Assembly: GCA_964389765.1 (NCBI GenBank)
Contig: CAYMES010000001.1
Location: 6,786-63,569 of the forward strand
Length of the DNA: 56,784 nucleotides
Source of the DNA: Candidatus Woesearchaeota archaeon
Lineage (GTDB): Archaea; Nanobdellota; Nanobdellia; Pacearchaeales; GW2011-AR1
Reading direction: 5' to 3'
Each line of letters opens with the position of its first letter. Position 1 is the stretch's first letter. Both the position numbers and the translations under genes were made by a program. The notes beneath the pieces were generated by a model. That model did no database searches and had not been told where the DNA came from. It worked only from the letters and a program-made list of their open reading frames with translations. Positions 1 to 56,784 of this stretch are shown here, piece by piece.

Positions 1-81
1 GAGTTATGATGAAGAAGATTTATTATGGAGTTATGATGAAGAAGATTTATTATGGAGTTATGATGAAGAAGATTTATTATG
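1..81 (+). repeat. Perfect 27-bp tandem repeat x3 (gagttatgatgaagaagatttattatg), in frame, encoding SYDEEDLLW x3; may continue upstream of the window
   Basis: Direct reading shows that units 1-27, 28-54 and 55-81 are identical. Confidence 0.95.
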
Positions 82-1543
82 GGATAAAGTGCATAAAGAT
101 TTTGATGATAAGGGAAAAGAATTAACTTTGGATGATTTTGATGAAGGAGATTATTATTGGGAAGTGGAATGTTATGATAACTCCTCAAACAATAATCGGA
201 AAGGATATGTTTTTGAAGTTAATTTTTCAGATAATGGAGGAAACAAGGATAATGGAGAAGGTAATGAAAACACTGTTAATCTAAATTCAGATGAAGATGA
301 AAACAACACTTATGAAAGAAAAGGGGAAGTAGAAAATCTTGTAGATTCTATAAATAGTTTTTTAGAAAAAGAAAAAACATTTGATGCTGAACAAAAAGAG
401 GCTCTAGAAGATCTTGATTTGGGAAAAAAACTTAATTTTTATAAAAAAAGGCTGCTTCAAATTGATCAGGATTTGAAACATAATATTAAATTTATTACAG
501 ATCAGGATTTGAAACAACAAAGAATAAAGGATATGAATGAAGAAATAGACGAAATAAATGGGAAAGTTCCAACAGATTTGCAGGTAAAAGAAAGCTATAG
601 TTTTGTTAAAAATAGTGTAGAAGGAGATTTAGAAGAAGTTATTAAAAATTATATGGAAGCTCAAAATACAGAAGTAAGTAAAAGAACAATTAGGAAAATA
701 ACTCAGGCTAATTTATTGCTTCAACAACATATTTCAATTAAAGCAGAAGTAAGGAAAGTTAAGATGACATATGAAAATAAAGAAAAAGAAATTACATTAA
801 TTAAAAAAGAAATAAATATTAAAAATAATTCTCATGAAAAAATCCTTGAAATAATTCCCAAGCAAATTGAAGAAAATGCAGATAATCTTGTTTTTTTACA
901 AGACGTGGAAGTAATTAAACAAGACCCTATTATTGAAATAAATTATAATGATCTTGAAAATGGAAAATTAGTTTATTATGTTGAAAAATTTGTTAATCTA
1001 AAAGATACTGAGAAAATTCAAACAATTTTATTTGATGAAAAATTAAAAAGTTCTGGAATAGGAATTACTGGTTTTTTTATATTTGAATTAGGAGAAGAAA
1101 GCCCTTTATATTATGCTCTTTTTGTAATTCTTCTTATAGGGCTTGTTTATTTATCTACTTTTATATTTCAAAAATTAAAGATAGGAAGATGGAAAAAAGA
1201 GCCAAATGTTGTTAGAAGTTTTGAGCTTGTTTCAAGCACAAATAGAGCAATAAAAGAAAAGGATTTGGAAAAAGCAAGGGAAGATTATCATAAATTAAAA
1301 GAAATATACCCTTTATTACCTCAAAACTGTAAAAACTTCTTTTATAAAAAAATTAATAAATTATTATTAGAAATAGATAAAAGAGATATTTTTAATCTTG
1401 TAAGAGAATATGAAGAAGCAAGAAGAGAAAAAAGAAAAGAAGATAAATTAAGAATTTATGAGGATATTAAAAAGATTTATAAAAGACTTCCTAAAAAATA
1501 TAGGGAGAAGGTTTATGAAAGAGTTATAAAAAGAGAGTTTTAA
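2..1543 (+). CDS. Hypothetical acidic, coiled-coil, single-pass membrane protein; 5' end cut by the window edge
   Basis: The frame of the listed ORF (89..1543) stays open back to nt 2 (SYDEEDLLW x3, then DKVHKDF). There is one hydrophobic helix (LYYALFVILLIGLVYLSTFIF) and a K/R/E-rich C-terminal tail. I recognise no family. Confidence 0.6.
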   Translation, partial: SYDEEDLLWSYDEEDLLWSYDEEDLLWDKVHKDFDDKGKELTLDDFDEGDYYWEVECYDNSSNNNRKGYVFEVNFSDNGGNKDNGEGNENTVNLNSDEDENNTYERKGEVENLVDSINSFLEKEKTFDAEQKEALEDLDLGKKLNFYKKRLLQIDQDLKHNIKFITDQDLKQQRIKDMNEEIDEINGKVPTDLQVKESYSFVKNSVEGDLEEVIKNYMEAQNTEVSKRTIRKITQANLLLQQHISIKAEVRKVKMTYENKEKEITLIKKEINIKNNSHEKILEIIPKQIEENADNLVFLQDVEVIKQDPIIEINYNDLENGKLVYYVEKFVNLKDTEKIQTILFDEKLKSSGIGITGFFIFELGEESPLYYALFVILLIGLVYLSTFIFQKLKIGRWKKEPNVVRSFELVSSTNRAIKEKDLEKAREDYHKLKEIYPLLPQNCKNFFYKKINKLLLEIDKRDIFNLVREYEEARREKRKEDKLRIYEDIKKIYKRLPKKYREKVYERVIKREF

Positions 1544-1637
1544 AACAAATTCTTATGAAAACATAAATATTTATAAATCTTAATAAACATATTATATTCT
1601 CTTCTGGGAAAAAGAGTTTAGTGATGTTTTAAATTAG

Positions 1638-2168
1638 ATGAAATATTTTAAGGATATAATGATGCAGGGCAGATTTGAAGCAATTGGAAAATGGGAAGAT
1701 GAAATTGAAGAGGTGAGAAAGGATAAAGATGCTCTTGGTTTGTTAATTCAAAAAGGTCCTGAATATTCTTATAAAGATACAGAAGAGATAGATTTTGTAG
1801 GAAAAGATTTATGGAATTATAGAAATGATTGGAGGGAAAAAGAAAAAAATAATTCTGAAATAAATGTTATTAAAGCTTACTATTGCAAGGTTATTGCAGC
1901 TAAAAATTTTCAAAGATTAGGAGAAAGAGATAGATATCCTAAAAATGTAGATACTTTAGAAAAAGCTGCTTTTTCATATGACAAAGCAGCTAAAAATGCA
2001 GATTGGCTTCACTTATATGAAACAGCTGCTATATGCAGGATTAAAGCTTGCAAGATTTATGATTTTCTTAAAAAAATAACTAAAACTTCAAGATATGATG
2101 GAGATTTAAAGCATGCAGCTGAACATATAAAAGAAATTGCTAAACCAGTTGAAAATAACCCCTACTAA
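1638..2168 (+). CDS. Hypothetical, probably all-helical soluble protein
   Basis: Clean 176-aa ORF on the same strand as its neighbours. No recognisable motif. Confidence 0.5.
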   Translation: MKYFKDIMMQGRFEAIGKWEDEIEEVRKDKDALGLLIQKGPEYSYKDTEEIDFVGKDLWNYRNDWREKEKNNSEINVIKAYYCKVIAAKNFQRLGERDRYPKNVDTLEKAAFSYDKAAKNADWLHLYETAAICRIKACKIYDFLKKITKTSRYDGDLKHAAEHIKEIAKPVENNPY

Positions 2169-2176
2169 AAAATAAA

Positions 2177-2908
2177 ATGGCTACATTTATTGCAACAGAT
2201 TATCATGGAAAAAATCCCTTTCCTATTATAAAAAAATTACAAAGAAAAGGGATTAATAAAATAGTAAGCTTAGGAGATTATGATGACCCTAAAATTCTTG
2301 AATTGTTAATTGATTTAGATATAGAAAAAAGGTTGTTAGTTGGAAATCATGACTATCATTTTTCAAGAAGCGAGAAAGTTTATTCTAGTCTTCTTCAACG
2401 CCCTCCTGAACATTATATAGAAATGTGGTTAAATAATCCAAAATCGCTTAAATTCGTATTAGAAGCAGGCAGGATAGGGAATAAAAGGGCTGGAAAGAAA
2501 AAAGGCAAAAAAATTGTTGAAAGAATAAAAGATAAAAGAGTTGCATATGTTCATGGCTCTTTAGGAAGATATGATGGAGATGATCCATGGAGAGATTGTT
2601 TTTTATGGGGAAGGCTTATTAAAGGAAAAAATAGGGCAAAAGATACATTTAAAGAAATGAAAAGATTAGATTATTGGATATTGTTCAGAGGACATGATCA
2701 TTTTTCAGAAGTCTGGAGCATATATAAAAAATCTAACCCTTATAAGGGAAAGATAAAATCAGTAATTCCTAAAAAAAATAAAAAAATAAAATTTAGAAAA
2801 GATAGGAGATATATTGTTAATATTGGGGCTTTTAAATTTGGAACATATGTTTTATTTGATGAAAAAAATGCAGAAATAGAGTTTTGTTCTTGGAAAGATT
2901 TAAGATAA
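2177..2908 (+). CDS. Calcineurin-like metallophosphoesterase
   Basis: The phosphoesterase motifs occur in the canonical order: TDYHG (DxH), SLGDYDD (GD), VGNHDY (GNHD), VHGS, RGHDH (GHxH). Confidence 0.7.
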   Translation: MATFIATDYHGKNPFPIIKKLQRKGINKIVSLGDYDDPKILELLIDLDIEKRLLVGNHDYHFSRSEKVYSSLLQRPPEHYIEMWLNNPKSLKFVLEAGRIGNKRAGKKKGKKIVERIKDKRVAYVHGSLGRYDGDDPWRDCFLWGRLIKGKNRAKDTFKEMKRLDYWILFRGHDHFSEVWSIYKKSNPYKGKIKSVIPKKNKKIKFRKDRRYIVNIGAFKFGTYVLFDEKNAEIEFCSWKDLR

Positions 2909-2968
2909 TTTGGATGTTTGTGATTTAAAATATAAATTTTTATATATTTTGATGTTTTTATATGGAAA

Positions 2969-3322
2969 ATGGGAAGCCGGGTCTCAAGGATTAATTTGCA
3001 ATATATAAATTTCCAAGAAGAAAGAAAACCGAAAATAGGGATTTATTATGTATTTTCAGAATATCTTGATAAAGGATTATGTAAGGAATTTAAGATAGAT
3101 CTTAAAAATTATTCAGAAAATAGAAAACAAAAAATAGAGCCAGTGTTAGATTATGAATTTATAAGTGAATCAGAACTTTTAGAGGGTTTAAAAAGAAATT
3201 TTGTTCAAGGTATAAAAACTAAAATTCCTGATAAGATAAGTTTTGAACAATTTTGTAAAGTTATAGCAGGAGTACATTTAAAAGAATTTTTTAAAAGGCA
3301 TGAATGGATTAGAGAAATATAG
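2969..3322 (+). CDS. Hypothetical protein
   Basis: 117-aa ORF on the same strand as its neighbours. No family recognised. Confidence 0.4.
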   Translation: MGSRVSRINLQYINFQEERKPKIGIYYVFSEYLDKGLCKEFKIDLKNYSENRKQKIEPVLDYEFISESELLEGLKRNFVQGIKTKIPDKISFEQFCKVIAGVHLKEFFKRHEWIREI

Positions 3323-3527
3323 TTAAATAGCAATAGAAAATTTTAATTTTTTAGATATGGAGCATATTATCTAAGATAGATTTCCTCTTTTTATAATAAA
3401 GAATTGGGTATTTTTATAGAAGGTTATAGTTAAACTATTATAATAAAGAATAAAATTCTATAAATCATCTAAAAGATTTCTAAAATAAACAGAAGATTTT
3501 AATTGGAATTTTCTTAATTTTGTTCCA
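3320..3527 (+). repeat. Copy 1 of a ~205-bp near-identical non-coding direct repeat (partner at 43014..43220)
   Basis: Side-by-side reading: tagttaaatagcaatagaaaattttaatt ... aattggaattttcttaattttgt is shared. Only a few substitutions or indels occur, near nt 3349-3370, plus one near the 3' end. Confidence 0.9.
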
Positions 3528-3581
3528 TTTCTGAGAATTTTAAGAGGTTTTAAAAACTCTCTTTTTCTAAGTATAGATACG

Positions 3582-3704
3582 ATGGAATTTCCAAAGTGTC
3601 CTAAGTGTAATGAGGGAAAACTTGTTCCATTTTCTTTTAAAGAAGATGTTTTTGAGAAATGGAAATGTACTCATTGCGGTTTTGAGTTGAAAAAGAAAGA
3701 ATAG
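3582..3704 (+). CDS. Unlisted 40-aa zinc-ribbon mini-protein (MEFPKCPKCNEGKLVPFSFKEDVFEKWKCTHCGFELKKKE)
   Basis: ATG at 3582 and TAG at 3702-3704. Two CxxC knuckles (CPKC ... CTHC) have spacing typical of a zinc ribbon. The ORF lies in an otherwise gene-free gap and is too short for the ORF track. Confidence 0.45.
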   Translation: MEFPKCPKCNEGKLVPFSFKEDVFEKWKCTHCGFELKKKE

Positions 3705-3783
3705 AGAAAAATTAAAAAGATTAATTTTTATAAAATTAAAAATTTAGCAAAGAATATTTAAATTTAAGTCTATTTGTAAGTAT

Positions 3784-5346
3784 ATGGTAAAGATATGGTA
3801 TTCTGTTTTTGGTGAAGGGTATGGGCACGCTATAAGAAGTAACACCATAATAGATAAATTAAGAAAAAAACATAAAATAATCATAACTGCATGTGACAAA
3901 GCATATCCTTATTTAAAGAAAAAACATAAAAATGTACATAAAATTAAAGGAGCAGGATTTGTTTATAAATCTAATCAAGTAGATATTGGCAAAACTATTA
4001 GAGAATTTTTAAATACATATCCAGAAAAAACAAAGAAGAATATAAAACATATTTTTAATTTAATAAAAAGATTTAAACCAGATATTATTATAAGTGATTT
4101 TGAACCTATTAGCCATTATTTTGCATTATTTCTTGGAATTCCTATCATAAGTATTGATAATATTAATATATTAGAAAAATGCAAGACAGATATTGGTCCA
4201 GAATATTGGTTTGATTTTTTAAATGCTAAACAGTTAATAAAGCTAATTAATCCTTATTCTGATTATTTTATTATTCCTTCTATAATTAATCTTCAACCAA
4301 AATATAAAGATGTTTTTATTGTTCCTCCTGTTTTAAGGGAAAAAATTTTAGAGAAAAAACCAGTAGAAAAAGATTTTATACTAGTTTATCAAAGTTCTTC
4401 TACATATAAAAAGCTTTTAAATGAACTTAAAAAAATTGATAAAAAATTTGTTATTTATGGGTTAGGTAAAAATAAAAAAGATAAAAATCTTGTTTTTAAA
4501 GATTTTAGCGAAAGAGGGTTTATTAAAGATTTAAAAAATTGCAAAGCAGCTATAGTTAATGGAGGTTTTACTACAATAAGCGAGGCTATTTATTTTAAAA
4601 AACCTGTTCTTGCTGTTCCTTTAAAAAATCAATTTGAACAGGTATTTAATGGGAAAACTATTAAAAAATTAGGCTATGGAACATGGTATAAAGAACTTGA
4701 TAAAAATAAAATTAAAAAATTTCTTTCTCAATTAAAAAAATATAAAAAAAATCTTGGTGATTTTGAAAAGAAAGATAATAAAGAATTATTTGATAAATTA
4801 GATTATTTGATAGGTGAGTTATCTCATAGAAAAAAACCAGTATTTGAATTTGTTAGAAAAATTGAAAAACAACTAAGATGGCCCAAATATGAAAGAACTC
4901 TCACAATTATTAAACCAGATGCTATTGAAAGCTCATTAGTGGGAGAAGTTATAAAAAAATTAGAAAAAAAACAAATAAATCCTGTTGGAATGAAAATGGT
5001 TAAATTAAATAAAAAAGATGCAGAAAAATTTTATAGCCATCTTAAAACAAAAATTCCAGAAGATGTCTTTGATTCTATAATAGATTATATAACTTCTAAT
5101 AGGGTGATAGTTATTGTATGGCAAGGTAAAGGGGTTGTGAAAAAAGTTAGAAAAACATGCGGCCCTACTAATCCTAAAGAAGCTGGAAAAAGAACAATTA
5201 GATCTCTTTCTAAAGAGGATATGGGAAAGGAATTTAGAAAAGGAAAAGCTGTTAAAAACATAATTCATTCAAGTTCTAATTCTAAAGAAGCTAAAAAAGA
5301 GATAAAGTTCTTTTTCAAGCCTTGGGAGATTTATAGAATAAAATGA
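3784..5346 (+). CDS. Fusion protein: MJ1255/GT28-like glycosyltransferase (aa 1 to ~345) plus nucleoside diphosphate kinase domain (aa 370-520)
   Basis: The N-terminus (WYSVFGEGYGHAIRS) and GGFTTISEAIYFKKP are typical of this glycosyltransferase family. From nt 4891 the NDK motifs follow: ERTLTIIKPDA, FYSHL, RTIRS, NIIHSS (catalytic His) and EIKFFF. The frame is uninterrupted. Confidence 0.8.
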   Translation: MVKIWYSVFGEGYGHAIRSNTIIDKLRKKHKIIITACDKAYPYLKKKHKNVHKIKGAGFVYKSNQVDIGKTIREFLNTYPEKTKKNIKHIFNLIKRFKPDIIISDFEPISHYFALFLGIPIISIDNINILEKCKTDIGPEYWFDFLNAKQLIKLINPYSDYFIIPSIINLQPKYKDVFIVPPVLREKILEKKPVEKDFILVYQSSSTYKKLLNELKKIDKKFVIYGLGKNKKDKNLVFKDFSERGFIKDLKNCKAAIVNGGFTTISEAIYFKKPVLAVPLKNQFEQVFNGKTIKKLGYGTWYKELDKNKIKKFLSQLKKYKKNLGDFEKKDNKELFDKLDYLIGELSHRKKPVFEFVRKIEKQLRWPKYERTLTIIKPDAIESSLVGEVIKKLEKKQINPVGMKMVKLNKKDAEKFYSHLKTKIPEDVFDSIIDYITSNRVIVIVWQGKGVVKKVRKTCGPTNPKEAGKRTIRSLSKEDMGKEFRKGKAVKNIIHSSSNSKEAKKEIKFFFKPWEIYRIK

Positions 5347-6161
5347 AAAAAATAGCATTAGTATATATGGTTGCAGGAATTTCTTCTAGATTTGGGGGAA
5401 AAATAAAGCAATTTGCAAAAATTGGGCCAAATAAAGAAACATTAATAGAAATATCTTTAAACCAAGCATTAAATGCAGGTTTTAATAAAATTATATTTAT
5501 TGTGGGAAATAAAACAGAGGAGCCATTTAAAAAGATGTTTGGAGATAATTATAAAGGGGTCCCTATTTCTTATACTTTACAAAAATTTAATCCCAAAAAA
5601 AGAGATAAGCCTTGGGGCACCACTGATGCATTATGTTCAGCTGAAAATATTATCCATGAACCTTTTGTTGTTTGTAATGGAGATGATCTTTATGGAAAAA
5701 AAGGTTTTATTGATTTATACAGTCATTTAAAAAATAGTGATGAAGAAGCAATATTAGCATATAAATTAAAACAGGTTCTTCCAAAAAAAGGTAAAGTAAA
5801 TAGAGGGATTGTTAAGGTTTCTGAAGGTTATGTACAAGATATAATAGAAACTTTTAATATAGAAAAAGATAAATTAAGTGAGAAAAATCTTAGTCTAAAT
5901 AATTTATGTTCATTAAATATATTTGCTTTACATCCTCGAGTATTAAAATTATTAAAAGAAAAATTAAAAGAATTTAAAAAACAAAATAAAGGAAGCAGAA
6001 ATTCAGAATGTTTGTTACCCATAGAAATTCCGAAATTGATTAAAGAGAAAAAAATTAAAATGAAGATAATCCCTGCTAAAGAAAAATGGATAGGAATTAC
6101 AAATCCTGAAGATGAGATAATAGTCAGAAAAGCTTTATCGTTGGGAAAGTTATATTCTTAA
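5343..6161 (+). CDS. Sugar-phosphate nucleotidyltransferase (NTP_transferase family)
   Basis: MVAGISSRFGG is a GxGxR-type nucleotide-binding signature, and CNGDDLYG is also present. The start overlaps the upstream stop (ATGA), implying translational coupling. Confidence 0.75.
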   Translation: MKKIALVYMVAGISSRFGGKIKQFAKIGPNKETLIEISLNQALNAGFNKIIFIVGNKTEEPFKKMFGDNYKGVPISYTLQKFNPKKRDKPWGTTDALCSAENIIHEPFVVCNGDDLYGKKGFIDLYSHLKNSDEEAILAYKLKQVLPKKGKVNRGIVKVSEGYVQDIIETFNIEKDKLSEKNLSLNNLCSLNIFALHPRVLKLLKEKLKEFKKQNKGSRNSECLLPIEIPKLIKEKKIKMKIIPAKEKWIGITNPEDEIIVRKALSLGKLYS

Positions 6162-6174
6162 ATAATTTTAGAAA

Positions 6175-6963
6175 ATGCAAGTAGATAAAAATATAGAAAA
6201 AAATAACTTGGTTCAGATTAATAATCTTATTCAGAGAGGGGAAAGAATGTTAAGTATGGTTGATTTGTTAAATGACAAAACTATCGATGATAAATTAGCA
6301 GGGTTTCTTTCATTACATATGCTGAATTGTTCTAGTTTTTTAACTGCTGCTAACCCAAATTTAGCTGGAAAAACAACCCTTATTGGTTCTATGTTAAATT
6401 TATTAAATCCTAAACAAAAAATAATTGCCGTCGATAAATTGCCATTTATCAGAGGAAAAATAAGTGAAGAATATTGTTTTCTTGCACATGAAATAGGTTC
6501 TGGACCATATTATAGCTATATATGGGGGCAAAAAGCGAAGGAATTTTTTTCTCTCGTCGATAAATCGATGGTTGTTTCTTGTATTCATGCTGATACATTA
6601 AAAGAAATGCAGGAGATATTAATAGAAGATGTAGAAATAAATAAAAAAGATTTTCAAAAAATAGATTTAAAATTGTTTTTAAAAATGTTTTATCTTCGAG
6701 GAAAAACAGAAAGAAGAGTTTCTGAGATTTATGAAAATCAAAAAGGCAGGCATGTTTTAATTTATAAGTGGGATGAAGAAAAAGATGTTTTTAAAAAATT
6801 AAATACATCTATTTTCGAAGATAAGTTTCAGGAAAAAACTTCTAACCTCCTCGGGAAGTTTTTTAAAAAAATGTTGGATGAAAAGATATTTAAAATTGAA
6901 GATATAAGAAAAAAATATTTAAAATTTCTTAAAAATAATCCAGATATACTTAATAAAATATAG
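6175..6963 (+). CDS. Short, degenerate PilT/VirB11/FlaI-like P-loop protein
   Basis: NLAGKTTLIGSMLNLL is Walker-A-like, SCIHADT matches the TiHA box, and RRVSEIYE matches the RRv.ei.E box of secretion ATPases. The Asp box and Walker B acidic residues are not evident. The protein is only 262 aa. Confidence 0.5.
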   Translation: MQVDKNIEKNNLVQINNLIQRGERMLSMVDLLNDKTIDDKLAGFLSLHMLNCSSFLTAANPNLAGKTTLIGSMLNLLNPKQKIIAVDKLPFIRGKISEEYCFLAHEIGSGPYYSYIWGQKAKEFFSLVDKSMVVSCIHADTLKEMQEILIEDVEINKKDFQKIDLKLFLKMFYLRGKTERRVSEIYENQKGRHVLIYKWDEEKDVFKKLNTSIFEDKFQEKTSNLLGKFFKKMLDEKIFKIEDIRKKYLKFLKNNPDILNKI

Positions 6964-7009
6964 TTTAAAACATATAAATATTTTTATAATAATTTTTGGA
7001 TTATTGTTT

Positions 7010-7378
7010 ATGGAAGATTTTGTTTCAGTTGGGGTAAGTTTAGGAAGAATTCATAATATGTTTATAGCTTTTTATGAAGGCTATGATCAAAGAAATAAAA
7101 AGGGAATAACTGATTATAGACAAGAAGCAAGATATTTTTCAGGAACTTATTTTTGTACTTCTTTAAAAAAAGATGATTTTGGAGATGTTTGTGAAAATTT
7201 AGCTAAATTTTTATTTGAACACCAATTACATCCATTATTTGAATATAACAAATTAATTAATGAAAAAGCTTTAGAAAATACTTCTTTACAAGGTTTAGAA
7301 AAAGAAATTCAGGGAATAAAAAAACAAGATATTGACAGAGCAAGAAATACAGGGCATAAATTAGCTTGTTTAAGCTGA
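7010..7378 (+). CDS. Hypothetical protein
   Basis: The ORF track starts at TTG 7004. The first ATG, at 7010, is the more likely start. No family recognised. Confidence 0.4.
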   Translation: MEDFVSVGVSLGRIHNMFIAFYEGYDQRNKKGITDYRQEARYFSGTYFCTSLKKDDFGDVCENLAKFLFEHQLHPLFEYNKLINEKALENTSLQGLEKEIQGIKKQDIDRARNTGHKLACLS

Positions 7379-7804
7379 AATCCTATTATTATTTAATCTA
7401 AACTGTTATTAATTTATGTATATACTTTTGTATATAATAATTTTTATTGTATTTTGTTTTTAAATTTAGGGTGTTTTAAATTTTCCAAGAAAGTTTTTCA
7501 GAAGGTATTTTTTGATATTTTCTCAAATTAGAAAAATAGATATTTTGTTTTCTTATAAACCTTCCTTTTGAACTATTAACATCTGCTTCAAGTCATTCAT
7601 TACCTCTTTGTCCTTCTTGACACTAAAAAGCTAAAATTTGGTAAGGTTCTGAATTATTATCTTGAAAAATAAACCAATTACTTGGTTAAGGTTTATTAAT
7701 AGAATCATATAAGCTTTCCATACATTATTATGTAGATTTAGATATTTATATAATTAATTGATTATTTAAAAGAACAATTATACATTACTTAAAAAAGACA
7801 AAGA

Positions 7805-7812
7805 TTTAAATA
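7805..7812 (+). promoter_or_regulatory. TATA-box-like element (tttaaata) about 22 nt upstream of the RRM gene start, implying a near-leaderless mRNA
   Basis: The sequence and spacing fit archaeal TATA/TSS geometry. AT-rich background makes chance matches common. Confidence 0.3.
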
Positions 7813-7833
7813 CCCGCAAAAATAAAGATTAAT

Positions 7834-8088
7834 ATGGGAAATAAAATTTATGTTGGAAATTTGCCATATAGTGTTGACGATGGCCAACTTCAGAAAATGT
7901 TTTCTGAATTTGGAGAAATAAGTGAAGCAACCATGATAACTGACAAATTTTCAGGAAGATCAAAAGGCTTTGGTTTTGTTACTTTTGCAGATGAAGAATC
8001 TGCTAAAAAAGCTATTTCTGAGATGAATGAGAAAGAAATTGAAGGAAGAGCAATTAAAGTTGCAGAAGCTAGACCTCAAAGAGAATAA
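7834..8088 (+). CDS. Single-RRM RNA-binding protein (bacterial Rbp-like)
   Basis: RNP2 (IYVGNL) and RNP1 (KGFGFVTF) are present at canonical spacing in an 84-aa protein. Confidence 0.85.
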   Translation: MGNKIYVGNLPYSVDDGQLQKMFSEFGEISEATMITDKFSGRSKGFGFVTFADEESAKKAISEMNEKEIEGRAIKVAEARPQRE

Positions 8089-8115
8089 GTAAAAAAGGCT
8101 TGTAAAGAATAAGTA

Positions 8116-8140
8116 TTTTTCTTTTTTTGTTGTTTTTTTT
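8116..8140 (+). terminator. Oligo-T tracts (T5, T7, T8) downstream of the RRM gene; archaeal-type terminator candidate
   Basis: T-runs lie 28-52 nt after the stop codon. Confidence 0.4.
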
Positions 8141-8594
8141 ATTATATGTATTTTGGAATCTGAGAGATTATAAAAAAATAAGAGAAAGCAGATCTATTAT
8201 AAAAAATCCAGAATTAGAGAAATTATTAAAACTAATATTATTTTAGCTATCTGCTTAGGTTTTGTCCAAAAACTACCTCTCCAAACACTCCTTATTTTAT
8301 TACATTATCTGTCTGTTGTTTAGGATATTGTAAAGTTAGTGAATTTTCTTCTAGATCTTGTTTTTGAGATTTTTTCATATTATTATAAAAATAAATGTAT
8401 TTAAACAATTATCTAAATTTGTTTTAAATCCTAAGTAGGATAATACCAAATTTTGAAAAAAATCTCTCAAAATGCCTATAATTAAATAATTTTAAAATAA
8501 AGTTAGGATTACGGATAATGTATCTTGTGCGAAGTTTTATGCTATTTTGCAAGTTTTTTTGTTATTTTTATGGATTTTTGCTATTTTTTTATAC

Positions 8595-8627
8595 TTGCAG
8601 GAAGTTTTAGGTTTTGCTTAAAAGTTT
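8595..8627 (+). repeat. Copy A (3'-truncated) of the conserved intergenic core TTGCAGGAAGTTTTAGGTTTTGCTTAAAAGTTT
   Basis: Matches copies B and C, differing from B at one position. Preceded by the same T-rich GGATTTTT-type tract. Overlaps the stop codon of the 8618..8758 gene. Confidence 0.85.
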
Positions 8628-8758
8628 ATCAGTTTTAATATTCCAAATGCTATTAAATAAAATCCAATAGCATAATTTATTACTTTTGGCCAAATTAAAA
8701 CAATTAATCCTACAACAATTGCTAAAATTGCAGATATTGTTAAAGAAATTGATACCAT
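8618..8758 (-). CDS. Unlisted 46-aa two-helix membrane protein resembling the DUF3096 family (MVSISLTISAILAIVVGLIVLIWPKVINYAIGFYLIAFGILKLINF)
   Basis: ATG at 8758 and TAA at 8618-8620. The pattern hydrophobic helix, P-K, xNY, second helix matches my recollection of DUF3096. Confidence 0.5.
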   Translation of the reverse strand: MVSISLTISAILAIVVGLIVLIWPKVINYAIGFYLIAFGILKLINF

Positions 8759-8871
8759 TGTTTATTAAAGAATTTAAGGTTTATATAATTATTGTTTTAA
8801 GATTTTATTGATTTATTTAGATTTTTTAGTATTTTTTCTATGTTTTTTGGGGATTTTTTGGATTTTTATGC

Positions 8872-8918
8872 TTGCAGGAAGTTTTAGGTTTTGCTTAAAG
8901 GTTTTAACTTATTGTTTT
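8872..8918 (+). repeat. Copy B of the 47-nt intergenic core TTGCAGGAAGTTTTAGGTTTTGCTTAAAGGTTTTAACTTATTGTTTT
   Basis: Differs from copy C at one position (A/G). Preceded by a T-rich GGATTTTTTGGATTTTT tract. Confidence 0.9.
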
Positions 8919-8997
8919 GTTGCTGGTTTGGTGGTTGTTCTGGTTTTCTTGACCATTTTGAAACAAGGATTATTCCAAAAATTGCTAAAAGAGTTAT

Positions 8998-9291
8998 TCA
9001 TATAGTTGTAGGAATATGTACAATAAAAGGATATTTCTCAACTAATCCGGGATTTAAAGAAAATTCTACTAAATGAGTTATTAAATCTTTCCAAGATAAA
9101 GCAATAAGAAAAGAAAAAGCAGCAATAATTGCAGTTGCTGTATGTTGTTTAACTTGGGAACTAAAAAAATCAGTTTTAGAGATAAGATGTTTTGATAATC
9201 TATGATCTATGTGTCTTTCTATATGCTCTTGCTGATTTTTTGATAATTTTTTTGAGTTTTTTATTTTTTTGGATTTGTTTGTTTTCGGCAT
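8998..9291 (-). CDS. Small membrane protein, paralog 1 (K-rich N-terminus, AAFSFLIALSWKDLI helix); lacks the second helix of its paralogs
   Basis: Shares the motif A-x-x-A-x-(G/S)F-x-IA-x-SW-(K/R)-(D/N) with 9332..9568 and 9785..10039. It resembles DUF5654-type proteins, from memory and unverified. Confidence 0.55.
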   Translation of the reverse strand: MPKTNKSKKIKNSKKLSKNQQEHIERHIDHRLSKHLISKTDFFSSQVKQHTATAIIAAFSFLIALSWKDLITHLVEFSLNPGLVEKYPFIVHIPTTI

Positions 9292-9331
9292 TTTTTAGAT
9301 TCTTTTGGAAATTTTTTATTTTTTAGGATTT

Positions 9332-9568
9332 TTATTGTAAAACTTTGGAGTTAATTAATATTAAGATAACTCCTATAAAAGTTATTAAAATTGATGAGAT
9401 AAAACCTACTAAATGAATGTTTGTTAAAACAGATAATTGTAAAATTTTATTTCTTGTTAATTCAAAAATAAAATTTCTCCAACTAAAAGCAATTATAAAT
9501 CCTATTGCTGCTGAAATTGCCACTCTTAATTGTTTTTTAAGTTCTTTTTTGAATTTTTTTGCAACCAT
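9332..9568 (-). CDS. Small two-helix membrane protein, paralog 2
   Basis: Contains AISAAIGFIIAFSWRNFI followed by a C-terminal hydrophobic helix. Confidence 0.6.
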   Translation of the reverse strand: MVAKKFKKELKKQLRVAISAAIGFIIAFSWRNFIFELTRNKILQLSVLTNIHLVGFISSILITFIGVILILINSKVLQ

Positions 9569-9642
9569 TATTTATTTTTTATGATTTTTTGGTTTTTTGT
9601 TTATTTTTTTAGGATTTTTTGGATTTTTTTAGATTTTTATGA

Positions 9643-9689
9643 TTGCAGGAAGTTTTAGGTTTTGCTTAAAAGTTTTAACTTATTGTTTT
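9643..9689 (+). repeat. Copy C of the 47-nt intergenic core
   Basis: Direct reading. Flanked by further shared T-rich blocks; for example, GGAAATTTTTTATTTTTTAGGATTTT also occurs at about 9307-9331 and about 9753-9778. Confidence 0.9.
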
Positions 9690-9784
9690 TACTTATTATT
9701 TAGTTTTTTATTTTTTTGGTTTTTTAGATTTTTACTTAATTTTTTTGATTTTCTGGAAATTTTTTATTTTTTAGGATTTTTTGT

Positions 9785-10039
9785 TTATTTTTCTTTAATT
9801 TGTATTTTTGATGCAATCATTATTCCTAAAATTGCTATGATTGTTATTAAAATTGCAATTATTAATTTATAAAAATAAAGTTGATTAGATATTCCAAAAT
9901 TTTCTACAATTTTATTTAAAGATTCTGTAATAAAATCTCTCCAAGAAAGGGCAATTAAAAATCCTAAAGCAGCAACAATTGCTGTAATTGATTGTTTTTT
10001 AAACTCTTTTCTAAAATTTGAAATGTGTTTTTTAACCAT
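9785..10039 (-). CDS. Small two-helix membrane protein, paralog 3
   Basis: Contains AIVAALGFLIALSWRDFI followed by a C-terminal hydrophobic helix. Confidence 0.6.
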   Translation of the reverse strand: MVKKHISNFRKEFKKQSITAIVAALGFLIALSWRDFITESLNKIVENFGISNQLYFYKLIIAILITIIAILGIMIASKIQIKEK

Positions 10040-10117
10040 TTAAAAAATAAAAGATTTAAGAGTATAAAAACTTTACTATTTTAAATTTTCTTAATAAATT
10101 GTTAAAAAAACCCCAAA

Positions 10118-10189
10118 TTAGCAATATTTGCTAATTTTTTAACAAATATTTGTTAATTACGTTTAAAATTTCTTAGCAATATTTGCTAA
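10118..10189. promoter_or_regulatory. Three operator-like palindromes: TTAGCAA-TAT-TTGCTAA (10118-10134 and 10173-10189) flanking TTAACAAATATTTGTTAA (10139-10156)
   Basis: The inverted repeats were read directly and the arms are perfect. An extra half-site TTGCTAA lies at about 10193-10199. The cluster sits in the divergent intergenic region between the 10039(-) and 10394(+) starts. Confidence 0.6.
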
Positions 10190-10326
10190 TTTTTGCTAAA
10201 AATGTAAAAAATTAGATAAAATAATGGTAAATCTGTTATTTTTGAGAAAAAATAGGTATGTTTTGAAAAATAATAACTAAGATATTTAAAAAGAATTTTA
10301 TCGACGATTAAACACTCAAAGAAGAG

Positions 10327-10354
10327 GTTTAAACAGCTTTAAACAGTGTTTAAA
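10327..10354. promoter_or_regulatory. GTTTAAACAGC-TTTAAACA-G-TGTTTAAA element (17-bp perfect palindrome at 10338-10354) just upstream of a TATA-like tttaaaaata
   Basis: Palindrome read directly. About 24/27 nt recur inside the downstream CDS at 10639-10665. Confidence 0.5.
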
Positions 10355-10393
10355 GAGCGTAAAGTTTAAAAATAGAAAGAATTTAAGGTTAAT

Positions 10394-11038
10394 ATGTTTG
10401 GATGGTTTAAGAAAAAAGCAGTAAAAGAAGATGTTGAAAAAATAGAAAAGGCTGTTCAAACAGGTTTCAACAACGTTAAACAAGATATATCGAATATCTC
10501 AGAGTGGATAAAACACCTTGATTCAAAAGATTCTGAGCAAGAAGATGAAATTTCAGAAATAAAAGAAGAAATATCGACGATAAAATATGAGCTTGGAGAA
10601 ATTAAAAATATGTTAGAAATTCTTGGAAATGATGGGTTGTTTAAACAGCGACAAACAGTGTTTAATAAACAAACAGCTGTTCAAGGTGTTCAAACAGCTG
10701 TTCAAACACCTGTTCAAACAGTAGAATTAGGCAATTTTTTGAATAATCTATCAGTTACAGAAAGAGCATTGGTGTGGGTATTGCTAAATTCAGATATGAA
10801 ACTAAGTTATGATGATCTTTCAGCAATGCTTGGAAAAGATAAAACTACTATTAGAGGCCAAATAAACAGTATAAAGCAGAAAAGTGAGAGTTTAATAAAA
10901 GAACAAATTGGCAAAAATAACAAAAAAAGATACTATATATCTGAAAAAATCAAGCAAACACTGTTAAAAAGCAGAAAAGTGAGAGTTAAAAACAAAAAGA
11001 AAAGCAAAAAAAGAGAAAGTATGGATGAGGAAGAATAG
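10394..11038 (+). CDS. Coiled-coil, repeat linker (QTAVQGVQTAVQTPVQTV), winged-helix DNA-binding protein
   Basis: The N-terminus is E/K/I-rich and heptad-like. The C-terminal segment TERALVWVLLNSDMKLSYDDLSAMLGKDKTTIRGQINSIK looks like a wHTH. The tail is basic. Confidence 0.6.
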   Translation: MFGWFKKKAVKEDVEKIEKAVQTGFNNVKQDISNISEWIKHLDSKDSEQEDEISEIKEEISTIKYELGEIKNMLEILGNDGLFKQRQTVFNKQTAVQGVQTAVQTPVQTVELGNFLNNLSVTERALVWVLLNSDMKLSYDDLSAMLGKDKTTIRGQINSIKQKSESLIKEQIGKNNKKRYYISEKIKQTLLKSRKVRVKNKKKSKKRESMDEEE

Positions 11039-11340
11039 AAAAAGTGAGGAAAATAGGTTTATTTGATGATTTTAAGGGTTAAAGTGAGGAAAAATAAGTA
11101 TTTTAATAAGTAAAAACAAAAAAATGAGAATACCTCTTTAAAAAGAGAGTGTAAAAGCAAAAAATATTGGAAAGAAAAATTTTAGCTTTTTAGAGGCTAA
11201 AGGGAGGAAAATTGAAAAAGAATGGGAAAAGGACTAGTTAGATGTATCCAACTTAATCGTTACACCGAAAAACCATCTTTGATATGAAACAATTTTAAAA
11301 AGATCAATAAAAGAGTGTAAAAAATTGAAAATTAAAGTTT

Positions 11341-12087
11341 TTAGACTCTGAAACCTTTAATTCCCCTTAATTCAATAATAGTGTCTAAAGTAGCTATTTT
11401 CTTTAATTCAGGGGAGATATGCAGGATTATTTTTTTATTATTAAGTTTTTGTTTGATTATAGGTATTCCTTTAATAATAAGCCTATTAACATAATCTCTT
11501 ATCGACGACTGGCTTAAATTAAGTTTTTTAGCTATTTCTTTATAATCTACTTCTTCAATATCTTGTTCTTCTAGTTGATAAATTGTTGAAAAAACAAGCA
11601 TTTCTTGACTAGTTATTTTTTTGAATTTGTTCCTTATATCTTTTTTAATATGGTCTAAAGAATCTAAAATTTCTGAAGCTTCTGATATTTGTGTTTGAAT
11701 TGGTTTTTGAATATTATTTTGGTTAAAATCTATCTGTCTGACTGTCTGTCTGTCTGTCTGTCTGTCTGTCGAAACCCCTCTATTTCCTGTGGAGATTATC
11801 AAATTTTGGTTTTTTAACCCCTCTATTTCCTGTGGATGTGTCGAAGTCGCAGGATGTGTCGAAGTTTTTTTAGGATGTGTCGAATTATGTGTCGAAGTGT
11901 TTAAATCAGAATTTTTGCTTATTTTTTGGTAATTTTCTAATTTTAATTGCATAATTTCATCATTTATCTGTTGCATAAATCCATTAATTTGGGAAATTTC
12001 TTGTTTTAACTCTTTTACTTGATTTCCTAAATTATCCATATCTTGTTTTATTTTAAAAAAAGCCTCTTTTATTTTTTCCTCTTTCAT
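11341..12087 (-). CDS. Coiled-coil, repeat linker (TSTHP x4, STDRQTDRQTVRQ), winged-helix DNA-binding protein
   Basis: Same architecture as 10394..11038. The wHTH-like segment is TSQEMLVFSTIYQLEEQDIEEVDYKEIAKKLNLSQSSIRDYVNRLIIKGI. Confidence 0.6.
   Translation of the reverse strand: MKEEKIKEAFFKIKQDMDNLGNQVKELKQEISQINGFMQQINDEIMQLKLENYQKISKNSDLNTSTHNSTHPKKTSTHPATSTHPQEIEGLKNQNLIISTGNRGVSTDRQTDRQTVRQIDFNQNNIQKPIQTQISEASEILDSLDHIKKDIRNKFKKITSQEMLVFSTIYQLEEQDIEEVDYKEIAKKLNLSQSSIRDYVNRLIIKGIPIIKQKLNNKKIILHISPELKKIATLDTIIELRGIKGFRV
11743..11770 (-). repeat. (GACA)7 perfect tetranucleotide microsatellite on the coding strand ((TGTC)7 on the + strand), inside CDS 11341..12087; 10 units if the imperfect units at 11731-11742 are included
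   Basis: Counted directly: TGTC units at 11743, 11747, 11751, 11755, 11759, 11763 and 11767. Confidence 0.95.
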
Positions 12088-12184
12088 TTTCTTATTAATA
12101 TAATATTTTATTTAAAGATTTGTTTATTCAAAAAATATGTTTTATTATATAAATGTTTAAATAAAAGTATCTTCTAAAAATTTT

Positions 12185-12763
12185 ATGAATGATGAGAATT
12201 TTGTGAAATTAGAAGATATTCCTCAAGAAATAGCTCCTCCAATTATTAGAGTAAGATACAGTCAAGGCCCTCCCTTATTTGTTGAAAAAGTAGAAGATCA
12301 GTGTGATTTTTATGCAACAGGGTTTTTTGGATTTTTTAATGCGAGCAATAAACACTTAAAGGGAAGATGTGATACATTTTACCATTATGTTATTTTAAGA
12401 AGTAACAGGCATAATAAAAACAGAACTCCTGAAAAAGATTTAAAAAATGTTAAGTTAGTAGAAATGGTTTTAAAAAGAGGTAAGCTTGAGCCCCAATTAA
12501 GGGTTTATTTATGGGCTAAAAAAGAAGCAAAGGTTCTTGCTGAAGAAATGGGTATTGAAATAGAAGATAATACAGAAATAGGAAAATACCTAAAAAATCG
12601 TTTTCCTTATATAAATTTTCCTTATAGGAAAATAAGTGATTTAGATGCTCGTGGACATAGAGAAGCAGGAGTTTTAAGAAGAAATTCGAAAAGACCTATA
12701 ATGGAATCATTAAATTTAGGTCCAAATTTTTTAAGAGAAATAGGTACTGGAAAACGAAGCTAG
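12185..12763 (+). CDS. Hypothetical protein
   Basis: 192-aa ORF. No family recognised. Confidence 0.45.
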   Translation: MNDENFVKLEDIPQEIAPPIIRVRYSQGPPLFVEKVEDQCDFYATGFFGFFNASNKHLKGRCDTFYHYVILRSNRHNKNRTPEKDLKNVKLVEMVLKRGKLEPQLRVYLWAKKEAKVLAEEMGIEIEDNTEIGKYLKNRFPYINFPYRKISDLDARGHREAGVLRRNSKRPIMESLNLGPNFLREIGTGKRS

Positions 12764-12977
12764 TAGATAAGATAAAATTTAAACCTTTAATTTTTTTGAC
12801 AGATTTAAAAGAAATTTAACTTCTCTAAATTTGAGAAGAAGAACAAGAGAAATAAAAAGACATTTAAGATATGAGTCTCCAAAAACAAGTGAACAAATAA
12901 AATATACTCTTATAAATGAATATTTTGTAGAAGCTTGTTGCAGAAGATATGAAAATAATTAATTATATTGATGTTGT

Positions 12978-13244
12978 TTATTGATGTTGTTTATAAGCTT
13001 GATAAGCTTTGTTGGAGATTCTCCATCTTATTCTTCTACTAAAAGGGATTCCTTTTGAATTTTTTCTAATTGCTGCTACAAATCCTTTTTTTCTTAAATT
13101 AAATAATAGTTTTTTTACAAATTCTTCATCTCTTGCAATTTCTCTGGCTATTTGGGCAGTAAATAATGATTTTGGAAATTGTCTAAACAATAATGCAAGA
13201 ATCTGCTCTAAAATTTTTTGTTTTTTTTCTTCACTTATCCTCAT
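12978..13244 (-). CDS. Small winged-helix DNA-binding protein
   Basis: FTAQIAREIARDEEFVKKLLFNLRKKGFV is followed by a basic wing (RRIRWRISNKA). 88 aa. Confidence 0.55.
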   Translation of the reverse strand: MRISEEKKQKILEQILALLFRQFPKSLFTAQIAREIARDEEFVKKLLFNLRKKGFVAAIRKNSKGIPFSRRIRWRISNKAYQAYKQHQ

Positions 13245-13328
13245 TTTGTATATTTCAAAAAGAGGAAGGAATTTTTAAATATATCTTAAATAAAAAAAGT
13301 TTATTAAACCTAAATTCTTATATTGTTT

Positions 13329-15119
13329 ATGCAAAAAAAGAAGGTAATTTTATCTATAGTTGGAATTTTAGCATGGATTTGTTTGTTTTTAATATCTGTA
13401 AATTATTTTCCAGAACAAGATAGGAAGATAACTGGAAAAGTAATAAATGAACCCTATATTCCTGATGGATGTAGTGATTCTGAATTAAAAAAAGTATGGG
13501 AAGATATATTTCTTGAAAATTCTGACAATATTGCTATAATGAAAAATACTTCTTCAGAAAATTGTGGAGAAGTTTATTTTATGTATAAAGTTAAAGAAAA
13601 TAACGAAACTTTTCTCTTTATTGAATTTAATTTAGAGGGGCTAAGAAACAATTATGCAATATATCTTAATGCTAGCCCTGAACTTGCTGAAAAAGTTAGA
13701 GCAATAGATTCTTATAATTTAACAGAAATATTTCGTCTAGACCTGGAGGGAGGAGCCAAAAAAAGAATCAAAGCAATAGAAAATATTTCTGAAGCTAATT
13801 ATGAATTTAAAAATTACTTTAAACCAGAAAATAGTAGTTGGGAAGAAAAAACAAAGGAATTTGAATTTGAAGAGGAAAACGAAACAGAAAAAATTAGAAT
13901 TAAAAAAGAGGGGGCAGTTTATAAAGATGAATATTTTATGGTTTTCGGGGTTTATAAAAAAATATTTCCTCAAATAATTTCAACAAAACAAATTCCTGAT
14001 TTTACATATGAAATGAATGCTGGTTGGAGCAATGATTTAGATTTAGATGACTATTTTAATGACATAACTAAAGAAGAAAATAATATTGGATATTCTATAA
14101 TTTGGATAAATGGGTCTAATGAAGAGAGAGTAGTATGCCAAGAAACATGGAGATGTTATTATGGGGATAAAAATGTACTTAATAGAATCAATATTACTAT
14201 AAAAGAGGATAATAAAGTTAAATTTAAACCAGGAAATAATTTTACTGGGCAGGAAAAATTTAAAATTATGGCAGAAGATTATCCTAACTATACTGAATCA
14301 AATGAATTTTATGTGAAGATAATGGAAGAAATTAATCATGCTCCAAATCTAACAGAAGATTTTGAAGATTTTATATGGCTTAAAAATACAAATTATTCTG
14401 TTGATTTATTTGATTATTTTGAAGACCCTGATGGAGATGACCTTATATTTAGAACAAATTATATTGAAAATATAAGTGTAGAAATAGATGAAGGTAGGTG
14501 GTTAAATCTTATTCCTGATAAAAACTTTACAGGAATCAGAACTTTATGGATTTATGCTAATGATTCTGAATTTGAAACAAGAAGCGAAAAAATAGATATC
14601 AGTGTTTTTGAGGAGGTAATCTTAGATGTAGAAATAGTTAATAATACCAATGTTAGTCAAGAAAATTCACCTTCTAATAATCTTCCAGAAATAGTTAACT
14701 TTAGTGAATTTTCTTCTAACAATCTTACAAAAAGGGGAAATATTGGTTTTTATGTAAATGTTATAGATGTTGATGGGGATGAGTTAAGTTATGGATGGTA
14801 TTTAAATGATAATTTGGTTGGAGAAAATATTACTAAAAAAATATTTAATAATTTAAGTGATGGAGAAAACATAATTAAAGTTGAAATAAGTGATGGAAAA
14901 GATAAAATTTCAAAGGTCTGGAATGTTTTTGTAAAAAAAGATAAATCTCCAGATGGAGGAAAGATATTTCTTGCAATAACTATTTTTATTATGGCCCTAA
15001 TATTGATTATTGCCATATTAATTACAGTTAGTTTGATAAATGAAAATAAAGGAAATATTGGGGAAAGCAATATAGAAATTAAACAAAAGCCTTCTAATCA
15101 GAATTTTGGAAACATATGA
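13329..15119 (+). CDS. Secreted adhesin-like surface protein with Ig/cadherin-like repeats and a C-terminal membrane anchor
   Basis: The N-terminus has a signal or anchor helix. A repeated pattern LDDYF / LFDYFEDPDGDDL ... NFTG ... recurs, plus VDGDELSYGW. The C-terminus has the hydrophobic helix IFLAITIFIMALILIIAILITV. The ATG at 13329 is preferred over the TTG at 13323. Confidence 0.6.
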   Translation: MQKKKVILSIVGILAWICLFLISVNYFPEQDRKITGKVINEPYIPDGCSDSELKKVWEDIFLENSDNIAIMKNTSSENCGEVYFMYKVKENNETFLFIEFNLEGLRNNYAIYLNASPELAEKVRAIDSYNLTEIFRLDLEGGAKKRIKAIENISEANYEFKNYFKPENSSWEEKTKEFEFEEENETEKIRIKKEGAVYKDEYFMVFGVYKKIFPQIISTKQIPDFTYEMNAGWSNDLDLDDYFNDITKEENNIGYSIIWINGSNEERVVCQETWRCYYGDKNVLNRINITIKEDNKVKFKPGNNFTGQEKFKIMAEDYPNYTESNEFYVKIMEEINHAPNLTEDFEDFIWLKNTNYSVDLFDYFEDPDGDDLIFRTNYIENISVEIDEGRWLNLIPDKNFTGIRTLWIYANDSEFETRSEKIDISVFEEVILDVEIVNNTNVSQENSPSNNLPEIVNFSEFSSNNLTKRGNIGFYVNVIDVDGDELSYGWYLNDNLVGENITKKIFNNLSDGENIIKVEISDGKDKISKVWNVFVKKDKSPDGGKIFLAITIFIMALILIIAILITVSLINENKGNIGESNIEIKQKPSNQNFGNI

Positions 15120-15242
15120 TTAACAAAAAGTTTAAAAGCTCTAAAATTTATTTAAAAGAATAGTTTATAGAAAATTATTTTAGGTGACTTCTTTAATCTT
15201 ATTATTTTTTAAATAAAAAATCTTTTATAAGTAGTATTGAAA

Positions 15243-17858
15243 ATGGATAAACAAAAATATAAAATTGCTAAAAAAAGAAATAAAAAAGAAATTAAACAAG
15301 AACTGGATCCTTTAGTTAAAGAGTGGTTTTTTTCAAGATTTAAAGATTTTTCTTTACCTCAGCTATATGGAGTTATGCCTATTTATGAAAGAAAGAATAT
15401 TCTTATAAGTGCTCCAACTGGAGGAACAAAAACTCTTACTGCTTTTTTATCCATTTTAAATTATTTAGTTAATTTAGCAAGAAAAAATGAATTAGAAGAT
15501 AAGATATATGCAGTTTATACTTCTCCTTTAAAGGCTTTAAGTAATGATATCCATGTTAATCTAGTTAGACCTTTAGAAGAAATCCAAGAAATTGCTAAAA
15601 ATAAAAAAATAAAACTTCAAAAAATAAAGGTAGCATTAAGAACTGGAGATACTCCTACAAAAGAAAGAAGTAAAATGTTAAAAAATCCTCCACATATTCT
15701 TGTCACAACTCCTGAAACTTTGGCAATTGTTTTAACAACAAAAAAATTTATAGAAAAATTAAAAGGAACTGAATTTATTATTGTAGATGAAATCCATGCT
15801 TTAGCTAATAAAAGGGGGACTTATCTTTCTTTAACTATTGAAAGATTAGAAGAAGCAAGCATAATGCCTTTAGTTAGAATAGGGCTTTCTGCAACTGTGG
15901 CTCCTTTAGAAGAAATTGCTAATTTTTTAGTTGGGCAATCAGGTGAAGAAAGAGATAAGAGGGATTGCATTATTGCTGATGTGCAATTTACAAAAAAAAC
16001 TGATATAAAGGTTTTAACACCTGTAACTGATCTTATTGAAACTACAAGTTTTAATTTGCATTCCTCTCTTTATAAACTAATAGATAATCTTATACAAAAA
16101 CATAAGACTACTTTAATTTTTACTAATACGAGAAGTGCTACTGAAAGAGTAGTTCATCATCTTCAAGAGATGTTTCCAAAAAAATATCTTGAGAATATTG
16201 GAGCCCATCATTCTTCTTTAAGTAAAAAACACAGATTTCAGATAGAAGAAAAATTAAGGAAAGGAGAGTTAAAAGTAGCAGTTACTTCTACAAGTTTAGA
16301 ATTAGGAATTGATATTGGTTATATTGATCTTGTAATTTTATTAGGAAGTCCAAAATCAGTAGCAAGAGCACTTCAAAGAATAGGTAGGGCTGGGCATAAA
16401 CTGCATGAAGTTGCTAAAGGAAGATTTATGGTTTTAGATAGAGATGATTTAATAGAGTGCTGTGTATTATCCAAACAAGCAATAGAAAAAAAGATTGATA
16501 GAGTAAGAATTCCAACAAATTGTCTGGATGTTTTAAGTCAACAGATTTATGGTATGGCAATTTATAAGATCTGGGAAGAGGAAGAGATGTTTAAACTTAT
16601 TAAAAAAAGTTATTGTTATAAAAATCTATCTAGACAAGATTTTTTAAGTGTTTTAAGTTATCTTGCAGGAGAATATGAATTAGAAGCAAGAAATGTTTAT
16701 GCTAAAATATGGTATGATAGAAATGAAAAAAAAATTGGAAAAAGGGGAAGATTAGCTAGGGTTATTTATATGACCAATATAGGGACAATTCCAGAAGAGT
16801 CTTTTGTTAATGTAGTCGTAGGTAGAGGGGATGGAAGAGGAGAAAAAGTAGGAGTTATAGATGAATCTTTTTTAGAAAAATTAAAACCAAGAGATGTTTT
16901 TGTTTTGGGAGGGAGGAGATATGAGTTTTTATATAGTAAAGGAATGAAAGCTTATGTTAATACAAGTGTTCAAAGACCTCCTACAATTCCTTCATGGTTT
17001 TCAGAACAGCTTCCTTTAAGTTTTGATTCTGCATTAGCTATTGGAAGATTTAGAAGACTTTTAGAACAGAAATTTGAAAGTAAGAAAAATGCAAAGGAAA
17101 TAAAGGAGTTTATTAAAAAGCATTTATATTGTACTGATAAAGTTACATTAGCCATCTATAATTATTTTTATGAACAATATGGTTATATTAAAAAAATTCC
17201 AAATGAAAAAAATATACTCATTGAATTTTATAAAGATAAAAAAAATCATGTTATTTTTCATACTCTTTATGGGAGAAGAGTTAACGATGCTTTATCAAGA
17301 GCTATAGCTTATCTTGTTGCAAGAACAGGAGGGAGGGATATTGAAATAGGGATAAATGATAATGGTTTTTTTCTTTCAGGTGAAAAATTAAAAATTGATA
17401 AAGCTTTGAAATTCCTGAATAAAGAAAATTTAGAAGAAGTTTTAGAAGAAGCTATTAAAAAAACAGAAGTTATGAAAAGAAGATTCAGGCACTGTGCTAC
17501 TCGTTCTTTAATGATATTGAGAAATTATAAAGGGAGGAGCAAAACAGTTGGAAAGCAACAGATGAAATCTCATTTTTTATTAGGGAGTGTAAATAAAATT
17601 TCTCAAGATTTTCCAATATTAAAAGAAGCAAGAAGAGAGGTTTTAGAAGATTTAATGGATATAAATAATACGAAACTAGTTTTAGAATGGATACAGGAAG
17701 GAAAAGTGAAGTTAGATAAAATCCATACAAATATTCCAAGTCCCTTTGCTTTAAATTTAATAATGCAGGGTTCTGCAGATTTATTAAAAATAGAAGATAA
17801 AATTAATTTTTTAAAAAGGATGCATGAAAAACATCTTAAAAAAATTGGAAAGGAATAA
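15243..17858 (+). CDS. lhr: Lhr-type ATP-dependent DEAD/DEAH-box helicase
   Basis: Motifs APTGGTKT (Walker A), VDEIH (motif II), LSAT, TSSLELGIDIG and QRIGRAGH, plus a long Lhr-type C-terminal extension. The ATG at 15243 is preferred over the TTG at 15237. Confidence 0.8.
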   Translation: MDKQKYKIAKKRNKKEIKQELDPLVKEWFFSRFKDFSLPQLYGVMPIYERKNILISAPTGGTKTLTAFLSILNYLVNLARKNELEDKIYAVYTSPLKALSNDIHVNLVRPLEEIQEIAKNKKIKLQKIKVALRTGDTPTKERSKMLKNPPHILVTTPETLAIVLTTKKFIEKLKGTEFIIVDEIHALANKRGTYLSLTIERLEEASIMPLVRIGLSATVAPLEEIANFLVGQSGEERDKRDCIIADVQFTKKTDIKVLTPVTDLIETTSFNLHSSLYKLIDNLIQKHKTTLIFTNTRSATERVVHHLQEMFPKKYLENIGAHHSSLSKKHRFQIEEKLRKGELKVAVTSTSLELGIDIGYIDLVILLGSPKSVARALQRIGRAGHKLHEVAKGRFMVLDRDDLIECCVLSKQAIEKKIDRVRIPTNCLDVLSQQIYGMAIYKIWEEEEMFKLIKKSYCYKNLSRQDFLSVLSYLAGEYELEARNVYAKIWYDRNEKKIGKRGRLARVIYMTNIGTIPEESFVNVVVGRGDGRGEKVGVIDESFLEKLKPRDVFVLGGRRYEFLYSKGMKAYVNTSVQRPPTIPSWFSEQLPLSFDSALAIGRFRRLLEQKFESKKNAKEIKEFIKKHLYCTDKVTLAIYNYFYEQYGYIKKIPNEKNILIEFYKDKKNHVIFHTLYGRRVNDALSRAIAYLVARTGGRDIEIGINDNGFFLSGEKLKIDKALKFLNKENLEEVLEEAIKKTEVMKRRFRHCATRSLMILRNYKGRSKTVGKQQMKSHFLLGSVNKISQDFPILKEARREVLEDLMDINNTKLVLEWIQEGKVKLDKIHTNIPSPFALNLIMQGSADLLKIEDKINFLKRMHEKHLKKIGKE

Positions 17859-17939
17859 TTTAGAAAATAGATTAGTTATTATGTTAAATATATTATAGAG
17901 TAGGATAAATAATAAATATGGGTTGTTTTTTTGAATTTT

Positions 17940-18911
17940 ATGGTATTTTATGAATGCGAAATTTTAGCTGATCCAGAAGGAAATGCTTGGAATTTTGCTA
18001 AAGAAGTTTATAATTATTTAAATAAAAAAAGTGATAGGTTTAATTTAAATGAGGTAGGTGTTAGTAGGTTTAATGATAAAGAAATGTTTGTAAAAATAAA
18101 GAATAATGTCAGAAGACATAATTGTTTTTATATTCATGATTCAAGCAAACACCCAGATATGTGGGCTTTTGAATTAAATTTAGTTAATGGCACTTTAAAA
18201 AATTCTTCTGCAAGAGAGATTATTGATGTTTTACCTTATTTAAAATTTTCAAGGCAAGATAGAAAAGACCAATCAAGAGTTCCAATAACTGCAAAAATAC
18301 TTGCTGATAGTATTGGAAAATATGGTGATGGTGTTTTAACTTTAGATGTTCATAATCCTTCTATTCAAGGTTTTTATGATGCTTGTTTTGATAATTTATA
18401 TAGTTTTCCCACAGTTGTGGAATATTTTAAACAAAATCATCCTAAAATCCTGGATGAATTTATTGTAGGAGCAACAGATGTTGGTGCTGGAAAACGTGCA
18501 AGAAGTTTTGCTAAAAGAGCGGGAATAGAAGAAATTGTTATTGGAGATAAAACAAGGGAAAAAGCAGGTAAGGTAAAAGAAATAAGATTATTGGGAAATG
18601 TAAAAGGGAAAGATGTATTAGTTATAGAAGATATAATAGATTCTGGAGGAACCCTAATAGAGTATAGTAAAAAATTAAAACAAGAAGGAGCAGGAACAAT
18701 AGTTGCATATGCAACACATGGAATTTTTTCTGAAGGTATTGATAAAATAACAGATAATCTTGATTTAATAGTTATAGGGGACACTATAATCGATCCAGAA
18801 ATTAAACATCCTAAAATAGAAAAAGTTTCTTTTAAGGGGTTGTTTGGAGAAGCAATATATAGGATTAGTGAAGGTCAAAGTTTAAGTATTTTATTTGATG
18901 ATGAAGAATGA
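17940..18911 (+). CDS. prs: Ribose-phosphate pyrophosphokinase (PRPP synthase)
   Basis: Contains the PRPP-binding loop VLVIEDIIDSGGTL, GATDVGAGKRA, and RQDRK in the flexible-loop region. Confidence 0.75.
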   Translation: MVFYECEILADPEGNAWNFAKEVYNYLNKKSDRFNLNEVGVSRFNDKEMFVKIKNNVRRHNCFYIHDSSKHPDMWAFELNLVNGTLKNSSAREIIDVLPYLKFSRQDRKDQSRVPITAKILADSIGKYGDGVLTLDVHNPSIQGFYDACFDNLYSFPTVVEYFKQNHPKILDEFIVGATDVGAGKRARSFAKRAGIEEIVIGDKTREKAGKVKEIRLLGNVKGKDVLVIEDIIDSGGTLIEYSKKLKQEGAGTIVAYATHGIFSEGIDKITDNLDLIVIGDTIIDPEIKHPKIEKVSFKGLFGEAIYRISEGQSLSILFDDEE

Positions 18912-18914
18912 GAT

Positions 18915-20111
18915 TCAAATCTCAAGTAATCTTTTTATAGCTGCAACACTCCATAACTGAAGATGACATCCAGAAGGATAGGGAACAGGTTTTTTATTTT
19001 TCTTTTTAATATAGAAATATTCTATAAATGGGGTTTCTATTTCATTTAAAGCTATAAATACTTTTTTTGCATTTTTAATAAGTTTTTGATTGTTGAATTT
19101 TTTTCCAGCAAGTGCTATATATGCTTGTTCCCAAGGCCAGATAACATCATACCACAACCATGAACTCTTTTTTTTGCTGTTTTTTGGAGGGATATAAGAA
19201 AGATATCCAAAAGGAGATTCTAATTTTTTAGATATTTGGTATATTCTTTTTAGTTTATTTTTTGGAATATCTTTTTTATTAAGATAATATAACATATGAA
19301 CCATATCAGAATAAATTCCTTTTAAAGGGCCTTTTTTATCTTTAGCTACTATTGGAAGATTAGATCTTTTGTCCCAGAAATCTTTAAAGATTGGATCTAA
19401 TGATTTGTCAGCTTTTTTATAAAGTTCTTCAGGAGAATAAGGTAATTTAGCTGGTTTTGATATTTTTGCTGCAGATCTAAATGCATCAACAAGTTGGGCT
19501 TGTAATAATAAATAAGAGGATGGGAAAGCTAATCTATAATTTTTTCTTCCTACTAATCCTCCATCTCTCCAATAAGTTGCTCTTAATGCATATTTATTTG
19601 CATGAACAGCATTGGGATTATCCCAAAAAACTCCTTTTTTCATATGTCTTATTATATAGTTTAAAGCAGCAGTTATATTTTGAGAATTTTTTCTTAAAAA
19701 AGATTTGTTTTTAGTGAGTTCATAATATTTTCTAAATCCTATTAAAAATAGGGCTGCTGTATCTGATGCATTATATTTTGTACTTCTTTTTCCAATCCAT
19801 ACTTCTGGATATTCATGTATAATTTTTCCAGGGCCTTCACCAGTTAGAGGGTCTTTCTTTTTTCCCTGAGTTAAAATACAGAACTCTAGAAGATTTTTGA
19901 GGTATTTTTTATTTTTTAATAAAAATACTGTATAAAAAGAATCTCTTGCAAAAAACCTAAAATAAGTTGGCGCTCTATGAGATTCTTGTCCAGATGCTGC
20001 ATATAATTTAAACTTCTTGCCTTTAAGTTTTAAAGGATAATTTAATTGTTTAAGTGCTTTTTTAATTGGTTTTTTAAATATTTTTTTAAGATCTTTATCT
20101 GTATTTGACAT
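18915..20111 (-). CDS. Amylo-alpha-1,6-glucosidase / glycogen-debranching-enzyme-like six-hairpin glycosidase
   Basis: FFARDSFYT, GKIIHEY, SDTAALFLIG and YWRDGG resemble the GDE_C family. The start is placed at Met46 (ATG 20111), which removes the overlap with the divergent 20182 gene. Confidence 0.55.
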   Translation of the reverse strand: MSNTDKDLKKIFKKPIKKALKQLNYPLKLKGKKFKLYAASGQESHRAPTYFRFFARDSFYTVFLLKNKKYLKNLLEFCILTQGKKKDPLTGEGPGKIIHEYPEVWIGKRSTKYNASDTAALFLIGFRKYYELTKNKSFLRKNSQNITAALNYIIRHMKKGVFWDNPNAVHANKYALRATYWRDGGLVGRKNYRLAFPSSYLLLQAQLVDAFRSAAKISKPAKLPYSPEELYKKADKSLDPIFKDFWDKRSNLPIVAKDKKGPLKGIYSDMVHMLYYLNKKDIPKNKLKRIYQISKKLESPFGYLSYIPPKNSKKKSSWLWYDVIWPWEQAYIALAGKKFNNQKLIKNAKKVFIALNEIETPFIEYFYIKKKNKKPVPYPSGCHLQLWSVAAIKRLLEI

Positions 20112-20181
20112 TTTCCTCTTTTTTGGTTTATTTTTAAATAAAAGGAAAAAGATTTTATATAAATGTTTTCCTTGTTTTATT

Positions 20182-20928
20182 ATGGAAATAAAAAAATTAG
20201 AATTTTTAAATAAAGTCTTATTAATTAATATAAATAACAAAAACAATAAAAAGATTTTAGTTTTAGGAGATTTACATATTGGATGGGAAGAGTCTCTAAA
20301 TAAAGCAGGAATATTTATACCTAGAATGCAGTTTAAACAAACTTTAAACGAACTTAAAAAAATTTTTAATAATGTGGTGGATAAACATAAAAAAATTGAT
20401 GAGATAGTTATTGTAGGGGATTTAAAACATGAATTTGGAACAATAAGTAAGCAGGAATGGCAAGAAACAGAAAAGATACTTGATTTTTTCGAAAGATATA
20501 CGAAAAAAATAATTCTTATTAAAGGGAATCATGACACAATTTTAGAACCAATTATAAAAAGAAAAGAACTAAAAATAAGAGATTTTTATAAAAAGGATGG
20601 AATTTGTTTTTTACATGGGCATAAAGTATTTTCTGAATGTTTAGATAAGAATGTAAGGATGTTAGTTTTAGGGCACAGACATCCTGCTGTTAATTTACAT
20701 GATAAGTATAAAAAAGAAAAATATAAATGTTTTTTAGTTGGAAAATGGAAAAAAAAGAAAATTATTATATTGCCTAGTTTTTTTCCTTTTATTGAAGGAA
20801 GTGATGTTGTAAACATAGAAGATAATAGAATGTTTATTCCTGAAACAAAGCTAAAGAATTTTGAAGCATATGTTGTAGGAGATGATGAGAAAGTATATAG
20901 GTTTGGAAAATTAAAAAATCTTATTTAG
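20182..20928 (+). CDS. Metallophosphoesterase (archaeal MJ0037-like)
   Basis: Contains VLGDLHIG, VGDLKHEF, KGNHD, LHGH and GHRHP. Confidence 0.7.
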   Translation: MEIKKLEFLNKVLLININNKNNKKILVLGDLHIGWEESLNKAGIFIPRMQFKQTLNELKKIFNNVVDKHKKIDEIVIVGDLKHEFGTISKQEWQETEKILDFFERYTKKIILIKGNHDTILEPIIKRKELKIRDFYKKDGICFLHGHKVFSECLDKNVRMLVLGHRHPAVNLHDKYKKEKYKCFLVGKWKKKKIIILPSFFPFIEGSDVVNIEDNRMFIPETKLKNFEAYVVGDDEKVYRFGKLKNLI

Positions 20929-20989
20929 AAGATTTAAATGATTATTTAAGAATAATAAAATATAAATAGTTGTTTTACTTAATTGTTTC

Positions 20990-21343
20990 ATGGGATTGAT
21001 AGATAAGTTTAAAGAATCTGTAATTGGGGGGCAGAATTTGTATGTTTTTGAAAATGGAGTTTTATATGCTTTTAACCCTTCACAAGAAGATATTAGAAAA
21101 GGGAAAAAAGGAGAAGATTTAGCAGAAAATATTGCTTCAGATGGTTATGGGATTTGTAAAAAAGTAAAAGTTATGAATGTAGATTATATAGAACTTCCTA
21201 AAAATCTTAAAAGAAGATTAGATGATTATGATGAGATTGATGTAAGGGAGATAAGACATGTTCATAGAGATGATTTTTCAAGACTCAAAGAGGAATTAAG
21301 AAAAAAATTAAAAAGATCTATTGGAAAGGTTAAAATCAGTTAG
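20990..21343 (+). CDS. Hypothetical protein
   Basis: 117-aa ORF. No family recognised. Confidence 0.4.
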   Translation: MGLIDKFKESVIGGQNLYVFENGVLYAFNPSQEDIRKGKKGEDLAENIASDGYGICKKVKVMNVDYIELPKNLKRRLDDYDEIDVREIRHVHRDDFSRLKEELRKKLKRSIGKVKIS

Positions 21344-21379
21344 TTCTTAAATATAATTCTAATAATAAAATTATTTTAA

Positions 21380-21790
21380 TTAACCAGCATAATTTGCCTG
21401 TCTTTGTTTAGAAATTTTAGGTAGTGGAATATGGGGTGGAAGTCCAAAATCTTCTTCTAATTGAAGAGCTTTTATATTGCATTTTGACATTATAAAATTG
21501 AAAACAGGTATTTTAATCTCTTGGGAGATTTTCTTTTTTTTCCATTCTTTTAAAACTTTTTTGATATCGTCTGGTATAAATAATAAATTTCCTTCAAAAA
21601 CAATTTCTGCTATTTTAGGAGAGTAGTTTATAGAATATTTAAAAGAAATCCTTAATACCTCGCCTGCTATATCAATTTTTTCTTTTTTTATTTCAGGGAT
21701 ATCTACATTTGTATTTATCTGAACTTGTCCTTTTTTTTGTTCTTTTCTTTCTATATTTATTTTTCTAAAATTAAATCCTATTATCTTCAT
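21380..21790 (-). CDS. Hypothetical protein
   Basis: 136-aa ORF. No family recognised. Confidence 0.45.
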   Translation of the reverse strand: MKIIGFNFRKINIERKEQKKGQVQINTNVDIPEIKKEKIDIAGEVLRISFKYSINYSPKIAEIVFEGNLLFIPDDIKKVLKEWKKKKISQEIKIPVFNFIMSKCNIKALQLEEDFGLPPHIPLPKISKQRQANYAG

Positions 21791-22176
21791 TTTATTGGAA
21801 TATATGTTCTTTTTATTTGTTTAAGAAAAAGATAGAGTTTAAAAATATTTGTATATTGAAATATAAGATATGGGAACAAATACCTAATAGAATTGAAAGG
21901 ATATAGATTAAAGATAATAATTATTTTATGATTTGTTTTGATTTTTCTAAAAATTTTCAGATATATAAGGAATTTTATGAATAATAGAGATAGGTAATGG
22001 GAAATATCTTTTTTCCAAATTTCATAACTTTATAAGGGGTTAAGGTATTTATACTTAGGAAATTTAAATATTCTTATATAAATTCAATAATTTTTTTAAA
22101 TAGTGTTTTAAAAAGTATAAGAAAAAATAGGTTAAAAATTATTGATTAAAGAAGAGCTTTAAAATAATTTTATTAT

Positions 22177-22437
22177 TTAAATTAAATCTTCTTCACTTAC
22201 TACTACAAAATCTCCTACAGCAACAATTGCACTATAAGGGATTAAGATTTCTTCTTGTTTAGATTTTTCTATATTTAAGTTTCTTGTATAAGGTGTAGGA
22301 TCTTTTAAAATTATATTAATTAGTTCTCCGCTTCTTGTTTCAAAATTAATGTCATTAACTACCCCCAATCTCTTACCTTCTTTTGTAACAACTAATTTCC
22401 CAAGAATTTTTCTAAAAGGTTTCTTTTCTATAGCCAT
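22177..22437 (-). CDS. PRC-barrel domain protein
   Basis: ILGKLVVTKEGKRLGVVNDINFETRSGELINIIL ... IPYSAIVAVGDFVVV is the typical PRC-barrel pattern. Confidence 0.65.
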   Translation of the reverse strand: MAIEKKPFRKILGKLVVTKEGKRLGVVNDINFETRSGELINIILKDPTPYTRNLNIEKSKQEEILIPYSAIVAVGDFVVVSEEDLI

Positions 22438-22499
22438 TATTTAAAGGAGATTTAAATAATTTATAAACTTTTCTATAAATTTTTATTAAGATGAAGTGA

Positions 22500-22840
22500 T
22501 AAGACCTACCCCTTTATTTCTAATGGGAAAGATTTATAAATGAAAAACAGGCTTTTATTATTTTATTATTTTATTTATAAGTTTTATTATATTATATTAT
22601 ATTATATTATATTATATATAATCAAAAATATTTATTATATTATATTGTTTTTTATTTCTATAAGAAATGTAGGTGTATTTATTTTTTTGTGATTACAAAA
22701 GATTATAAAGATCTATTTTTTGATTACGAGAGTTAGGATGGGGGCTAAAAATTTTTGCATAAGAAATACAGGTGTGTATGTATATGATGAATTATAAGAA
22801 AATTTATAAAAGGAGAGTTTTTTTAACTAATGCTTTATTT
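22500..22840. other. Candidate replication origin (oriC) immediately upstream of orc1/cdc6
   Basis: An AT-only tract with (ATTAT)6 is bracketed by a C4 string (22509-22512) and a G5 string (22740-22744) in opposite orientation. Direct repeats TAAGAAAT(GT/AC)AGGTGT lie at 22661-22676 and 22760-22775. TTTT(G)TGATTAC(A/G)A(A/G)AG is repeated, with its GATTAC cores at 22691 and 22722. Adjacency to orc1 and PolD matches the known Pyrococcus arrangement. Confidence 0.55.
22586..22615. repeat. (ATTAT)6 pentanucleotide microsatellite; a further 2.6 units at 22634-22646
   Basis: Counted directly. Confidence 0.95.
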
Positions 22841-22857
22841 TGAGAGGTGTTAAAAAG

Positions 22858-24057
22858 ATGGCTGTTAAATTAGATAAAATATTTGATTCTGCAACAAAGA
22901 ACAATTTATTTAAAAATAAATTTGTTTTACAAACTAATTATACTCCTGAAACAATTCCTCATAGGGATGATGAGATAGAACAAATAGCTTCTATTTTAGC
23001 TCCTTGTTTAAGAGGGGATAAGACTAGTAATTTATTTGTTTATGGAAAAACAGGGACAGGGAAAACTCTTTCAATACAATATGTAAAAGATGAATTATTA
23101 AAAAGAGCTAAAAGTAATAATTCTTCTCTTAGGATAGAGTATTTAAATTGTAAGTTAAGAAAAGTTACAGATACAGAATATAGAATTTTAGCTGAGTTAA
23201 TTAAAAAATTAGGAGGGAGTGTGCCTGCTACTGGTTTGCCTACTGACCAAGTTTATGGAAAGTTTATAGATTTAATTGAAGAAAAAAACCAGTTATTAGT
23301 TTTGGTTTTAGATGAAGTTGATCAAGCAGTTAAAAAAATTTCAGATAATTTCCTTTATAATTTAACAAGGCTTAATTCAGAACTTGGAAAAGCACAAATA
23401 AGTTTAGTTGGGATTAGTAATGACTTAAGGTTTTTAGATAATCTTGATCCTAGAGTAAGAAGCAGTTTAAGTGAGGAAGAACTTATTTTTTCCCCATATA
23501 ATGCTATTCAATTACAAGATATTTTAAAAGAAAGAGCACAACAAGCTTTTCATAGAAATTCAATAGATGAAGGGGTTATTGAGAAATGTGCTGCTTATGC
23601 TGCAAGAGAACATGGAGATGCTAGAAGAGCTTTGGATTTATTGAGGGTGGCTGGAGAAATGGCTGCAAGAGAAGGAAATAATAAAATAAAATTAAAACAT
23701 ATAGATATTGCAAATAATAAAATAGAAAGAGATAAAATATTGGATGTAGTAGAATCAGAACCAAGACAGTTTCAACTAGTTTTGTTGTCAATACTTAATT
23801 TAACAAAAGATGGAGAGAAGGTTTTTACTGGAGATGTGTATAGTGAGTATCAGAATATATGCAATAAAATAAAGATGGATATTTTAACTCAGAGAAGAGT
23901 TTCAAGCATAATTAGTGAATTTGATATGTTGGGGCTGATTAATGCAAGGAATATTTCTAGAGGAAGTTATGGAAAAACAAGAGAAATAAGGTCTGCTATT
24001 CCTAAAGAAATATTTAAACAAGCTAAAAATATATTGGAAAATTCTTTAGCTTTGTAA
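22858..24057 (+). CDS. orc1: Orc1/Cdc6 replication initiator
   Basis: Contains the HR(D/E)xE motif region (IPHRDDEIEQI), Walker A (YGKTGTGKT), Walker B (LVLDEVD), sensor-2 (GDARRALDLLR) and a C-terminal winged helix. The ATG at 22858 is preceded by GAGGTG. Confidence 0.9.
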   Translation: MAVKLDKIFDSATKNNLFKNKFVLQTNYTPETIPHRDDEIEQIASILAPCLRGDKTSNLFVYGKTGTGKTLSIQYVKDELLKRAKSNNSSLRIEYLNCKLRKVTDTEYRILAELIKKLGGSVPATGLPTDQVYGKFIDLIEEKNQLLVLVLDEVDQAVKKISDNFLYNLTRLNSELGKAQISLVGISNDLRFLDNLDPRVRSSLSEEELIFSPYNAIQLQDILKERAQQAFHRNSIDEGVIEKCAAYAAREHGDARRALDLLRVAGEMAAREGNNKIKLKHIDIANNKIERDKILDVVESEPRQFQLVLLSILNLTKDGEKVFTGDVYSEYQNICNKIKMDILTQRRVSSIISEFDMLGLINARNISRGSYGKTREIRSAIPKEIFKQAKNILENSLAL

Positions 24058-24074
24058 ATTAATTTATTTTTAAA

Positions 24075-25640
24075 ATGCAACAAGAAATTTTAAAATTTTG
24101 TATGGAAAAAGGCTTTCTTTTAGATAAAGAAATGTTAGATTTTTTTAATCAGTTAGATGATAAAAAAACAGCTGACAGAATCCTTGAAAAGATAAGGCAG
24201 GTTTCAAGTAAAAGATTAATAACAAAATCAGTATTTAACCAAAATATAAATCATATTAAGGAAGTTTTATATTCTTTGGAAGATGATAAAAAGAAAGTTG
24301 TAGAGAGATTTTTTATTAATCTTAATTTAAGTGTGGAAGTTAGAAAAGAAAAATATGTTGATAACACAGGATCTGAAAAAGCAAAAGAAGAAAAACAAGA
24401 AGATGAAGAAAATTCATCAAATAATCTTAAAATAATAAGTCCCAGTATAGTTCCTGCTAAAAAATTAAAAGTAGAGGATTTTGTTAAAAATTTTAGGAAC
24501 AGGTATAAAGAGATGAAAAGTGTTTTACAAGAAAGAAGAGAGTTACAAAATTTAACTTCTATTTCTAACATAAATAGGAGAAAACAGAATGTTTCGGTTA
24601 TAAGTATTGTTACTAATAAAAGAACTACAAAAAATAAAAATATATTATTAGAAATAGAAGATTTAACTGGAAAAAGTAGGGCTTTAATTAACCAGAATAA
24701 ACCAGAATTATTTGAAAAAGGAAAGGATATTTTACTAGATGAAATTATTGGTTTAAGGTGTAGTGGAAGTGGGGAGATGCTTTTTGTTAATGATATTGTT
24801 TATCCAGATGCTGCAATTCATGAAAAAAAGAAAGCAGATAAAGAAACATATGCCTTGTTTACTTCAGATTTGCATATAGGAAGTAATTTTTTTTTACAAG
24901 ACAATTTTGAAAAATTTACAGATTGGTTAAATGGGGAACTAAATTATAAAGATCAAGTTAAAAAAATTAAATATCTTTTTATTACAGGAGATGGTGTTGA
25001 TGGTGTGGGAATTTTTCCAGGACAAGAAGAATTCTTAGATATAAAAGATGTTAAAGAACAATATAAAAAACTAGCTGAATTATTAAAAAAAATAAGAAAA
25101 GATGTAAGAATAATTATATGTCCGGGACAGCATGATGCTGTCAGGGTTGCTGAGCCCCAACCAATTATAGACAAATCTTATGCCCCAGAAATTCATGAGA
25201 TGGAAAATGTAAACCTTGTTACAAATCCTGCTTATGTTTCATTAACTGAAGGATTTAATATTTTAATGTATCATGGAGCAAGTTTCCATGGAATTATTAG
25301 GGACATGGAGAGATTAAGATTAAATGGAGGACATGATAAACCTGCAAATGTAGTTAAAGAATTATTAAAAAGAAGACATCTTGCACCTTCACATGCATCT
25401 ACTACTTATATTCCTGGGGAAAGAGATCCTTTATTAATAAGAAAAATTCCAGATATAATAACTACAGGAGATTTACATAAACCAGATATTGAGAATTATA
25501 ATAATATAATGATAATTTCTAATTCTTGTTGGCAAGCAAGAACTCCTTTTGAAGAAAAAGTAGGAAATCATCCAGATCCATGTAAGGTTTCCATGTTAAA
25601 TTTAAAAACAAGAGAACTTAAGATTCTTGATTTTTCTTAA
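24075..25640 (+). CDS. polB: DNA polymerase II (PolD) small subunit DP1
   Basis: The C-terminal phosphoesterase domain has SDLHIGS, ITGDGVDG, PGQHDA, YHGAS and TGDLH. The OB region is upstream, and the N-terminus is DP1-like. Confidence 0.85.
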   Translation: MQQEILKFCMEKGFLLDKEMLDFFNQLDDKKTADRILEKIRQVSSKRLITKSVFNQNINHIKEVLYSLEDDKKKVVERFFINLNLSVEVRKEKYVDNTGSEKAKEEKQEDEENSSNNLKIISPSIVPAKKLKVEDFVKNFRNRYKEMKSVLQERRELQNLTSISNINRRKQNVSVISIVTNKRTTKNKNILLEIEDLTGKSRALINQNKPELFEKGKDILLDEIIGLRCSGSGEMLFVNDIVYPDAAIHEKKKADKETYALFTSDLHIGSNFFLQDNFEKFTDWLNGELNYKDQVKKIKYLFITGDGVDGVGIFPGQEEFLDIKDVKEQYKKLAELLKKIRKDVRIIICPGQHDAVRVAEPQPIIDKSYAPEIHEMENVNLVTNPAYVSLTEGFNILMYHGASFHGIIRDMERLRLNGGHDKPANVVKELLKRRHLAPSHASTTYIPGERDPLLIRKIPDIITTGDLHKPDIENYNNIMIISNSCWQARTPFEEKVGNHPDPCKVSMLNLKTRELKILDFS

Positions 25641-25641
25641 A

Positions 25642-26292
25642 ATGAAAGAAATTAAAGCAATATTTTGTGATATGGATGGAACTGCAGTTCAGTATGATAA
25701 TGAACCATTTCATTCAAGTTGGGATGCTTTATTAGATATTTTATCAGAACAAGAAAAAGAAGAATGGATATTAACGAGGGACCATTTTTGTCAAAGAAAA
25801 GAGGGTTATGATGAATGGTTTAAACAACAAGTAAGAATTTTGAAAGGAAAAAAATTAGAAGATGCAAAAAAAGCTTTATTTCCTGTTCCTTATTCTCCTG
25901 GTTTTGTAGATTTTTTTAGTAAGAATAATAGTTTGAAAAAAGCAATAGTATCTTCTGGAATAAGTTTAGTTGCTGAAAAAATTGTTGAAGAACTTGGTTT
26001 TGATGATTATATTGCTCAAAGTTTGGAAATAGAAGAAGGGTTGTTTACAGGGAAAGGAAATTATTGTTTTTCTAATTGTAAGGTAGGAGGAATTAGGAAT
26101 TTAGCTGAAAAATATGATTTAGATTTAAAAGAAGTTTGTTATGTAGGCGATTCTTCTTGGGATATTAGTTGTTTGGATGTTGTTGGATTGCCTCTTGCAT
26201 TTAATCCCAAAAAGTGTTTAATAGATCATGTTAAAGATAAAAAGATTCCTATTATTAAAAATTTTAGAGATTTAAAAGGTTATTTAAATTGA
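25642..26292 (+). CDS. HAD-superfamily phosphatase (PSP-like)
   Basis: Contains FCDMDGT (DxDGT motif I), VSSG (motif II) and GDSSWD (motif IV). The ATG at 25642 is preferred over the TTG at 25627. Confidence 0.7.
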   Translation: MKEIKAIFCDMDGTAVQYDNEPFHSSWDALLDILSEQEKEEWILTRDHFCQRKEGYDEWFKQQVRILKGKKLEDAKKALFPVPYSPGFVDFFSKNNSLKKAIVSSGISLVAEKIVEELGFDDYIAQSLEIEEGLFTGKGNYCFSNCKVGGIRNLAEKYDLDLKEVCYVGDSSWDISCLDVVGLPLAFNPKKCLIDHVKDKKIPIIKNFRDLKGYLN

Positions 26293-26320
26293 ATTTAAAA
26301 AGAAAGTTAAAAACATTAAG

Positions 26321-29300
26321 ATGAATATAAATGAATATTTTAAAATATTGCAAGATAAAGTGAAAACTTGTTATAGTATAGCAGAAGATGCAAAACAAAA
26401 AGGTTTAGATCCTTTAAGTAAGGTAGAAATTCCTATAGCAACTTCTCTTGCTGAAAAAGTTACTGGATTAATATCCACAGTTTATCCTCAAATAGGGGAC
26501 CCTAAAATTGCTAAAAGAATTATTGAATTAGAAAAAGAACATGGTGCTTTAAGTCCTGCAGTTGCATTATATATTGCAGGAGAAATTTCTAAAGGAAAAT
26601 TTTGTAAATTTAAGAATAGTTTAGAAGCAATAGATGCAGCAATAAGAGTAGGGATAGCTTATATGACTTTAGGAGTTGTTAGTTCTCCAATAGAAGGTTT
26701 TACATCATTTACATTAAAAAAAACAAGAGAAGGAGAAGATTATTTTTGTGCTAATTATTCGGGCCCAATACGTTCTGCAGGAGGAACTGCTGCTGCTTTT
26801 TCTTTAGTTATTATTGATTATTTAAGAGAGTTATTTGGATATGCAAAATATGATCCAACTGATGATGAAATTAAAAGAACAATAACAGAGTTATATGATT
26901 ATCATGAAAGAATTACTAACTTGCAATATCTGCCTACAGAAGAAGAAATAGAGTGTATTGCTAGGAATCTACCTATTCAAGTAGCAGGAGATAGAAGTGC
27001 AGATAAAGAAGTAAGTAATTATAAAGATTTAGCTAGGGTAGAGACAGACTATATAAGAAGTGGTTTTTGTCTTGTTATTGGAGAGGGTTTAGCTCAGAAA
27101 GCTCCTAAAATTTTAAGGATGGTTAAAAAATTAAGAAAAAAAGGTTTTAAACTTAGTTCTTGGGATTTTTTAGAAGAATATATGAAAATTCATGAAAAAA
27201 AAGAAAAAGGAAAAACAAAAGATTCTCCTACATATATAAAAGATTTGGTTGCAGGAAGACCTGTTTTAGGACATCCTAGTAAGAGTGGTGCTTTTAGGCT
27301 TGTATATGGAAGAACAAGAGGTTCAGGATATTCTGCATTATCTATTCATCCTGCTAGTATGGCAGTTATGGATGATTTTATTGCTGTTGGTTCTCAATTA
27401 AAAATAGAGCTTCCTACAAAAGGTGCAGCAATAACTGTTTGTGATGGGATTGAAGGGCCTATTGTAAAACTTAAAAATGGAGAAGTTAGACAATTTAGAG
27501 ATTTTCAAGAAGCTAAAGAATTAAGAAAAGATATTGAAGAGATAATTTATTTAGGAGATATGTTAATTCCTTATGGGGATTTTGCAAATAGAAACCATGT
27601 TTTAATGCCAGAAGGATATGAAGAAAAACAATGGAAAGCAGAAATAAAATATGGGGGAGAAGATATTCCTAAAGAAATAACTTATGAAAATATTATTAAG
27701 ATAGCAGAAAAAGGATTTTCTTTACATCCTGATTATGTGTTTTATTGGAGCCAGATAAATTATCAAGATTTTCTCTCACTTCTTGATTGGATTTCAAATG
27801 TTAAGATTATAGAAGGGAAGATGCTTTTCCCATATAATACTGGAGAGCAAGAAAGATTTCAAAAAGGCAAAAGAACTTTAGAATTATTAGGGGTAGAGCA
27901 TAAAGTAACTACTGAAAATGTTGTTTTAAATGAAAAAGATACCAAAGCTTTATTGCTGAGTTTAGGGATAAACCAGGGAGCTAATATATCAGAGCAAATA
28001 GAGAAAATATCTAAGAGTATTAAAAGAGGAAATGTATTAAGTATTGTTAATGAGCTTTGTAAATATAAGATAAAAGATAAAGCAGGAACATTTATTGGGG
28101 CAAGGATGGGCAGACCAGAAAAAGCAAAATTAAGAAAATTAACAGGAAGCCCAAATGTTTTGTTTCCAGTAGGACAAGAAGGAGGAAGATTAAGAAGTGT
28201 ATTAGAAGCATGTGAAGTAGGAAGTATTAAAGCAGATTTCCCCCTTTATTATTGTCAGAATTGTGAAAAAGAAACTATTTATTATGTTTGTGAAGATTGT
28301 GGCAATAAAACAAGTAGTCTTAATTATTGTTCTGAATGTAATCAGAAATTTTTTATGGAAAAATGTCCTAAACATAATAAAGGACAGCCATATATGAATA
28401 AAAGAATAGATATAAATCATTTTTTTAAATCTGCTGTTCAGAGATTAGGTTATGAAAGACGCGAGATTCCAGAAATGATAAAAGGGGTAAGAGGTACGAG
28501 TAATGAAAGCCATGTTCCAGAAAATTTAGCTAAAGGGATTTTAAGAGCTAAACATAGATTAAATGTTAATAAAGATGGCACTATAAGATTTGATGCTACT
28601 GAACTTCCTATTACTCATTTTAAACCTAAAGAAGTTCAAGCAAGGGTAGAGAGTTTGAAAAAATTAGGATATGTTAGAGATATTTATGGAAAACCTTTAG
28701 AAAACCAAGAACAAGTATTAGAAATTAAGCCTCATGATGTTATTTTACCTTCTTGTCCTGAAAGTATGGATGAAAGAGCAGATAAAGTTTTTACAAGAAT
28801 TGCCGGATTTATAGATGATTTGTTAGTTAGATTTTATAAATCCAAACCTTTTTATAATGTTTCTGAAAGAGAAGATTTATTAGGACATCTAGTTACTTGT
28901 ATTGCTCCCCATAATTGTGCAGGAGTAGTAGGAAGAATTATTGGATTTTCAAAAACCCAAGGATTGTTAGCTTCACCATATATGCATGCTGCTATGAGGA
29001 GAGATTGTTTAAGCTATGATAGTTTTGTTTCTGTTAATAAAGAAGGAGAATGGAAAGTTGGTAAGATTGGAGATTTTATTGAAAAAGAAAATCCTCAAGG
29101 CAAAGTTGATTCTTGGGGGACGCTGGGAAAAAGAGTGTCAAACTTTAAAACTTGGAGTAATCCTGGAGCAAAACAAGTTTTGGAATTAACAAAACATGAG
29201 CCTAGAGAGATGTTAAAATTTTATCTAGAAGATGGAAGAATAATTGAAACAACTGAAAATCATAAATTTTATATTAAGGGCAAAAAGGAGAAAAAAGCAA

Positions 29301-31123
29301 GAGAATTAAAACAAGGAGATAAATTAATAGTAAATTATAAGAGGAAGATTAAAGGAAAAGATTTAAATGAGATATTTTTACCAGAGGTTTTTAAACAAAG
29401 AGAGGATATTATGGTTAGAAATGTTTTTCAATTTTTAAATAAATTTGAAAAAGTAAGTAAGCATGATAATTTTAGTTTTAGAGATAGTTTTCCTATTAAG
29501 TATGTAGAAGAATTTTTAAAAAGACATGGAAAGAATTTGAGAGATTTGCCTGACGAGGTTAGGATTTCTGCTAAAAGAGATAATGTTTTATTGCCTATAA
29601 GGATAAAGTTTGATGAAAATTTGTTTTCTTTAATTGGATTGTATATTGCAGAAGGTTATGTAAGAAATAATGATTCTGAAAAAGGATTTTATCAAGTGAG
29701 TTTTGCTGCCCAAGATTTTGAAGTGAGAAAGTTTATACAAGGAGTAATGTTAGATTATTTTAATTTAAAAAGTACAGAAAAAAGAAAAGATGCACTCACT
29801 TATTCTTCAAAATTATTGTATTTATTATTTAAAGATTTTTTTAAGCTCAATAGTGGTGCAAAAAATAAGAGGATTCCAAGTTTGTTTTTAAATTTTAAGA
29901 AAGAAAAATTAGCTGCTTTGTTAAGAGGTTATTTTGAAGGTGATGGAAGTGTTAGTTTATCAGATATAAGAGTGACTTGTGATAGTGTAAGTGAGGGATT
30001 AAAATATGATTTAAGTTTTGCTTTATCTAGATTTAATATATTTAGCAAATTTTATGATTATAAGAAAAAACCAGGAAAAAAAGTAGGAGATTTTTATAAG
30101 AAAAAGAAAAAAAAGATTCCTGAATTTAAAATTACTAAGATTATTATCCCTTCTAATTTTGTTAAAGATTTTTGCAAAATTGGTTTTTTAACTAAGAAAA
30201 AGAATGAGATTTTAAAAGAGATTTGTAAGAGAAATCCGAATGGTATGAAAATTGATTTTGATAAAGATTATGTTTACCCTAAAATTAAAAAAATAGAAAA
30301 AACAGGTATGAAAAAGAGTTATTGCTTTAATGTTGAAGATGAACATAATTTTTTTAGTAATGATATTTTAGTTCATAATTGCGACGGGGATGAAGCTGCT
30401 GTTATATTGTTGTTAGATAATTTAATTAATTTTTCAAAACAATATCTTCCTTCTCATAGGGGAGGAACCCAAGATGCTCCTCTTGTTTTAAATGCAAAGA
30501 TAAGAGCAGGTGAAGTAGATGATATGATTCTTGATTTTGATGTTGTTAAAGAATATCCTTATGAGCTTTATAAAGCAGGAGAAGAGAAAAAAAACCCTTC
30601 TGAAGTTAAGATTGAACAAGTTCAAGATAGATTAGGAAAAAATGAATTTAAAGATATTGGTTATACGCATGATACTGATGATATAAATGGAGGGGTTTTG
30701 TGTTCTGCTTATAAAAAATTAGCTACAATGCAAGAAAAAGTAGGAAAGCAAATGGAGTTAGTTGGAAAGACAAGGGCAGTAGAAACAGGAGATGTTGCAA
30801 GATTAGTTATTGAAAGACATTTTATGAGGGATATTAAAGGAAATTTAAGGAAGTTTAGTCAGCAGGTTTTTAGATGTGTTAAATGTAATGAAAAATTCAG
30901 GAGACCTCCTTTAAGTGGTAAGTGCACTAAATGCGGGGGAAGAATTATTTTTACAATTTCAGAAGGAGGAATTATTAAATATTTAGAACCAGCTATTGAT
31001 TTAGCTACAAATTTTGAAGTTCCTGAATATGTAAGACAAAATCTTGAATTAACTAAAAAATATATAGAAAGTATTTTTGGAAAAGAAAAAGAAAAACAAG
31101 AAGCTTTAAAAAAGTGGTTTTAA
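26321..31123 (+). CDS. polC: DNA polymerase II (PolD) large subunit DP2, interrupted by one intein
   Basis: The N-terminus is DP2-type (YF..L...V...Y.IAEDAKQKGLDP...VEIP). Cys clusters are CQNCEKE..CEDCGN and CVKCNEKF...CTKCGG. The catalytic-region motif HAAMRRD|intein|CDGDEAAV is present. The exteins total about 1142 aa. Confidence 0.9.
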   Translation: MNINEYFKILQDKVKTCYSIAEDAKQKGLDPLSKVEIPIATSLAEKVTGLISTVYPQIGDPKIAKRIIELEKEHGALSPAVALYIAGEISKGKFCKFKNSLEAIDAAIRVGIAYMTLGVVSSPIEGFTSFTLKKTREGEDYFCANYSGPIRSAGGTAAAFSLVIIDYLRELFGYAKYDPTDDEIKRTITELYDYHERITNLQYLPTEEEIECIARNLPIQVAGDRSADKEVSNYKDLARVETDYIRSGFCLVIGEGLAQKAPKILRMVKKLRKKGFKLSSWDFLEEYMKIHEKKEKGKTKDSPTYIKDLVAGRPVLGHPSKSGAFRLVYGRTRGSGYSALSIHPASMAVMDDFIAVGSQLKIELPTKGAAITVCDGIEGPIVKLKNGEVRQFRDFQEAKELRKDIEEIIYLGDMLIPYGDFANRNHVLMPEGYEEKQWKAEIKYGGEDIPKEITYENIIKIAEKGFSLHPDYVFYWSQINYQDFLSLLDWISNVKIIEGKMLFPYNTGEQERFQKGKRTLELLGVEHKVTTENVVLNEKDTKALLLSLGINQGANISEQIEKISKSIKRGNVLSIVNELCKYKIKDKAGTFIGARMGRPEKAKLRKLTGSPNVLFPVGQEGGRLRSVLEACEVGSIKADFPLYYCQNCEKETIYYVCEDCGNKTSSLNYCSECNQKFFMEKCPKHNKGQPYMNKRIDINHFFKSAVQRLGYERREIPEMIKGVRGTSNESHVPENLAKGILRAKHRLNVNKDGTIRFDATELPITHFKPKEVQARVESLKKLGYVRDIYGKPLENQEQVLEIKPHDVILPSCPESMDERADKVFTRIAGFIDDLLVRFYKSKPFYNVSEREDLLGHLVTCIAPHNCAGVVGRIIGFSKTQGLLASPYMHAAMRRDCLSYDSFVSVNKEGEWKVGKIGDFIEKENPQGKVDSWGTLGKRVSNFKTWSNPGAKQVLELTKHEPREMLKFYLEDGRIIETTENHKFYIKGKKEKKARELKQGDKLIVNYKRKIKGKDLNEIFLPEVFKQREDIMVRNVFQFLNKFEKVSKHDNFSFRDSFPIKYVEEFLKRHGKNLRDLPDEVRISAKRDNVLLPIRIKFDENLFSLIGLYIAEGYVRNNDSEKGFYQVSFAAQDFEVRKFIQGVMLDYFNLKSTEKRKDALTYSSKLLYLLFKDFFKLNSGAKNKRIPSLFLNFKKEKLAALLRGYFEGDGSVSLSDIRVTCDSVSEGLKYDLSFALSRFNIFSKFYDYKKKPGKKVGDFYKKKKKKIPEFKITKIIIPSNFVKDFCKIGFLTKKKNEILKEICKRNPNGMKIDFDKDYVYPKIKKIEKTGMKKSYCFNVEDEHNFFSNDILVHNCDGDEAAVILLLDNLINFSKQYLPSHRGGTQDAPLVLNAKIRAGEVDDMILDFDVVKEYPYELYKAGEEKKNPSEVKIEQVQDRLGKNEFKDIGYTHDTDDINGGVLCSAYKKLATMQEKVGKQMELVGKTRAVETGDVARLVIERHFMRDIKGNLRKFSQQVFRCVKCNEKFRRPPLSGKCTKCGGRIIFTISEGGIIKYLEPAIDLATNFEVPEYVRQNLELTKKYIESIFGKEKEKQEALKKWF
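29006..30379 (+). mobile_element. 458-aa intein with a LAGLIDADG homing-endonuclease domain, inserted in the PolD DP2 NCDGDE catalytic motif
   Basis: Cys1 (CLSYDSF), block B (TENHKF), LAGLIDADG motifs (LIGLYIAEGYV and LLRGYFEGDGSV), a terminal LVHN followed by +1 Cys (CDGDE). Coordinates are in frame (codons 896-1353). Confidence 0.85.
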
Positions 31124-31395
31124 ATGAAGGATTATCTTCTTTGAAATATAGAATTCTTTTTAAACCCCTTTTTCCATATAATAAATTGGAAAAATATAAA
31201 CAAAAATTAGTTGAATTAAGAGCTAAAAGAGCAGTAGGGAGAGCAATGGCTCCAGGAGTTAGAGAATTTTCATATGAAAGAAGTTTTGGAGAATTTGAAC
31301 AAAGGTATGTCGATGCCAGTTTAGATAAAAGAACAAGAAGAATCAGTGCAGAAGAATTAGAAAAGATTTGTAATTTAAAATTGAATATATCTTAA
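31114..31395 (+). CDS. Hypothetical small protein; start uncertain (GTG overlapping the polC stop)
   Basis: ORF only. No family recognised. An internal Met offers an alternative start. Confidence 0.3.
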   Translation: MVLNEGLSSLKYRILFKPLFPYNKLEKYKQKLVELRAKRAVGRAMAPGVREFSYERSFGEFEQRYVDASLDKRTRRISAEELEKICNLKLNIS

Positions 31396-31486
31396 TTAAA
31401 AAAGCAGATTTTATTCTAAAGTATATTTTTAAGTATAGTTTTATTTAAAAACCTATATTTTCTATTTTTTTAGAGGTGTTAAAGAG

Positions 31487-32791
31487 ATGTCAGGAATATT
31501 TGGAGTTATTGGAGAAGAAGATTGTATAGAAGATTTGTTTTATGGTGCTTTTTATGTTCAGCATAGAGCGCAAGAGTATTGTGGTATTTCTTTATTAGAT
31601 GTAGATAAAAATAAGATAGAAAACTATACTCATAAAGGATTAATAAAACAACAATTTCCAAAGCAACTAAGAAAAGAGATAAGAGGGCAGGCAGGTTTGG
31701 GAATTGTTTCAGGAAGTAGACAGCCTGTTTCTGAATTATCTAAATCAGAAGGAATGGTTTTAGGATATGATGGAAATATTATAAATTATCAAGATTTAAA
31801 AGATAAACCTCTTAGAGATAATAATACTTTTTCTGGATATCATAATCCTGAAGATATTAATGATGCGGTTTTAATTTCAAAAATAATTGCAAAAGAAAAC
31901 AAGTTTGAAAAAGGAGTAGAAAATTTATTTGAGATATTAGAAGGAGATTTTTCAATTGCAAGTTTAACAAGGGAGGGAATTTATGCTGCAAGAGGATATG
32001 GAAGAAAACCTTTAATCTTGGGAAAAAAAGATGGAGCATATAGTGTTGCATCTGAAAGTAATTCTTTTGTTAATCAAGGTTTTGAAATAGTTAGAGATGT
32101 TAATCCTGGAGAAGTTGTTTTTTTAAATAAAGAAGGGATACATGAAGTTAGACAGTTTAATTTACCTTATGTTAAATATGGAACTTTTGAATGGATTTAT
32201 ACTGCTTATCCTTCTTCTATTATTGATGGAAGAAATGTTGCTGAAGTTAGAAAAAAGTTAGGAGGATGTTTAGCTGAGAGGTTTCCTGTTGATGCAGATA
32301 TTGTTTCAGGAATTCCAAATTCAGGAAGATGGCATGGATTAGGTTATTCTATTTTTTCAAAGATACCTTATCAAGAAGTTTTTATTAGATATGATTATTC
32401 TGGAAGAAGTTATACTTCTGTACAAGAAGAGAGGGAAGAAGTAGCAAATAAAAAACTAATTGTTTTAGATTCAATTGTGAGAGAAAAGAGAATTGTGATT
32501 GTTGAAGACAGTATTGTTAGAGGAAACCAAACAAAAGAGCAGACTAAGAAGCTAAAAGAGAAAGGTGCAAAAGAAGTTCATATGAGGGCTGCATGCCCTC
32601 CATTATTAGCTGCATGCCCTTATGGAAAGACTACGAGAAGAGATGATGAATGTATTGCTAGAAGAATGTCTATTGATGAGATAAAGGAAACAAGAGGATT
32701 AAATAGTTTAGGTTATGCAACAATAGAAGATTTAGAAACATCTATAGGGTTTTCTAAGGATAAATTGTGCTTGGAATGTTGGGAAAGATAG
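31487..32791 (+). CDS. purF: Amidophosphoribosyltransferase-like protein (PurF family) with Ser replacing the N-terminal nucleophile Cys
   Basis: MSGIFGV sits where PurF has MCGI(V/F)G, and QHRAQEYCGI where PurF has QHRGQE.AGI. The PRTase loop is IVIVEDSIVRGNQT. Fe-S-type cysteines are ACPPLLAACPYG ... CLECW. Confidence 0.7.
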   Translation: MSGIFGVIGEEDCIEDLFYGAFYVQHRAQEYCGISLLDVDKNKIENYTHKGLIKQQFPKQLRKEIRGQAGLGIVSGSRQPVSELSKSEGMVLGYDGNIINYQDLKDKPLRDNNTFSGYHNPEDINDAVLISKIIAKENKFEKGVENLFEILEGDFSIASLTREGIYAARGYGRKPLILGKKDGAYSVASESNSFVNQGFEIVRDVNPGEVVFLNKEGIHEVRQFNLPYVKYGTFEWIYTAYPSSIIDGRNVAEVRKKLGGCLAERFPVDADIVSGIPNSGRWHGLGYSIFSKIPYQEVFIRYDYSGRSYTSVQEEREEVANKKLIVLDSIVREKRIVIVEDSIVRGNQTKEQTKKLKEKGAKEVHMRAACPPLLAACPYGKTTRRDDECIARRMSIDEIKETRGLNSLGYATIEDLETSIGFSKDKLCLECWER

Positions 32792-33027
32792 CAATAAGAA
32801 GATGTCTAAAATAATTTATTAATAGGTTTGGATTATGAATATTTAAAGAATTTTATTACAGTTAAAAATTATTAATATATACTTGTTGTTTTGAAAATTT
32901 TATAATCAGTAGATTAATAGAAAATATAAGATTTATTTGGATTTTTAATTGTAAGAAGTTAAGATTGATGACTAGGTGGGAAAGATAAAAAGATAATTAT
33001 AAAAAACATATTTTTATTTATTTATTA

Positions 33028-34107
33028 ATGAAAAAAGATAAAAAGAGGGCGAAAAAAAAGAAACAAAAACAAGGTAAAAACAAGTTAAGGAAAAGATTAA
33101 ACCTTATTATTTCTTTAATTGTAGGAATAATCATTTTTGGATTTTTTTTATGGAAGGTGGGTTTAGATGCTTTGATTCTTATATATGAAAATATTAATTT
33201 CTTTTATTTGTTTCTTTATGGAGTTTTTACTTTTATTACTTTTATATTTATTGCTGGAAGATGGCAAATTATATTAAGAGCTTATGGAAAAAAAGCTAAA
33301 AAAGCCAGTTTTTTAACTTTATTAAGACAGTCTATTGCAGGTTATGCTGTAGGATATATAACTCCTTCTGTAAGATTAGGAGGAGAGCCATTAAGAGCAT
33401 ATATGTTAAAGAAAGAAGCAGGTATAGATTTAAGAACAGGAAGCACAAGCATCATATTAGATAAGTTTGTTGAATTAGCAGGAACAACCTTGTTTGGAGT
33501 TTTGGGTTTAGTATTGTTGATGTACGTTCCAGGAATTCCTTTTTGGTTTAAATTTCTTCTTTTTATTTTGATTGTTTTTACTTTTCTTTTACTTGCAACT
33601 ATTTATTATAGAACAATAATTGGAAGGGGAAGTTTTTCATCTTTATTTAATTTGTTAAGATTATATAAAATTGCAAGAATTAAATATTTTGTAAATATTT
33701 TAGAAGATGTTGAGAAAAAATTAGAAAAGTTTTTTAAAAATCATAAAAAAGAATTTTTACTTTCATTTTTCTTTTATTTTTTATATGGTTTATCTGTTAT
33801 TTTTGAGATGAAATATTTATTATTGAGTTTTGGAATTAATGCAGATTTAACATCAGTGATTCTTGCAATAACTCTTATAGGGCTAGTTAATTTTATTCCT
33901 GTTCCTGCTGCTTTAGGATTTTTAGAAGCAGGACAATCTAGTTTGTTTTATTTATTAAAAGGTGAAGGAAGCATTGGTTTTGCTTTAAGTATAATGGTAA
34001 GGTTAAGGAATTTATTTTTCACTGCAGTAGGTTTTGGATTAATTTCTTATTTTTCAGGAAACCAAGTAAGGGAGAGAGTTAAAAAGAATATTAAGAATGA
34101 AGTTTAA
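33028..34107 (+). CDS. Polytopic membrane protein, lysylphosphatidylglycerol-synthase-TM / flippase-like family
   Basis: A K-rich N-terminus is followed by about 8 helices. Segments such as GYITPSVRLGGEPLRAYML and IPVPAALGFLEAG resemble the LPG_synthase_TM family. Confidence 0.5.
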   Translation: MKKDKKRAKKKKQKQGKNKLRKRLNLIISLIVGIIIFGFFLWKVGLDALILIYENINFFYLFLYGVFTFITFIFIAGRWQIILRAYGKKAKKASFLTLLRQSIAGYAVGYITPSVRLGGEPLRAYMLKKEAGIDLRTGSTSIILDKFVELAGTTLFGVLGLVLLMYVPGIPFWFKFLLFILIVFTFLLLATIYYRTIIGRGSFSSLFNLLRLYKIARIKYFVNILEDVEKKLEKFFKNHKKEFLLSFFFYFLYGLSVIFEMKYLLLSFGINADLTSVILAITLIGLVNFIPVPAALGFLEAGQSSLFYLLKGEGSIGFALSIMVRLRNLFFTAVGFGLISYFSGNQVRERVKKNIKNEV

Positions 34108-34628
34108 TCATAAATTTCTTCAATTATGTTTTCTATATCTTTTTCAATTTCTTCTTTATTTTTTGAAGATAATGTATAAATTTTCCCTTTTTTATATCTG
34201 CTATATAATTCTTGTTTATTTTGCATATATGTTTTATTTCTTAGTTCGTTATTTTCAGAAAGTTCTATGAGATGATTTTTTATCATGAAGTCTGGATGAA
34301 GATATCTGGTTGTTCTTCCTGTTTTTATTTCAATTAAAGGGTTTAAGGAAAAAGGAATTCTTCTTTTTTGTAGGTAACTATAGATGTATCTTTTTGTCCT
34401 ATGCATTCTTTTATTAGGAGGATAAATTGTTTTATGTTTTGGATAGAAGTTTTTTTGATATCCGATATCTATATTAATTCCAGGTTCAACACCTACAAAA
34501 ACTCCTCTTCTATTATGTCTTACATTTACTCTGCATCCAGGCAAAATTGTAGAAACACTTATTAAAGCTAACGATGCAATAGAAAATCCTGCTTTTTTTA
34601 ATTTATTACTCTTTTTTGGTTTTGTCAT
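34104..34628 (-). CDS. Putative lipoprotein
   Basis: MTKPKKSNKLKKAGFSIASLALISVSTILPGC carries a lipobox-like LPGC. The start is moved to ATG 34628 because the listed 5' extension runs into the IS terminus. Confidence 0.5.
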   Translation of the reverse strand: MTKPKKSNKLKKAGFSIASLALISVSTILPGCRVNVRHNRRGVFVGVEPGINIDIGYQKNFYPKHKTIYPPNKRMHRTKRYIYSYLQKRRIPFSLNPLIEIKTGRTTRYLHPDFMIKNHLIELSENNELRNKTYMQNKQELYSRYKKGKIYTLSSKNKEEIEKDIENIIEEIYD

Positions 34629-34678
34629 GTTTTTTATAAAGAGAAGGCATTTAATAATTTTTTGTTTATGAATTAAGG

Positions 34679-35435
34679 TGTGCTCCCACCAGACATATGT
34701 CACCCCCTAAAATAAAAGACTAAAATCATTATATATTTCATCAGGAGTTTTATTGTTCAAACTTGTGTGTGGTCTGAAATGATTATATCTCATTCTCCAA
34801 AGTTCAGAATCTCCTTCACAAAATTTGAATTCTCTTTTAAAAGTTTGAAATAGTCTTTCGACTTTTCCTTGCGTTGTTGGGCTATGAATTGCTCCTCGAA
34901 TATGTTTAATATCTCTTTTGCGAAGTTTCCTATCAAACTTGGAATGCTTGCTTTTCAACCCATAAGCTGAACCATCATCTGTTAATATTTCTCTAGGTTT
35001 ACCATAAATTTTAATTAAATCGTCAATCAATTTAATCACAACCTCTGTTGTAACTCTATTAACGGGAAGAAAAGCCAGGCTTTTTTTTGAACAATCATCT
35101 ATTACTGAAATTACATACTTATCGTCGATCTTTTGATCGCTATGGTCTATTTGCCAAAGTGAATTTGGATGTTTTCTTTGCCAGCGAATATATTTTATCT
35201 TTTTCTTTTTTCTTTTAGCGGGTCCAGTCAATTTATGTTTATTTAGAATTTTATTTATTGATTTATGAGATAAATTTGGAAAATACAATCTTTCTGCACT
35301 GGTTTTGAGAATGTCCCTTAATTCTTAATTTAAAATATTCTTTTCTTATTTCTTCTTTTTTCATTCAAAACCGAAGAAATCATCTGCGAACTAATTTTCG
35401 GTTTTGCCTAGTGACATATGTCACTTCTGAGCACA
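34679..35435 (-). mobile_element. Compact 757-bp insertion sequence with imperfect 25-bp terminal inverted repeats, flanked by a perfect 16-bp direct repeat
   Basis: The left end is TGTGCTCCCACCAGACATATGTCAC. The reverse complement of the right end is TGTGCTCAGAAGTGACATATGTCAC. The direct repeat TGTTTATGAATTAAGG at 34663-34678 and 35436-35451 abuts both ends. An rve (DDE) transposase lies inside. Confidence 0.8.
34707..35364 (-). pseudogene. DDE (rve-type) transposase split into an HTH ORF (35263..35364) and a catalytic ORF (34707..35288) in the +1 frame
   Basis: ORF A is MKKEEIRKEYFKLRIKGHSQNQCRKIVFSKFIS*. ORF B continues with YFPNLSHKSINKILNK (the second HTH helix) and then WQIDHSD ... VIDDCS ... 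TDDGSAY ... TQGKVER. The offset 35364-35288=76 puts ORF B in the +1 frame. Confidence 0.7.
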
Positions 35436-35451
35436 TGTTTATGAATTAAGG

Positions 35452-36672
35452 TTACAATAAATAAAAGAGGATGGTGGGCAAGAGCAAGGAGCCCATAAGA
35501 TGTATTCTTCTGATTCCTAGATATATGCAAGTTAATCCAAGTGCTGCAGAAACAACAAATATAAGCAATCCTATAAATTGGGAGAATATTAAAACTAGTA
35601 GAAGCAATATTAAGAGGGTCATTAAAGCTAATTTATTGTATTTTATTTTTGTTATATTTTTAGCTACAAATTTTGCAATTAGCATAGTAAGGGGAAATGC
35701 AATTATACCAGATAAAAAAATAATTCCAAGAATAGTTAAAATGTATTGAAATGAGAAATCTGTAAGTAGTTTGTTAACAGCTACAGAAGTTCCTGTTCTT
35801 GGTTTCTCTATAGCATAAAGAGCAATAAAAGACAAACCTGCTACAATAGTATTAATTGCTCCAAGTAAGATTAAGAATTCTTTTTTATCAATCCTTTTTT
35901 TATCTGAAATAACGCTGCTTCCAATAGCTGCTGCTTGTCCACTTCCTAATCCAGGAAGAAAAGAACATAAAGGAGCAGAAATAATAGAAGCAAATATGGA
36001 TCTTGTAAAAAGCTTTTTTTTAATTTTTATATTTTTAAGTTTAGAGATTTTTTGTTTTGGAATTTTTTGTTTTTTAATAATAGAAGTTGTTAAGGAGGAT
36101 GCTCCAAATAATCCAGTAAGTAAAGGGAGAAGAGGTTCTTTTAAAGGAAGAGAAAAAGAAGCGATTCCTAAAAATCCAGCTAATAAAAATATTATAATTG
36201 CCCATGTTTTAGATTTTGTTTCAAAATATATAAGAATTCCTGAAACAAAAATAAGTATAAAAGGAATAATATTTTGGATAATTTTGTAAAAAGGAGGTAA
36301 TAAGTAGATAAATAAAGGAGAAAATAAAAGAATTACTAGGATTGCAGTTAAGGAACCATATAAAGTAAGAATAACTGCCTGATACCCTTCTCCTTTTATT
36401 AACATTTCATGTCCTGGCAAGATAGATAGTATGGTATCTTGGTCAGGAGCTCCTAGAAATACAGAAGGAATGTAATCTAAAAATGTATGCACAATTGTCA
36501 TAGATATTATAAAAACAACCAAGGTCAAAGGAGAAAATTTAGAAAGTAGGAAAGGAGATATTCCCAATAATATTATTGCAATTAGATTAATATGTATCCC
36601 AGGAAACAAGCCAGTTATACATCCTGCTAAAATTCCCAAAATAAAAGCTAAAATTATCCATGTCAATAACAT
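35452..36672 (-). CDS. Polytopic membrane protein, TctA/DUF112-like
   Basis: About 10-12 helices. The GLFPGIH and LPGLGSGQAAA motifs resemble the DUF112 family. Confidence 0.55.
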   Translation of the reverse strand: MLLTWIILAFILGILAGCITGLFPGIHINLIAIILLGISPFLLSKFSPLTLVVFIISMTIVHTFLDYIPSVFLGAPDQDTILSILPGHEMLIKGEGYQAVILTLYGSLTAILVILLFSPLFIYLLPPFYKIIQNIIPFILIFVSGILIYFETKSKTWAIIIFLLAGFLGIASFSLPLKEPLLPLLTGLFGASSLTTSIIKKQKIPKQKISKLKNIKIKKKLFTRSIFASIISAPLCSFLPGLGSGQAAAIGSSVISDKKRIDKKEFLILLGAINTIVAGLSFIALYAIEKPRTGTSVAVNKLLTDFSFQYILTILGIIFLSGIIAFPLTMLIAKFVAKNITKIKYNKLALMTLLILLLLVLIFSQFIGLLIFVVSAALGLTCIYLGIRRIHLMGSLLLPTILFYLL

Positions 36673-36723
36673 GTTTATTTTTAATTCCAGAACATTTATA
36701 TAATCTTTTATATATTTTTCAAT

Positions 36724-37617
36724 ATGGTAAATGGGGTTGGAGAATTATTTCAGCAAGAATATTTTCAATTAGCATTAAAGATAATAGTAATTATTATAAT
36801 AGCTTTTATATTAAAATTTATATCAGGACATTATTTTAAAATAGCAAGTAAAAGAGCAGAAAAACATGAATCAAAAGAAGAAGCTAAAATTAAAAAAACA
36901 AGGATAAGTTTATTAAGGAAATTTGTTTCTGCTTTTATTTTTATAGTGGCGATTATTGGAATTTTATTTTTTGTTCCTGGTTTTAAAAATGCAGCTTATT
37001 CTTTATTAGCTGGTGCAGGAATTTTTGCAATAGTTATGGGGTTTGCAGCTCAAAAAACTCTTGCAAATGTAATGTCTGGAATTTCAATAGCTTTATATGC
37101 TCCTTTTAGAGTAGGAGATAAATTAAAAATTTTTGAAGAATATGGAATTGTTGAAGATATTTCTCTTAGACATACAGTAATAAAGACATGGGATAATAAA
37201 AGATTAGTTATTCCTAATTCCCTCATAGATGATAAAGAAATTATAAATTATAGTTTACATGGGGAAAGAGTTTTATGGACAATTAATATAGGGATTAGTT
37301 ATGATTCAGATATTGATAAAGCTAAGAAAATAATGTTAAATCTTGCAAAAAAACATGAAAACAATATTGAATTTGAAGAATTTGATAAACATAGTGGAAA
37401 AAAAGCTAAAAGAGAGCCACTTGTAAGAGTTACAGAATGTGGAGATTTTGCTGTCAATATAAGACTTTATTATTGGTGTGAAGATGCTTGGATAGCTTGG
37501 AAAATGGGATATGATTTAACAGAGCAGATTAAAAAAGAATTTGATAAAAAAGGAATTGAAATTCCTTTTCCTTATCGCACTATTGTTTATAAAAAAGATA
37601 TTGATAAGAATAAATAA
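36724..37617 (+). CDS. mscS: Small-conductance mechanosensitive channel (MscS family)
   Basis: TM3-like segment GFAAQKTLANVMSGISIAL, beta-domain segment FRVGDKLKIFEEYGIVEDISLRHTVIKTWDNKRLVIPNS. Confidence 0.8.
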   Translation: MVNGVGELFQQEYFQLALKIIVIIIIAFILKFISGHYFKIASKRAEKHESKEEAKIKKTRISLLRKFVSAFIFIVAIIGILFFVPGFKNAAYSLLAGAGIFAIVMGFAAQKTLANVMSGISIALYAPFRVGDKLKIFEEYGIVEDISLRHTVIKTWDNKRLVIPNSLIDDKEIINYSLHGERVLWTINIGISYDSDIDKAKKIMLNLAKKHENNIEFEEFDKHSGKKAKREPLVRVTECGDFAVNIRLYYWCEDAWIAWKMGYDLTEQIKKEFDKKGIEIPFPYRTIVYKKDIDKNK

Positions 37618-37673
37618 TCTTAGAAAAGAAAAATTTTATAAGAAGGGTTTATTTAAAAATAAAGAATAGGAAA

Positions 37674-37907
37674 ATGGCAGAACAAATAAAAAGACAAAAA
37701 AAGAATTGGATAACTGCATTGTTGTTATCTATTTTTTTAGGAGCCTTAGGTATTGACAGATTTTATATGGGGTATGTAGGTACGGGGATTTTGAAATTGT
37801 TAATTTCAATAGTTACATTAGGATTTGCATCATGGATATGGTGGTTAATTGATTTAATATTAATTGCTGTAAAGCATGATTTTGCAAGAGTTGAATGGAT
37901 TGATTAA
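37674..37907 (+). CDS. TM2-domain membrane protein
   Basis: Contains ALLLSIFLGALGIDRFYMGYVGTGILKLL. Confidence 0.75.
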   Translation: MAEQIKRQKKNWITALLLSIFLGALGIDRFYMGYVGTGILKLLISIVTLGFASWIWWLIDLILIAVKHDFARVEWID

Positions 37908-37919
37908 AAAGAGGCAAGA

Positions 37920-38699
37920 ATGGCAGATAAAATAGTTTTGAATTATTTGGAAAAATATTATGGGAAATATAATTTTGAGGATTTAAAAAATAAAATAATT
38001 TCTGCAGGATATAGTGTTGAAGATATTGGGCAAGCTATTAATGAATTGGGTATGGATGAAAGGCAAGAAGGGAATATAGAAGCTGAACCTCTTAAATTAA
38101 AAAGTTCAAGATGGTTTAAGGCTGGAGCAATATCTGGGGTGTTATTTTTATTTTTATTTTTTTTAAATATTATTTTATTTTTTACTTTTTCAAGTATAAG
38201 AGAGATTCCTATTATTGTTTTTATTTTACAAGGAATTTGTTTAATTTTATTTTTTTATGGATTTGTTTGTTTGGGAAAAAAATATAATGAGGGATTGTTA
38301 AATGTAGTTGGATGGATGTTAATAATTGTAGGAGCAATGGGTGTAATTTTTCAATTGTTGATTTTATTTTTTCCAAATTTAATAGGGGAGATGGTATTTG
38401 GAGCTTTGTTTGAGTCTTTTATGCCTGGAAGTTCTGGAGATATTTCGTCTATTATTGCTTCTTTAGGGATTTTAATTATTATATTATTTGTTTTAGCTTT
38501 GTTTTATTTTGTTATGTTTATTCTTTTAGGAGTTGGTTTAATTAAATTAAAAAAAGAATCAGGATTAGCAAAGATTACAGGGATATTGATGATTGTAGGA
38601 ACAGGTGGTTTATTGTTATTTGGAGTAGGTATTTTGGTTTTATTAGTTGCATTTGTTTTTGCAGTTATTTTGTTTTTTAAACAAGCTAAAAATTCTTAA
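37920..38699 (+). CDS. Hypothetical polytopic membrane protein
   Basis: A soluble N-terminal ~60 aa is followed by about 6 hydrophobic helices. Confidence 0.5.
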   Translation: MADKIVLNYLEKYYGKYNFEDLKNKIISAGYSVEDIGQAINELGMDERQEGNIEAEPLKLKSSRWFKAGAISGVLFLFLFFLNIILFFTFSSIREIPIIVFILQGICLILFFYGFVCLGKKYNEGLLNVVGWMLIIVGAMGVIFQLLILFFPNLIGEMVFGALFESFMPGSSGDISSIIASLGILIIILFVLALFYFVMFILLGVGLIKLKKESGLAKITGILMIVGTGGLLLFGVGILVLLVAFVFAVILFFKQAKNS

Positions 38700-39034
38700 G
38701 AAGATATGATTTTATTAGCAGAGATTTGGAGATATTGGCTATATTCCTGGACCTGTCCTTGAACAATTATTGTATTACCTATTTTTATAGAGTTATCACA
38801 ATTGCAGATTATATCTATTTTACCAGTATCTCCTTTTATAGATATGATTTTAAAATTATTTTTTTCTTGGATATTAAAAATTTCTCCTTTAACTTTTACT
38901 TTTTTGTGAATCATCTTGTTATTTATTTGTCCAATAGATGTTAGTTTTAGGGATAAGATATTTGAAAGAAATAATAAAATAAATATTCCAATTATAGAAA
39001 TTGCTAAAGATATTTTAAATATGTTTTTTTCCAT
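38696..39034 (-). CDS. Membrane-anchored OB-fold protein
   Basis: An N-terminal helix is followed by KVKVKGEIFNIQEKNNFKIISIKGDTGKIDI ... IIVQGQVQEY, a tRNA_anti-like OB pattern. Confidence 0.5.
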   Translation of the reverse strand: MEKNIFKISLAISIIGIFILLFLSNILSLKLTSIGQINNKMIHKKVKVKGEIFNIQEKNNFKIISIKGDTGKIDIICNCDNSIKIGNTIIVQGQVQEYSQYLQISANKIISS

Positions 39035-39089
39035 GTTAGTGGAAAAAGGACAAAATATATAAAGGTTAATTTTTTAAAAAGTTTATAAA

Positions 39090-39284
39090 ATGCAAGAACT
39101 AGAAATGATTGCTCAAGAGGTGTCAAATGCTTCTAATGGGTTTGAAGGAATTGTATGGTATGTTGGAGCTGCTGCTTTAGTTGTTGGAGGAGCACTTATT
39201 GCATATAAGGTTCCAAAATGGAGAAAAAAGTGGCAGGAACAAGATTCAGAAAAATATGGAGCAGAGGATTTATATAGAAAATAA
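39090..39284 (+). CDS. Small single-pass membrane protein
   Basis: 64 aa with one helix (IVWYVGAAALVVGGALIAY). Confidence 0.4.
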   Translation: MQELEMIAQEVSNASNGFEGIVWYVGAAALVVGGALIAYKVPKWRKKWQEQDSEKYGAEDLYRK

Positions 39285-39331
39285 AAGTTTTGAACAATAA
39301 ACTTTATTAAGCTTATTTTTTTTAAGTTAGC

Positions 39332-40345
39332 ATGAAATTGGATAAAAGGTTTGAGATTATAAAAAGAAATACAGAAGAGATAGTTACAGAGCAAGAACTT
39401 AAGAAAGTTTTAAAGGAAAAGGAAAAGCCAGTAGTTTATTTAGGAACAGCTATAACTGGTAAACCACATGTAGGTTATTATGTATGGGTTTTAAAACTTT
39501 CAGATTTTTTAAAAGCAGGATTTAAAGTGAAGTTATTATTGGCAGATTTGCATGGGGCATTAGATAATTCTCAATGGTCTACTTTAGAAAAAAGATATGA
39601 TTATTATGCAAGGGTATTGCCCTTAATGTTTAAATCTATTGGGGTAGATATAAAAGATTTAGAAATTGTTAAAGGAAGCGAATTTCAGCTTAAACCAGAA
39701 TATAGTTATGATATTTTGAGGATGTCAACAATAACTTCTATAAATGATTGTAAAAGAGCAGCTTCAGAAGTTGTTAAATTTGGAAAAAATCCAAATCTTT
39801 CAGGGCTGATATATCCCTTAATGCAGTCTTTAGATGAAGTTTATTTAGATGCAGATGTGCAATATGCTGGAATTGATCAAAGAAAAATTATGATGTTTGC
39901 AAGAGAAAATCTTCCTAAAATTAAATATGATAAAAGAATAGAAATTATGACTCCTTTAATTCCAGGTTTAATGGGTAAGAAGATGTCTGCTTCAGATGAA
40001 AAAAGCAAGATTGATTTGCTTGATTCAAAAGAAGTTGTGAAAGATAAAGTTAAAAATGCAGAATTTATACAAGGTAAAATAGATAATGGTGTAATGGCTT
40101 TTTTAAAGAATGTTTTAATAACTATTAAAAAAGATAAAGGTGAGAAATTTATAGTTAAGAGGGATCAAAAATATGGAGGAGATTTAGAATATGAAGATTA
40201 TGAAGAGATTGAAGCAGATATTAAAAATAAAAAGATCCATCCTTTAGATTTGAAATTAGCAGTTGCAGAAGAAATAAATAAGTTATTAGAAGTTATAAGG
40301 AATGATAAAAAAATTCAGCAATTAGAGAAAAGAGCTTATAAATAA
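39332..40345 (+). CDS. tyrS: Tyrosyl-tRNA synthetase, archaeal type
   Basis: HVGY (HIGH-type) and KMSAS (KMSKS-type) motifs. The ~337-aa length lacks the bacterial C-terminal domain. Confidence 0.85.
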   Translation: MKLDKRFEIIKRNTEEIVTEQELKKVLKEKEKPVVYLGTAITGKPHVGYYVWVLKLSDFLKAGFKVKLLLADLHGALDNSQWSTLEKRYDYYARVLPLMFKSIGVDIKDLEIVKGSEFQLKPEYSYDILRMSTITSINDCKRAASEVVKFGKNPNLSGLIYPLMQSLDEVYLDADVQYAGIDQRKIMMFARENLPKIKYDKRIEIMTPLIPGLMGKKMSASDEKSKIDLLDSKEVVKDKVKNAEFIQGKIDNGVMAFLKNVLITIKKDKGEKFIVKRDQKYGGDLEYEDYEEIEADIKNKKIHPLDLKLAVAEEINKLLEVIRNDKKIQQLEKRAYK

Positions 40346-40359
40346 TATTATGTTGGAAA

Positions 40360-41274
40360 TTATTTGGTTTTAAATTCTATAATGTCTTTATCTTTAACTA
40401 TATGGTCAAGTCCTACTTTTTGATTAGGAAATTTTGAACTTGGACCTGTTATTCTTGCTTGTTTAATATTTTTTGAAAAACCATGTAAGATTTTTTCTGC
40501 GACATCTTTTAATGTAGAATTGGGAGGAAGCAAGACAGGAATTTCATCTTTTTGTTTTCCAGGTTGTTTTGTATAAATTCTATCAATTCCTGAATTTTCA
40601 AGAAGTTTTTCTTTAAGTTCTGATATTCCTTGTTTTGTTTTACAAGATATAAGGCAAGAAGTGTATTTTTCAGTTTGCAAGGTTGCTTTTTGTTTTCTTT
40701 TTTGAGTTGTGTTTAGTCTGTCAACTTTATTAAGAACAACTATTTTTTTACCATTTGCTTTTTTTAAAAATGGTTCTATATTTTTTAAATCATCTACATT
40801 ATTAATTATAAGGAGCAAGATGTCAGCATTATTAGCTAGTCCTTGGTCAAAATTTTCATAATTAATTGAAGGCATATCTATAATCTGGAATTTTATACCT
40901 TTATAATCTATTATTCCTACTAGAGGAGATTTTGTTGTAAAGTCATATGCTGCTATTAAAGGGTTAGCATTTGTTAATTCTGAGAGTAGGGAAGATTTTC
41001 CAGAATTAGTTAATCCACATAAAACTGCTTGGATTCCTTGTTTTTTTATCCCTTCTCTTTTTCTTGTTTTTTTATGTTGTTTTTCTCTTTTTTCTAGTTT
41101 TTGTTTTAGTTTTTTATATCTTGTTCTTATGTTTTTTCTTAAAGATTCTGCTCCTTTATGAGTGGGCATTGTAGATATCATTTCTTCAAGAGCTTCAAGT
41201 CTTTGTTCATCTGTTCCTGCTGCTTGAAATTTTGCCTCAGCTTTTTTATATTCTGGGGATGCGTTTATAGGCAT
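40360..41274 (-). CDS. DRG/Obg-like GTP-binding protein with a C-terminal TGS domain
   Basis: G1 motif GLTNSGKSS, G3 motif DMPS, G4 motif NKVD. The C-terminus (GLDHIVKDKDIIEF) is TGS-like. Confidence 0.75.
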   Translation of the reverse strand: MPINASPEYKKAEAKFQAAGTDEQRLEALEEMISTMPTHKGAESLRKNIRTRYKKLKQKLEKREKQHKKTRKREGIKKQGIQAVLCGLTNSGKSSLLSELTNANPLIAAYDFTTKSPLVGIIDYKGIKFQIIDMPSINYENFDQGLANNADILLLIINNVDDLKNIEPFLKKANGKKIVVLNKVDRLNTTQKRKQKATLQTEKYTSCLISCKTKQGISELKEKLLENSGIDRIYTKQPGKQKDEIPVLLPPNSTLKDVAEKILHGFSKNIKQARITGPSSKFPNQKVGLDHIVKDKDIIEFKTK

Positions 41275-41541
41275 TTTTATAATAGTGGAGGAGATTATTT
41301 AAAAGTATTTTTATATAATTTTTTAATTTTTTACAAGATCTATTATGATGGGAGGTTTTTGTAAATTTAAATAGATTTCCTTTAAAAGTTTTTAACAATA
41401 ATAGGAATTGATGGGTTTTAAATAGTTGATAGACTAAATAATTTTTAATTAGTTTATAATTGATATGTTTAACAAAACTGAAATAAAATATATATAAAAA
41501 AATATAGAAATTCTTTTATATTGTTTATTCCTTATTTTTTA

Positions 41542-41937
41542 ATGAAAAAGACTCAAAAAACCCTTCCAATATTGATTTTCTCATGTGTTTTAGCAGGATG
41601 TGGTTTTAAAGGGATTGTTACGAGGAAAAACCATGAGCAGAAAAGAGAGTGGACAGAAAATTATTCTCTTATTATTTCTAATGGAAAACAATATAAGAGA
41701 AGCAGTTGTAAGGTTAGATGTTTAGATGATGAAGACTTTATTATTTATGTTCAAGGAGAGAATGAGGTGAGAAAATTTTATTTAAAAGACAGAGATTTTT
41801 TTGGAGAAGTAAAAGTAGGAGATGGATTTACTTATGATCCAGGCATTGCTGAACAAGAAGATCCTGTAAAAAAACAAAGAATTGGCAATGATAAGAATTT
41901 AGGATTTGGAGGAGGAAAATATGAATTTAAAAGATAA
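41542..41937 (+). CDS. Putative lipoprotein
   Basis: MKKTQKTLPILIFSCVLAGCG carries a lipobox. The ATG at 41542 is preferred over the TTG at 41521. Confidence 0.5.
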   Translation: MKKTQKTLPILIFSCVLAGCGFKGIVTRKNHEQKREWTENYSLIISNGKQYKRSSCKVRCLDDEDFIIYVQGENEVRKFYLKDRDFFGEVKVGDGFTYDPGIAEQEDPVKKQRIGNDKNLGFGGGKYEFKR

Positions 41938-42256
41938 AATCTTGCCTATAGGTTTAAGTGCATTGTTAAGTATAGGAGGATGTATGGGGCGAGGAGAAGT
42001 TATTAGGAAAGAATATGTTCCTTATAAAGGAGGAACAAAGATAATAGGTTATCCTCCTGCTCTTTTAGTAGGTTCTTTGATGTTAAATTTGGCAACTACC
42101 CAACACCGAAAAAATAAGTTACACTTAGAATATTATGATTTTGAAAAGCAAAAATTTGTAAAAAGCCAGATTGATGTAGAACCTAATGTTTATAGAGAAG
42201 TCCAAGAAGGAGATTGGTTTGTTTTTACAAATAATTTAGAGGAATTTAATGAATAA
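41921..42256 (+). CDS. Putative lipoprotein
   Basis: MNLKDKILPIGLSALLSIGGC carries a lipobox. The ATG at 41921 is preceded by GGAGGAGG and overlaps the upstream gene by 17 nt. Confidence 0.5.
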   Translation: MNLKDKILPIGLSALLSIGGCMGRGEVIRKEYVPYKGGTKIIGYPPALLVGSLMLNLATTQHRKNKLHLEYYDFEKQKFVKSQIDVEPNVYREVQEGDWFVFTNNLEEFNE

Positions 42257-42309
42257 TTAATAGATTTTTTAAGAGTTAGATTTAAAATATAGATGTTTCT
42301 TTTATTTTT

Positions 42310-42870
42310 ATGAAAAATTCAAATGTTTTAAAGATAAGTAAGAAGTTTTTTTTGAAAGATACAGAAACAATAGCTAGAGATTTGTTAAGGAAAGTGTTAG
42401 TTAGGAAAATAAATAGCAAGGTTTTGAGAGCAAGAATAGTTGAAACAGAGGCATATTTGGGAGAAGAGGATCCTGCTTCTTATGCAAGTAAGGGAGATAA
42501 TAAAGTTAGTAAAATGATGAAAGAGCAAGGAGGGAAGATATTGATTTATAATGTTCATAAATATAAGATGTTAAATTTTGTAACAGCAGAAAAAGGAAAA
42601 CCAAGAGCTGTTTTAATAAGAGCTTTAGAACCTTTAAATTTTAAAAGAAGATGTTGTGGACCGGGATTATTAACTCTTGCATTGGATATTGATGACAGAT
42701 TTCATGGGCAAGATATATTAAAAAATAAAGAAATATGGTTAGAAGAACAAGATATAGATAAGACTAAAGAAAAAGAAATTGTAAAGGCATTTAGAATAGG
42801 AGTTAGACAAGATTTACCAAAAAAATTGAGATTTTATATTAAAGGAAATGAACATGTTAGTAGAATTTAA
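42310..42870 (+). CDS. 3-methyladenine DNA glycosylase (AAG/Mpg family)
   Basis: IVETEAYLGEEDPASYA matches the AAG catalytic-region signature. Confidence 0.8.
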   Translation: MKNSNVLKISKKFFLKDTETIARDLLRKVLVRKINSKVLRARIVETEAYLGEEDPASYASKGDNKVSKMMKEQGGKILIYNVHKYKMLNFVTAEKGKPRAVLIRALEPLNFKRRCCGPGLLTLALDIDDRFHGQDILKNKEIWLEEQDIDKTKEKEIVKAFRIGVRQDLPKKLRFYIKGNEHVSRI

Positions 42871-43013
42871 TAGATTTTTTTGAAGAAGTTTTTTTACAGT
42901 ACCTATATTAATTATATGTTTTGTTTTTTTGGATAGTAGGACAAAAATAGCCTATTTATGTTTATAAAATTTAAGATTAATTAGCTAATCATAATCTTAT
43001 AAGTTTCTATCAT

Positions 43014-43220
43014 TAGTTAAATAGCAATAGAAAATTTTAATTTTTAATATATAGAGCATATTGTCTAAGATAGATTTCCTCTTTTTATAATAAAGAATTG
43101 GGTATTTTTATAGAAGGTTATAGTTAAACTATTATAATAAAGAATAAAATTCTATAAATCATCTAAAAGATTTCTAAAATAAACAGAAGATTTTAATTGG
43201 AATTTTCTTAATTTTGTCCC
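43014..43220 (+). repeat. Copy 2 of the ~205-bp direct repeat (partner at 3320..3527)
   Basis: See copy 1. This copy lies 140 nt upstream of the giant surface-protein gene. Confidence 0.9.
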
Positions 43221-43359
43221 AAAGCCGTTTTTTTGAAGATATTTGTTGCTTATGTTGTTGTATTTATTGTTTTTGGTAATTATAAATAATTTTATAGAGG
43301 ATGGGTTATTGGAAATTTTTTAACAAAAGATTTAAATAGTTTTTATTTTATATAATTAA

Positions 43360-46300
43360 ATGCGAAAAAAGAGGGTTAAAGGAGTGTTTGTTATTTTAGT
43401 ATTAGTAATTTTGTCAATTAGCTTGGTTTCTGCAGGTTTTTGGAAAGGTTTTATTGATGGAATTACAGGGAAGGCAACAAGTTCTGAGGAGATTTGTGAA
43501 TGTTCTTCTTGTTCAGAATGTCAAGAAAAATTACAAGATGATAGTTGTGAAGAAGTTAAATTGACAGAAAATATTGATTCAGCAGGAAATTGTATTTTTA
43601 TTAGCTCAGAAATTAAAGATAAAACTTTTGATTGTCAAGGTTATTCTATTAGAGGAGAGAATTCAAGTTATGGAGTATATTTAAAGAGTGCTAAAAATTG
43701 TGTTATTAAGGATTGTACTTTTTCTGGTTTTTATAATACTTTATTTATTTATAAAGGTCAAAGAAATAAGGTTTTAGATAATGAAGTTAAAGGATATAAT
43801 GGAATGGGTATTTATTTTTATGGAGGTTTTGAAAATTTAATTAGTAATAATGTTATTAAAGATTCTTTAAGCAGAGGAATATATATTATCAGAGGAAGCG
43901 GAGATATAATTAGAAGCAATCAAATAAGCGGTTCAAGAATAGGAGCATATTTTTATCAAGGGAACAATAATTCTTTATATGGAAATAGCTTGAAAAATAA
44001 TCAGTATGGATTGGTTTTTTATGGGGGCAGCAATCAGATTATTGGAAATATTGCTTGTGAAAATAGCAGATATGATTTATATATTAGAGGAAGCGGAGAT
44101 TATTTTTTAGATAACACTTGTGACAAAGTAAGAGCAGAAGGTATTGAAGGGGTTTGTGAAAAAAGTTGTAGTGGAGAGGTGAAGTTTTGCAATGATACAG
44201 GTGGTGGAGTTAATGATATATATAATAAAGGAATAGTTTATGTATCTGAGGGAAGTTTTACAGATAGGTGTGTTAATAATGCTTCTTTAAAAGAATATTA
44301 TTGTAGTGAAGATGATAATGTATCTAATTATTTGCAGGAGTGTCCAAATGGGTGTCAGGATGGAGCATGTATTGAGGAAAATAATAGTGTATTTGAGTGT
44401 AAGGATACAGATGGAGGATTGGATTATTTTAATAAAGGAAAAATTAGTGGAACAATAGGAACAGGAGAATATGCAGATCATTGTTTAAATGAAAATGATT
44501 TAATTGAAAGGCATTGTTTATCTGGAAATAACTTTAATTTTACATTACAATATTCTTGTCCTAATGGTTGTGAAGATGGTGCATGTATAGAAAAACAAGA
44601 AGAAGTAGATAAATGTGGGAATTTAAGTACAAGTATTAAGGGCAATATTAAAATTTTACAAAATGATGGTGAAGAAGTTGTATTGAGAGAAGGAGATAAA
44701 ATTATAGAAGGGGGTTATGTTGTTGTTCCTACAGATGATGGTGGAAAGATTTTAGAATTATCAAGTATCCAAAATAGTTCATCTTCATCACCAAACGATG
44801 ATACAGTAATATTTAAGGATGTTTTAGATGAATCAAAATATTATGAAGTAACAATCATAAATATAGAAGGACAAGGAAAATTGACAATTGAAGGAAGAGA
44901 TTTTCTTGTAGAATATAGGGATGATAAAACAGGACAAGAAGAAAGTGCATGGGCAAGATTAACTTGGGATCCTCAAGATAAGGTTGATACTTTTGATTGT
45001 GAAGTCTTATCTTCGTGTTATGATTTATCAAATATGATTAAGAATCCTTTTGGTTTTATAGATTATAATGGAAATAAATGGAAGATTTCTTATAATGCTA
45101 GTTATAATTTTGAGACTTATATTAAAGGTGAAAAAGTGAAGGTAAAAGACTATCATTCTTCTTGGAATTATGGAAAAGAATATAATGGTAATAAAGGATA
45201 TTATAGGTATATTTATTTAGGTTTTTATGAATTTCCAAATAGTAAAAATGCAAGAGGATATTTAGATGATAGGATGAATTGGCAGATATGTACATCAAGA
45301 ACTTTTAGATATGATGATAAAGAAGAAGTTGTTTATCTTTGTTCTTATTATGATGAATCTTATCCAGAAGAAACTAGGAAAGCAAAAGTTTATTGGTTAA
45401 ATGGAAATAAGATATTTTATCTTCAAGGAGATTCAGATTATTGGGATGATGAAGAAAAGTTAGAAGAATTTTTAGGTAAAGAACATGAAAGAATGAATAG
45501 ATTTATAGAAGGGTTTAAAGATAACAGATACAGGTGGGCAAACCCATATTTAAATTATCCTTTTGAAAAATTTGTTCAAAGTTATTTAGGGGGGTGTGGT
45601 TCTGAATTAGAGCCTTATTATGATGATACAGGAGATGAATGTGAGCCTTGTTGGGAATGTAAAGTTCAACCAAAAATATGTCCTCCTCATGGAGAACAGA
45701 CAGAGAAATGCATAGATAATTGTTGTGACCAAGAAAAAGAATATAGTGTTAGTTGCGAGCCAGGAATTTGTTCTGGATGTTATATTCCAAAGTGGTTAGG
45801 AAGTCAAGAAGACAGGTGTGTGCCTTATGGATTTAGGTTTACTCAGAGAGACTTAGAACAAGATGAAGAGAAATTTAAAGAAGGAGTTTATAGTGATTAT
45901 TCTTTAGATATAGTATCTGATAGCTCTGCTATATGGACATTTTATACTCCTACAGGAAATGATAGTTATAAGCTGGAAGAAGGAGAAACTACTTATATTT
46001 CTTTAGATGATTGGGAATGGGATATTTCTTCTGTAAGCTTTGATGTTAAAGAAGTTAATAAAGAAGAAGGATATATGAGAGTTTTAGTTAATTTAGAAGC
46101 GAAATTTAATGCTTATTGTGATATTGATGGAATGGTTAAATCTCAGAAAGCAGATTGGAGAGAATGTCAAAATAATTATGAATGTGAAAGTAATTTTTGT
46201 TCAGGGCATGAATGTACTGGAATAAATAGAATGATTAAAGAAGCTTCTGGAATAAAATCCCTAGGAATCAAGGTTTTATGTAGATTAGCAAGTTTATTTG

Positions 46301-46437
46301 GTGTTGAAGAGGGTTATGAACAGTGTGTTGAAGAGTATCTTGGACAAGATTTTGAAGATTCTACTTTAGATGGAAGAGGAGATGGTTCAAGTGGAGGAGG
46401 TTCTGGTGGAGGAAGTCCTCCAAGTATGCCTAATTAA
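43360..46437 (+). CDS. Giant secreted Cys-rich surface protein with a right-handed parallel beta-helix (NosD/PbH1-like) domain and duplicated Cys modules
   Basis: N-terminal signal or anchor helix. PbH1-like repeats appear periodically (N.I.GS..GIY.. pattern; SNNVIKDSLSRGIYII, SNQISGSRIGAYF, GNSLKNNQYGLVF). There are two ~65-aa C..DTDGG...CPNGC.DGACIE modules. The tail is G/S-rich (GGGSGGGSPPSMPN). Confidence 0.65.
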   Translation: MRKKRVKGVFVILVLVILSISLVSAGFWKGFIDGITGKATSSEEICECSSCSECQEKLQDDSCEEVKLTENIDSAGNCIFISSEIKDKTFDCQGYSIRGENSSYGVYLKSAKNCVIKDCTFSGFYNTLFIYKGQRNKVLDNEVKGYNGMGIYFYGGFENLISNNVIKDSLSRGIYIIRGSGDIIRSNQISGSRIGAYFYQGNNNSLYGNSLKNNQYGLVFYGGSNQIIGNIACENSRYDLYIRGSGDYFLDNTCDKVRAEGIEGVCEKSCSGEVKFCNDTGGGVNDIYNKGIVYVSEGSFTDRCVNNASLKEYYCSEDDNVSNYLQECPNGCQDGACIEENNSVFECKDTDGGLDYFNKGKISGTIGTGEYADHCLNENDLIERHCLSGNNFNFTLQYSCPNGCEDGACIEKQEEVDKCGNLSTSIKGNIKILQNDGEEVVLREGDKIIEGGYVVVPTDDGGKILELSSIQNSSSSSPNDDTVIFKDVLDESKYYEVTIINIEGQGKLTIEGRDFLVEYRDDKTGQEESAWARLTWDPQDKVDTFDCEVLSSCYDLSNMIKNPFGFIDYNGNKWKISYNASYNFETYIKGEKVKVKDYHSSWNYGKEYNGNKGYYRYIYLGFYEFPNSKNARGYLDDRMNWQICTSRTFRYDDKEEVVYLCSYYDESYPEETRKAKVYWLNGNKIFYLQGDSDYWDDEEKLEEFLGKEHERMNRFIEGFKDNRYRWANPYLNYPFEKFVQSYLGGCGSELEPYYDDTGDECEPCWECKVQPKICPPHGEQTEKCIDNCCDQEKEYSVSCEPGICSGCYIPKWLGSQEDRCVPYGFRFTQRDLEQDEEKFKEGVYSDYSLDIVSDSSAIWTFYTPTGNDSYKLEEGETTYISLDDWEWDISSVSFDVKEVNKEEGYMRVLVNLEAKFNAYCDIDGMVKSQKADWRECQNNYECESNFCSGHECTGINRMIKEASGIKSLGIKVLCRLASLFGVEEGYEQCVEEYLGQDFEDSTLDGRGDGSSGGGSGGGSPPSMPN

Positions 46438-46449
46438 TAAAAATGGAAA

Positions 46450-49400
46450 ATGGCAATTTTAATAAAGAAGGATTATAAGTTCTTCTTTTTTATATTTATT
46501 TTTTTAATATTGATAGGTTTATTTTCTTTTTTTTGTTCTGGAAAGTTGTTTCAAAAGGAAGGAGTTTATTATATTGAACAAGATATTGAAGAAAAATGGA
46601 ACTTAATTTCTGGAATAAGTTTTGCAGAAGGAGATGTTTTAGATGAAGGAATAAGTAAAGATGCAATTTTTAAAGCATATTATTATGATTCAGAAATAGG
46701 AAAAGAAGTTGAAATAAGGCCAGATTATAAAGCTACAAAAGATCCTTTAAAAGTTTATACAAATGCTTTCTGGGTTTTTTCAGTTATTCCTGGAAAAATA
46801 ATTTATAAGGCAAGTCCAGGATTTGTAAATAAATCTTGGGTTGGAGGAAGTTATAAATTTTATAGTGGTTGGAATGCTATTGGAATAAATGAGGAGATGT
46901 ATGGTAAAAAAATTGAAAATATAAAAGGAGATTGTAATTTGCTTGATTCTAGAATCTGGGATGCTAAAAATCAAGAATGGAAAAAAATTGAATTAAATGA
47001 AAGCATAAATTTTAAATCAAGAGAAGAATTAGTTGGAAAAGGAATAAGTATAAAAGTTAGTCAAGATTGTAATTTTTTAAGCAATATTAGTGAAGAAAGT
47101 TATTGTGGAGATAGTGTTTGTGATGAAGATGAAAATGAAACTTCTTGTCCTGAAGATTGTTATGTTTTTAAATTAAATAATAATTCAAAAAATCTTTCCT
47201 TATATTCAGATAAAGAATTGTTTTTAATTTCAGATAAAAATTGGAAAGAAATTCTTCCATGGGTTTCTGTTTCTGTTTGGACTGGAAATGAGAGTGAAAG
47301 TTGTCAGAGAGGGTATGGAACTTCACTAGGTGTTTGTGTTTATCCTTTTTTAATGTGGCATGAAGATTATTATAATTATGTAAAAAACCATAAGGTATTA
47401 GATGTTTTAGATGGAAATTGGAGGAGTTATTATTATGATTTTGATGAAAATATTCTAGTTTGGACAGAAAGTGGCAAGATTTATAGTTATAACTTGGAAA
47501 CAGATGAAAAAGAGATTATTGATAATTCATTAAATTCAGTAAATGGTTTAAAAATGAAAAAAGATGAAATTATTTTAAAAGATTACAATTATGATTGGGC
47601 AAATAAAAAAAGTGAATTTTACTTGTATCTTTATTCTTTATCTAATAAATCAAAAGAATTAATTTGGAATACAACTAATAAGATAGAAGGGTTGTCCATT
47701 AATAAAGATTATATTTCTTGGTCAGAAAGAGTAGGAGAAGTTAGTTCAGGAAGAGGATTTAGAAGGGTTCATGATGTATATTTATATGATTTTGAATCTG
47801 GCAATAAAATAAAAATAGGTGAAGAAAGAATAAGTGCAAGTAATATTGTTTTAGCAGGAGGATTTGTTGTTTGGTCAGAATATCTTCAAGGAAAATATTA
47901 TCTTACTTTTTATAATATTTCATCTGGAAAAATTAAAAAAGTAGAAAAACCAGGTTTTCCAAATTATCTGGAATCTTATAATGATATAGTTGTGTGGGCA
48001 GATTGGAGAGATGGAAAGGGCGATATTTTTATGACTAATGTTTCTTTAAATAATGAAATTCGGTTGAGCAATTCTAAAGAAAATGTGAGAGGTCCAGATA
48101 TTTATAAAAATAAAGTTGTTTGGAGTAGTTATTCAGCTGGAAAAGATATAGTTTATTATGATATTTTAAATAAACAAAGAAAGTATCTTACATCTGATTT
48201 AGAAGATTATCATTCTCCAAAAATATTTGAAGATAGTATTATTTTTTCTAATGACTCTGATTTTCTTATTTATGATCCAGATATAAATCTTAGTTATGGG
48301 TTTTCTTCTTTTGATGCAGATTCAATTATTTATTTTATACAGCAATATTTTCCTAACAAAGTTACAATTATTGGAGATACTCCTCAAGAATTAGATAATT
48401 TATTAATCACAGAGCCAGAATTAGGGGCAGGATTAGATTTAGAAAATATTCAAAGAGTAGATGCAATAGATTATTTGAGTTATTGGAAAGATTATGAAAA
48501 CATTGTTTATGTAGAAGATGATTATGAATTAGCTTTGCTTGCTTCAACATATGCAAGTTTGATTAATTCTCCATTAATAATCAAAGGAAGTTATTTGGAT
48601 GATGAGAGGATTTTTGAAAATAAAACTAAAATATGTATTGGAGGATTTAATATAAGTTGTGATGAGAATTATAACTTAGAACAATTGAGAGAAGAATATA
48701 TTTCTCAAACAAAGACAAATAAATTTATTTTAACAAATCCAGAAGATTTAAACAAAGGTATAAAAGGGGATTTGAATCCAGAAAAATCTTCAGATTCAGT
48801 TTATAATCTTTATTCAAAAACTTCATTATCTTCTCCTATATTAGCAAGTGCAAAAAATGAGTTGATATTAACTATAGATGATAAGAACTTTTCAGATATT
48901 GATGATTCTTTAGATAAATTTTTAGAAGATTATTTGGGCATCGATAATGATTTTTGTGAAGGAGGAGATTATTGTTCGAGAGGGTTTATAAAAGATTCAA
49001 AAAATATTTCTTTTGTAAGTAATTCTGTAACTTTTGATTTTGAAATTTCTGAAGAAGGTAATTTAACAGGTGAGCAAGAAGAGTATTTAATTGAAGTTTA
49101 TGGAAATTTATTTAATTGTTCTTCAGAAATAACAAATGTAGATTTTTATATTAATGAAGATAAAGTTAATTCAAAAGAAGTTAGGTGTAAAGAGATTTCT
49201 GATTTGGTTTTATTTTCTCGTCATTATGGTTATATTCAGAGTTCTACTTTTAATTATAGTTTTAATCCAGGACAGGTAAATATATCTCTTGTTTTTGATT
49301 CTGATATTTTTTTAAATAATTTAAATGGAAAGGTAATTTCAGTTATGAAACAGGAGGATAATTATTGGGATTTTTTTAAAATTTGTAATCTTTTAGATAA

Positions 49401-50565
49401 AACTTGTGCACCTGAAACTGAAACTATGAATATTGATCATTATTATTCAAAAAATATTAGTTTTTTTGAATTTGATAATTTAAATATTAATAGCAACTAT
49501 CAGATTTTTGTTGAGATTCAAGGAAGAAATGTAAGAGGTGCTTCAGTATATTCAAATGATTTTTTAATAGGAAAATTTGACAATATTTATTCAAGTAAAG
49601 AAATTAAAAGATTTGAATTACCTAGTGAATTGATTGAAGAAAATGTAGAGATTAAGATTGTTCCAAATTTTTATTATTATGGTGAAAAATTTTATATTGC
49701 TAATGTTAGATTGTCTAAAGATTATTCAGATAGTTATCTTACAATAATTGGGGCACCAGATGCAATACCTTATAGAGAGTTAATGGATCCTATTGGAGGA
49801 TATTCTAATTTTAGGTCTCTTGACCAGACAGAATATGCAGATATTGATAAAGATTTAATGCCTGATTTATCTACTGGAAGGATAATGGGAATAACTTCTT
49901 CTGATTTTTCAAGCTATATTGCAAGGATTTTGTTTTATGACAAGATAAATGCAAAAAACAAAGTTTCTTTTTTAATAGGTAATGGAGAAGATGATCATAA
50001 TGGAGCATTTAGGCAGTTGGGAGAGGTAATTCATACTTGGACAGGTTTTTTTGATGATTCAGGAATAGATGTTGAATGTAGTGTTAGGAACAATTCTGTT
50101 GTAGATGTTTCTCAACAAAAGTGTTTTAATTATAGCAGGGAGAATAAAGTAAAAATATGGAATTCTTTGCTTAAAGATAGAGAATCAACATATTTAGGAC
50201 ATCACGGCTCTTCATCTTTTGCAGGAATTAGTTCTGATGAGATTCCTTATTTAAATAGTTCTTTAGTTTTTAGTGATTCTTGTTCAACTTGTGCAAGTTA
50301 TAATGAGAGAAGTTTTTGCAATACAATGATTAGAAAAGGAGCATTAGCTCATTCAGGAGCAGTTTGTGTTGCTTGGTCAGGAAATAAAATTTATATGAAT
50401 ACTCTTAACCATATTTATTATAATAATGAATCTTTAGGAAAATCTTTTACTAAATCTTATGAATCTAGGTCAATGAGATGGATGACTAATTTATTAGGAG
50501 ATCCTAGTTTAAAAATAAATCCTGAAAATCTTTTAAATGAAGAATTAAATCTTTACTATCATTAA
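46450..50565 (+). CDS. Giant surface protein: N-terminal anchor, CGDSVCDEDENETSCPEDC module, beta-propeller-like repeats, C-terminal C25/gingipain-like clan CD peptidase-like domain
   Basis: Repeated (V/I)(V/S)W(S/A/T)(E/D)...G..D(I/V)(Y/F) blades occur across aa ~330-600. The C-terminal region has DIDKDLMPDLSTGRI, YLGHHGS (His1251/1252) and LVFSDSCSTC (Cys1278), with the spacing of a clan CD His-Cys dyad. Confidence 0.6.
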   Translation: MAILIKKDYKFFFFIFIFLILIGLFSFFCSGKLFQKEGVYYIEQDIEEKWNLISGISFAEGDVLDEGISKDAIFKAYYYDSEIGKEVEIRPDYKATKDPLKVYTNAFWVFSVIPGKIIYKASPGFVNKSWVGGSYKFYSGWNAIGINEEMYGKKIENIKGDCNLLDSRIWDAKNQEWKKIELNESINFKSREELVGKGISIKVSQDCNFLSNISEESYCGDSVCDEDENETSCPEDCYVFKLNNNSKNLSLYSDKELFLISDKNWKEILPWVSVSVWTGNESESCQRGYGTSLGVCVYPFLMWHEDYYNYVKNHKVLDVLDGNWRSYYYDFDENILVWTESGKIYSYNLETDEKEIIDNSLNSVNGLKMKKDEIILKDYNYDWANKKSEFYLYLYSLSNKSKELIWNTTNKIEGLSINKDYISWSERVGEVSSGRGFRRVHDVYLYDFESGNKIKIGEERISASNIVLAGGFVVWSEYLQGKYYLTFYNISSGKIKKVEKPGFPNYLESYNDIVVWADWRDGKGDIFMTNVSLNNEIRLSNSKENVRGPDIYKNKVVWSSYSAGKDIVYYDILNKQRKYLTSDLEDYHSPKIFEDSIIFSNDSDFLIYDPDINLSYGFSSFDADSIIYFIQQYFPNKVTIIGDTPQELDNLLITEPELGAGLDLENIQRVDAIDYLSYWKDYENIVYVEDDYELALLASTYASLINSPLIIKGSYLDDERIFENKTKICIGGFNISCDENYNLEQLREEYISQTKTNKFILTNPEDLNKGIKGDLNPEKSSDSVYNLYSKTSLSSPILASAKNELILTIDDKNFSDIDDSLDKFLEDYLGIDNDFCEGGDYCSRGFIKDSKNISFVSNSVTFDFEISEEGNLTGEQEEYLIEVYGNLFNCSSEITNVDFYINEDKVNSKEVRCKEISDLVLFSRHYGYIQSSTFNYSFNPGQVNISLVFDSDIFLNNLNGKVISVMKQEDNYWDFFKICNLLDKTCAPETETMNIDHYYSKNISFFEFDNLNINSNYQIFVEIQGRNVRGASVYSNDFLIGKFDNIYSSKEIKRFELPSELIEENVEIKIVPNFYYYGEKFYIANVRLSKDYSDSYLTIIGAPDAIPYRELMDPIGGYSNFRSLDQTEYADIDKDLMPDLSTGRIMGITSSDFSSYIARILFYDKINAKNKVSFLIGNGEDDHNGAFRQLGEVIHTWTGFFDDSGIDVECSVRNNSVVDVSQQKCFNYSRENKVKIWNSLLKDRESTYLGHHGSSSFAGISSDEIPYLNSSLVFSDSCSTCASYNERSFCNTMIRKGALAHSGAVCVAWSGNKIYMNTLNHIYYNNESLGKSFTKSYESRSMRWMTNLLGDPSLKINPENLLNEELNLYYH

Positions 50566-50566
50566 A

Positions 50567-51370
50567 ATGAAGATAAATATTTTAAAAATAACTCCTGTTT
50601 TTTTAATTATTATACTGGTTAGTTTAGAAGCTAGTGCATTAATAAATATGGAGATTGATGTAGATTCTTATTTTAGTATCGAGAATGAAATAAAATTTGA
50701 ATATAGTATTCTTTCAAATATAGATCAGAGCATTAGTTATTTTGCTAGTGTTAAATGTCCTAACTTATTAGATCCTTTATTAAAATTAGAAAAAGCAGAA
50801 TTAAGAGCTAATGTTCCTTATGAAAAAAGTTATTCTTATATCCAGGTTGATGACAGTATTGAACCACAAAATTGTATAGCACAAGTTTCATTAATAGAGC
50901 CATTTCAAAGAACTGTTTCAAAAGAATTTAATATTATAGCTAAAAAAAGTTTTGGTTTTGATATAGTTTTAGATAAAAAAGTTTTAATACTTGGTGAGGA
51001 AATTAAAATAAATTTTGATTCAGAAGTTGAAAATTTAGATATAGAAGCTAATTTAAGATATCCTAATGGCGCTGTAAAACAAATAAATCTTCCATATTTA
51101 GAAAAAATAAAAAAAGAAGGAACATATGTTGTAAGAGTTAGAGCATCTAAAGATAATTATAAATCAATAACAAAAGAAAAAGAATTTGGGGTAATTAGAG
51201 AAAATGCAAAGATAAAAAAAGCTGATTTTTCTGGGAATATTATTAAATTTTATGAAGATGATGGATCAGATTCTGTTTTTTATTTAATAGTTTTATTTAT
51301 TATGGGATTAATTATTGGGTTAATAGCTTTGATTTATTTTATTTATAAAAATAGGCCTTTAGAAAGTTAA
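50567..51370 (+). CDS. Secreted protein with a C-terminal membrane anchor
   Basis: Signal-like N-terminus and C-terminal helix VFYLIVLFIMGLIIGLIALIYFIY. The start lies 1 nt after the upstream stop. Confidence 0.55.
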   Translation: MKINILKITPVFLIIILVSLEASALINMEIDVDSYFSIENEIKFEYSILSNIDQSISYFASVKCPNLLDPLLKLEKAELRANVPYEKSYSYIQVDDSIEPQNCIAQVSLIEPFQRTVSKEFNIIAKKSFGFDIVLDKKVLILGEEIKINFDSEVENLDIEANLRYPNGAVKQINLPYLEKIKKEGTYVVRVRASKDNYKSITKEKEFGVIRENAKIKKADFSGNIIKFYEDDGSDSVFYLIVLFIMGLIIGLIALIYFIYKNRPLES

Positions 51371-51409
51371 AATAGTTAATTCTAAAAACCCTTTGTTTTT
51401 AATTGATTT

Positions 51410-52078
51410 ATGAACCTAGGAGTTTTATTTTCAGGAGGAAAAGATTCAACATATGCAGCTTGGCTTATGAAAAAACAAGGACATGATTTAAGCTGTTTGA
51501 TTTCAGTTGAATCTGAAAATAAAGAAAGTTTTATGTTCCATACTCCTTCTATATCTCAAGTAGAGAAGCAGGCAGAAGTTATGGAAATTCCTTTAATTAT
51601 TGAGAAGACAAAAGGTGCAAAAGAAGAGGAATTAGAAGATTTAGAAGAAGCTATTAAAGAAGCAATTAAAGAGTATGATATTAAAGGCATTGTAACAGGA
51701 GCTGTAAAAAGTGTTTATCAAGAAAGCAGGATAAAGAAGATTTGTGATAACCTTGGTATTTGGTGTTTTAATCCTCTTTGGAATAAAGATGAATGGAAAT
51801 TATTAGAAGAACTAATAAAAGAAGGATTTCAAATAATTGTTGTAGGAGTTTTTGCCTATCCTTTTGAGAATAAGTGGTTAGGAAGAAAAATAAATAAGAG
51901 GTTTATACAAGATATTAAGAAAATCTATAAGAATATTCAAATTAGTCCTGCAGGAGAAGGGGGAGAATTTGAGACTTTGGTTTTAAATTGTCCTTTATTT
52001 AAAAGAAAACTAGAAATTAAAGATAAGAAGATTTATGGAGAAAAAAATTCTTGGAAAATGGAAGTTAAGTTAAAATGA
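51410..52078 (+). CDS. PP-loop ATP pyrophosphatase, MJ0570 / Dph6 (diphthine-ammonia ligase) N-domain family
   Basis: PP-loop LFSGGKDS and GEGGEFETLVL near the C-terminus. Confidence 0.7.
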   Translation: MNLGVLFSGGKDSTYAAWLMKKQGHDLSCLISVESENKESFMFHTPSISQVEKQAEVMEIPLIIEKTKGAKEEELEDLEEAIKEAIKEYDIKGIVTGAVKSVYQESRIKKICDNLGIWCFNPLWNKDEWKLLEELIKEGFQIIVVGVFAYPFENKWLGRKINKRFIQDIKKIYKNIQISPAGEGGEFETLVLNCPLFKRKLEIKDKKIYGEKNSWKMEVKLK

Positions 52079-52770
52079 ATCTTGAAAATATTTTAAACAA
52101 GATAAAAAAGTATAAGAAAAAATTTATTTTAGGAATAGTAGCTTTGAGTGTATTGACAGGAGGATGTGTTTCAAGACAAGAAAAAGAAATTTATTTATCT
52201 AATGTTTTTAATGGTGAAAATGGAAAAGTTCCTTGGAAAGAAGTAGTTTCGAAGATAAAGTATGAAGAAGATAAAAATGGAGAGTTTTTATCTGCTTATG
52301 AAGCATTAAAACAAGGAAGAGGAGATTGTGAAGAGTTTGCAATTTGTTCTTGTGCTTATTCAGGAGATATTTATGGAAGGGATGTTCTTGTGTCAAGATT
52401 TTATAATTTAGTAGATAAAAGTTTTACAAGTCATGCTTCACATTTATTAGAAAAAGATGGGAAATATGGAATTAGGGGGCAGATTGAAGAAACAATAGAA
52501 CCAGTACATAGTTTTGATGATTTAATAAAAAAATTACAATCTAAAAGATTTATGTCGGGACAGGTAATTTTAAGTTATAGTATTGTTAATTTAGATTTAG
52601 TTCATAAAGATTGGAAAACTACTTCTGAAAATATGTTTAAATATTTTAGAAAAGCATATTCAGAAGCAAAAGAGTATGATATAAAAACTCTTCCAGAAGT
52701 TTGTTTAAAAGGAGAAAAGAATAAAGAAGTTGATAAAGATGGAACAGGAAGCAAAAAAAGAGAAAATTAA
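52075..52770 (+). CDS. Lipoprotein with a transglutaminase-like cysteine-peptidase motif
   Basis: Lipobox LTGGC. GRGDCEEFA resembles the G.C.EFA catalytic Cys motif of transglutaminase-like proteins, and a His lies downstream (SHASHLL). ATGA overlap with the upstream gene. Confidence 0.45.
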   Translation: MNLENILNKIKKYKKKFILGIVALSVLTGGCVSRQEKEIYLSNVFNGENGKVPWKEVVSKIKYEEDKNGEFLSAYEALKQGRGDCEEFAICSCAYSGDIYGRDVLVSRFYNLVDKSFTSHASHLLEKDGKYGIRGQIEETIEPVHSFDDLIKKLQSKRFMSGQVILSYSIVNLDLVHKDWKTTSENMFKYFRKAYSEAKEYDIKTLPEVCLKGEKNKEVDKDGTGSKKREN

Positions 52771-53566
52771 GGATATTGTAGAGAGAATTAAGCAGAAAAA
52801 AGAATTTTCTAAATTACCGGATTCCATAGTTGAGAGGGTTTTAAATTTTAGAAAAATTCAGAAATTAAAAGGAAAAGACAAGATAAAGAAAACAAGAGCA
52901 ATTTTAAGAAAGGCTTTTTCTGCATTTATTAGTCAAAGCTTATTAAAAAAAAGTTTAAAACAAAACAGTAAGAGGGATAAGGAGAAGATTTTAAAAAAGC
53001 ATTCTTCAACAAGAGAAAGATATCCTTATTTTCAAGAGATTTACAGCAGGATTTTTGAAAATTTTAAGACAAAAAATAGAAAAGTTAATATTATTGATTT
53101 AGGAGCAGGAATAAATTCTTTTTCATATGCTTATTTATTGGAACAAGAAAAAAATATCAACTATATAGCAATTGAAGCAATAGGACAATTAGTAGATTTA
53201 ACAAATAAATATTTCATAAGTAATAAGTTCCAAGGAAAAGCTTATTGTTTTGATTTATTTGATTCTAGAGATTTAAAAAAAATTAGGAAAATCATCAGGA
53301 GTTTGAAAGGAATAAAAATTATTTTTTTATTAAAGATGATAGGACCTATAGAAACAATAAAAAGAGATTATACTAAGGAACTTCTTTTAAATTTAAAAGA
53401 GGATATTGATATTTTTGTTTTAAGTTTTGCTACAAAAACATTAGGTAAGAAAACCAGATTTCAGGTTAATAGAAAATGGCTTTTAGATTTTTTAAGAGAA
53501 AATTTTATGATCTTAGATGATTTTGAAATTTCTGGAGAAAGATTCATTATATTTAGAAACAATTAA
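52739..53566 (+). CDS. Class I SAM-dependent methyltransferase resembling FmrO/ArmA/Rmt 16S rRNA (m7G1405) methyltransferases
   Basis: HSSTRERY matches HASTRERL, IIDLGAGINSF matches DLGCGLNPL, IFLLKMIGPIE matches LLLK.LP.LE, and VLSFATKTLGKK matches VSFPT.SLGGR. The ATG at 52739 overlaps the upstream gene by 32 nt. Confidence 0.5.
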   Translation: MEQEAKKEKIKDIVERIKQKKEFSKLPDSIVERVLNFRKIQKLKGKDKIKKTRAILRKAFSAFISQSLLKKSLKQNSKRDKEKILKKHSSTRERYPYFQEIYSRIFENFKTKNRKVNIIDLGAGINSFSYAYLLEQEKNINYIAIEAIGQLVDLTNKYFISNKFQGKAYCFDLFDSRDLKKIRKIIRSLKGIKIIFLLKMIGPIETIKRDYTKELLLNLKEDIDIFVLSFATKTLGKKTRFQVNRKWLLDFLRENFMILDDFEISGERFIIFRNN

Positions 53567-53590
53567 AAACAAGTTTTTCTTCTTTAAAAA

Positions 53591-54997
53591 ATGGTTAAAA
53601 ATATAAAAGAGAATAAAGAAATTTTTGATAGTATTGATGTAGATAAGTTAAGAAGAAGATTTTCTAAGTATGGTTTAAGATATTGGGATATTAGAGTTCA
53701 GGAAGATAAAACTAAAGAGATTGTTGCATGGAGTAATGAGTTAAGAAGAAACTTAACTTCTATGTCCAGGGGGTTTTCAATTAGAGTGTTGTATAAAAAT
53801 GGCTGGGGGTTTGCATCATCTACAAATTTCAGTAAATTAGATGAGATGATTAATAGAGCACTAAAGCTATCAAAATTAAACAATACAAAAGAAAAAATTT
53901 ATTTGAATATTCCAAAAGAAGTAAATGATAAAAAAATAACTAAACAAAAAATAAAATTTAATGATATTTCTAATAAAGAAAAAGTTAATTTATTGCTTGG
54001 TTTGTGTAAAAAAGGTTTAGATTATGATAAAAATATAAAAAGTATTTTAACCAAATATGTGGAAATATTAGAAAAAAAGAAGTTTATTTCTTCATTGTCT
54101 TTTGTTGAACAAGAATTATCTAGAGGAGCTATAAAAGGAATTGTTAATTCAAAATCTTCCAATAGGCAAGAAGAAAAAAATTTTTCAATTGGAAATCTTG
54201 GAGGATATGAATTTTGTAAAAATATTGAACAAGAAGTAATAGGAGCATGTAAAAGAGCTGTTAATTTTTTAGATTCAAAAAAAGGATGTTCTGGAAATTT
54301 TCCAATTATTATTGATGGAGTATTGGCAAATTTGCTTGTACATGAAGCTTTGGGGCATGCTTCAGAAGCTGATACAATATTACAAGAATCAGGTTGTTTA
54401 ATAGGAAAAAAAGACAAAAGACTAGCACAAGAAAATGTAAATATTTGTGATGATCCTGGTGAAAATAATTTTTCTGGATGGGGTTCATATTATTATGATG
54501 ACGAAGGAGTTAAAGGAAAAAAAACATACATAATTAAGGAAGGCATATTAAATTCATATTTGCATAATATTGAGTCTGCAGGAAACTTAAAATCAAATTT
54601 AACAGGAAATGCAAGAGCTGAAAGTGTTTTTAAAATTCCAGTAATAAGGATGAGTAATACTTATATTGAAACAGGAAATTCTAGTTTTGAGGAGATGTTA
54701 AAACAAATTAAAAATGGATATTATATGAAAGGAAGTAAAGGAGGACAAGTTGATCCTTCAATAGGTGCTTTTCAGTTTTCAGCACAAGATATTTATAAAA
54801 TTGAAAATGGAGAAATTAAAGATAAGATAAAAGGGATGAGTTTTGGAGGAAATTTATTAGATATTTTAAAGAATATAGGATTAATAGGGAGAGAATATGA
54901 TAATGTTTTTCCTGGAACATGTGGTAAAGAAGGACAGCATGTTCCAGTTGGAGGAAAATGTCCTAATGTTTTTTTAAAAAAAGCTATGGTGAATTAG
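53591..54997 (+). CDS. tldD: TldD-family metalloprotease
   Basis: HEALGH zinc motif (LLVHEALGHASEAD) and the family-typical C-terminal GxC region. Confidence 0.8.
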   Translation: MVKNIKENKEIFDSIDVDKLRRRFSKYGLRYWDIRVQEDKTKEIVAWSNELRRNLTSMSRGFSIRVLYKNGWGFASSTNFSKLDEMINRALKLSKLNNTKEKIYLNIPKEVNDKKITKQKIKFNDISNKEKVNLLLGLCKKGLDYDKNIKSILTKYVEILEKKKFISSLSFVEQELSRGAIKGIVNSKSSNRQEEKNFSIGNLGGYEFCKNIEQEVIGACKRAVNFLDSKKGCSGNFPIIIDGVLANLLVHEALGHASEADTILQESGCLIGKKDKRLAQENVNICDDPGENNFSGWGSYYYDDEGVKGKKTYIIKEGILNSYLHNIESAGNLKSNLTGNARAESVFKIPVIRMSNTYIETGNSSFEEMLKQIKNGYYMKGSKGGQVDPSIGAFQFSAQDIYKIENGEIKDKIKGMSFGGNLLDILKNIGLIGREYDNVFPGTCGKEGQHVPVGGKCPNVFLKKAMVN

Positions 54998-55002
54998 TTA
55001 AA

Positions 55003-56298
55003 ATGTTAGATAAATTAAAAAAATTAATAAAATATGGAGAAAAAAAAGCTGATTTCATAGAGATAAATGTTTCTGAATCTGATAATAATGAGATTTCAAT
55101 TCAAAAAAATAATGTGAAATCATTTTCTTCAAAAAATCTTCAAAATGTTTTTATTAGAACATGGATTAAAGGAAAAAAAGGAATAGCTAATGGAGATATT
55201 TTAACAAAGCAGTTAGTAGATGATGCTATAAAAAATGCTAGGAACAGTCAAAAACAAGATTTTTTTTATGGGCTTCCTGGAAAACAGAAATATGGGAAAG
55301 TTAAAGGACTTTTTGATAAAGGTTTTTTAGATATTGATTGGATAAACGAAAAATTATCAGAACTTTCAGATGTTTTTTTAAAACAATTTGAAAATCAAAA
55401 AATTTATGTTCCATCAGCTTCTTTATATTCTGCTTTTTCTAGAGTTTATTTAGCTAATTCTCAAGGAGTAGAAGCAGAAGATAAATTTTCTTATATGTCT
55501 TTAAGTGGAGAAGCTCTTTCTAGAAATAAAAAAGGAATGACAGTATATGAGAGTATTGAATCAAGAAAACCTTTTTCTTTGGAACAGGTTGAGAATTTTG
55601 GTAAAAATCTTAGAAAAGAAACAGAGCTTTTTTTAAATGCTCAAAAACTAAAAAAATTTAAAGTTCCTAAAAATTTAATTTTACAAGATTATGCTTTGTT
55701 TGAAATTTTTGAAAATGCTTTTTTATCAAATTTTAATTCTGAGAATTTATTAAAAGGAAGAAGTATTTTTCAGCATAAAAAAGGAGATAAACTTTTTTCT
55801 GAAAAATTAAGTATGGGGGATAAAGGACTTTTAAAAGGAGGAATTGGTTCTAGAAGTTTTGATGATGAAGGAACAAGAGTTGAAAATACTGGTTTAATTG
55901 AAAAAGGAGTATTAAAAGATTTTATATATGATTACAACATGGCAAAATATTTTAAACAAAAGCCAAAAGGGAATTCATATTCAGATGGAATTGGATTTAA
56001 TAATGTGTTTATTGAGCCAGGAAGTAAAGCAATAGAAGAAGAAATAGATAAAGCCCTAATCGTAAGGGTTGTTTTAGGTTCACATACTGCAAATCCTTTT
56101 ACAACTTCTTTTTCAGTTAGCCCTGTTATTAGTTATTATTTGGATAATGGAGAGAAAATTCCTGTTAGAGATTTTTTACTTTCAGGAACTTTTTTAGAAA
56201 TGTTAAAAGATGTTTTTGTAGATAATAAAATAATTAATAAAGGGAATTTTTATTGCCCTGCGATTGCATTTAAAGATTTTGGAGTTCATGTATTTTAA
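55003..56298 (+). CDS. pmbA: PmbA/TldE-family protein (TldD partner)
   Basis: Paralogous fold without the HExxxH motif, immediately downstream of tldD. Contains the GS..FDDEG motif. Confidence 0.75.
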   Translation: MLDKLKKLIKYGEKKADFIEINVSESDNNEISIQKNNVKSFSSKNLQNVFIRTWIKGKKGIANGDILTKQLVDDAIKNARNSQKQDFFYGLPGKQKYGKVKGLFDKGFLDIDWINEKLSELSDVFLKQFENQKIYVPSASLYSAFSRVYLANSQGVEAEDKFSYMSLSGEALSRNKKGMTVYESIESRKPFSLEQVENFGKNLRKETELFLNAQKLKKFKVPKNLILQDYALFEIFENAFLSNFNSENLLKGRSIFQHKKGDKLFSEKLSMGDKGLLKGGIGSRSFDDEGTRVENTGLIEKGVLKDFIYDYNMAKYFKQKPKGNSYSDGIGFNNVFIEPGSKAIEEEIDKALIVRVVLGSHTANPFTTSFSVSPVISYYLDNGEKIPVRDFLLSGTFLEMLKDVFVDNKIINKGNFYCPAIAFKDFGVHVF

Positions 56299-56361
56299 TT
56301 TTTAAAAGATTTTTAATAAAATAATTAAGAAAATATAAAAAATAAAAGAAAAAATAAAAAT

Positions 56362-56700
56362 TTATTTCTTAGTTGTTTGCACAACAGTTTTAATTGCAAC
56401 AACTAAAGCAGCTGCACTTACAAAAGCTATGAAATTTCCTAAAATAGCACTTACGTATTGGTTAACTATACCAAGTACTGAAAGAGCACTTATGCTTGCA
56501 GCTCCTCCAACAAGTAGAGCAATTGTTGCAACTAAAAAATTATTAGTATCTTTTTTAGCTATGTTCATAAATCCTACTACAAGTCCAAGTAAAAACAGTA
56601 TAAACATCAATGTTGTTACATATTGACTGATAAATCCTGCTATTATTGCAATAATTATACCAATTATAAAGGCCCATTTTCCTATCATGTCTGAATCCAT
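56362..56700 (-). CDS. Small polytopic membrane protein
   Basis: 112 aa with about 4 helices. GGAGGT lies 8 nt upstream of the ATG (56710-56715 on the minus strand). Confidence 0.55.
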   Translation of the reverse strand: MDSDMIGKWAFIIGIIIAIIAGFISQYVTTLMFILFLLGLVVGFMNIAKKDTNNFLVATIALLVGGAASISALSVLGIVNQYVSAILGNFIAFVSAAALVVAIKTVVQTTKK

Positions 56701-56784
56701 TGTTTTACCTCCTTTTTTAATTGTTTATATAACAGTATCTCCGAGCGTAATTAACCATTCCAAAATTAATCCAAAAAGTTTATA

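Follow-up and report, generated by a model that had tools for sequence, protein, structure and literature searches.

Predicted origin recognition boxes and phased repeat arrays within a convergent pair of winged-helix genes near cdc6 in a Woesearchaeota genome

Introduction

Why should the same nucleotides be kept twice within a gene when the two copies are read in different frames and encode different peptides? The question is raised by two convergent genes of Candidatus Woesearchaeota archaeon (assembly GCA_964389765.1, contig CAYMES010000001.1). The window, that is, the whole stretch of DNA that was analyzed, comprises 56,784 nt and corresponds to positions 6,786-63,569 of the forward strand of the contig; coordinates below are those of the window. 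Gene 1 (10394..11038, plus strand) is an ORF of 214 aa, and gene 2 (11341..12087, minus strand) is an ORF of 248 aa. The spacer between them (11039..11340) has a GC content of 25% and carries an array of a short motif, motif M.

Results and Discussion

Predicted products of the convergent genes

The AlphaFold model of the gene 1 product has a long N-terminal helix (residues 2-77), a disordered center (78-111), a winged helix-turn-helix (112-192), and a basic disordered tail. That of the gene 2 product has an N-terminal helix (3-61), a disordered center (61-125), and a helix plus a MarR-like winged helix (130-241), and it matches MarR family structures in Foldseek. The central regions of both proteins have pLDDT values below 50. 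Searches of Pfam, NCBIfam, and PDB sequences gave winged-helix and coiled-coil matches, and family searches gave weak Lrs14/Sta1-like matches for gene 1. Because all of the sequence matches are below curated cut-offs, no family name can be assigned to either protein; the winged-helix fold is backed by AlphaFold for both and by Foldseek for gene 2.

Homologue searches recovered more than 1800 DPANN homologues of gene 1 and more than 2300 homologues of gene 2, and the two genes converge at every one of 39 loci, where 106-1139 nt separate them. The initial annotation had described each product as a coiled coil, a low-complexity linker, and a C-terminal winged helix. The models agree with a coiled coil, a central region, and a C-terminal winged helix, but the low-complexity linker does not stand, as conservation in both protein families peaks in the central region. 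In one distant Woesearchaeota homologue this region is missing entirely.

Repeats read in two frames

The repeats that had drawn attention to the locus were all recovered at the positions and in the frames originally given. The 16-mer CAGAAAAGTGAGAGTT occurs at 10877 and 10972, 95 nt apart; its in-frame reading is Q-K-S-E-S and its out-of-register reading (S)-R-K-V-R-V. The 21-mer AACCCCTCTATTTCCTGTGGA occurs at 11773 and 11816, 43 nt apart, with the minus-strand readings STGNRGV and (H)PQEIEGL. The 13-mer AAAGTGAGGAAAA occurs at 11041 and 11081, and a copy that differs by one mismatch starts at 11199. When k-mer frequencies were compared with expectation, the 21-mer (two matches in the window at ≤3 mismatches, 0.00 expected) and the 16-mer (two matches, 0.11 expected) were above chance within the window. 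Alone in the window, the 13-mer is not significant (three matches, 0.9 expected; 5 of 100 shuffles gave at least as many); it is highly significant across genomes. Further repeats, beyond those first noted, are (TCTG)x10.5 at 11729-11770, four TTCGACACAT units at 11836-11896 (minus strand), and CTGTTYAAACAG units at 10452-10463 and 10637-10721.

Selection on the nucleotide sequence

Orthologues of gene 2 (n = 56, 45-60% protein identity) were found by a metagenome scan using an alignment. Their collection used a peptide pattern that overlaps one of the 21-mers, the one designated ORB-2 below, and the presence of that site at the protein level is therefore partly ascertained, whereas its codon choice is not. 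Because the orthologues are phylogenetically related, the counts given here are not independent events.

In the central block of gene 2, orthologue pairs that have the same residue share its codon in 91% of cases (0.91), compared with 48-55% in the coiled coil and winged helix. Most of the conserved central residues are encoded by one codon in ~90-100% of orthologues, and the codons kept include otherwise rare ones. The flanking domains are saturated at synonymous sites, and the central sites are nearly invariant. Over the two 21-mers, synonymous identity is 0.93-0.95 against ~0.5 in the flanks. The central block of gene 1 behaves similarly: it contains an array of about seven 12-bp near-palindromes CTGTTYAAACAG (10637..10721, plus strand), which encodes the predicted disordered segment FKQRQTVFNKQTAVQGVQTAVQTPVQT and has a synonymous codon identity of 0.87, against 0.55-0.66 in the gene 1 flanks. 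The rare codon GTG at V89 of gene 1 is kept in 33 of 35 orthologues. An isolated unit of the same type, CTGTTCAAACAG (10452..10463, plus strand), encodes a conserved A-V-Q-T motif near the N-terminus of gene 1; its codons GTT (36/36), CAA (35/35), and ACA (37/37) are fixed among orthologues, with a pairwise synonymous identity of 0.92.

Synonymous sites are thus constrained in the central blocks of both genes, and the suggestion that these regulator genes contain elements conserved as nucleotides is borne out. The central peptides are conserved as amino acids too and may also have a function at the protein level.

Two predicted origin recognition boxes in gene 2

The two 21-mers of gene 2 are classified as origin recognition boxes (ORBs) by consensus match. 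ORB-2, CTCCACAGGAAATAGAGGGGTT (11773..11794, minus strand; read S-T-G-N-R-G-V), and ORB-1, ATCCACAGGAAATAGAGGGGTT (11816..11837, minus strand; read (H)-P-Q-E-I-E-G-L), each differ at one position from the ORB pattern drawn from published sites. Published ORBs include the pan-archaeal consensus CTTCCAGTGGAAACGAAAGGGGT as well as GTTCCACTGGAAACAG-AGGGGT and GTTCCAGTGGAAATGA-AGGGGT (PMC4153887, Table 2), and the orthologue consensus sequences of the two gene 2 sites are GTTCCACAGGAAATAGAGGGGTTA and TTTCCAYAGGAAATGAAGGGGTT. The sites share with published ORBs the TTCCA-NN-GGAAA core and the G-string and are identical to them at ~19-20 of 22 positions. At ≤2 mismatches, the pattern TTCCANNGGAAATNNAGGGGT matches only positions 11774, 11817, and 22508 in the 56.8 kb, against 0.01 matches expected. 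In every genome examined, no other site matches the ORB better than the gene 2 pair.

ORB-2 is present with ≤2 mismatches in all 56 orthologues, 23 of them perfect, and its codons TCC, GGA, and GGG are used in 55, 56, and 56 of the 56, respectively; TCC makes up 13% of Ser codons. ORB-1, at a 43-nt offset upstream of ORB-2, is found with ≤2 mismatches in 42 of 56 orthologues and has been lost in about six. The offset is taken as fixed, because the protein alignment is ungapped between the sites in every orthologue. Variation among orthologues falls mainly at degenerate ORB positions, and both readings of the 21-mer are kept across the family with identical nucleotides. The ORBs lie ~250-310 nt inside the coding sequence in all orthologues. 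They are direct repeats in a block of 42% GC that is not bordered by an AT-rich unwinding tract, and a search within 4 mismatches gave no conserved inverted partner. The genome encodes Orc1/Cdc6, and we infer from these matches that Orc1/Cdc6 would bind the gene 2 ORBs.

Tandem units on either side of the ORBs

An (ACAG)n tract (11729..11770, minus strand; (TCTG)x10.5 on the plus strand) adjoins the G-rich end of ORB-2 and encodes TDRQTDRQT. Its codons ACA, GAC, AGA, and CAG are used in 49-56 of the 56 orthologues. The longest perfect run comprises 2-13 units in 54 of 56 orthologues, and the tract is absent in the other two. On the other side of the ORB pair, four units of a 12-nt type containing TTCGACACAT (11834..11898, minus strand) encode (T)STHP repeats, resemble the left half of an ORB, and have a synonymous identity of 0.87. 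These units were considered as mini-ORBs and rejected, as they lack the invariant GAA core given for mini-ORBs in the Pyrococcus report (PMC1904270).

Unit number changes in 12-nt steps between relatives (the close strain L002 has one unit fewer), and perfect (ACAG)n runs reach up to 13 units in some orthologues and are missing in others. Both observations are what would be expected if the two centers were ordinary low-complexity linkers made by slippage, conserved as protein or not at all, with the frame-shifted copies being accidental. We give this explanation hardly any credence. Synonymous sites are nearly invariant in spite of saturated flanking domains, rare codons are fixed, and both readings of the 21-mer are retained family-wide with the same nucleotides; this codon conservation refutes the linker explanation unless it is itself an alignment artefact. 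A role of the repeats as slippage substrates, also suggested at first, finds no support as a switch: frameshifted (ACAG)n alleles were found in 0 of 66 loci, and the window does not differ in tract length from the close strains L001 and L002. Phase variation at the tract was rejected on the lack of frameshifted alleles.

A helically phased array of motif M

The AAAGTGAG repeats belong to a one-orientation array of motif M, approximately AAAAA-n-GGAAAAGTGAGAGTTAG, which extends from the 3' end of gene 1 through the spacer. Two copies correspond to the 16-mers. The second (10972..10987, plus strand) lies in the sequence encoding the C-terminal tail (SRKVRV). There, V196 is encoded by GTG in 42 of 49 orthologues, although GTG makes up 21% of Val codons, and an equivalent of this copy is present in another genome (L085). 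The first (10877..10892, plus strand) falls within the part of gene 1 that encodes the winged helix (KQKSES). At S164, 33 of 36 orthologues have AGT, but synonymous identity at this copy (0.61) is that of the background, and the first 16-mer, which had been taken as conserved at the nucleotide level, is under no clear constraint; it is a weak or lineage-variable member of the array. Two copies of AAAGTGAGGAAAA (11041..11053 and 11081..11093, both plus strand) lie in the spacer. The AAGTGAG cores at 10882, 10977, 11042, and 11082 are 95, 65, and 40 nt apart.

In 37 spacers motif M occurs 104 times in the forward and 0 times in the reverse direction (6.1 per kb against a background of 0.33 per kb), with one to seven copies in 34 of the 37, all in the gene 1 sense orientation. 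The spacings cluster at 42, 53, 63, 74, 84, 95, 105, 115, 126, 136, and 147 bp and show a period of 10.5 bp (Rayleigh R = 0.75, p ~3e-15); random placement of the motif gave R ≤0.40 in 2000 trials. Because the spacings are multiples of ~10.5 bp, the sites lie on one face of double-stranded DNA. The comparison with iteron-like binding sites made in the initial annotation fits this unidirectional, helically phased array.

The sense orientation of all motif M copies could also be read as that of 3'-UTR elements, and the conserved nucleotides might act in RNA, as mRNA structure, as sites for RNA-binding proteins, or as embedded small RNAs. The palindromes of gene 1 give a modest RNA folding signal (z = -2.0). 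We regard an RNA role as very unlikely, since a 10.5-bp period in the spacing reflects the geometry of the DNA helix and not that of RNA, and since the 21-mers match a known double-stranded-DNA site. No folding signal was found in the central region of gene 2 (z = -0.08), and Rfam searches at gathering and permissive thresholds returned nothing meaningful. A structured RNA in the central block of gene 2 was rejected on the lack of a folding signal.

Motif M might be a degenerate ORB, but we make no such claim: compared by eye, it agrees with the ORBs at only ~10-14 of 16-19 positions, and its context is AT-rich. No described site matches motif M, the 12-nt units, the (ACAG)n tract, or the palindromes. 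The near-palindromes are, judging by their form, the kind of site that a dimeric helix-turn-helix protein would bind. Candidate binders of motif M and of the palindromes are the gene 1 and gene 2 proteins themselves or the winged-helix protein encoded by a neighboring 88-aa ORF (12978-13244); these assignments are guesses.

The cdc6-adjacent origin and the conserved neighborhood

An origin-like region of canonical layout (22441..22839) lies 10.7 kb away from the gene pair. It contains a (TATTA)n tract of 3% GC (22553..22655) flanked by inverted ORB-like sites at 22508-22528 (minus strand), 22656-22676 (plus strand), and 22755-22775 (plus strand). It is followed by orc1/cdc6 (22840..24057, plus strand; Pfam Cdc6_C 1.8e-25, Cdc6_lid 3.9e-25, and AAA domains) and then by dp1, the gene of the PolD small subunit (24075-25640; DNA_pol_E_B 6.1e-19). 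GC skew rises monotonically over the window and gives no indication of where an origin lies.

The convergent pair lies 4-11 kb from the cdc6 and PolD genes in six of seven genomes examined; the distance from cdc6 to the pair, 10.7 kb in the window, is 3.9-8.5 kb in five other genomes. The order cdc6, origin, PRC-barrel gene, 88-90-aa winged-helix gene, gene 2, gene 1 is found in five distant genomes, and an Lhr helicase gene lies between in four of these five and in the window. In the three of these genomes that were scanned at the DNA level (L085-L087), ORBs are present at both places, in gene 2 and at the cdc6-adjacent origin. Our literature search found no relevant paper on characterized DPANN replication origins.

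This setting bears on the proposal that the locus is what remains of a replication module from a plasmid or virus, or else a contingency locus subject to phase variation. Iteron-like repeats beside genes of DNA-binding proteins and a tetranucleotide repeat within a coding sequence would suit such an origin, and mobile and defense genes are abundant beyond gene 1 in other genomes. The synteny with cdc6, the PolD genes, and Lhr is nevertheless chromosomal and conserved in distant genomes, homologues number in the thousands, and the (ACAG)n tract is in frame and, in the close strains, of equal length as described above. A scan of 2.9 million viral contigs gave no match to the ORB-plus-(ACAG)n pattern and only two isolated matches to motif M, with the genes absent. 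A virus or plasmid origin was rejected on these scans and on the synteny, and both forms of the proposal, remnant and variable locus, now seem exceedingly improbable.

Might the gene pair itself be a second working origin (oriC2), at which Orc1/Cdc6 on the gene 2 ORBs loads MCM at the AT-rich spacer or at a 97-bp tract of 9% GC upstream of gene 2? The gene 2 sites are the best ORB matches per genome examined, other phased repeats form dense arrays close by, the ORBs have their TTCC ends turned toward the 9%-GC tract (12088-12184), and a mini-ORB-like TTCCTCAAGAAAT lies past that tract on the opposite strand (12219-12231). An AT-rich tract flanked by inverted ORBs, however, occurs at 22508-22775 and not at gene 2. 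The gene 2 ORBs are unlike a working origin because they are direct, lie in a 42%-GC block, and lack an inverted partner or an AT-rich unwinding tract. No initiator gene is adjacent to the pair, the GC content of the spacer is 25% compared with 3% for the origin tract beside cdc6, and distant genomes lack the 192-aa ORF in which the mini-ORB-like site lies. A second origin at this locus is therefore improbable. What is found at gene 2 is a set of ORBs that lies outside the unwinding-tract set, within the origin neighborhood, and is conserved in related genomes, as would be expected of an accessory cluster.

A proposed role for the embedded sites

We consider it probable, on the conservation and matches described above, that the repeats are protein-binding sites on double-stranded DNA, overprinted by two convergent paralogous coiled-coil/winged-helix genes in an origin-proximal block. 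The ORB pair in gene 2 would provide Orc1/Cdc6 recognition sites, 43 bp apart and in direct orientation, bordered on one side by the 12-nt units that resemble the left half of an ORB and on the other by the (ACAG)n tract. The copies of motif M lie whole helical turns apart, as expected for cooperative binding on one face of the helix. What selection maintains would be the sites in the DNA and the helical distances between them (43, 40, 65, and 95 bp), and the codon phase of each copy would be arbitrary for that reason; copies would fall in different frames because the spacing of sites follows the DNA helix and not the codons. The encoded peptides would be a disordered linker, conserved only through conservation of the DNA. 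Most likely, the locus would be an accessory cluster of initiator sites that, through titration or looping, modulates how the cdc6-adjacent origin fires, a role that has been put forward for accessory ORB clusters already known.

Parallels for such a cluster exist, and the view that no described system has this layout has to be given up, since the 21-mer is a canonical archaeal ORB and ORB clusters within a coding gene have been described for Pyrococcus dp1. There, a cluster of ORBs and mini-ORBs lies inside dp1 throughout the Thermococcales and is bound by Cdc6 in vivo and in vitro in Pyrococcus (PMC1904270). Both are accessory ORB clusters in a protein-coding gene of the origin neighborhood; the host gene here encodes a coiled-coil/winged-helix regulator and not PolD, and it is more distant from the origin and on its opposite side. 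Synonymous freezing, dual-frame reading, and (ACAG)n and 12-nt arrays are not mentioned in the part of the report available (PMC1904270). More generally, the sites here differ from the usual archaeal ORBs in being intragenic, translated in two frames, and 4-11 kb from the initiator gene, and in being direct rather than inverted and not flanking an AT-rich unwinding tract.

The model adopted here for function is oriC2D of Haloarcula hispanica, an intergenic region of 722 bp that directly follows a cdc6 gene, holds 11 ORBs, and lowers origin activity, probably by titrating Cdc6E (PMC3936714). Both are separate clusters of initiator sites near an origin; the cluster here has two ORBs, within a gene and several kb away, and is known from sequence. 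The motif M array resembles plasmid iterons and centromere-like arrays in its direct repeats of one orientation and helical register beside genes of DNA-binding proteins, but it is chromosomal, its spacing varies by whole turns where theirs is fixed and tandem, and no Rep or Par protein accompanies it. In Bacillus subtilis, spo0J (parB) contains a single 16-bp parS inside the gene itself, near the origin, and its binding protein is proven. That case is likewise one of a DNA-binding protein whose site lies within its own coding sequence near an origin; here the sites form arrays, and self-binding is hypothetical.

Orc1-type proteins act as transcription regulators in some archaea, and the position of the ORBs ~250-310 nt into the coding sequence in all orthologues is compatible with a mainly regulatory purpose, in which Orc1/Cdc6 bound in the middle of gene 2 would act as an operator or roadblock and control its transcription, for example with the cell cycle. 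One report describes Orc1-2 as a DNA-damage regulator (PMC9738581). We hold this alternative to be unlikely: it leaves the 12-nt units, the (ACAG)n tract, and the motif M array unexplained, and nothing in the sequence separates an operator from titration or looping.

An accessory cluster could be part of something larger. The gene pair and its embedded sites might constitute an undescribed origin-associated nucleoprotein hub of DPANN archaea, in which the paralogous proteins bind the arrays in their own coding sequences and spacer and, together with Orc1/Cdc6 at the intragenic ORBs, control initiation or origin segregation. We offer this only as a tentative possibility. The (ACAG)n tract beside the G-rich end of ORB-2 could then serve an initiator filament as a periodic track, by analogy with the DnaA-trio elements that adjoin DnaA boxes in bacteria.

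If the proposed accessory cluster is real, the locus gives a sequence-level handle on a DPANN origin, with a canonical cdc6-adjacent origin and a deeply conserved cluster of accessory initiator sites a few kb away. It would also be a natural case of dual coding, in which DNA sites freeze synonymous positions and yield a protein segment that is conserved yet disordered, and it warns annotators that strong conservation of a disordered linker can mean a function of the DNA rather than of the protein. The binding hypotheses are directly testable with recombinant proteins from these uncultivated organisms.

Conserved elements around gene 1

Two smaller elements accompany the arrays. Upstream of gene 1, TTTAAACAG repeats (10327..10353, plus strand) resemble half-sites of the intragenic palindromes; they are conserved in L001 and diverged in L002. 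In the spacer, the block AACTTAATCGTTACACCGAAAAAC (11252..11275) is invariant in the window and in both of these strains, and its core TTCGGTGTAACGAA is present in ~13 of the 37 spacers.

Gene pair and encoded proteins

Gene 1 (10394-11038, plus strand, a 214-aa ORF) and gene 2 (11341-12087, minus strand, a 248-aa ORF) are convergent and lie in a window of 26% GC. AlphaFold predicts the same architecture for both proteins. In the gene 1 product, residues 2-77 form a helix, 78-111 are disordered and 112-192 form a winged helix; in that of gene 2, a helix (3-61) and a stretch with pLDDT <50 (61-125) precede a further helix and a winged helix (130-241). Foldseek matches to the gene 2 model are MarR-type structures. 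The two proteins are probably old paralogues, since they show weak similarity to each other (E = 1e-3) in the coiled coil and in the winged helix. Both families are large in DPANN archaea, with >1800 homologues of gene 1 and >2300 of gene 2 (E ≤ 1e-3), and their source names include Pacearchaeota, Woesearchaeota and Nanoarchaeota. A gene 1 homologue was found in 59 of the fetched loci, and the pair is convergent in 39/39 loci that allowed both ORFs to be delimited.

The repeat-bearing middle of each gene (the central block) had been labeled a low-complexity linker in the initial annotation, but it is the best-conserved part of both families. The family-wide peptide is ...STHPxTSTHxSTxPQEI[EG]GLKxxNLxxS[TI]GNxG[VA][SP]TDRQTDRQT... 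in gene 2 and ...FKQRQTVFNKQTAVQxVQTxVQTxVQ... in gene 1. Because these stretches are conserved, PQEIEGL and STGNxGV, the two readings of the 21-mer in gene 2, are family-wide peptides.

Repeats within the window

All repeats listed in the initial annotation are present at the positions and in the frames reported. The 21-mer (11773 and 11816) occurs at two positions only, even at 3 mismatches, with 0.00 expected. The 16-mer (10877 and 10972) has two exact copies, with 0.11 matches expected when up to 2 mismatches are allowed, and AAAGTGAGGAAAA alone shows no significant excess within the window. Further repeats, unlisted until now, are a (TCTG)x10.5 tract (11729-11770), a set of four TTCGACACAT units (11836-11896) and CTGTTYAAACAG units in two places (10452-10463 and 10637-10721). 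Every motif class is confined to the gene-pair locus within the 56.8-kb window.

Origin recognition boxes in gene 2

The sense-strand consensus of gene 2 orthologues reads GTTCCACAGGAAATAGAGGGGTTA, followed by TTTCCAYAGGAAATGAAGGGGTT 43 nt downstream. Published archaeal origin recognition boxes (ORBs; PMC4153887, Table 2) include the pan-archaeal consensus CTTCCAGTGGAAACGAAAGGGGT, as well as GTTCCACTGGAAACAG-AGGGGT and GTTCCAGTGGAAATGA-AGGGGT. [quoted passage not shown] The search pattern derived from published ORBs, TTCCANNGGAAATNNAGGGGT, allowing up to 2 mismatches, has three matches in the window versus 0.01 expected. These are both gene 2 sites, ORB-1 (11816-11837, minus) and ORB-2 (11773-11794, minus), and 22508-22528. 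By consensus match, then, the gene 2 21-mers are ORBs, and Orc1/Cdc6 is predicted to bind them.

ORB-2 has ≤2 mismatches in 56/56 orthologues and is perfect in 23, and ORB-1 has ≤2 mismatches in 42/56 and is lost in about 6. Orthologues differ mostly at the two N positions and in the short spacer preceding the G-string, which are the degenerate positions of ORBs. Identity of the two copies at 21/21 positions is limited to some lineages; the close relatives L001 and L002 read GAA where the window reads AGA.

Conservation of synonymous sites

Codons were threaded on protein alignments of 56 distinct orthologues, drawn from close relatives and from 80 metagenomic loci whose gene 2 orthologues share 45-59% identity. 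The metagenomic set was fetched by a peptide pattern overlapping ORB-2, which could not bias codon choice. At positions 70-119 of gene 2 most conserved residues use one codon, rare codons included, in nearly all orthologues. S99 is TCC in 55/56 (TCC makes up 13% of Ser codons), G104 is GGG and D108 is GAC in 56/56, and several Thr positions are ACA in 54-56 of 56, in counts from orthologues that are related by phylogeny. The fraction of same-residue orthologue pairs that also share the codon is 0.91 in the gene 2 central block (0.93 in ORB-1 and 0.95 in ORB-2), 0.55 in its coiled coil and 0.48 in its winged-helix half. It is 0.87 in the gene 1 central block and 0.55-0.66 in the gene 1 flanks, so the conservation that the initial annotation had placed at the nucleotide level is borne out for both central blocks. 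V89 of gene 1 keeps the rare codon GTG in 33/35 orthologues, preserving a TGTTT half-site. A three-way DNA alignment of the window and close relatives, judged by eye, gives the same pattern. In a distant Woesearchaeota homologue the coiled coil is joined straight to the winged helix, without a central block. The central blocks are strongly conserved, are predicted to be disordered and are dispensable in this distant relative; together, these points indicate that the selected object there is DNA.

Reading frames and the (ACAG)n tract

The ORB spacing of 43 bp, about four helical turns, is taken to apply to every orthologue, the alignment being gap-free between the sites. Site positions are probably set by DNA geometry. 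Spacing in steps of 10.5 bp does not run in multiples of 3, so the codon phase of each copy is arbitrary and the peptides follow from it. Such spacing accounts for the same DNA being read in different frames without recoding or slippage. The repeats had also been proposed as slippage substrates. The (ACAG)n tract encodes the same T-D-R-Q repeat in all three frames, and both alternative frames meet stops just downstream. Frameshifted alleles were found in 0/66 assembled loci, and tract length is equal in three close strains, so the tract does not behave as a phase-variation switch, and slippage serving as a switch is not supported.

Motif M array

The AAAGTGAG repeats are members of a helically phased array at the 3' end of gene 1 and in the spacer between the genes (motif M). 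Its AAGTGAG core occurs in one to seven copies in 34/37 distinct spacers, every copy being on the sense strand of gene 1 (104 forward, 0 reverse; 6.1/kb in spacers versus 0.33/kb in all loci), with a logo of AAAAA-n-GG-AAAAGTGAG-AGTTA. Gaps between neighboring copies fall in clusters at 42, 53, 63, 74, 84, 95, 105, 115, 126, 136 and 147 bp, that is, at whole helical turns. The Rayleigh R at a 10.5-bp period is 0.75 (p about 3e-15; 59 gaps, 28 loci), compared with ≤0.33 for unrelated A-rich 6-mers and ≤0.40 for random placement (2000 trials). Such a period reflects the geometry of double-stranded DNA and points to proteins binding cooperatively along one helix face. Action of the conserved nucleotides at the RNA level is disfavored, as helical phasing is unexpected of RNA elements, the folding z-score of the gene 2 block is -0.08 and there are no Rfam matches.

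Array members in the window comprise both 16-mers and the previously listed repeats at 11041 and 11081, with four cores at 10882, 10977, 11042 and 11082 (gaps of 95, 65 and 40 bp). The copy at 10972, in the gene 1 tail, seems to be a true, conserved part of the array: V196 within it is GTG in 42/49 orthologues versus a 21% background, and the distant genome L085 has an equivalent copy. The copy at 10877, within the winged helix, has a synonymous identity of 0.61, equal to background, and is regarded as a weak or lineage-variable member. A spacer block at 11252-11275, AACTTAATCGTTACACCGAAAAAC, is invariant among three close relatives; its core on the other strand, TTCGGTGTAACGAA, is found again in about 13/37 spacers, ~70-100 nt downstream of gene 2.

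We infer that at least one local winged-helix protein binds motif M and the 12-bp near-palindromes. A dimeric helix-turn-helix binder would suit these sites because they are palindromic, and the long coiled coils of the pair's proteins could bridge sites.

Position relative to the cdc6 origin

An Orc1/Cdc6 gene lies at 22840-24057 on the plus strand (Cdc6_C 1.8e-25, Cdc6_lid, AAA), followed by the PolD small subunit gene dp1 (24075-25640) and a 1600-aa ORF, presumed dp2 (26321-31123), an order resembling that of Thermococcales. Directly upstream of cdc6, at 22441-22839, ORB-like sites in inverted orientation at 22508-22528 (minus), 22656-22676 (plus) and 22755-22775 (plus) lie on either side of a 3%-GC (TATTA)n tract (22553-22655); in sequence this is a textbook layout for an archaeal origin. 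In the three distant genomes scanned, as in the window, this region has two or three inverted ORB-like sites. In the window and in each of the three the gene 2 ORB pair gives the closest consensus matches and shares its orientation with the same-side ORB of the origin.

The pair's origin-proximal position is conserved. The order in five distant genomes is DP1, Cdc6, origin, PRC-barrel gene, 88-90-aa winged-helix gene, gene 2, gene 1, with DP2 beyond DP1 in two; the remaining loci end within DP1 or Cdc6. An Lhr helicase gene intervenes in 4/5 of them and in the window, and a ~550-aa gene in 4/5, with a 183-aa gene there in the fifth. The distance from cdc6 to the pair is 3.9-8.5 kb in these genomes and 10.7 kb in the window. 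In a sixth genome (L091), a conjugation-like element (TraC, TrbC) has been inserted beyond Lhr. The initial annotation had suggested a plasmid or virus-like remnant, a source that chromosomal synteny and viral-contig scans count against and that is disfavored.

The pair seems to be an edge marker of a conserved origin block. Its side away from cdc6 differs among genomes (L085-L087, L090, L091, L002), and the regions beyond gene 1 hold many restriction-modification, DndB, Fic, HEPN, Cas4 and resolvase/recombinase genes. The Lhr sense strand carries an ORB-like site with 3 mismatches (window 17089-17109, plus; L085 6002-6022, minus) at an equivalent position in the two genomes, about 1.83-1.85 kb into the gene, which could be a coincidence from a conserved peptide. 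Inteins are present in Cdc6 (Intein_splicing and LAGLIDADG; L087 1-1547) and in the PolD large subunit (L090 1-2761).

Role of the locus

The locus is possibly a second origin, but both ORBs are direct repeats and no unwinding tract is adjacent, so we do not file it as one. An accessory ORB cluster fits better. Comparable clusters are one inside the Pyrococcus dp1 gene, bound by Cdc6 according to that study (PMC1904270), and an ORB-rich region of Haloarcula hispanica that restrains oriC2, probably via Cdc6E titration (PMC3936714). Alternatively, Orc1 bound at the gene 2 ORBs may act as a roadblock to transcription of gene 2.

ORBs, and accessory clusters of them within coding sequence, have been described before. 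What appears to be new is the host genes, the two-frame translation of an ORB pair throughout a large DPANN family, the freezing of synonymous sites, the accompanying (ACAG)n tract, 12-nt units and palindromic arrays, and the phased motif M array. No publication linking DPANN lineages with ORBs was found in a literature of incomplete coverage.

Other features near the pair

A 9%-GC tract of 97 bp lies directly upstream of gene 2 (within 12088-12231). Beyond it, a mini-ORB-like TTCCTCAAGAAAT at 12219-12231 (plus), inverted relative to the gene 2 ORBs, encodes IPQEI in a 192-aa ORF that is not conserved in distant genomes. The perfect palindrome TTAGCAATATTTGCTAA, at 10118-10134 and 10173-10189 in the intergenic region from which a DUF5654 gene and gene 1 diverge, has three copies in the closest relative (L001, 5911-5982) and is absent from the other 88 loci; it looks like a lineage-specific operator. 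Three tandem small DUF5654 membrane-protein genes occupy the minus strand of 8998-10039, and the plus strand there has long imperfect T-rich tracts of 9-10-nt period (e.g. 9233-9333, 9545-9644, 9695-9792). Near the locus, L001 encodes an 84-aa protein (7854-8108) with an RRM_1 RNA-recognition motif, a domain uncommon in archaea. A perfect 27-nt tandem repeat, GAGTTATGATGAAGAAGATTTATTATG, is present in three copies at the very start of the window (1-82).
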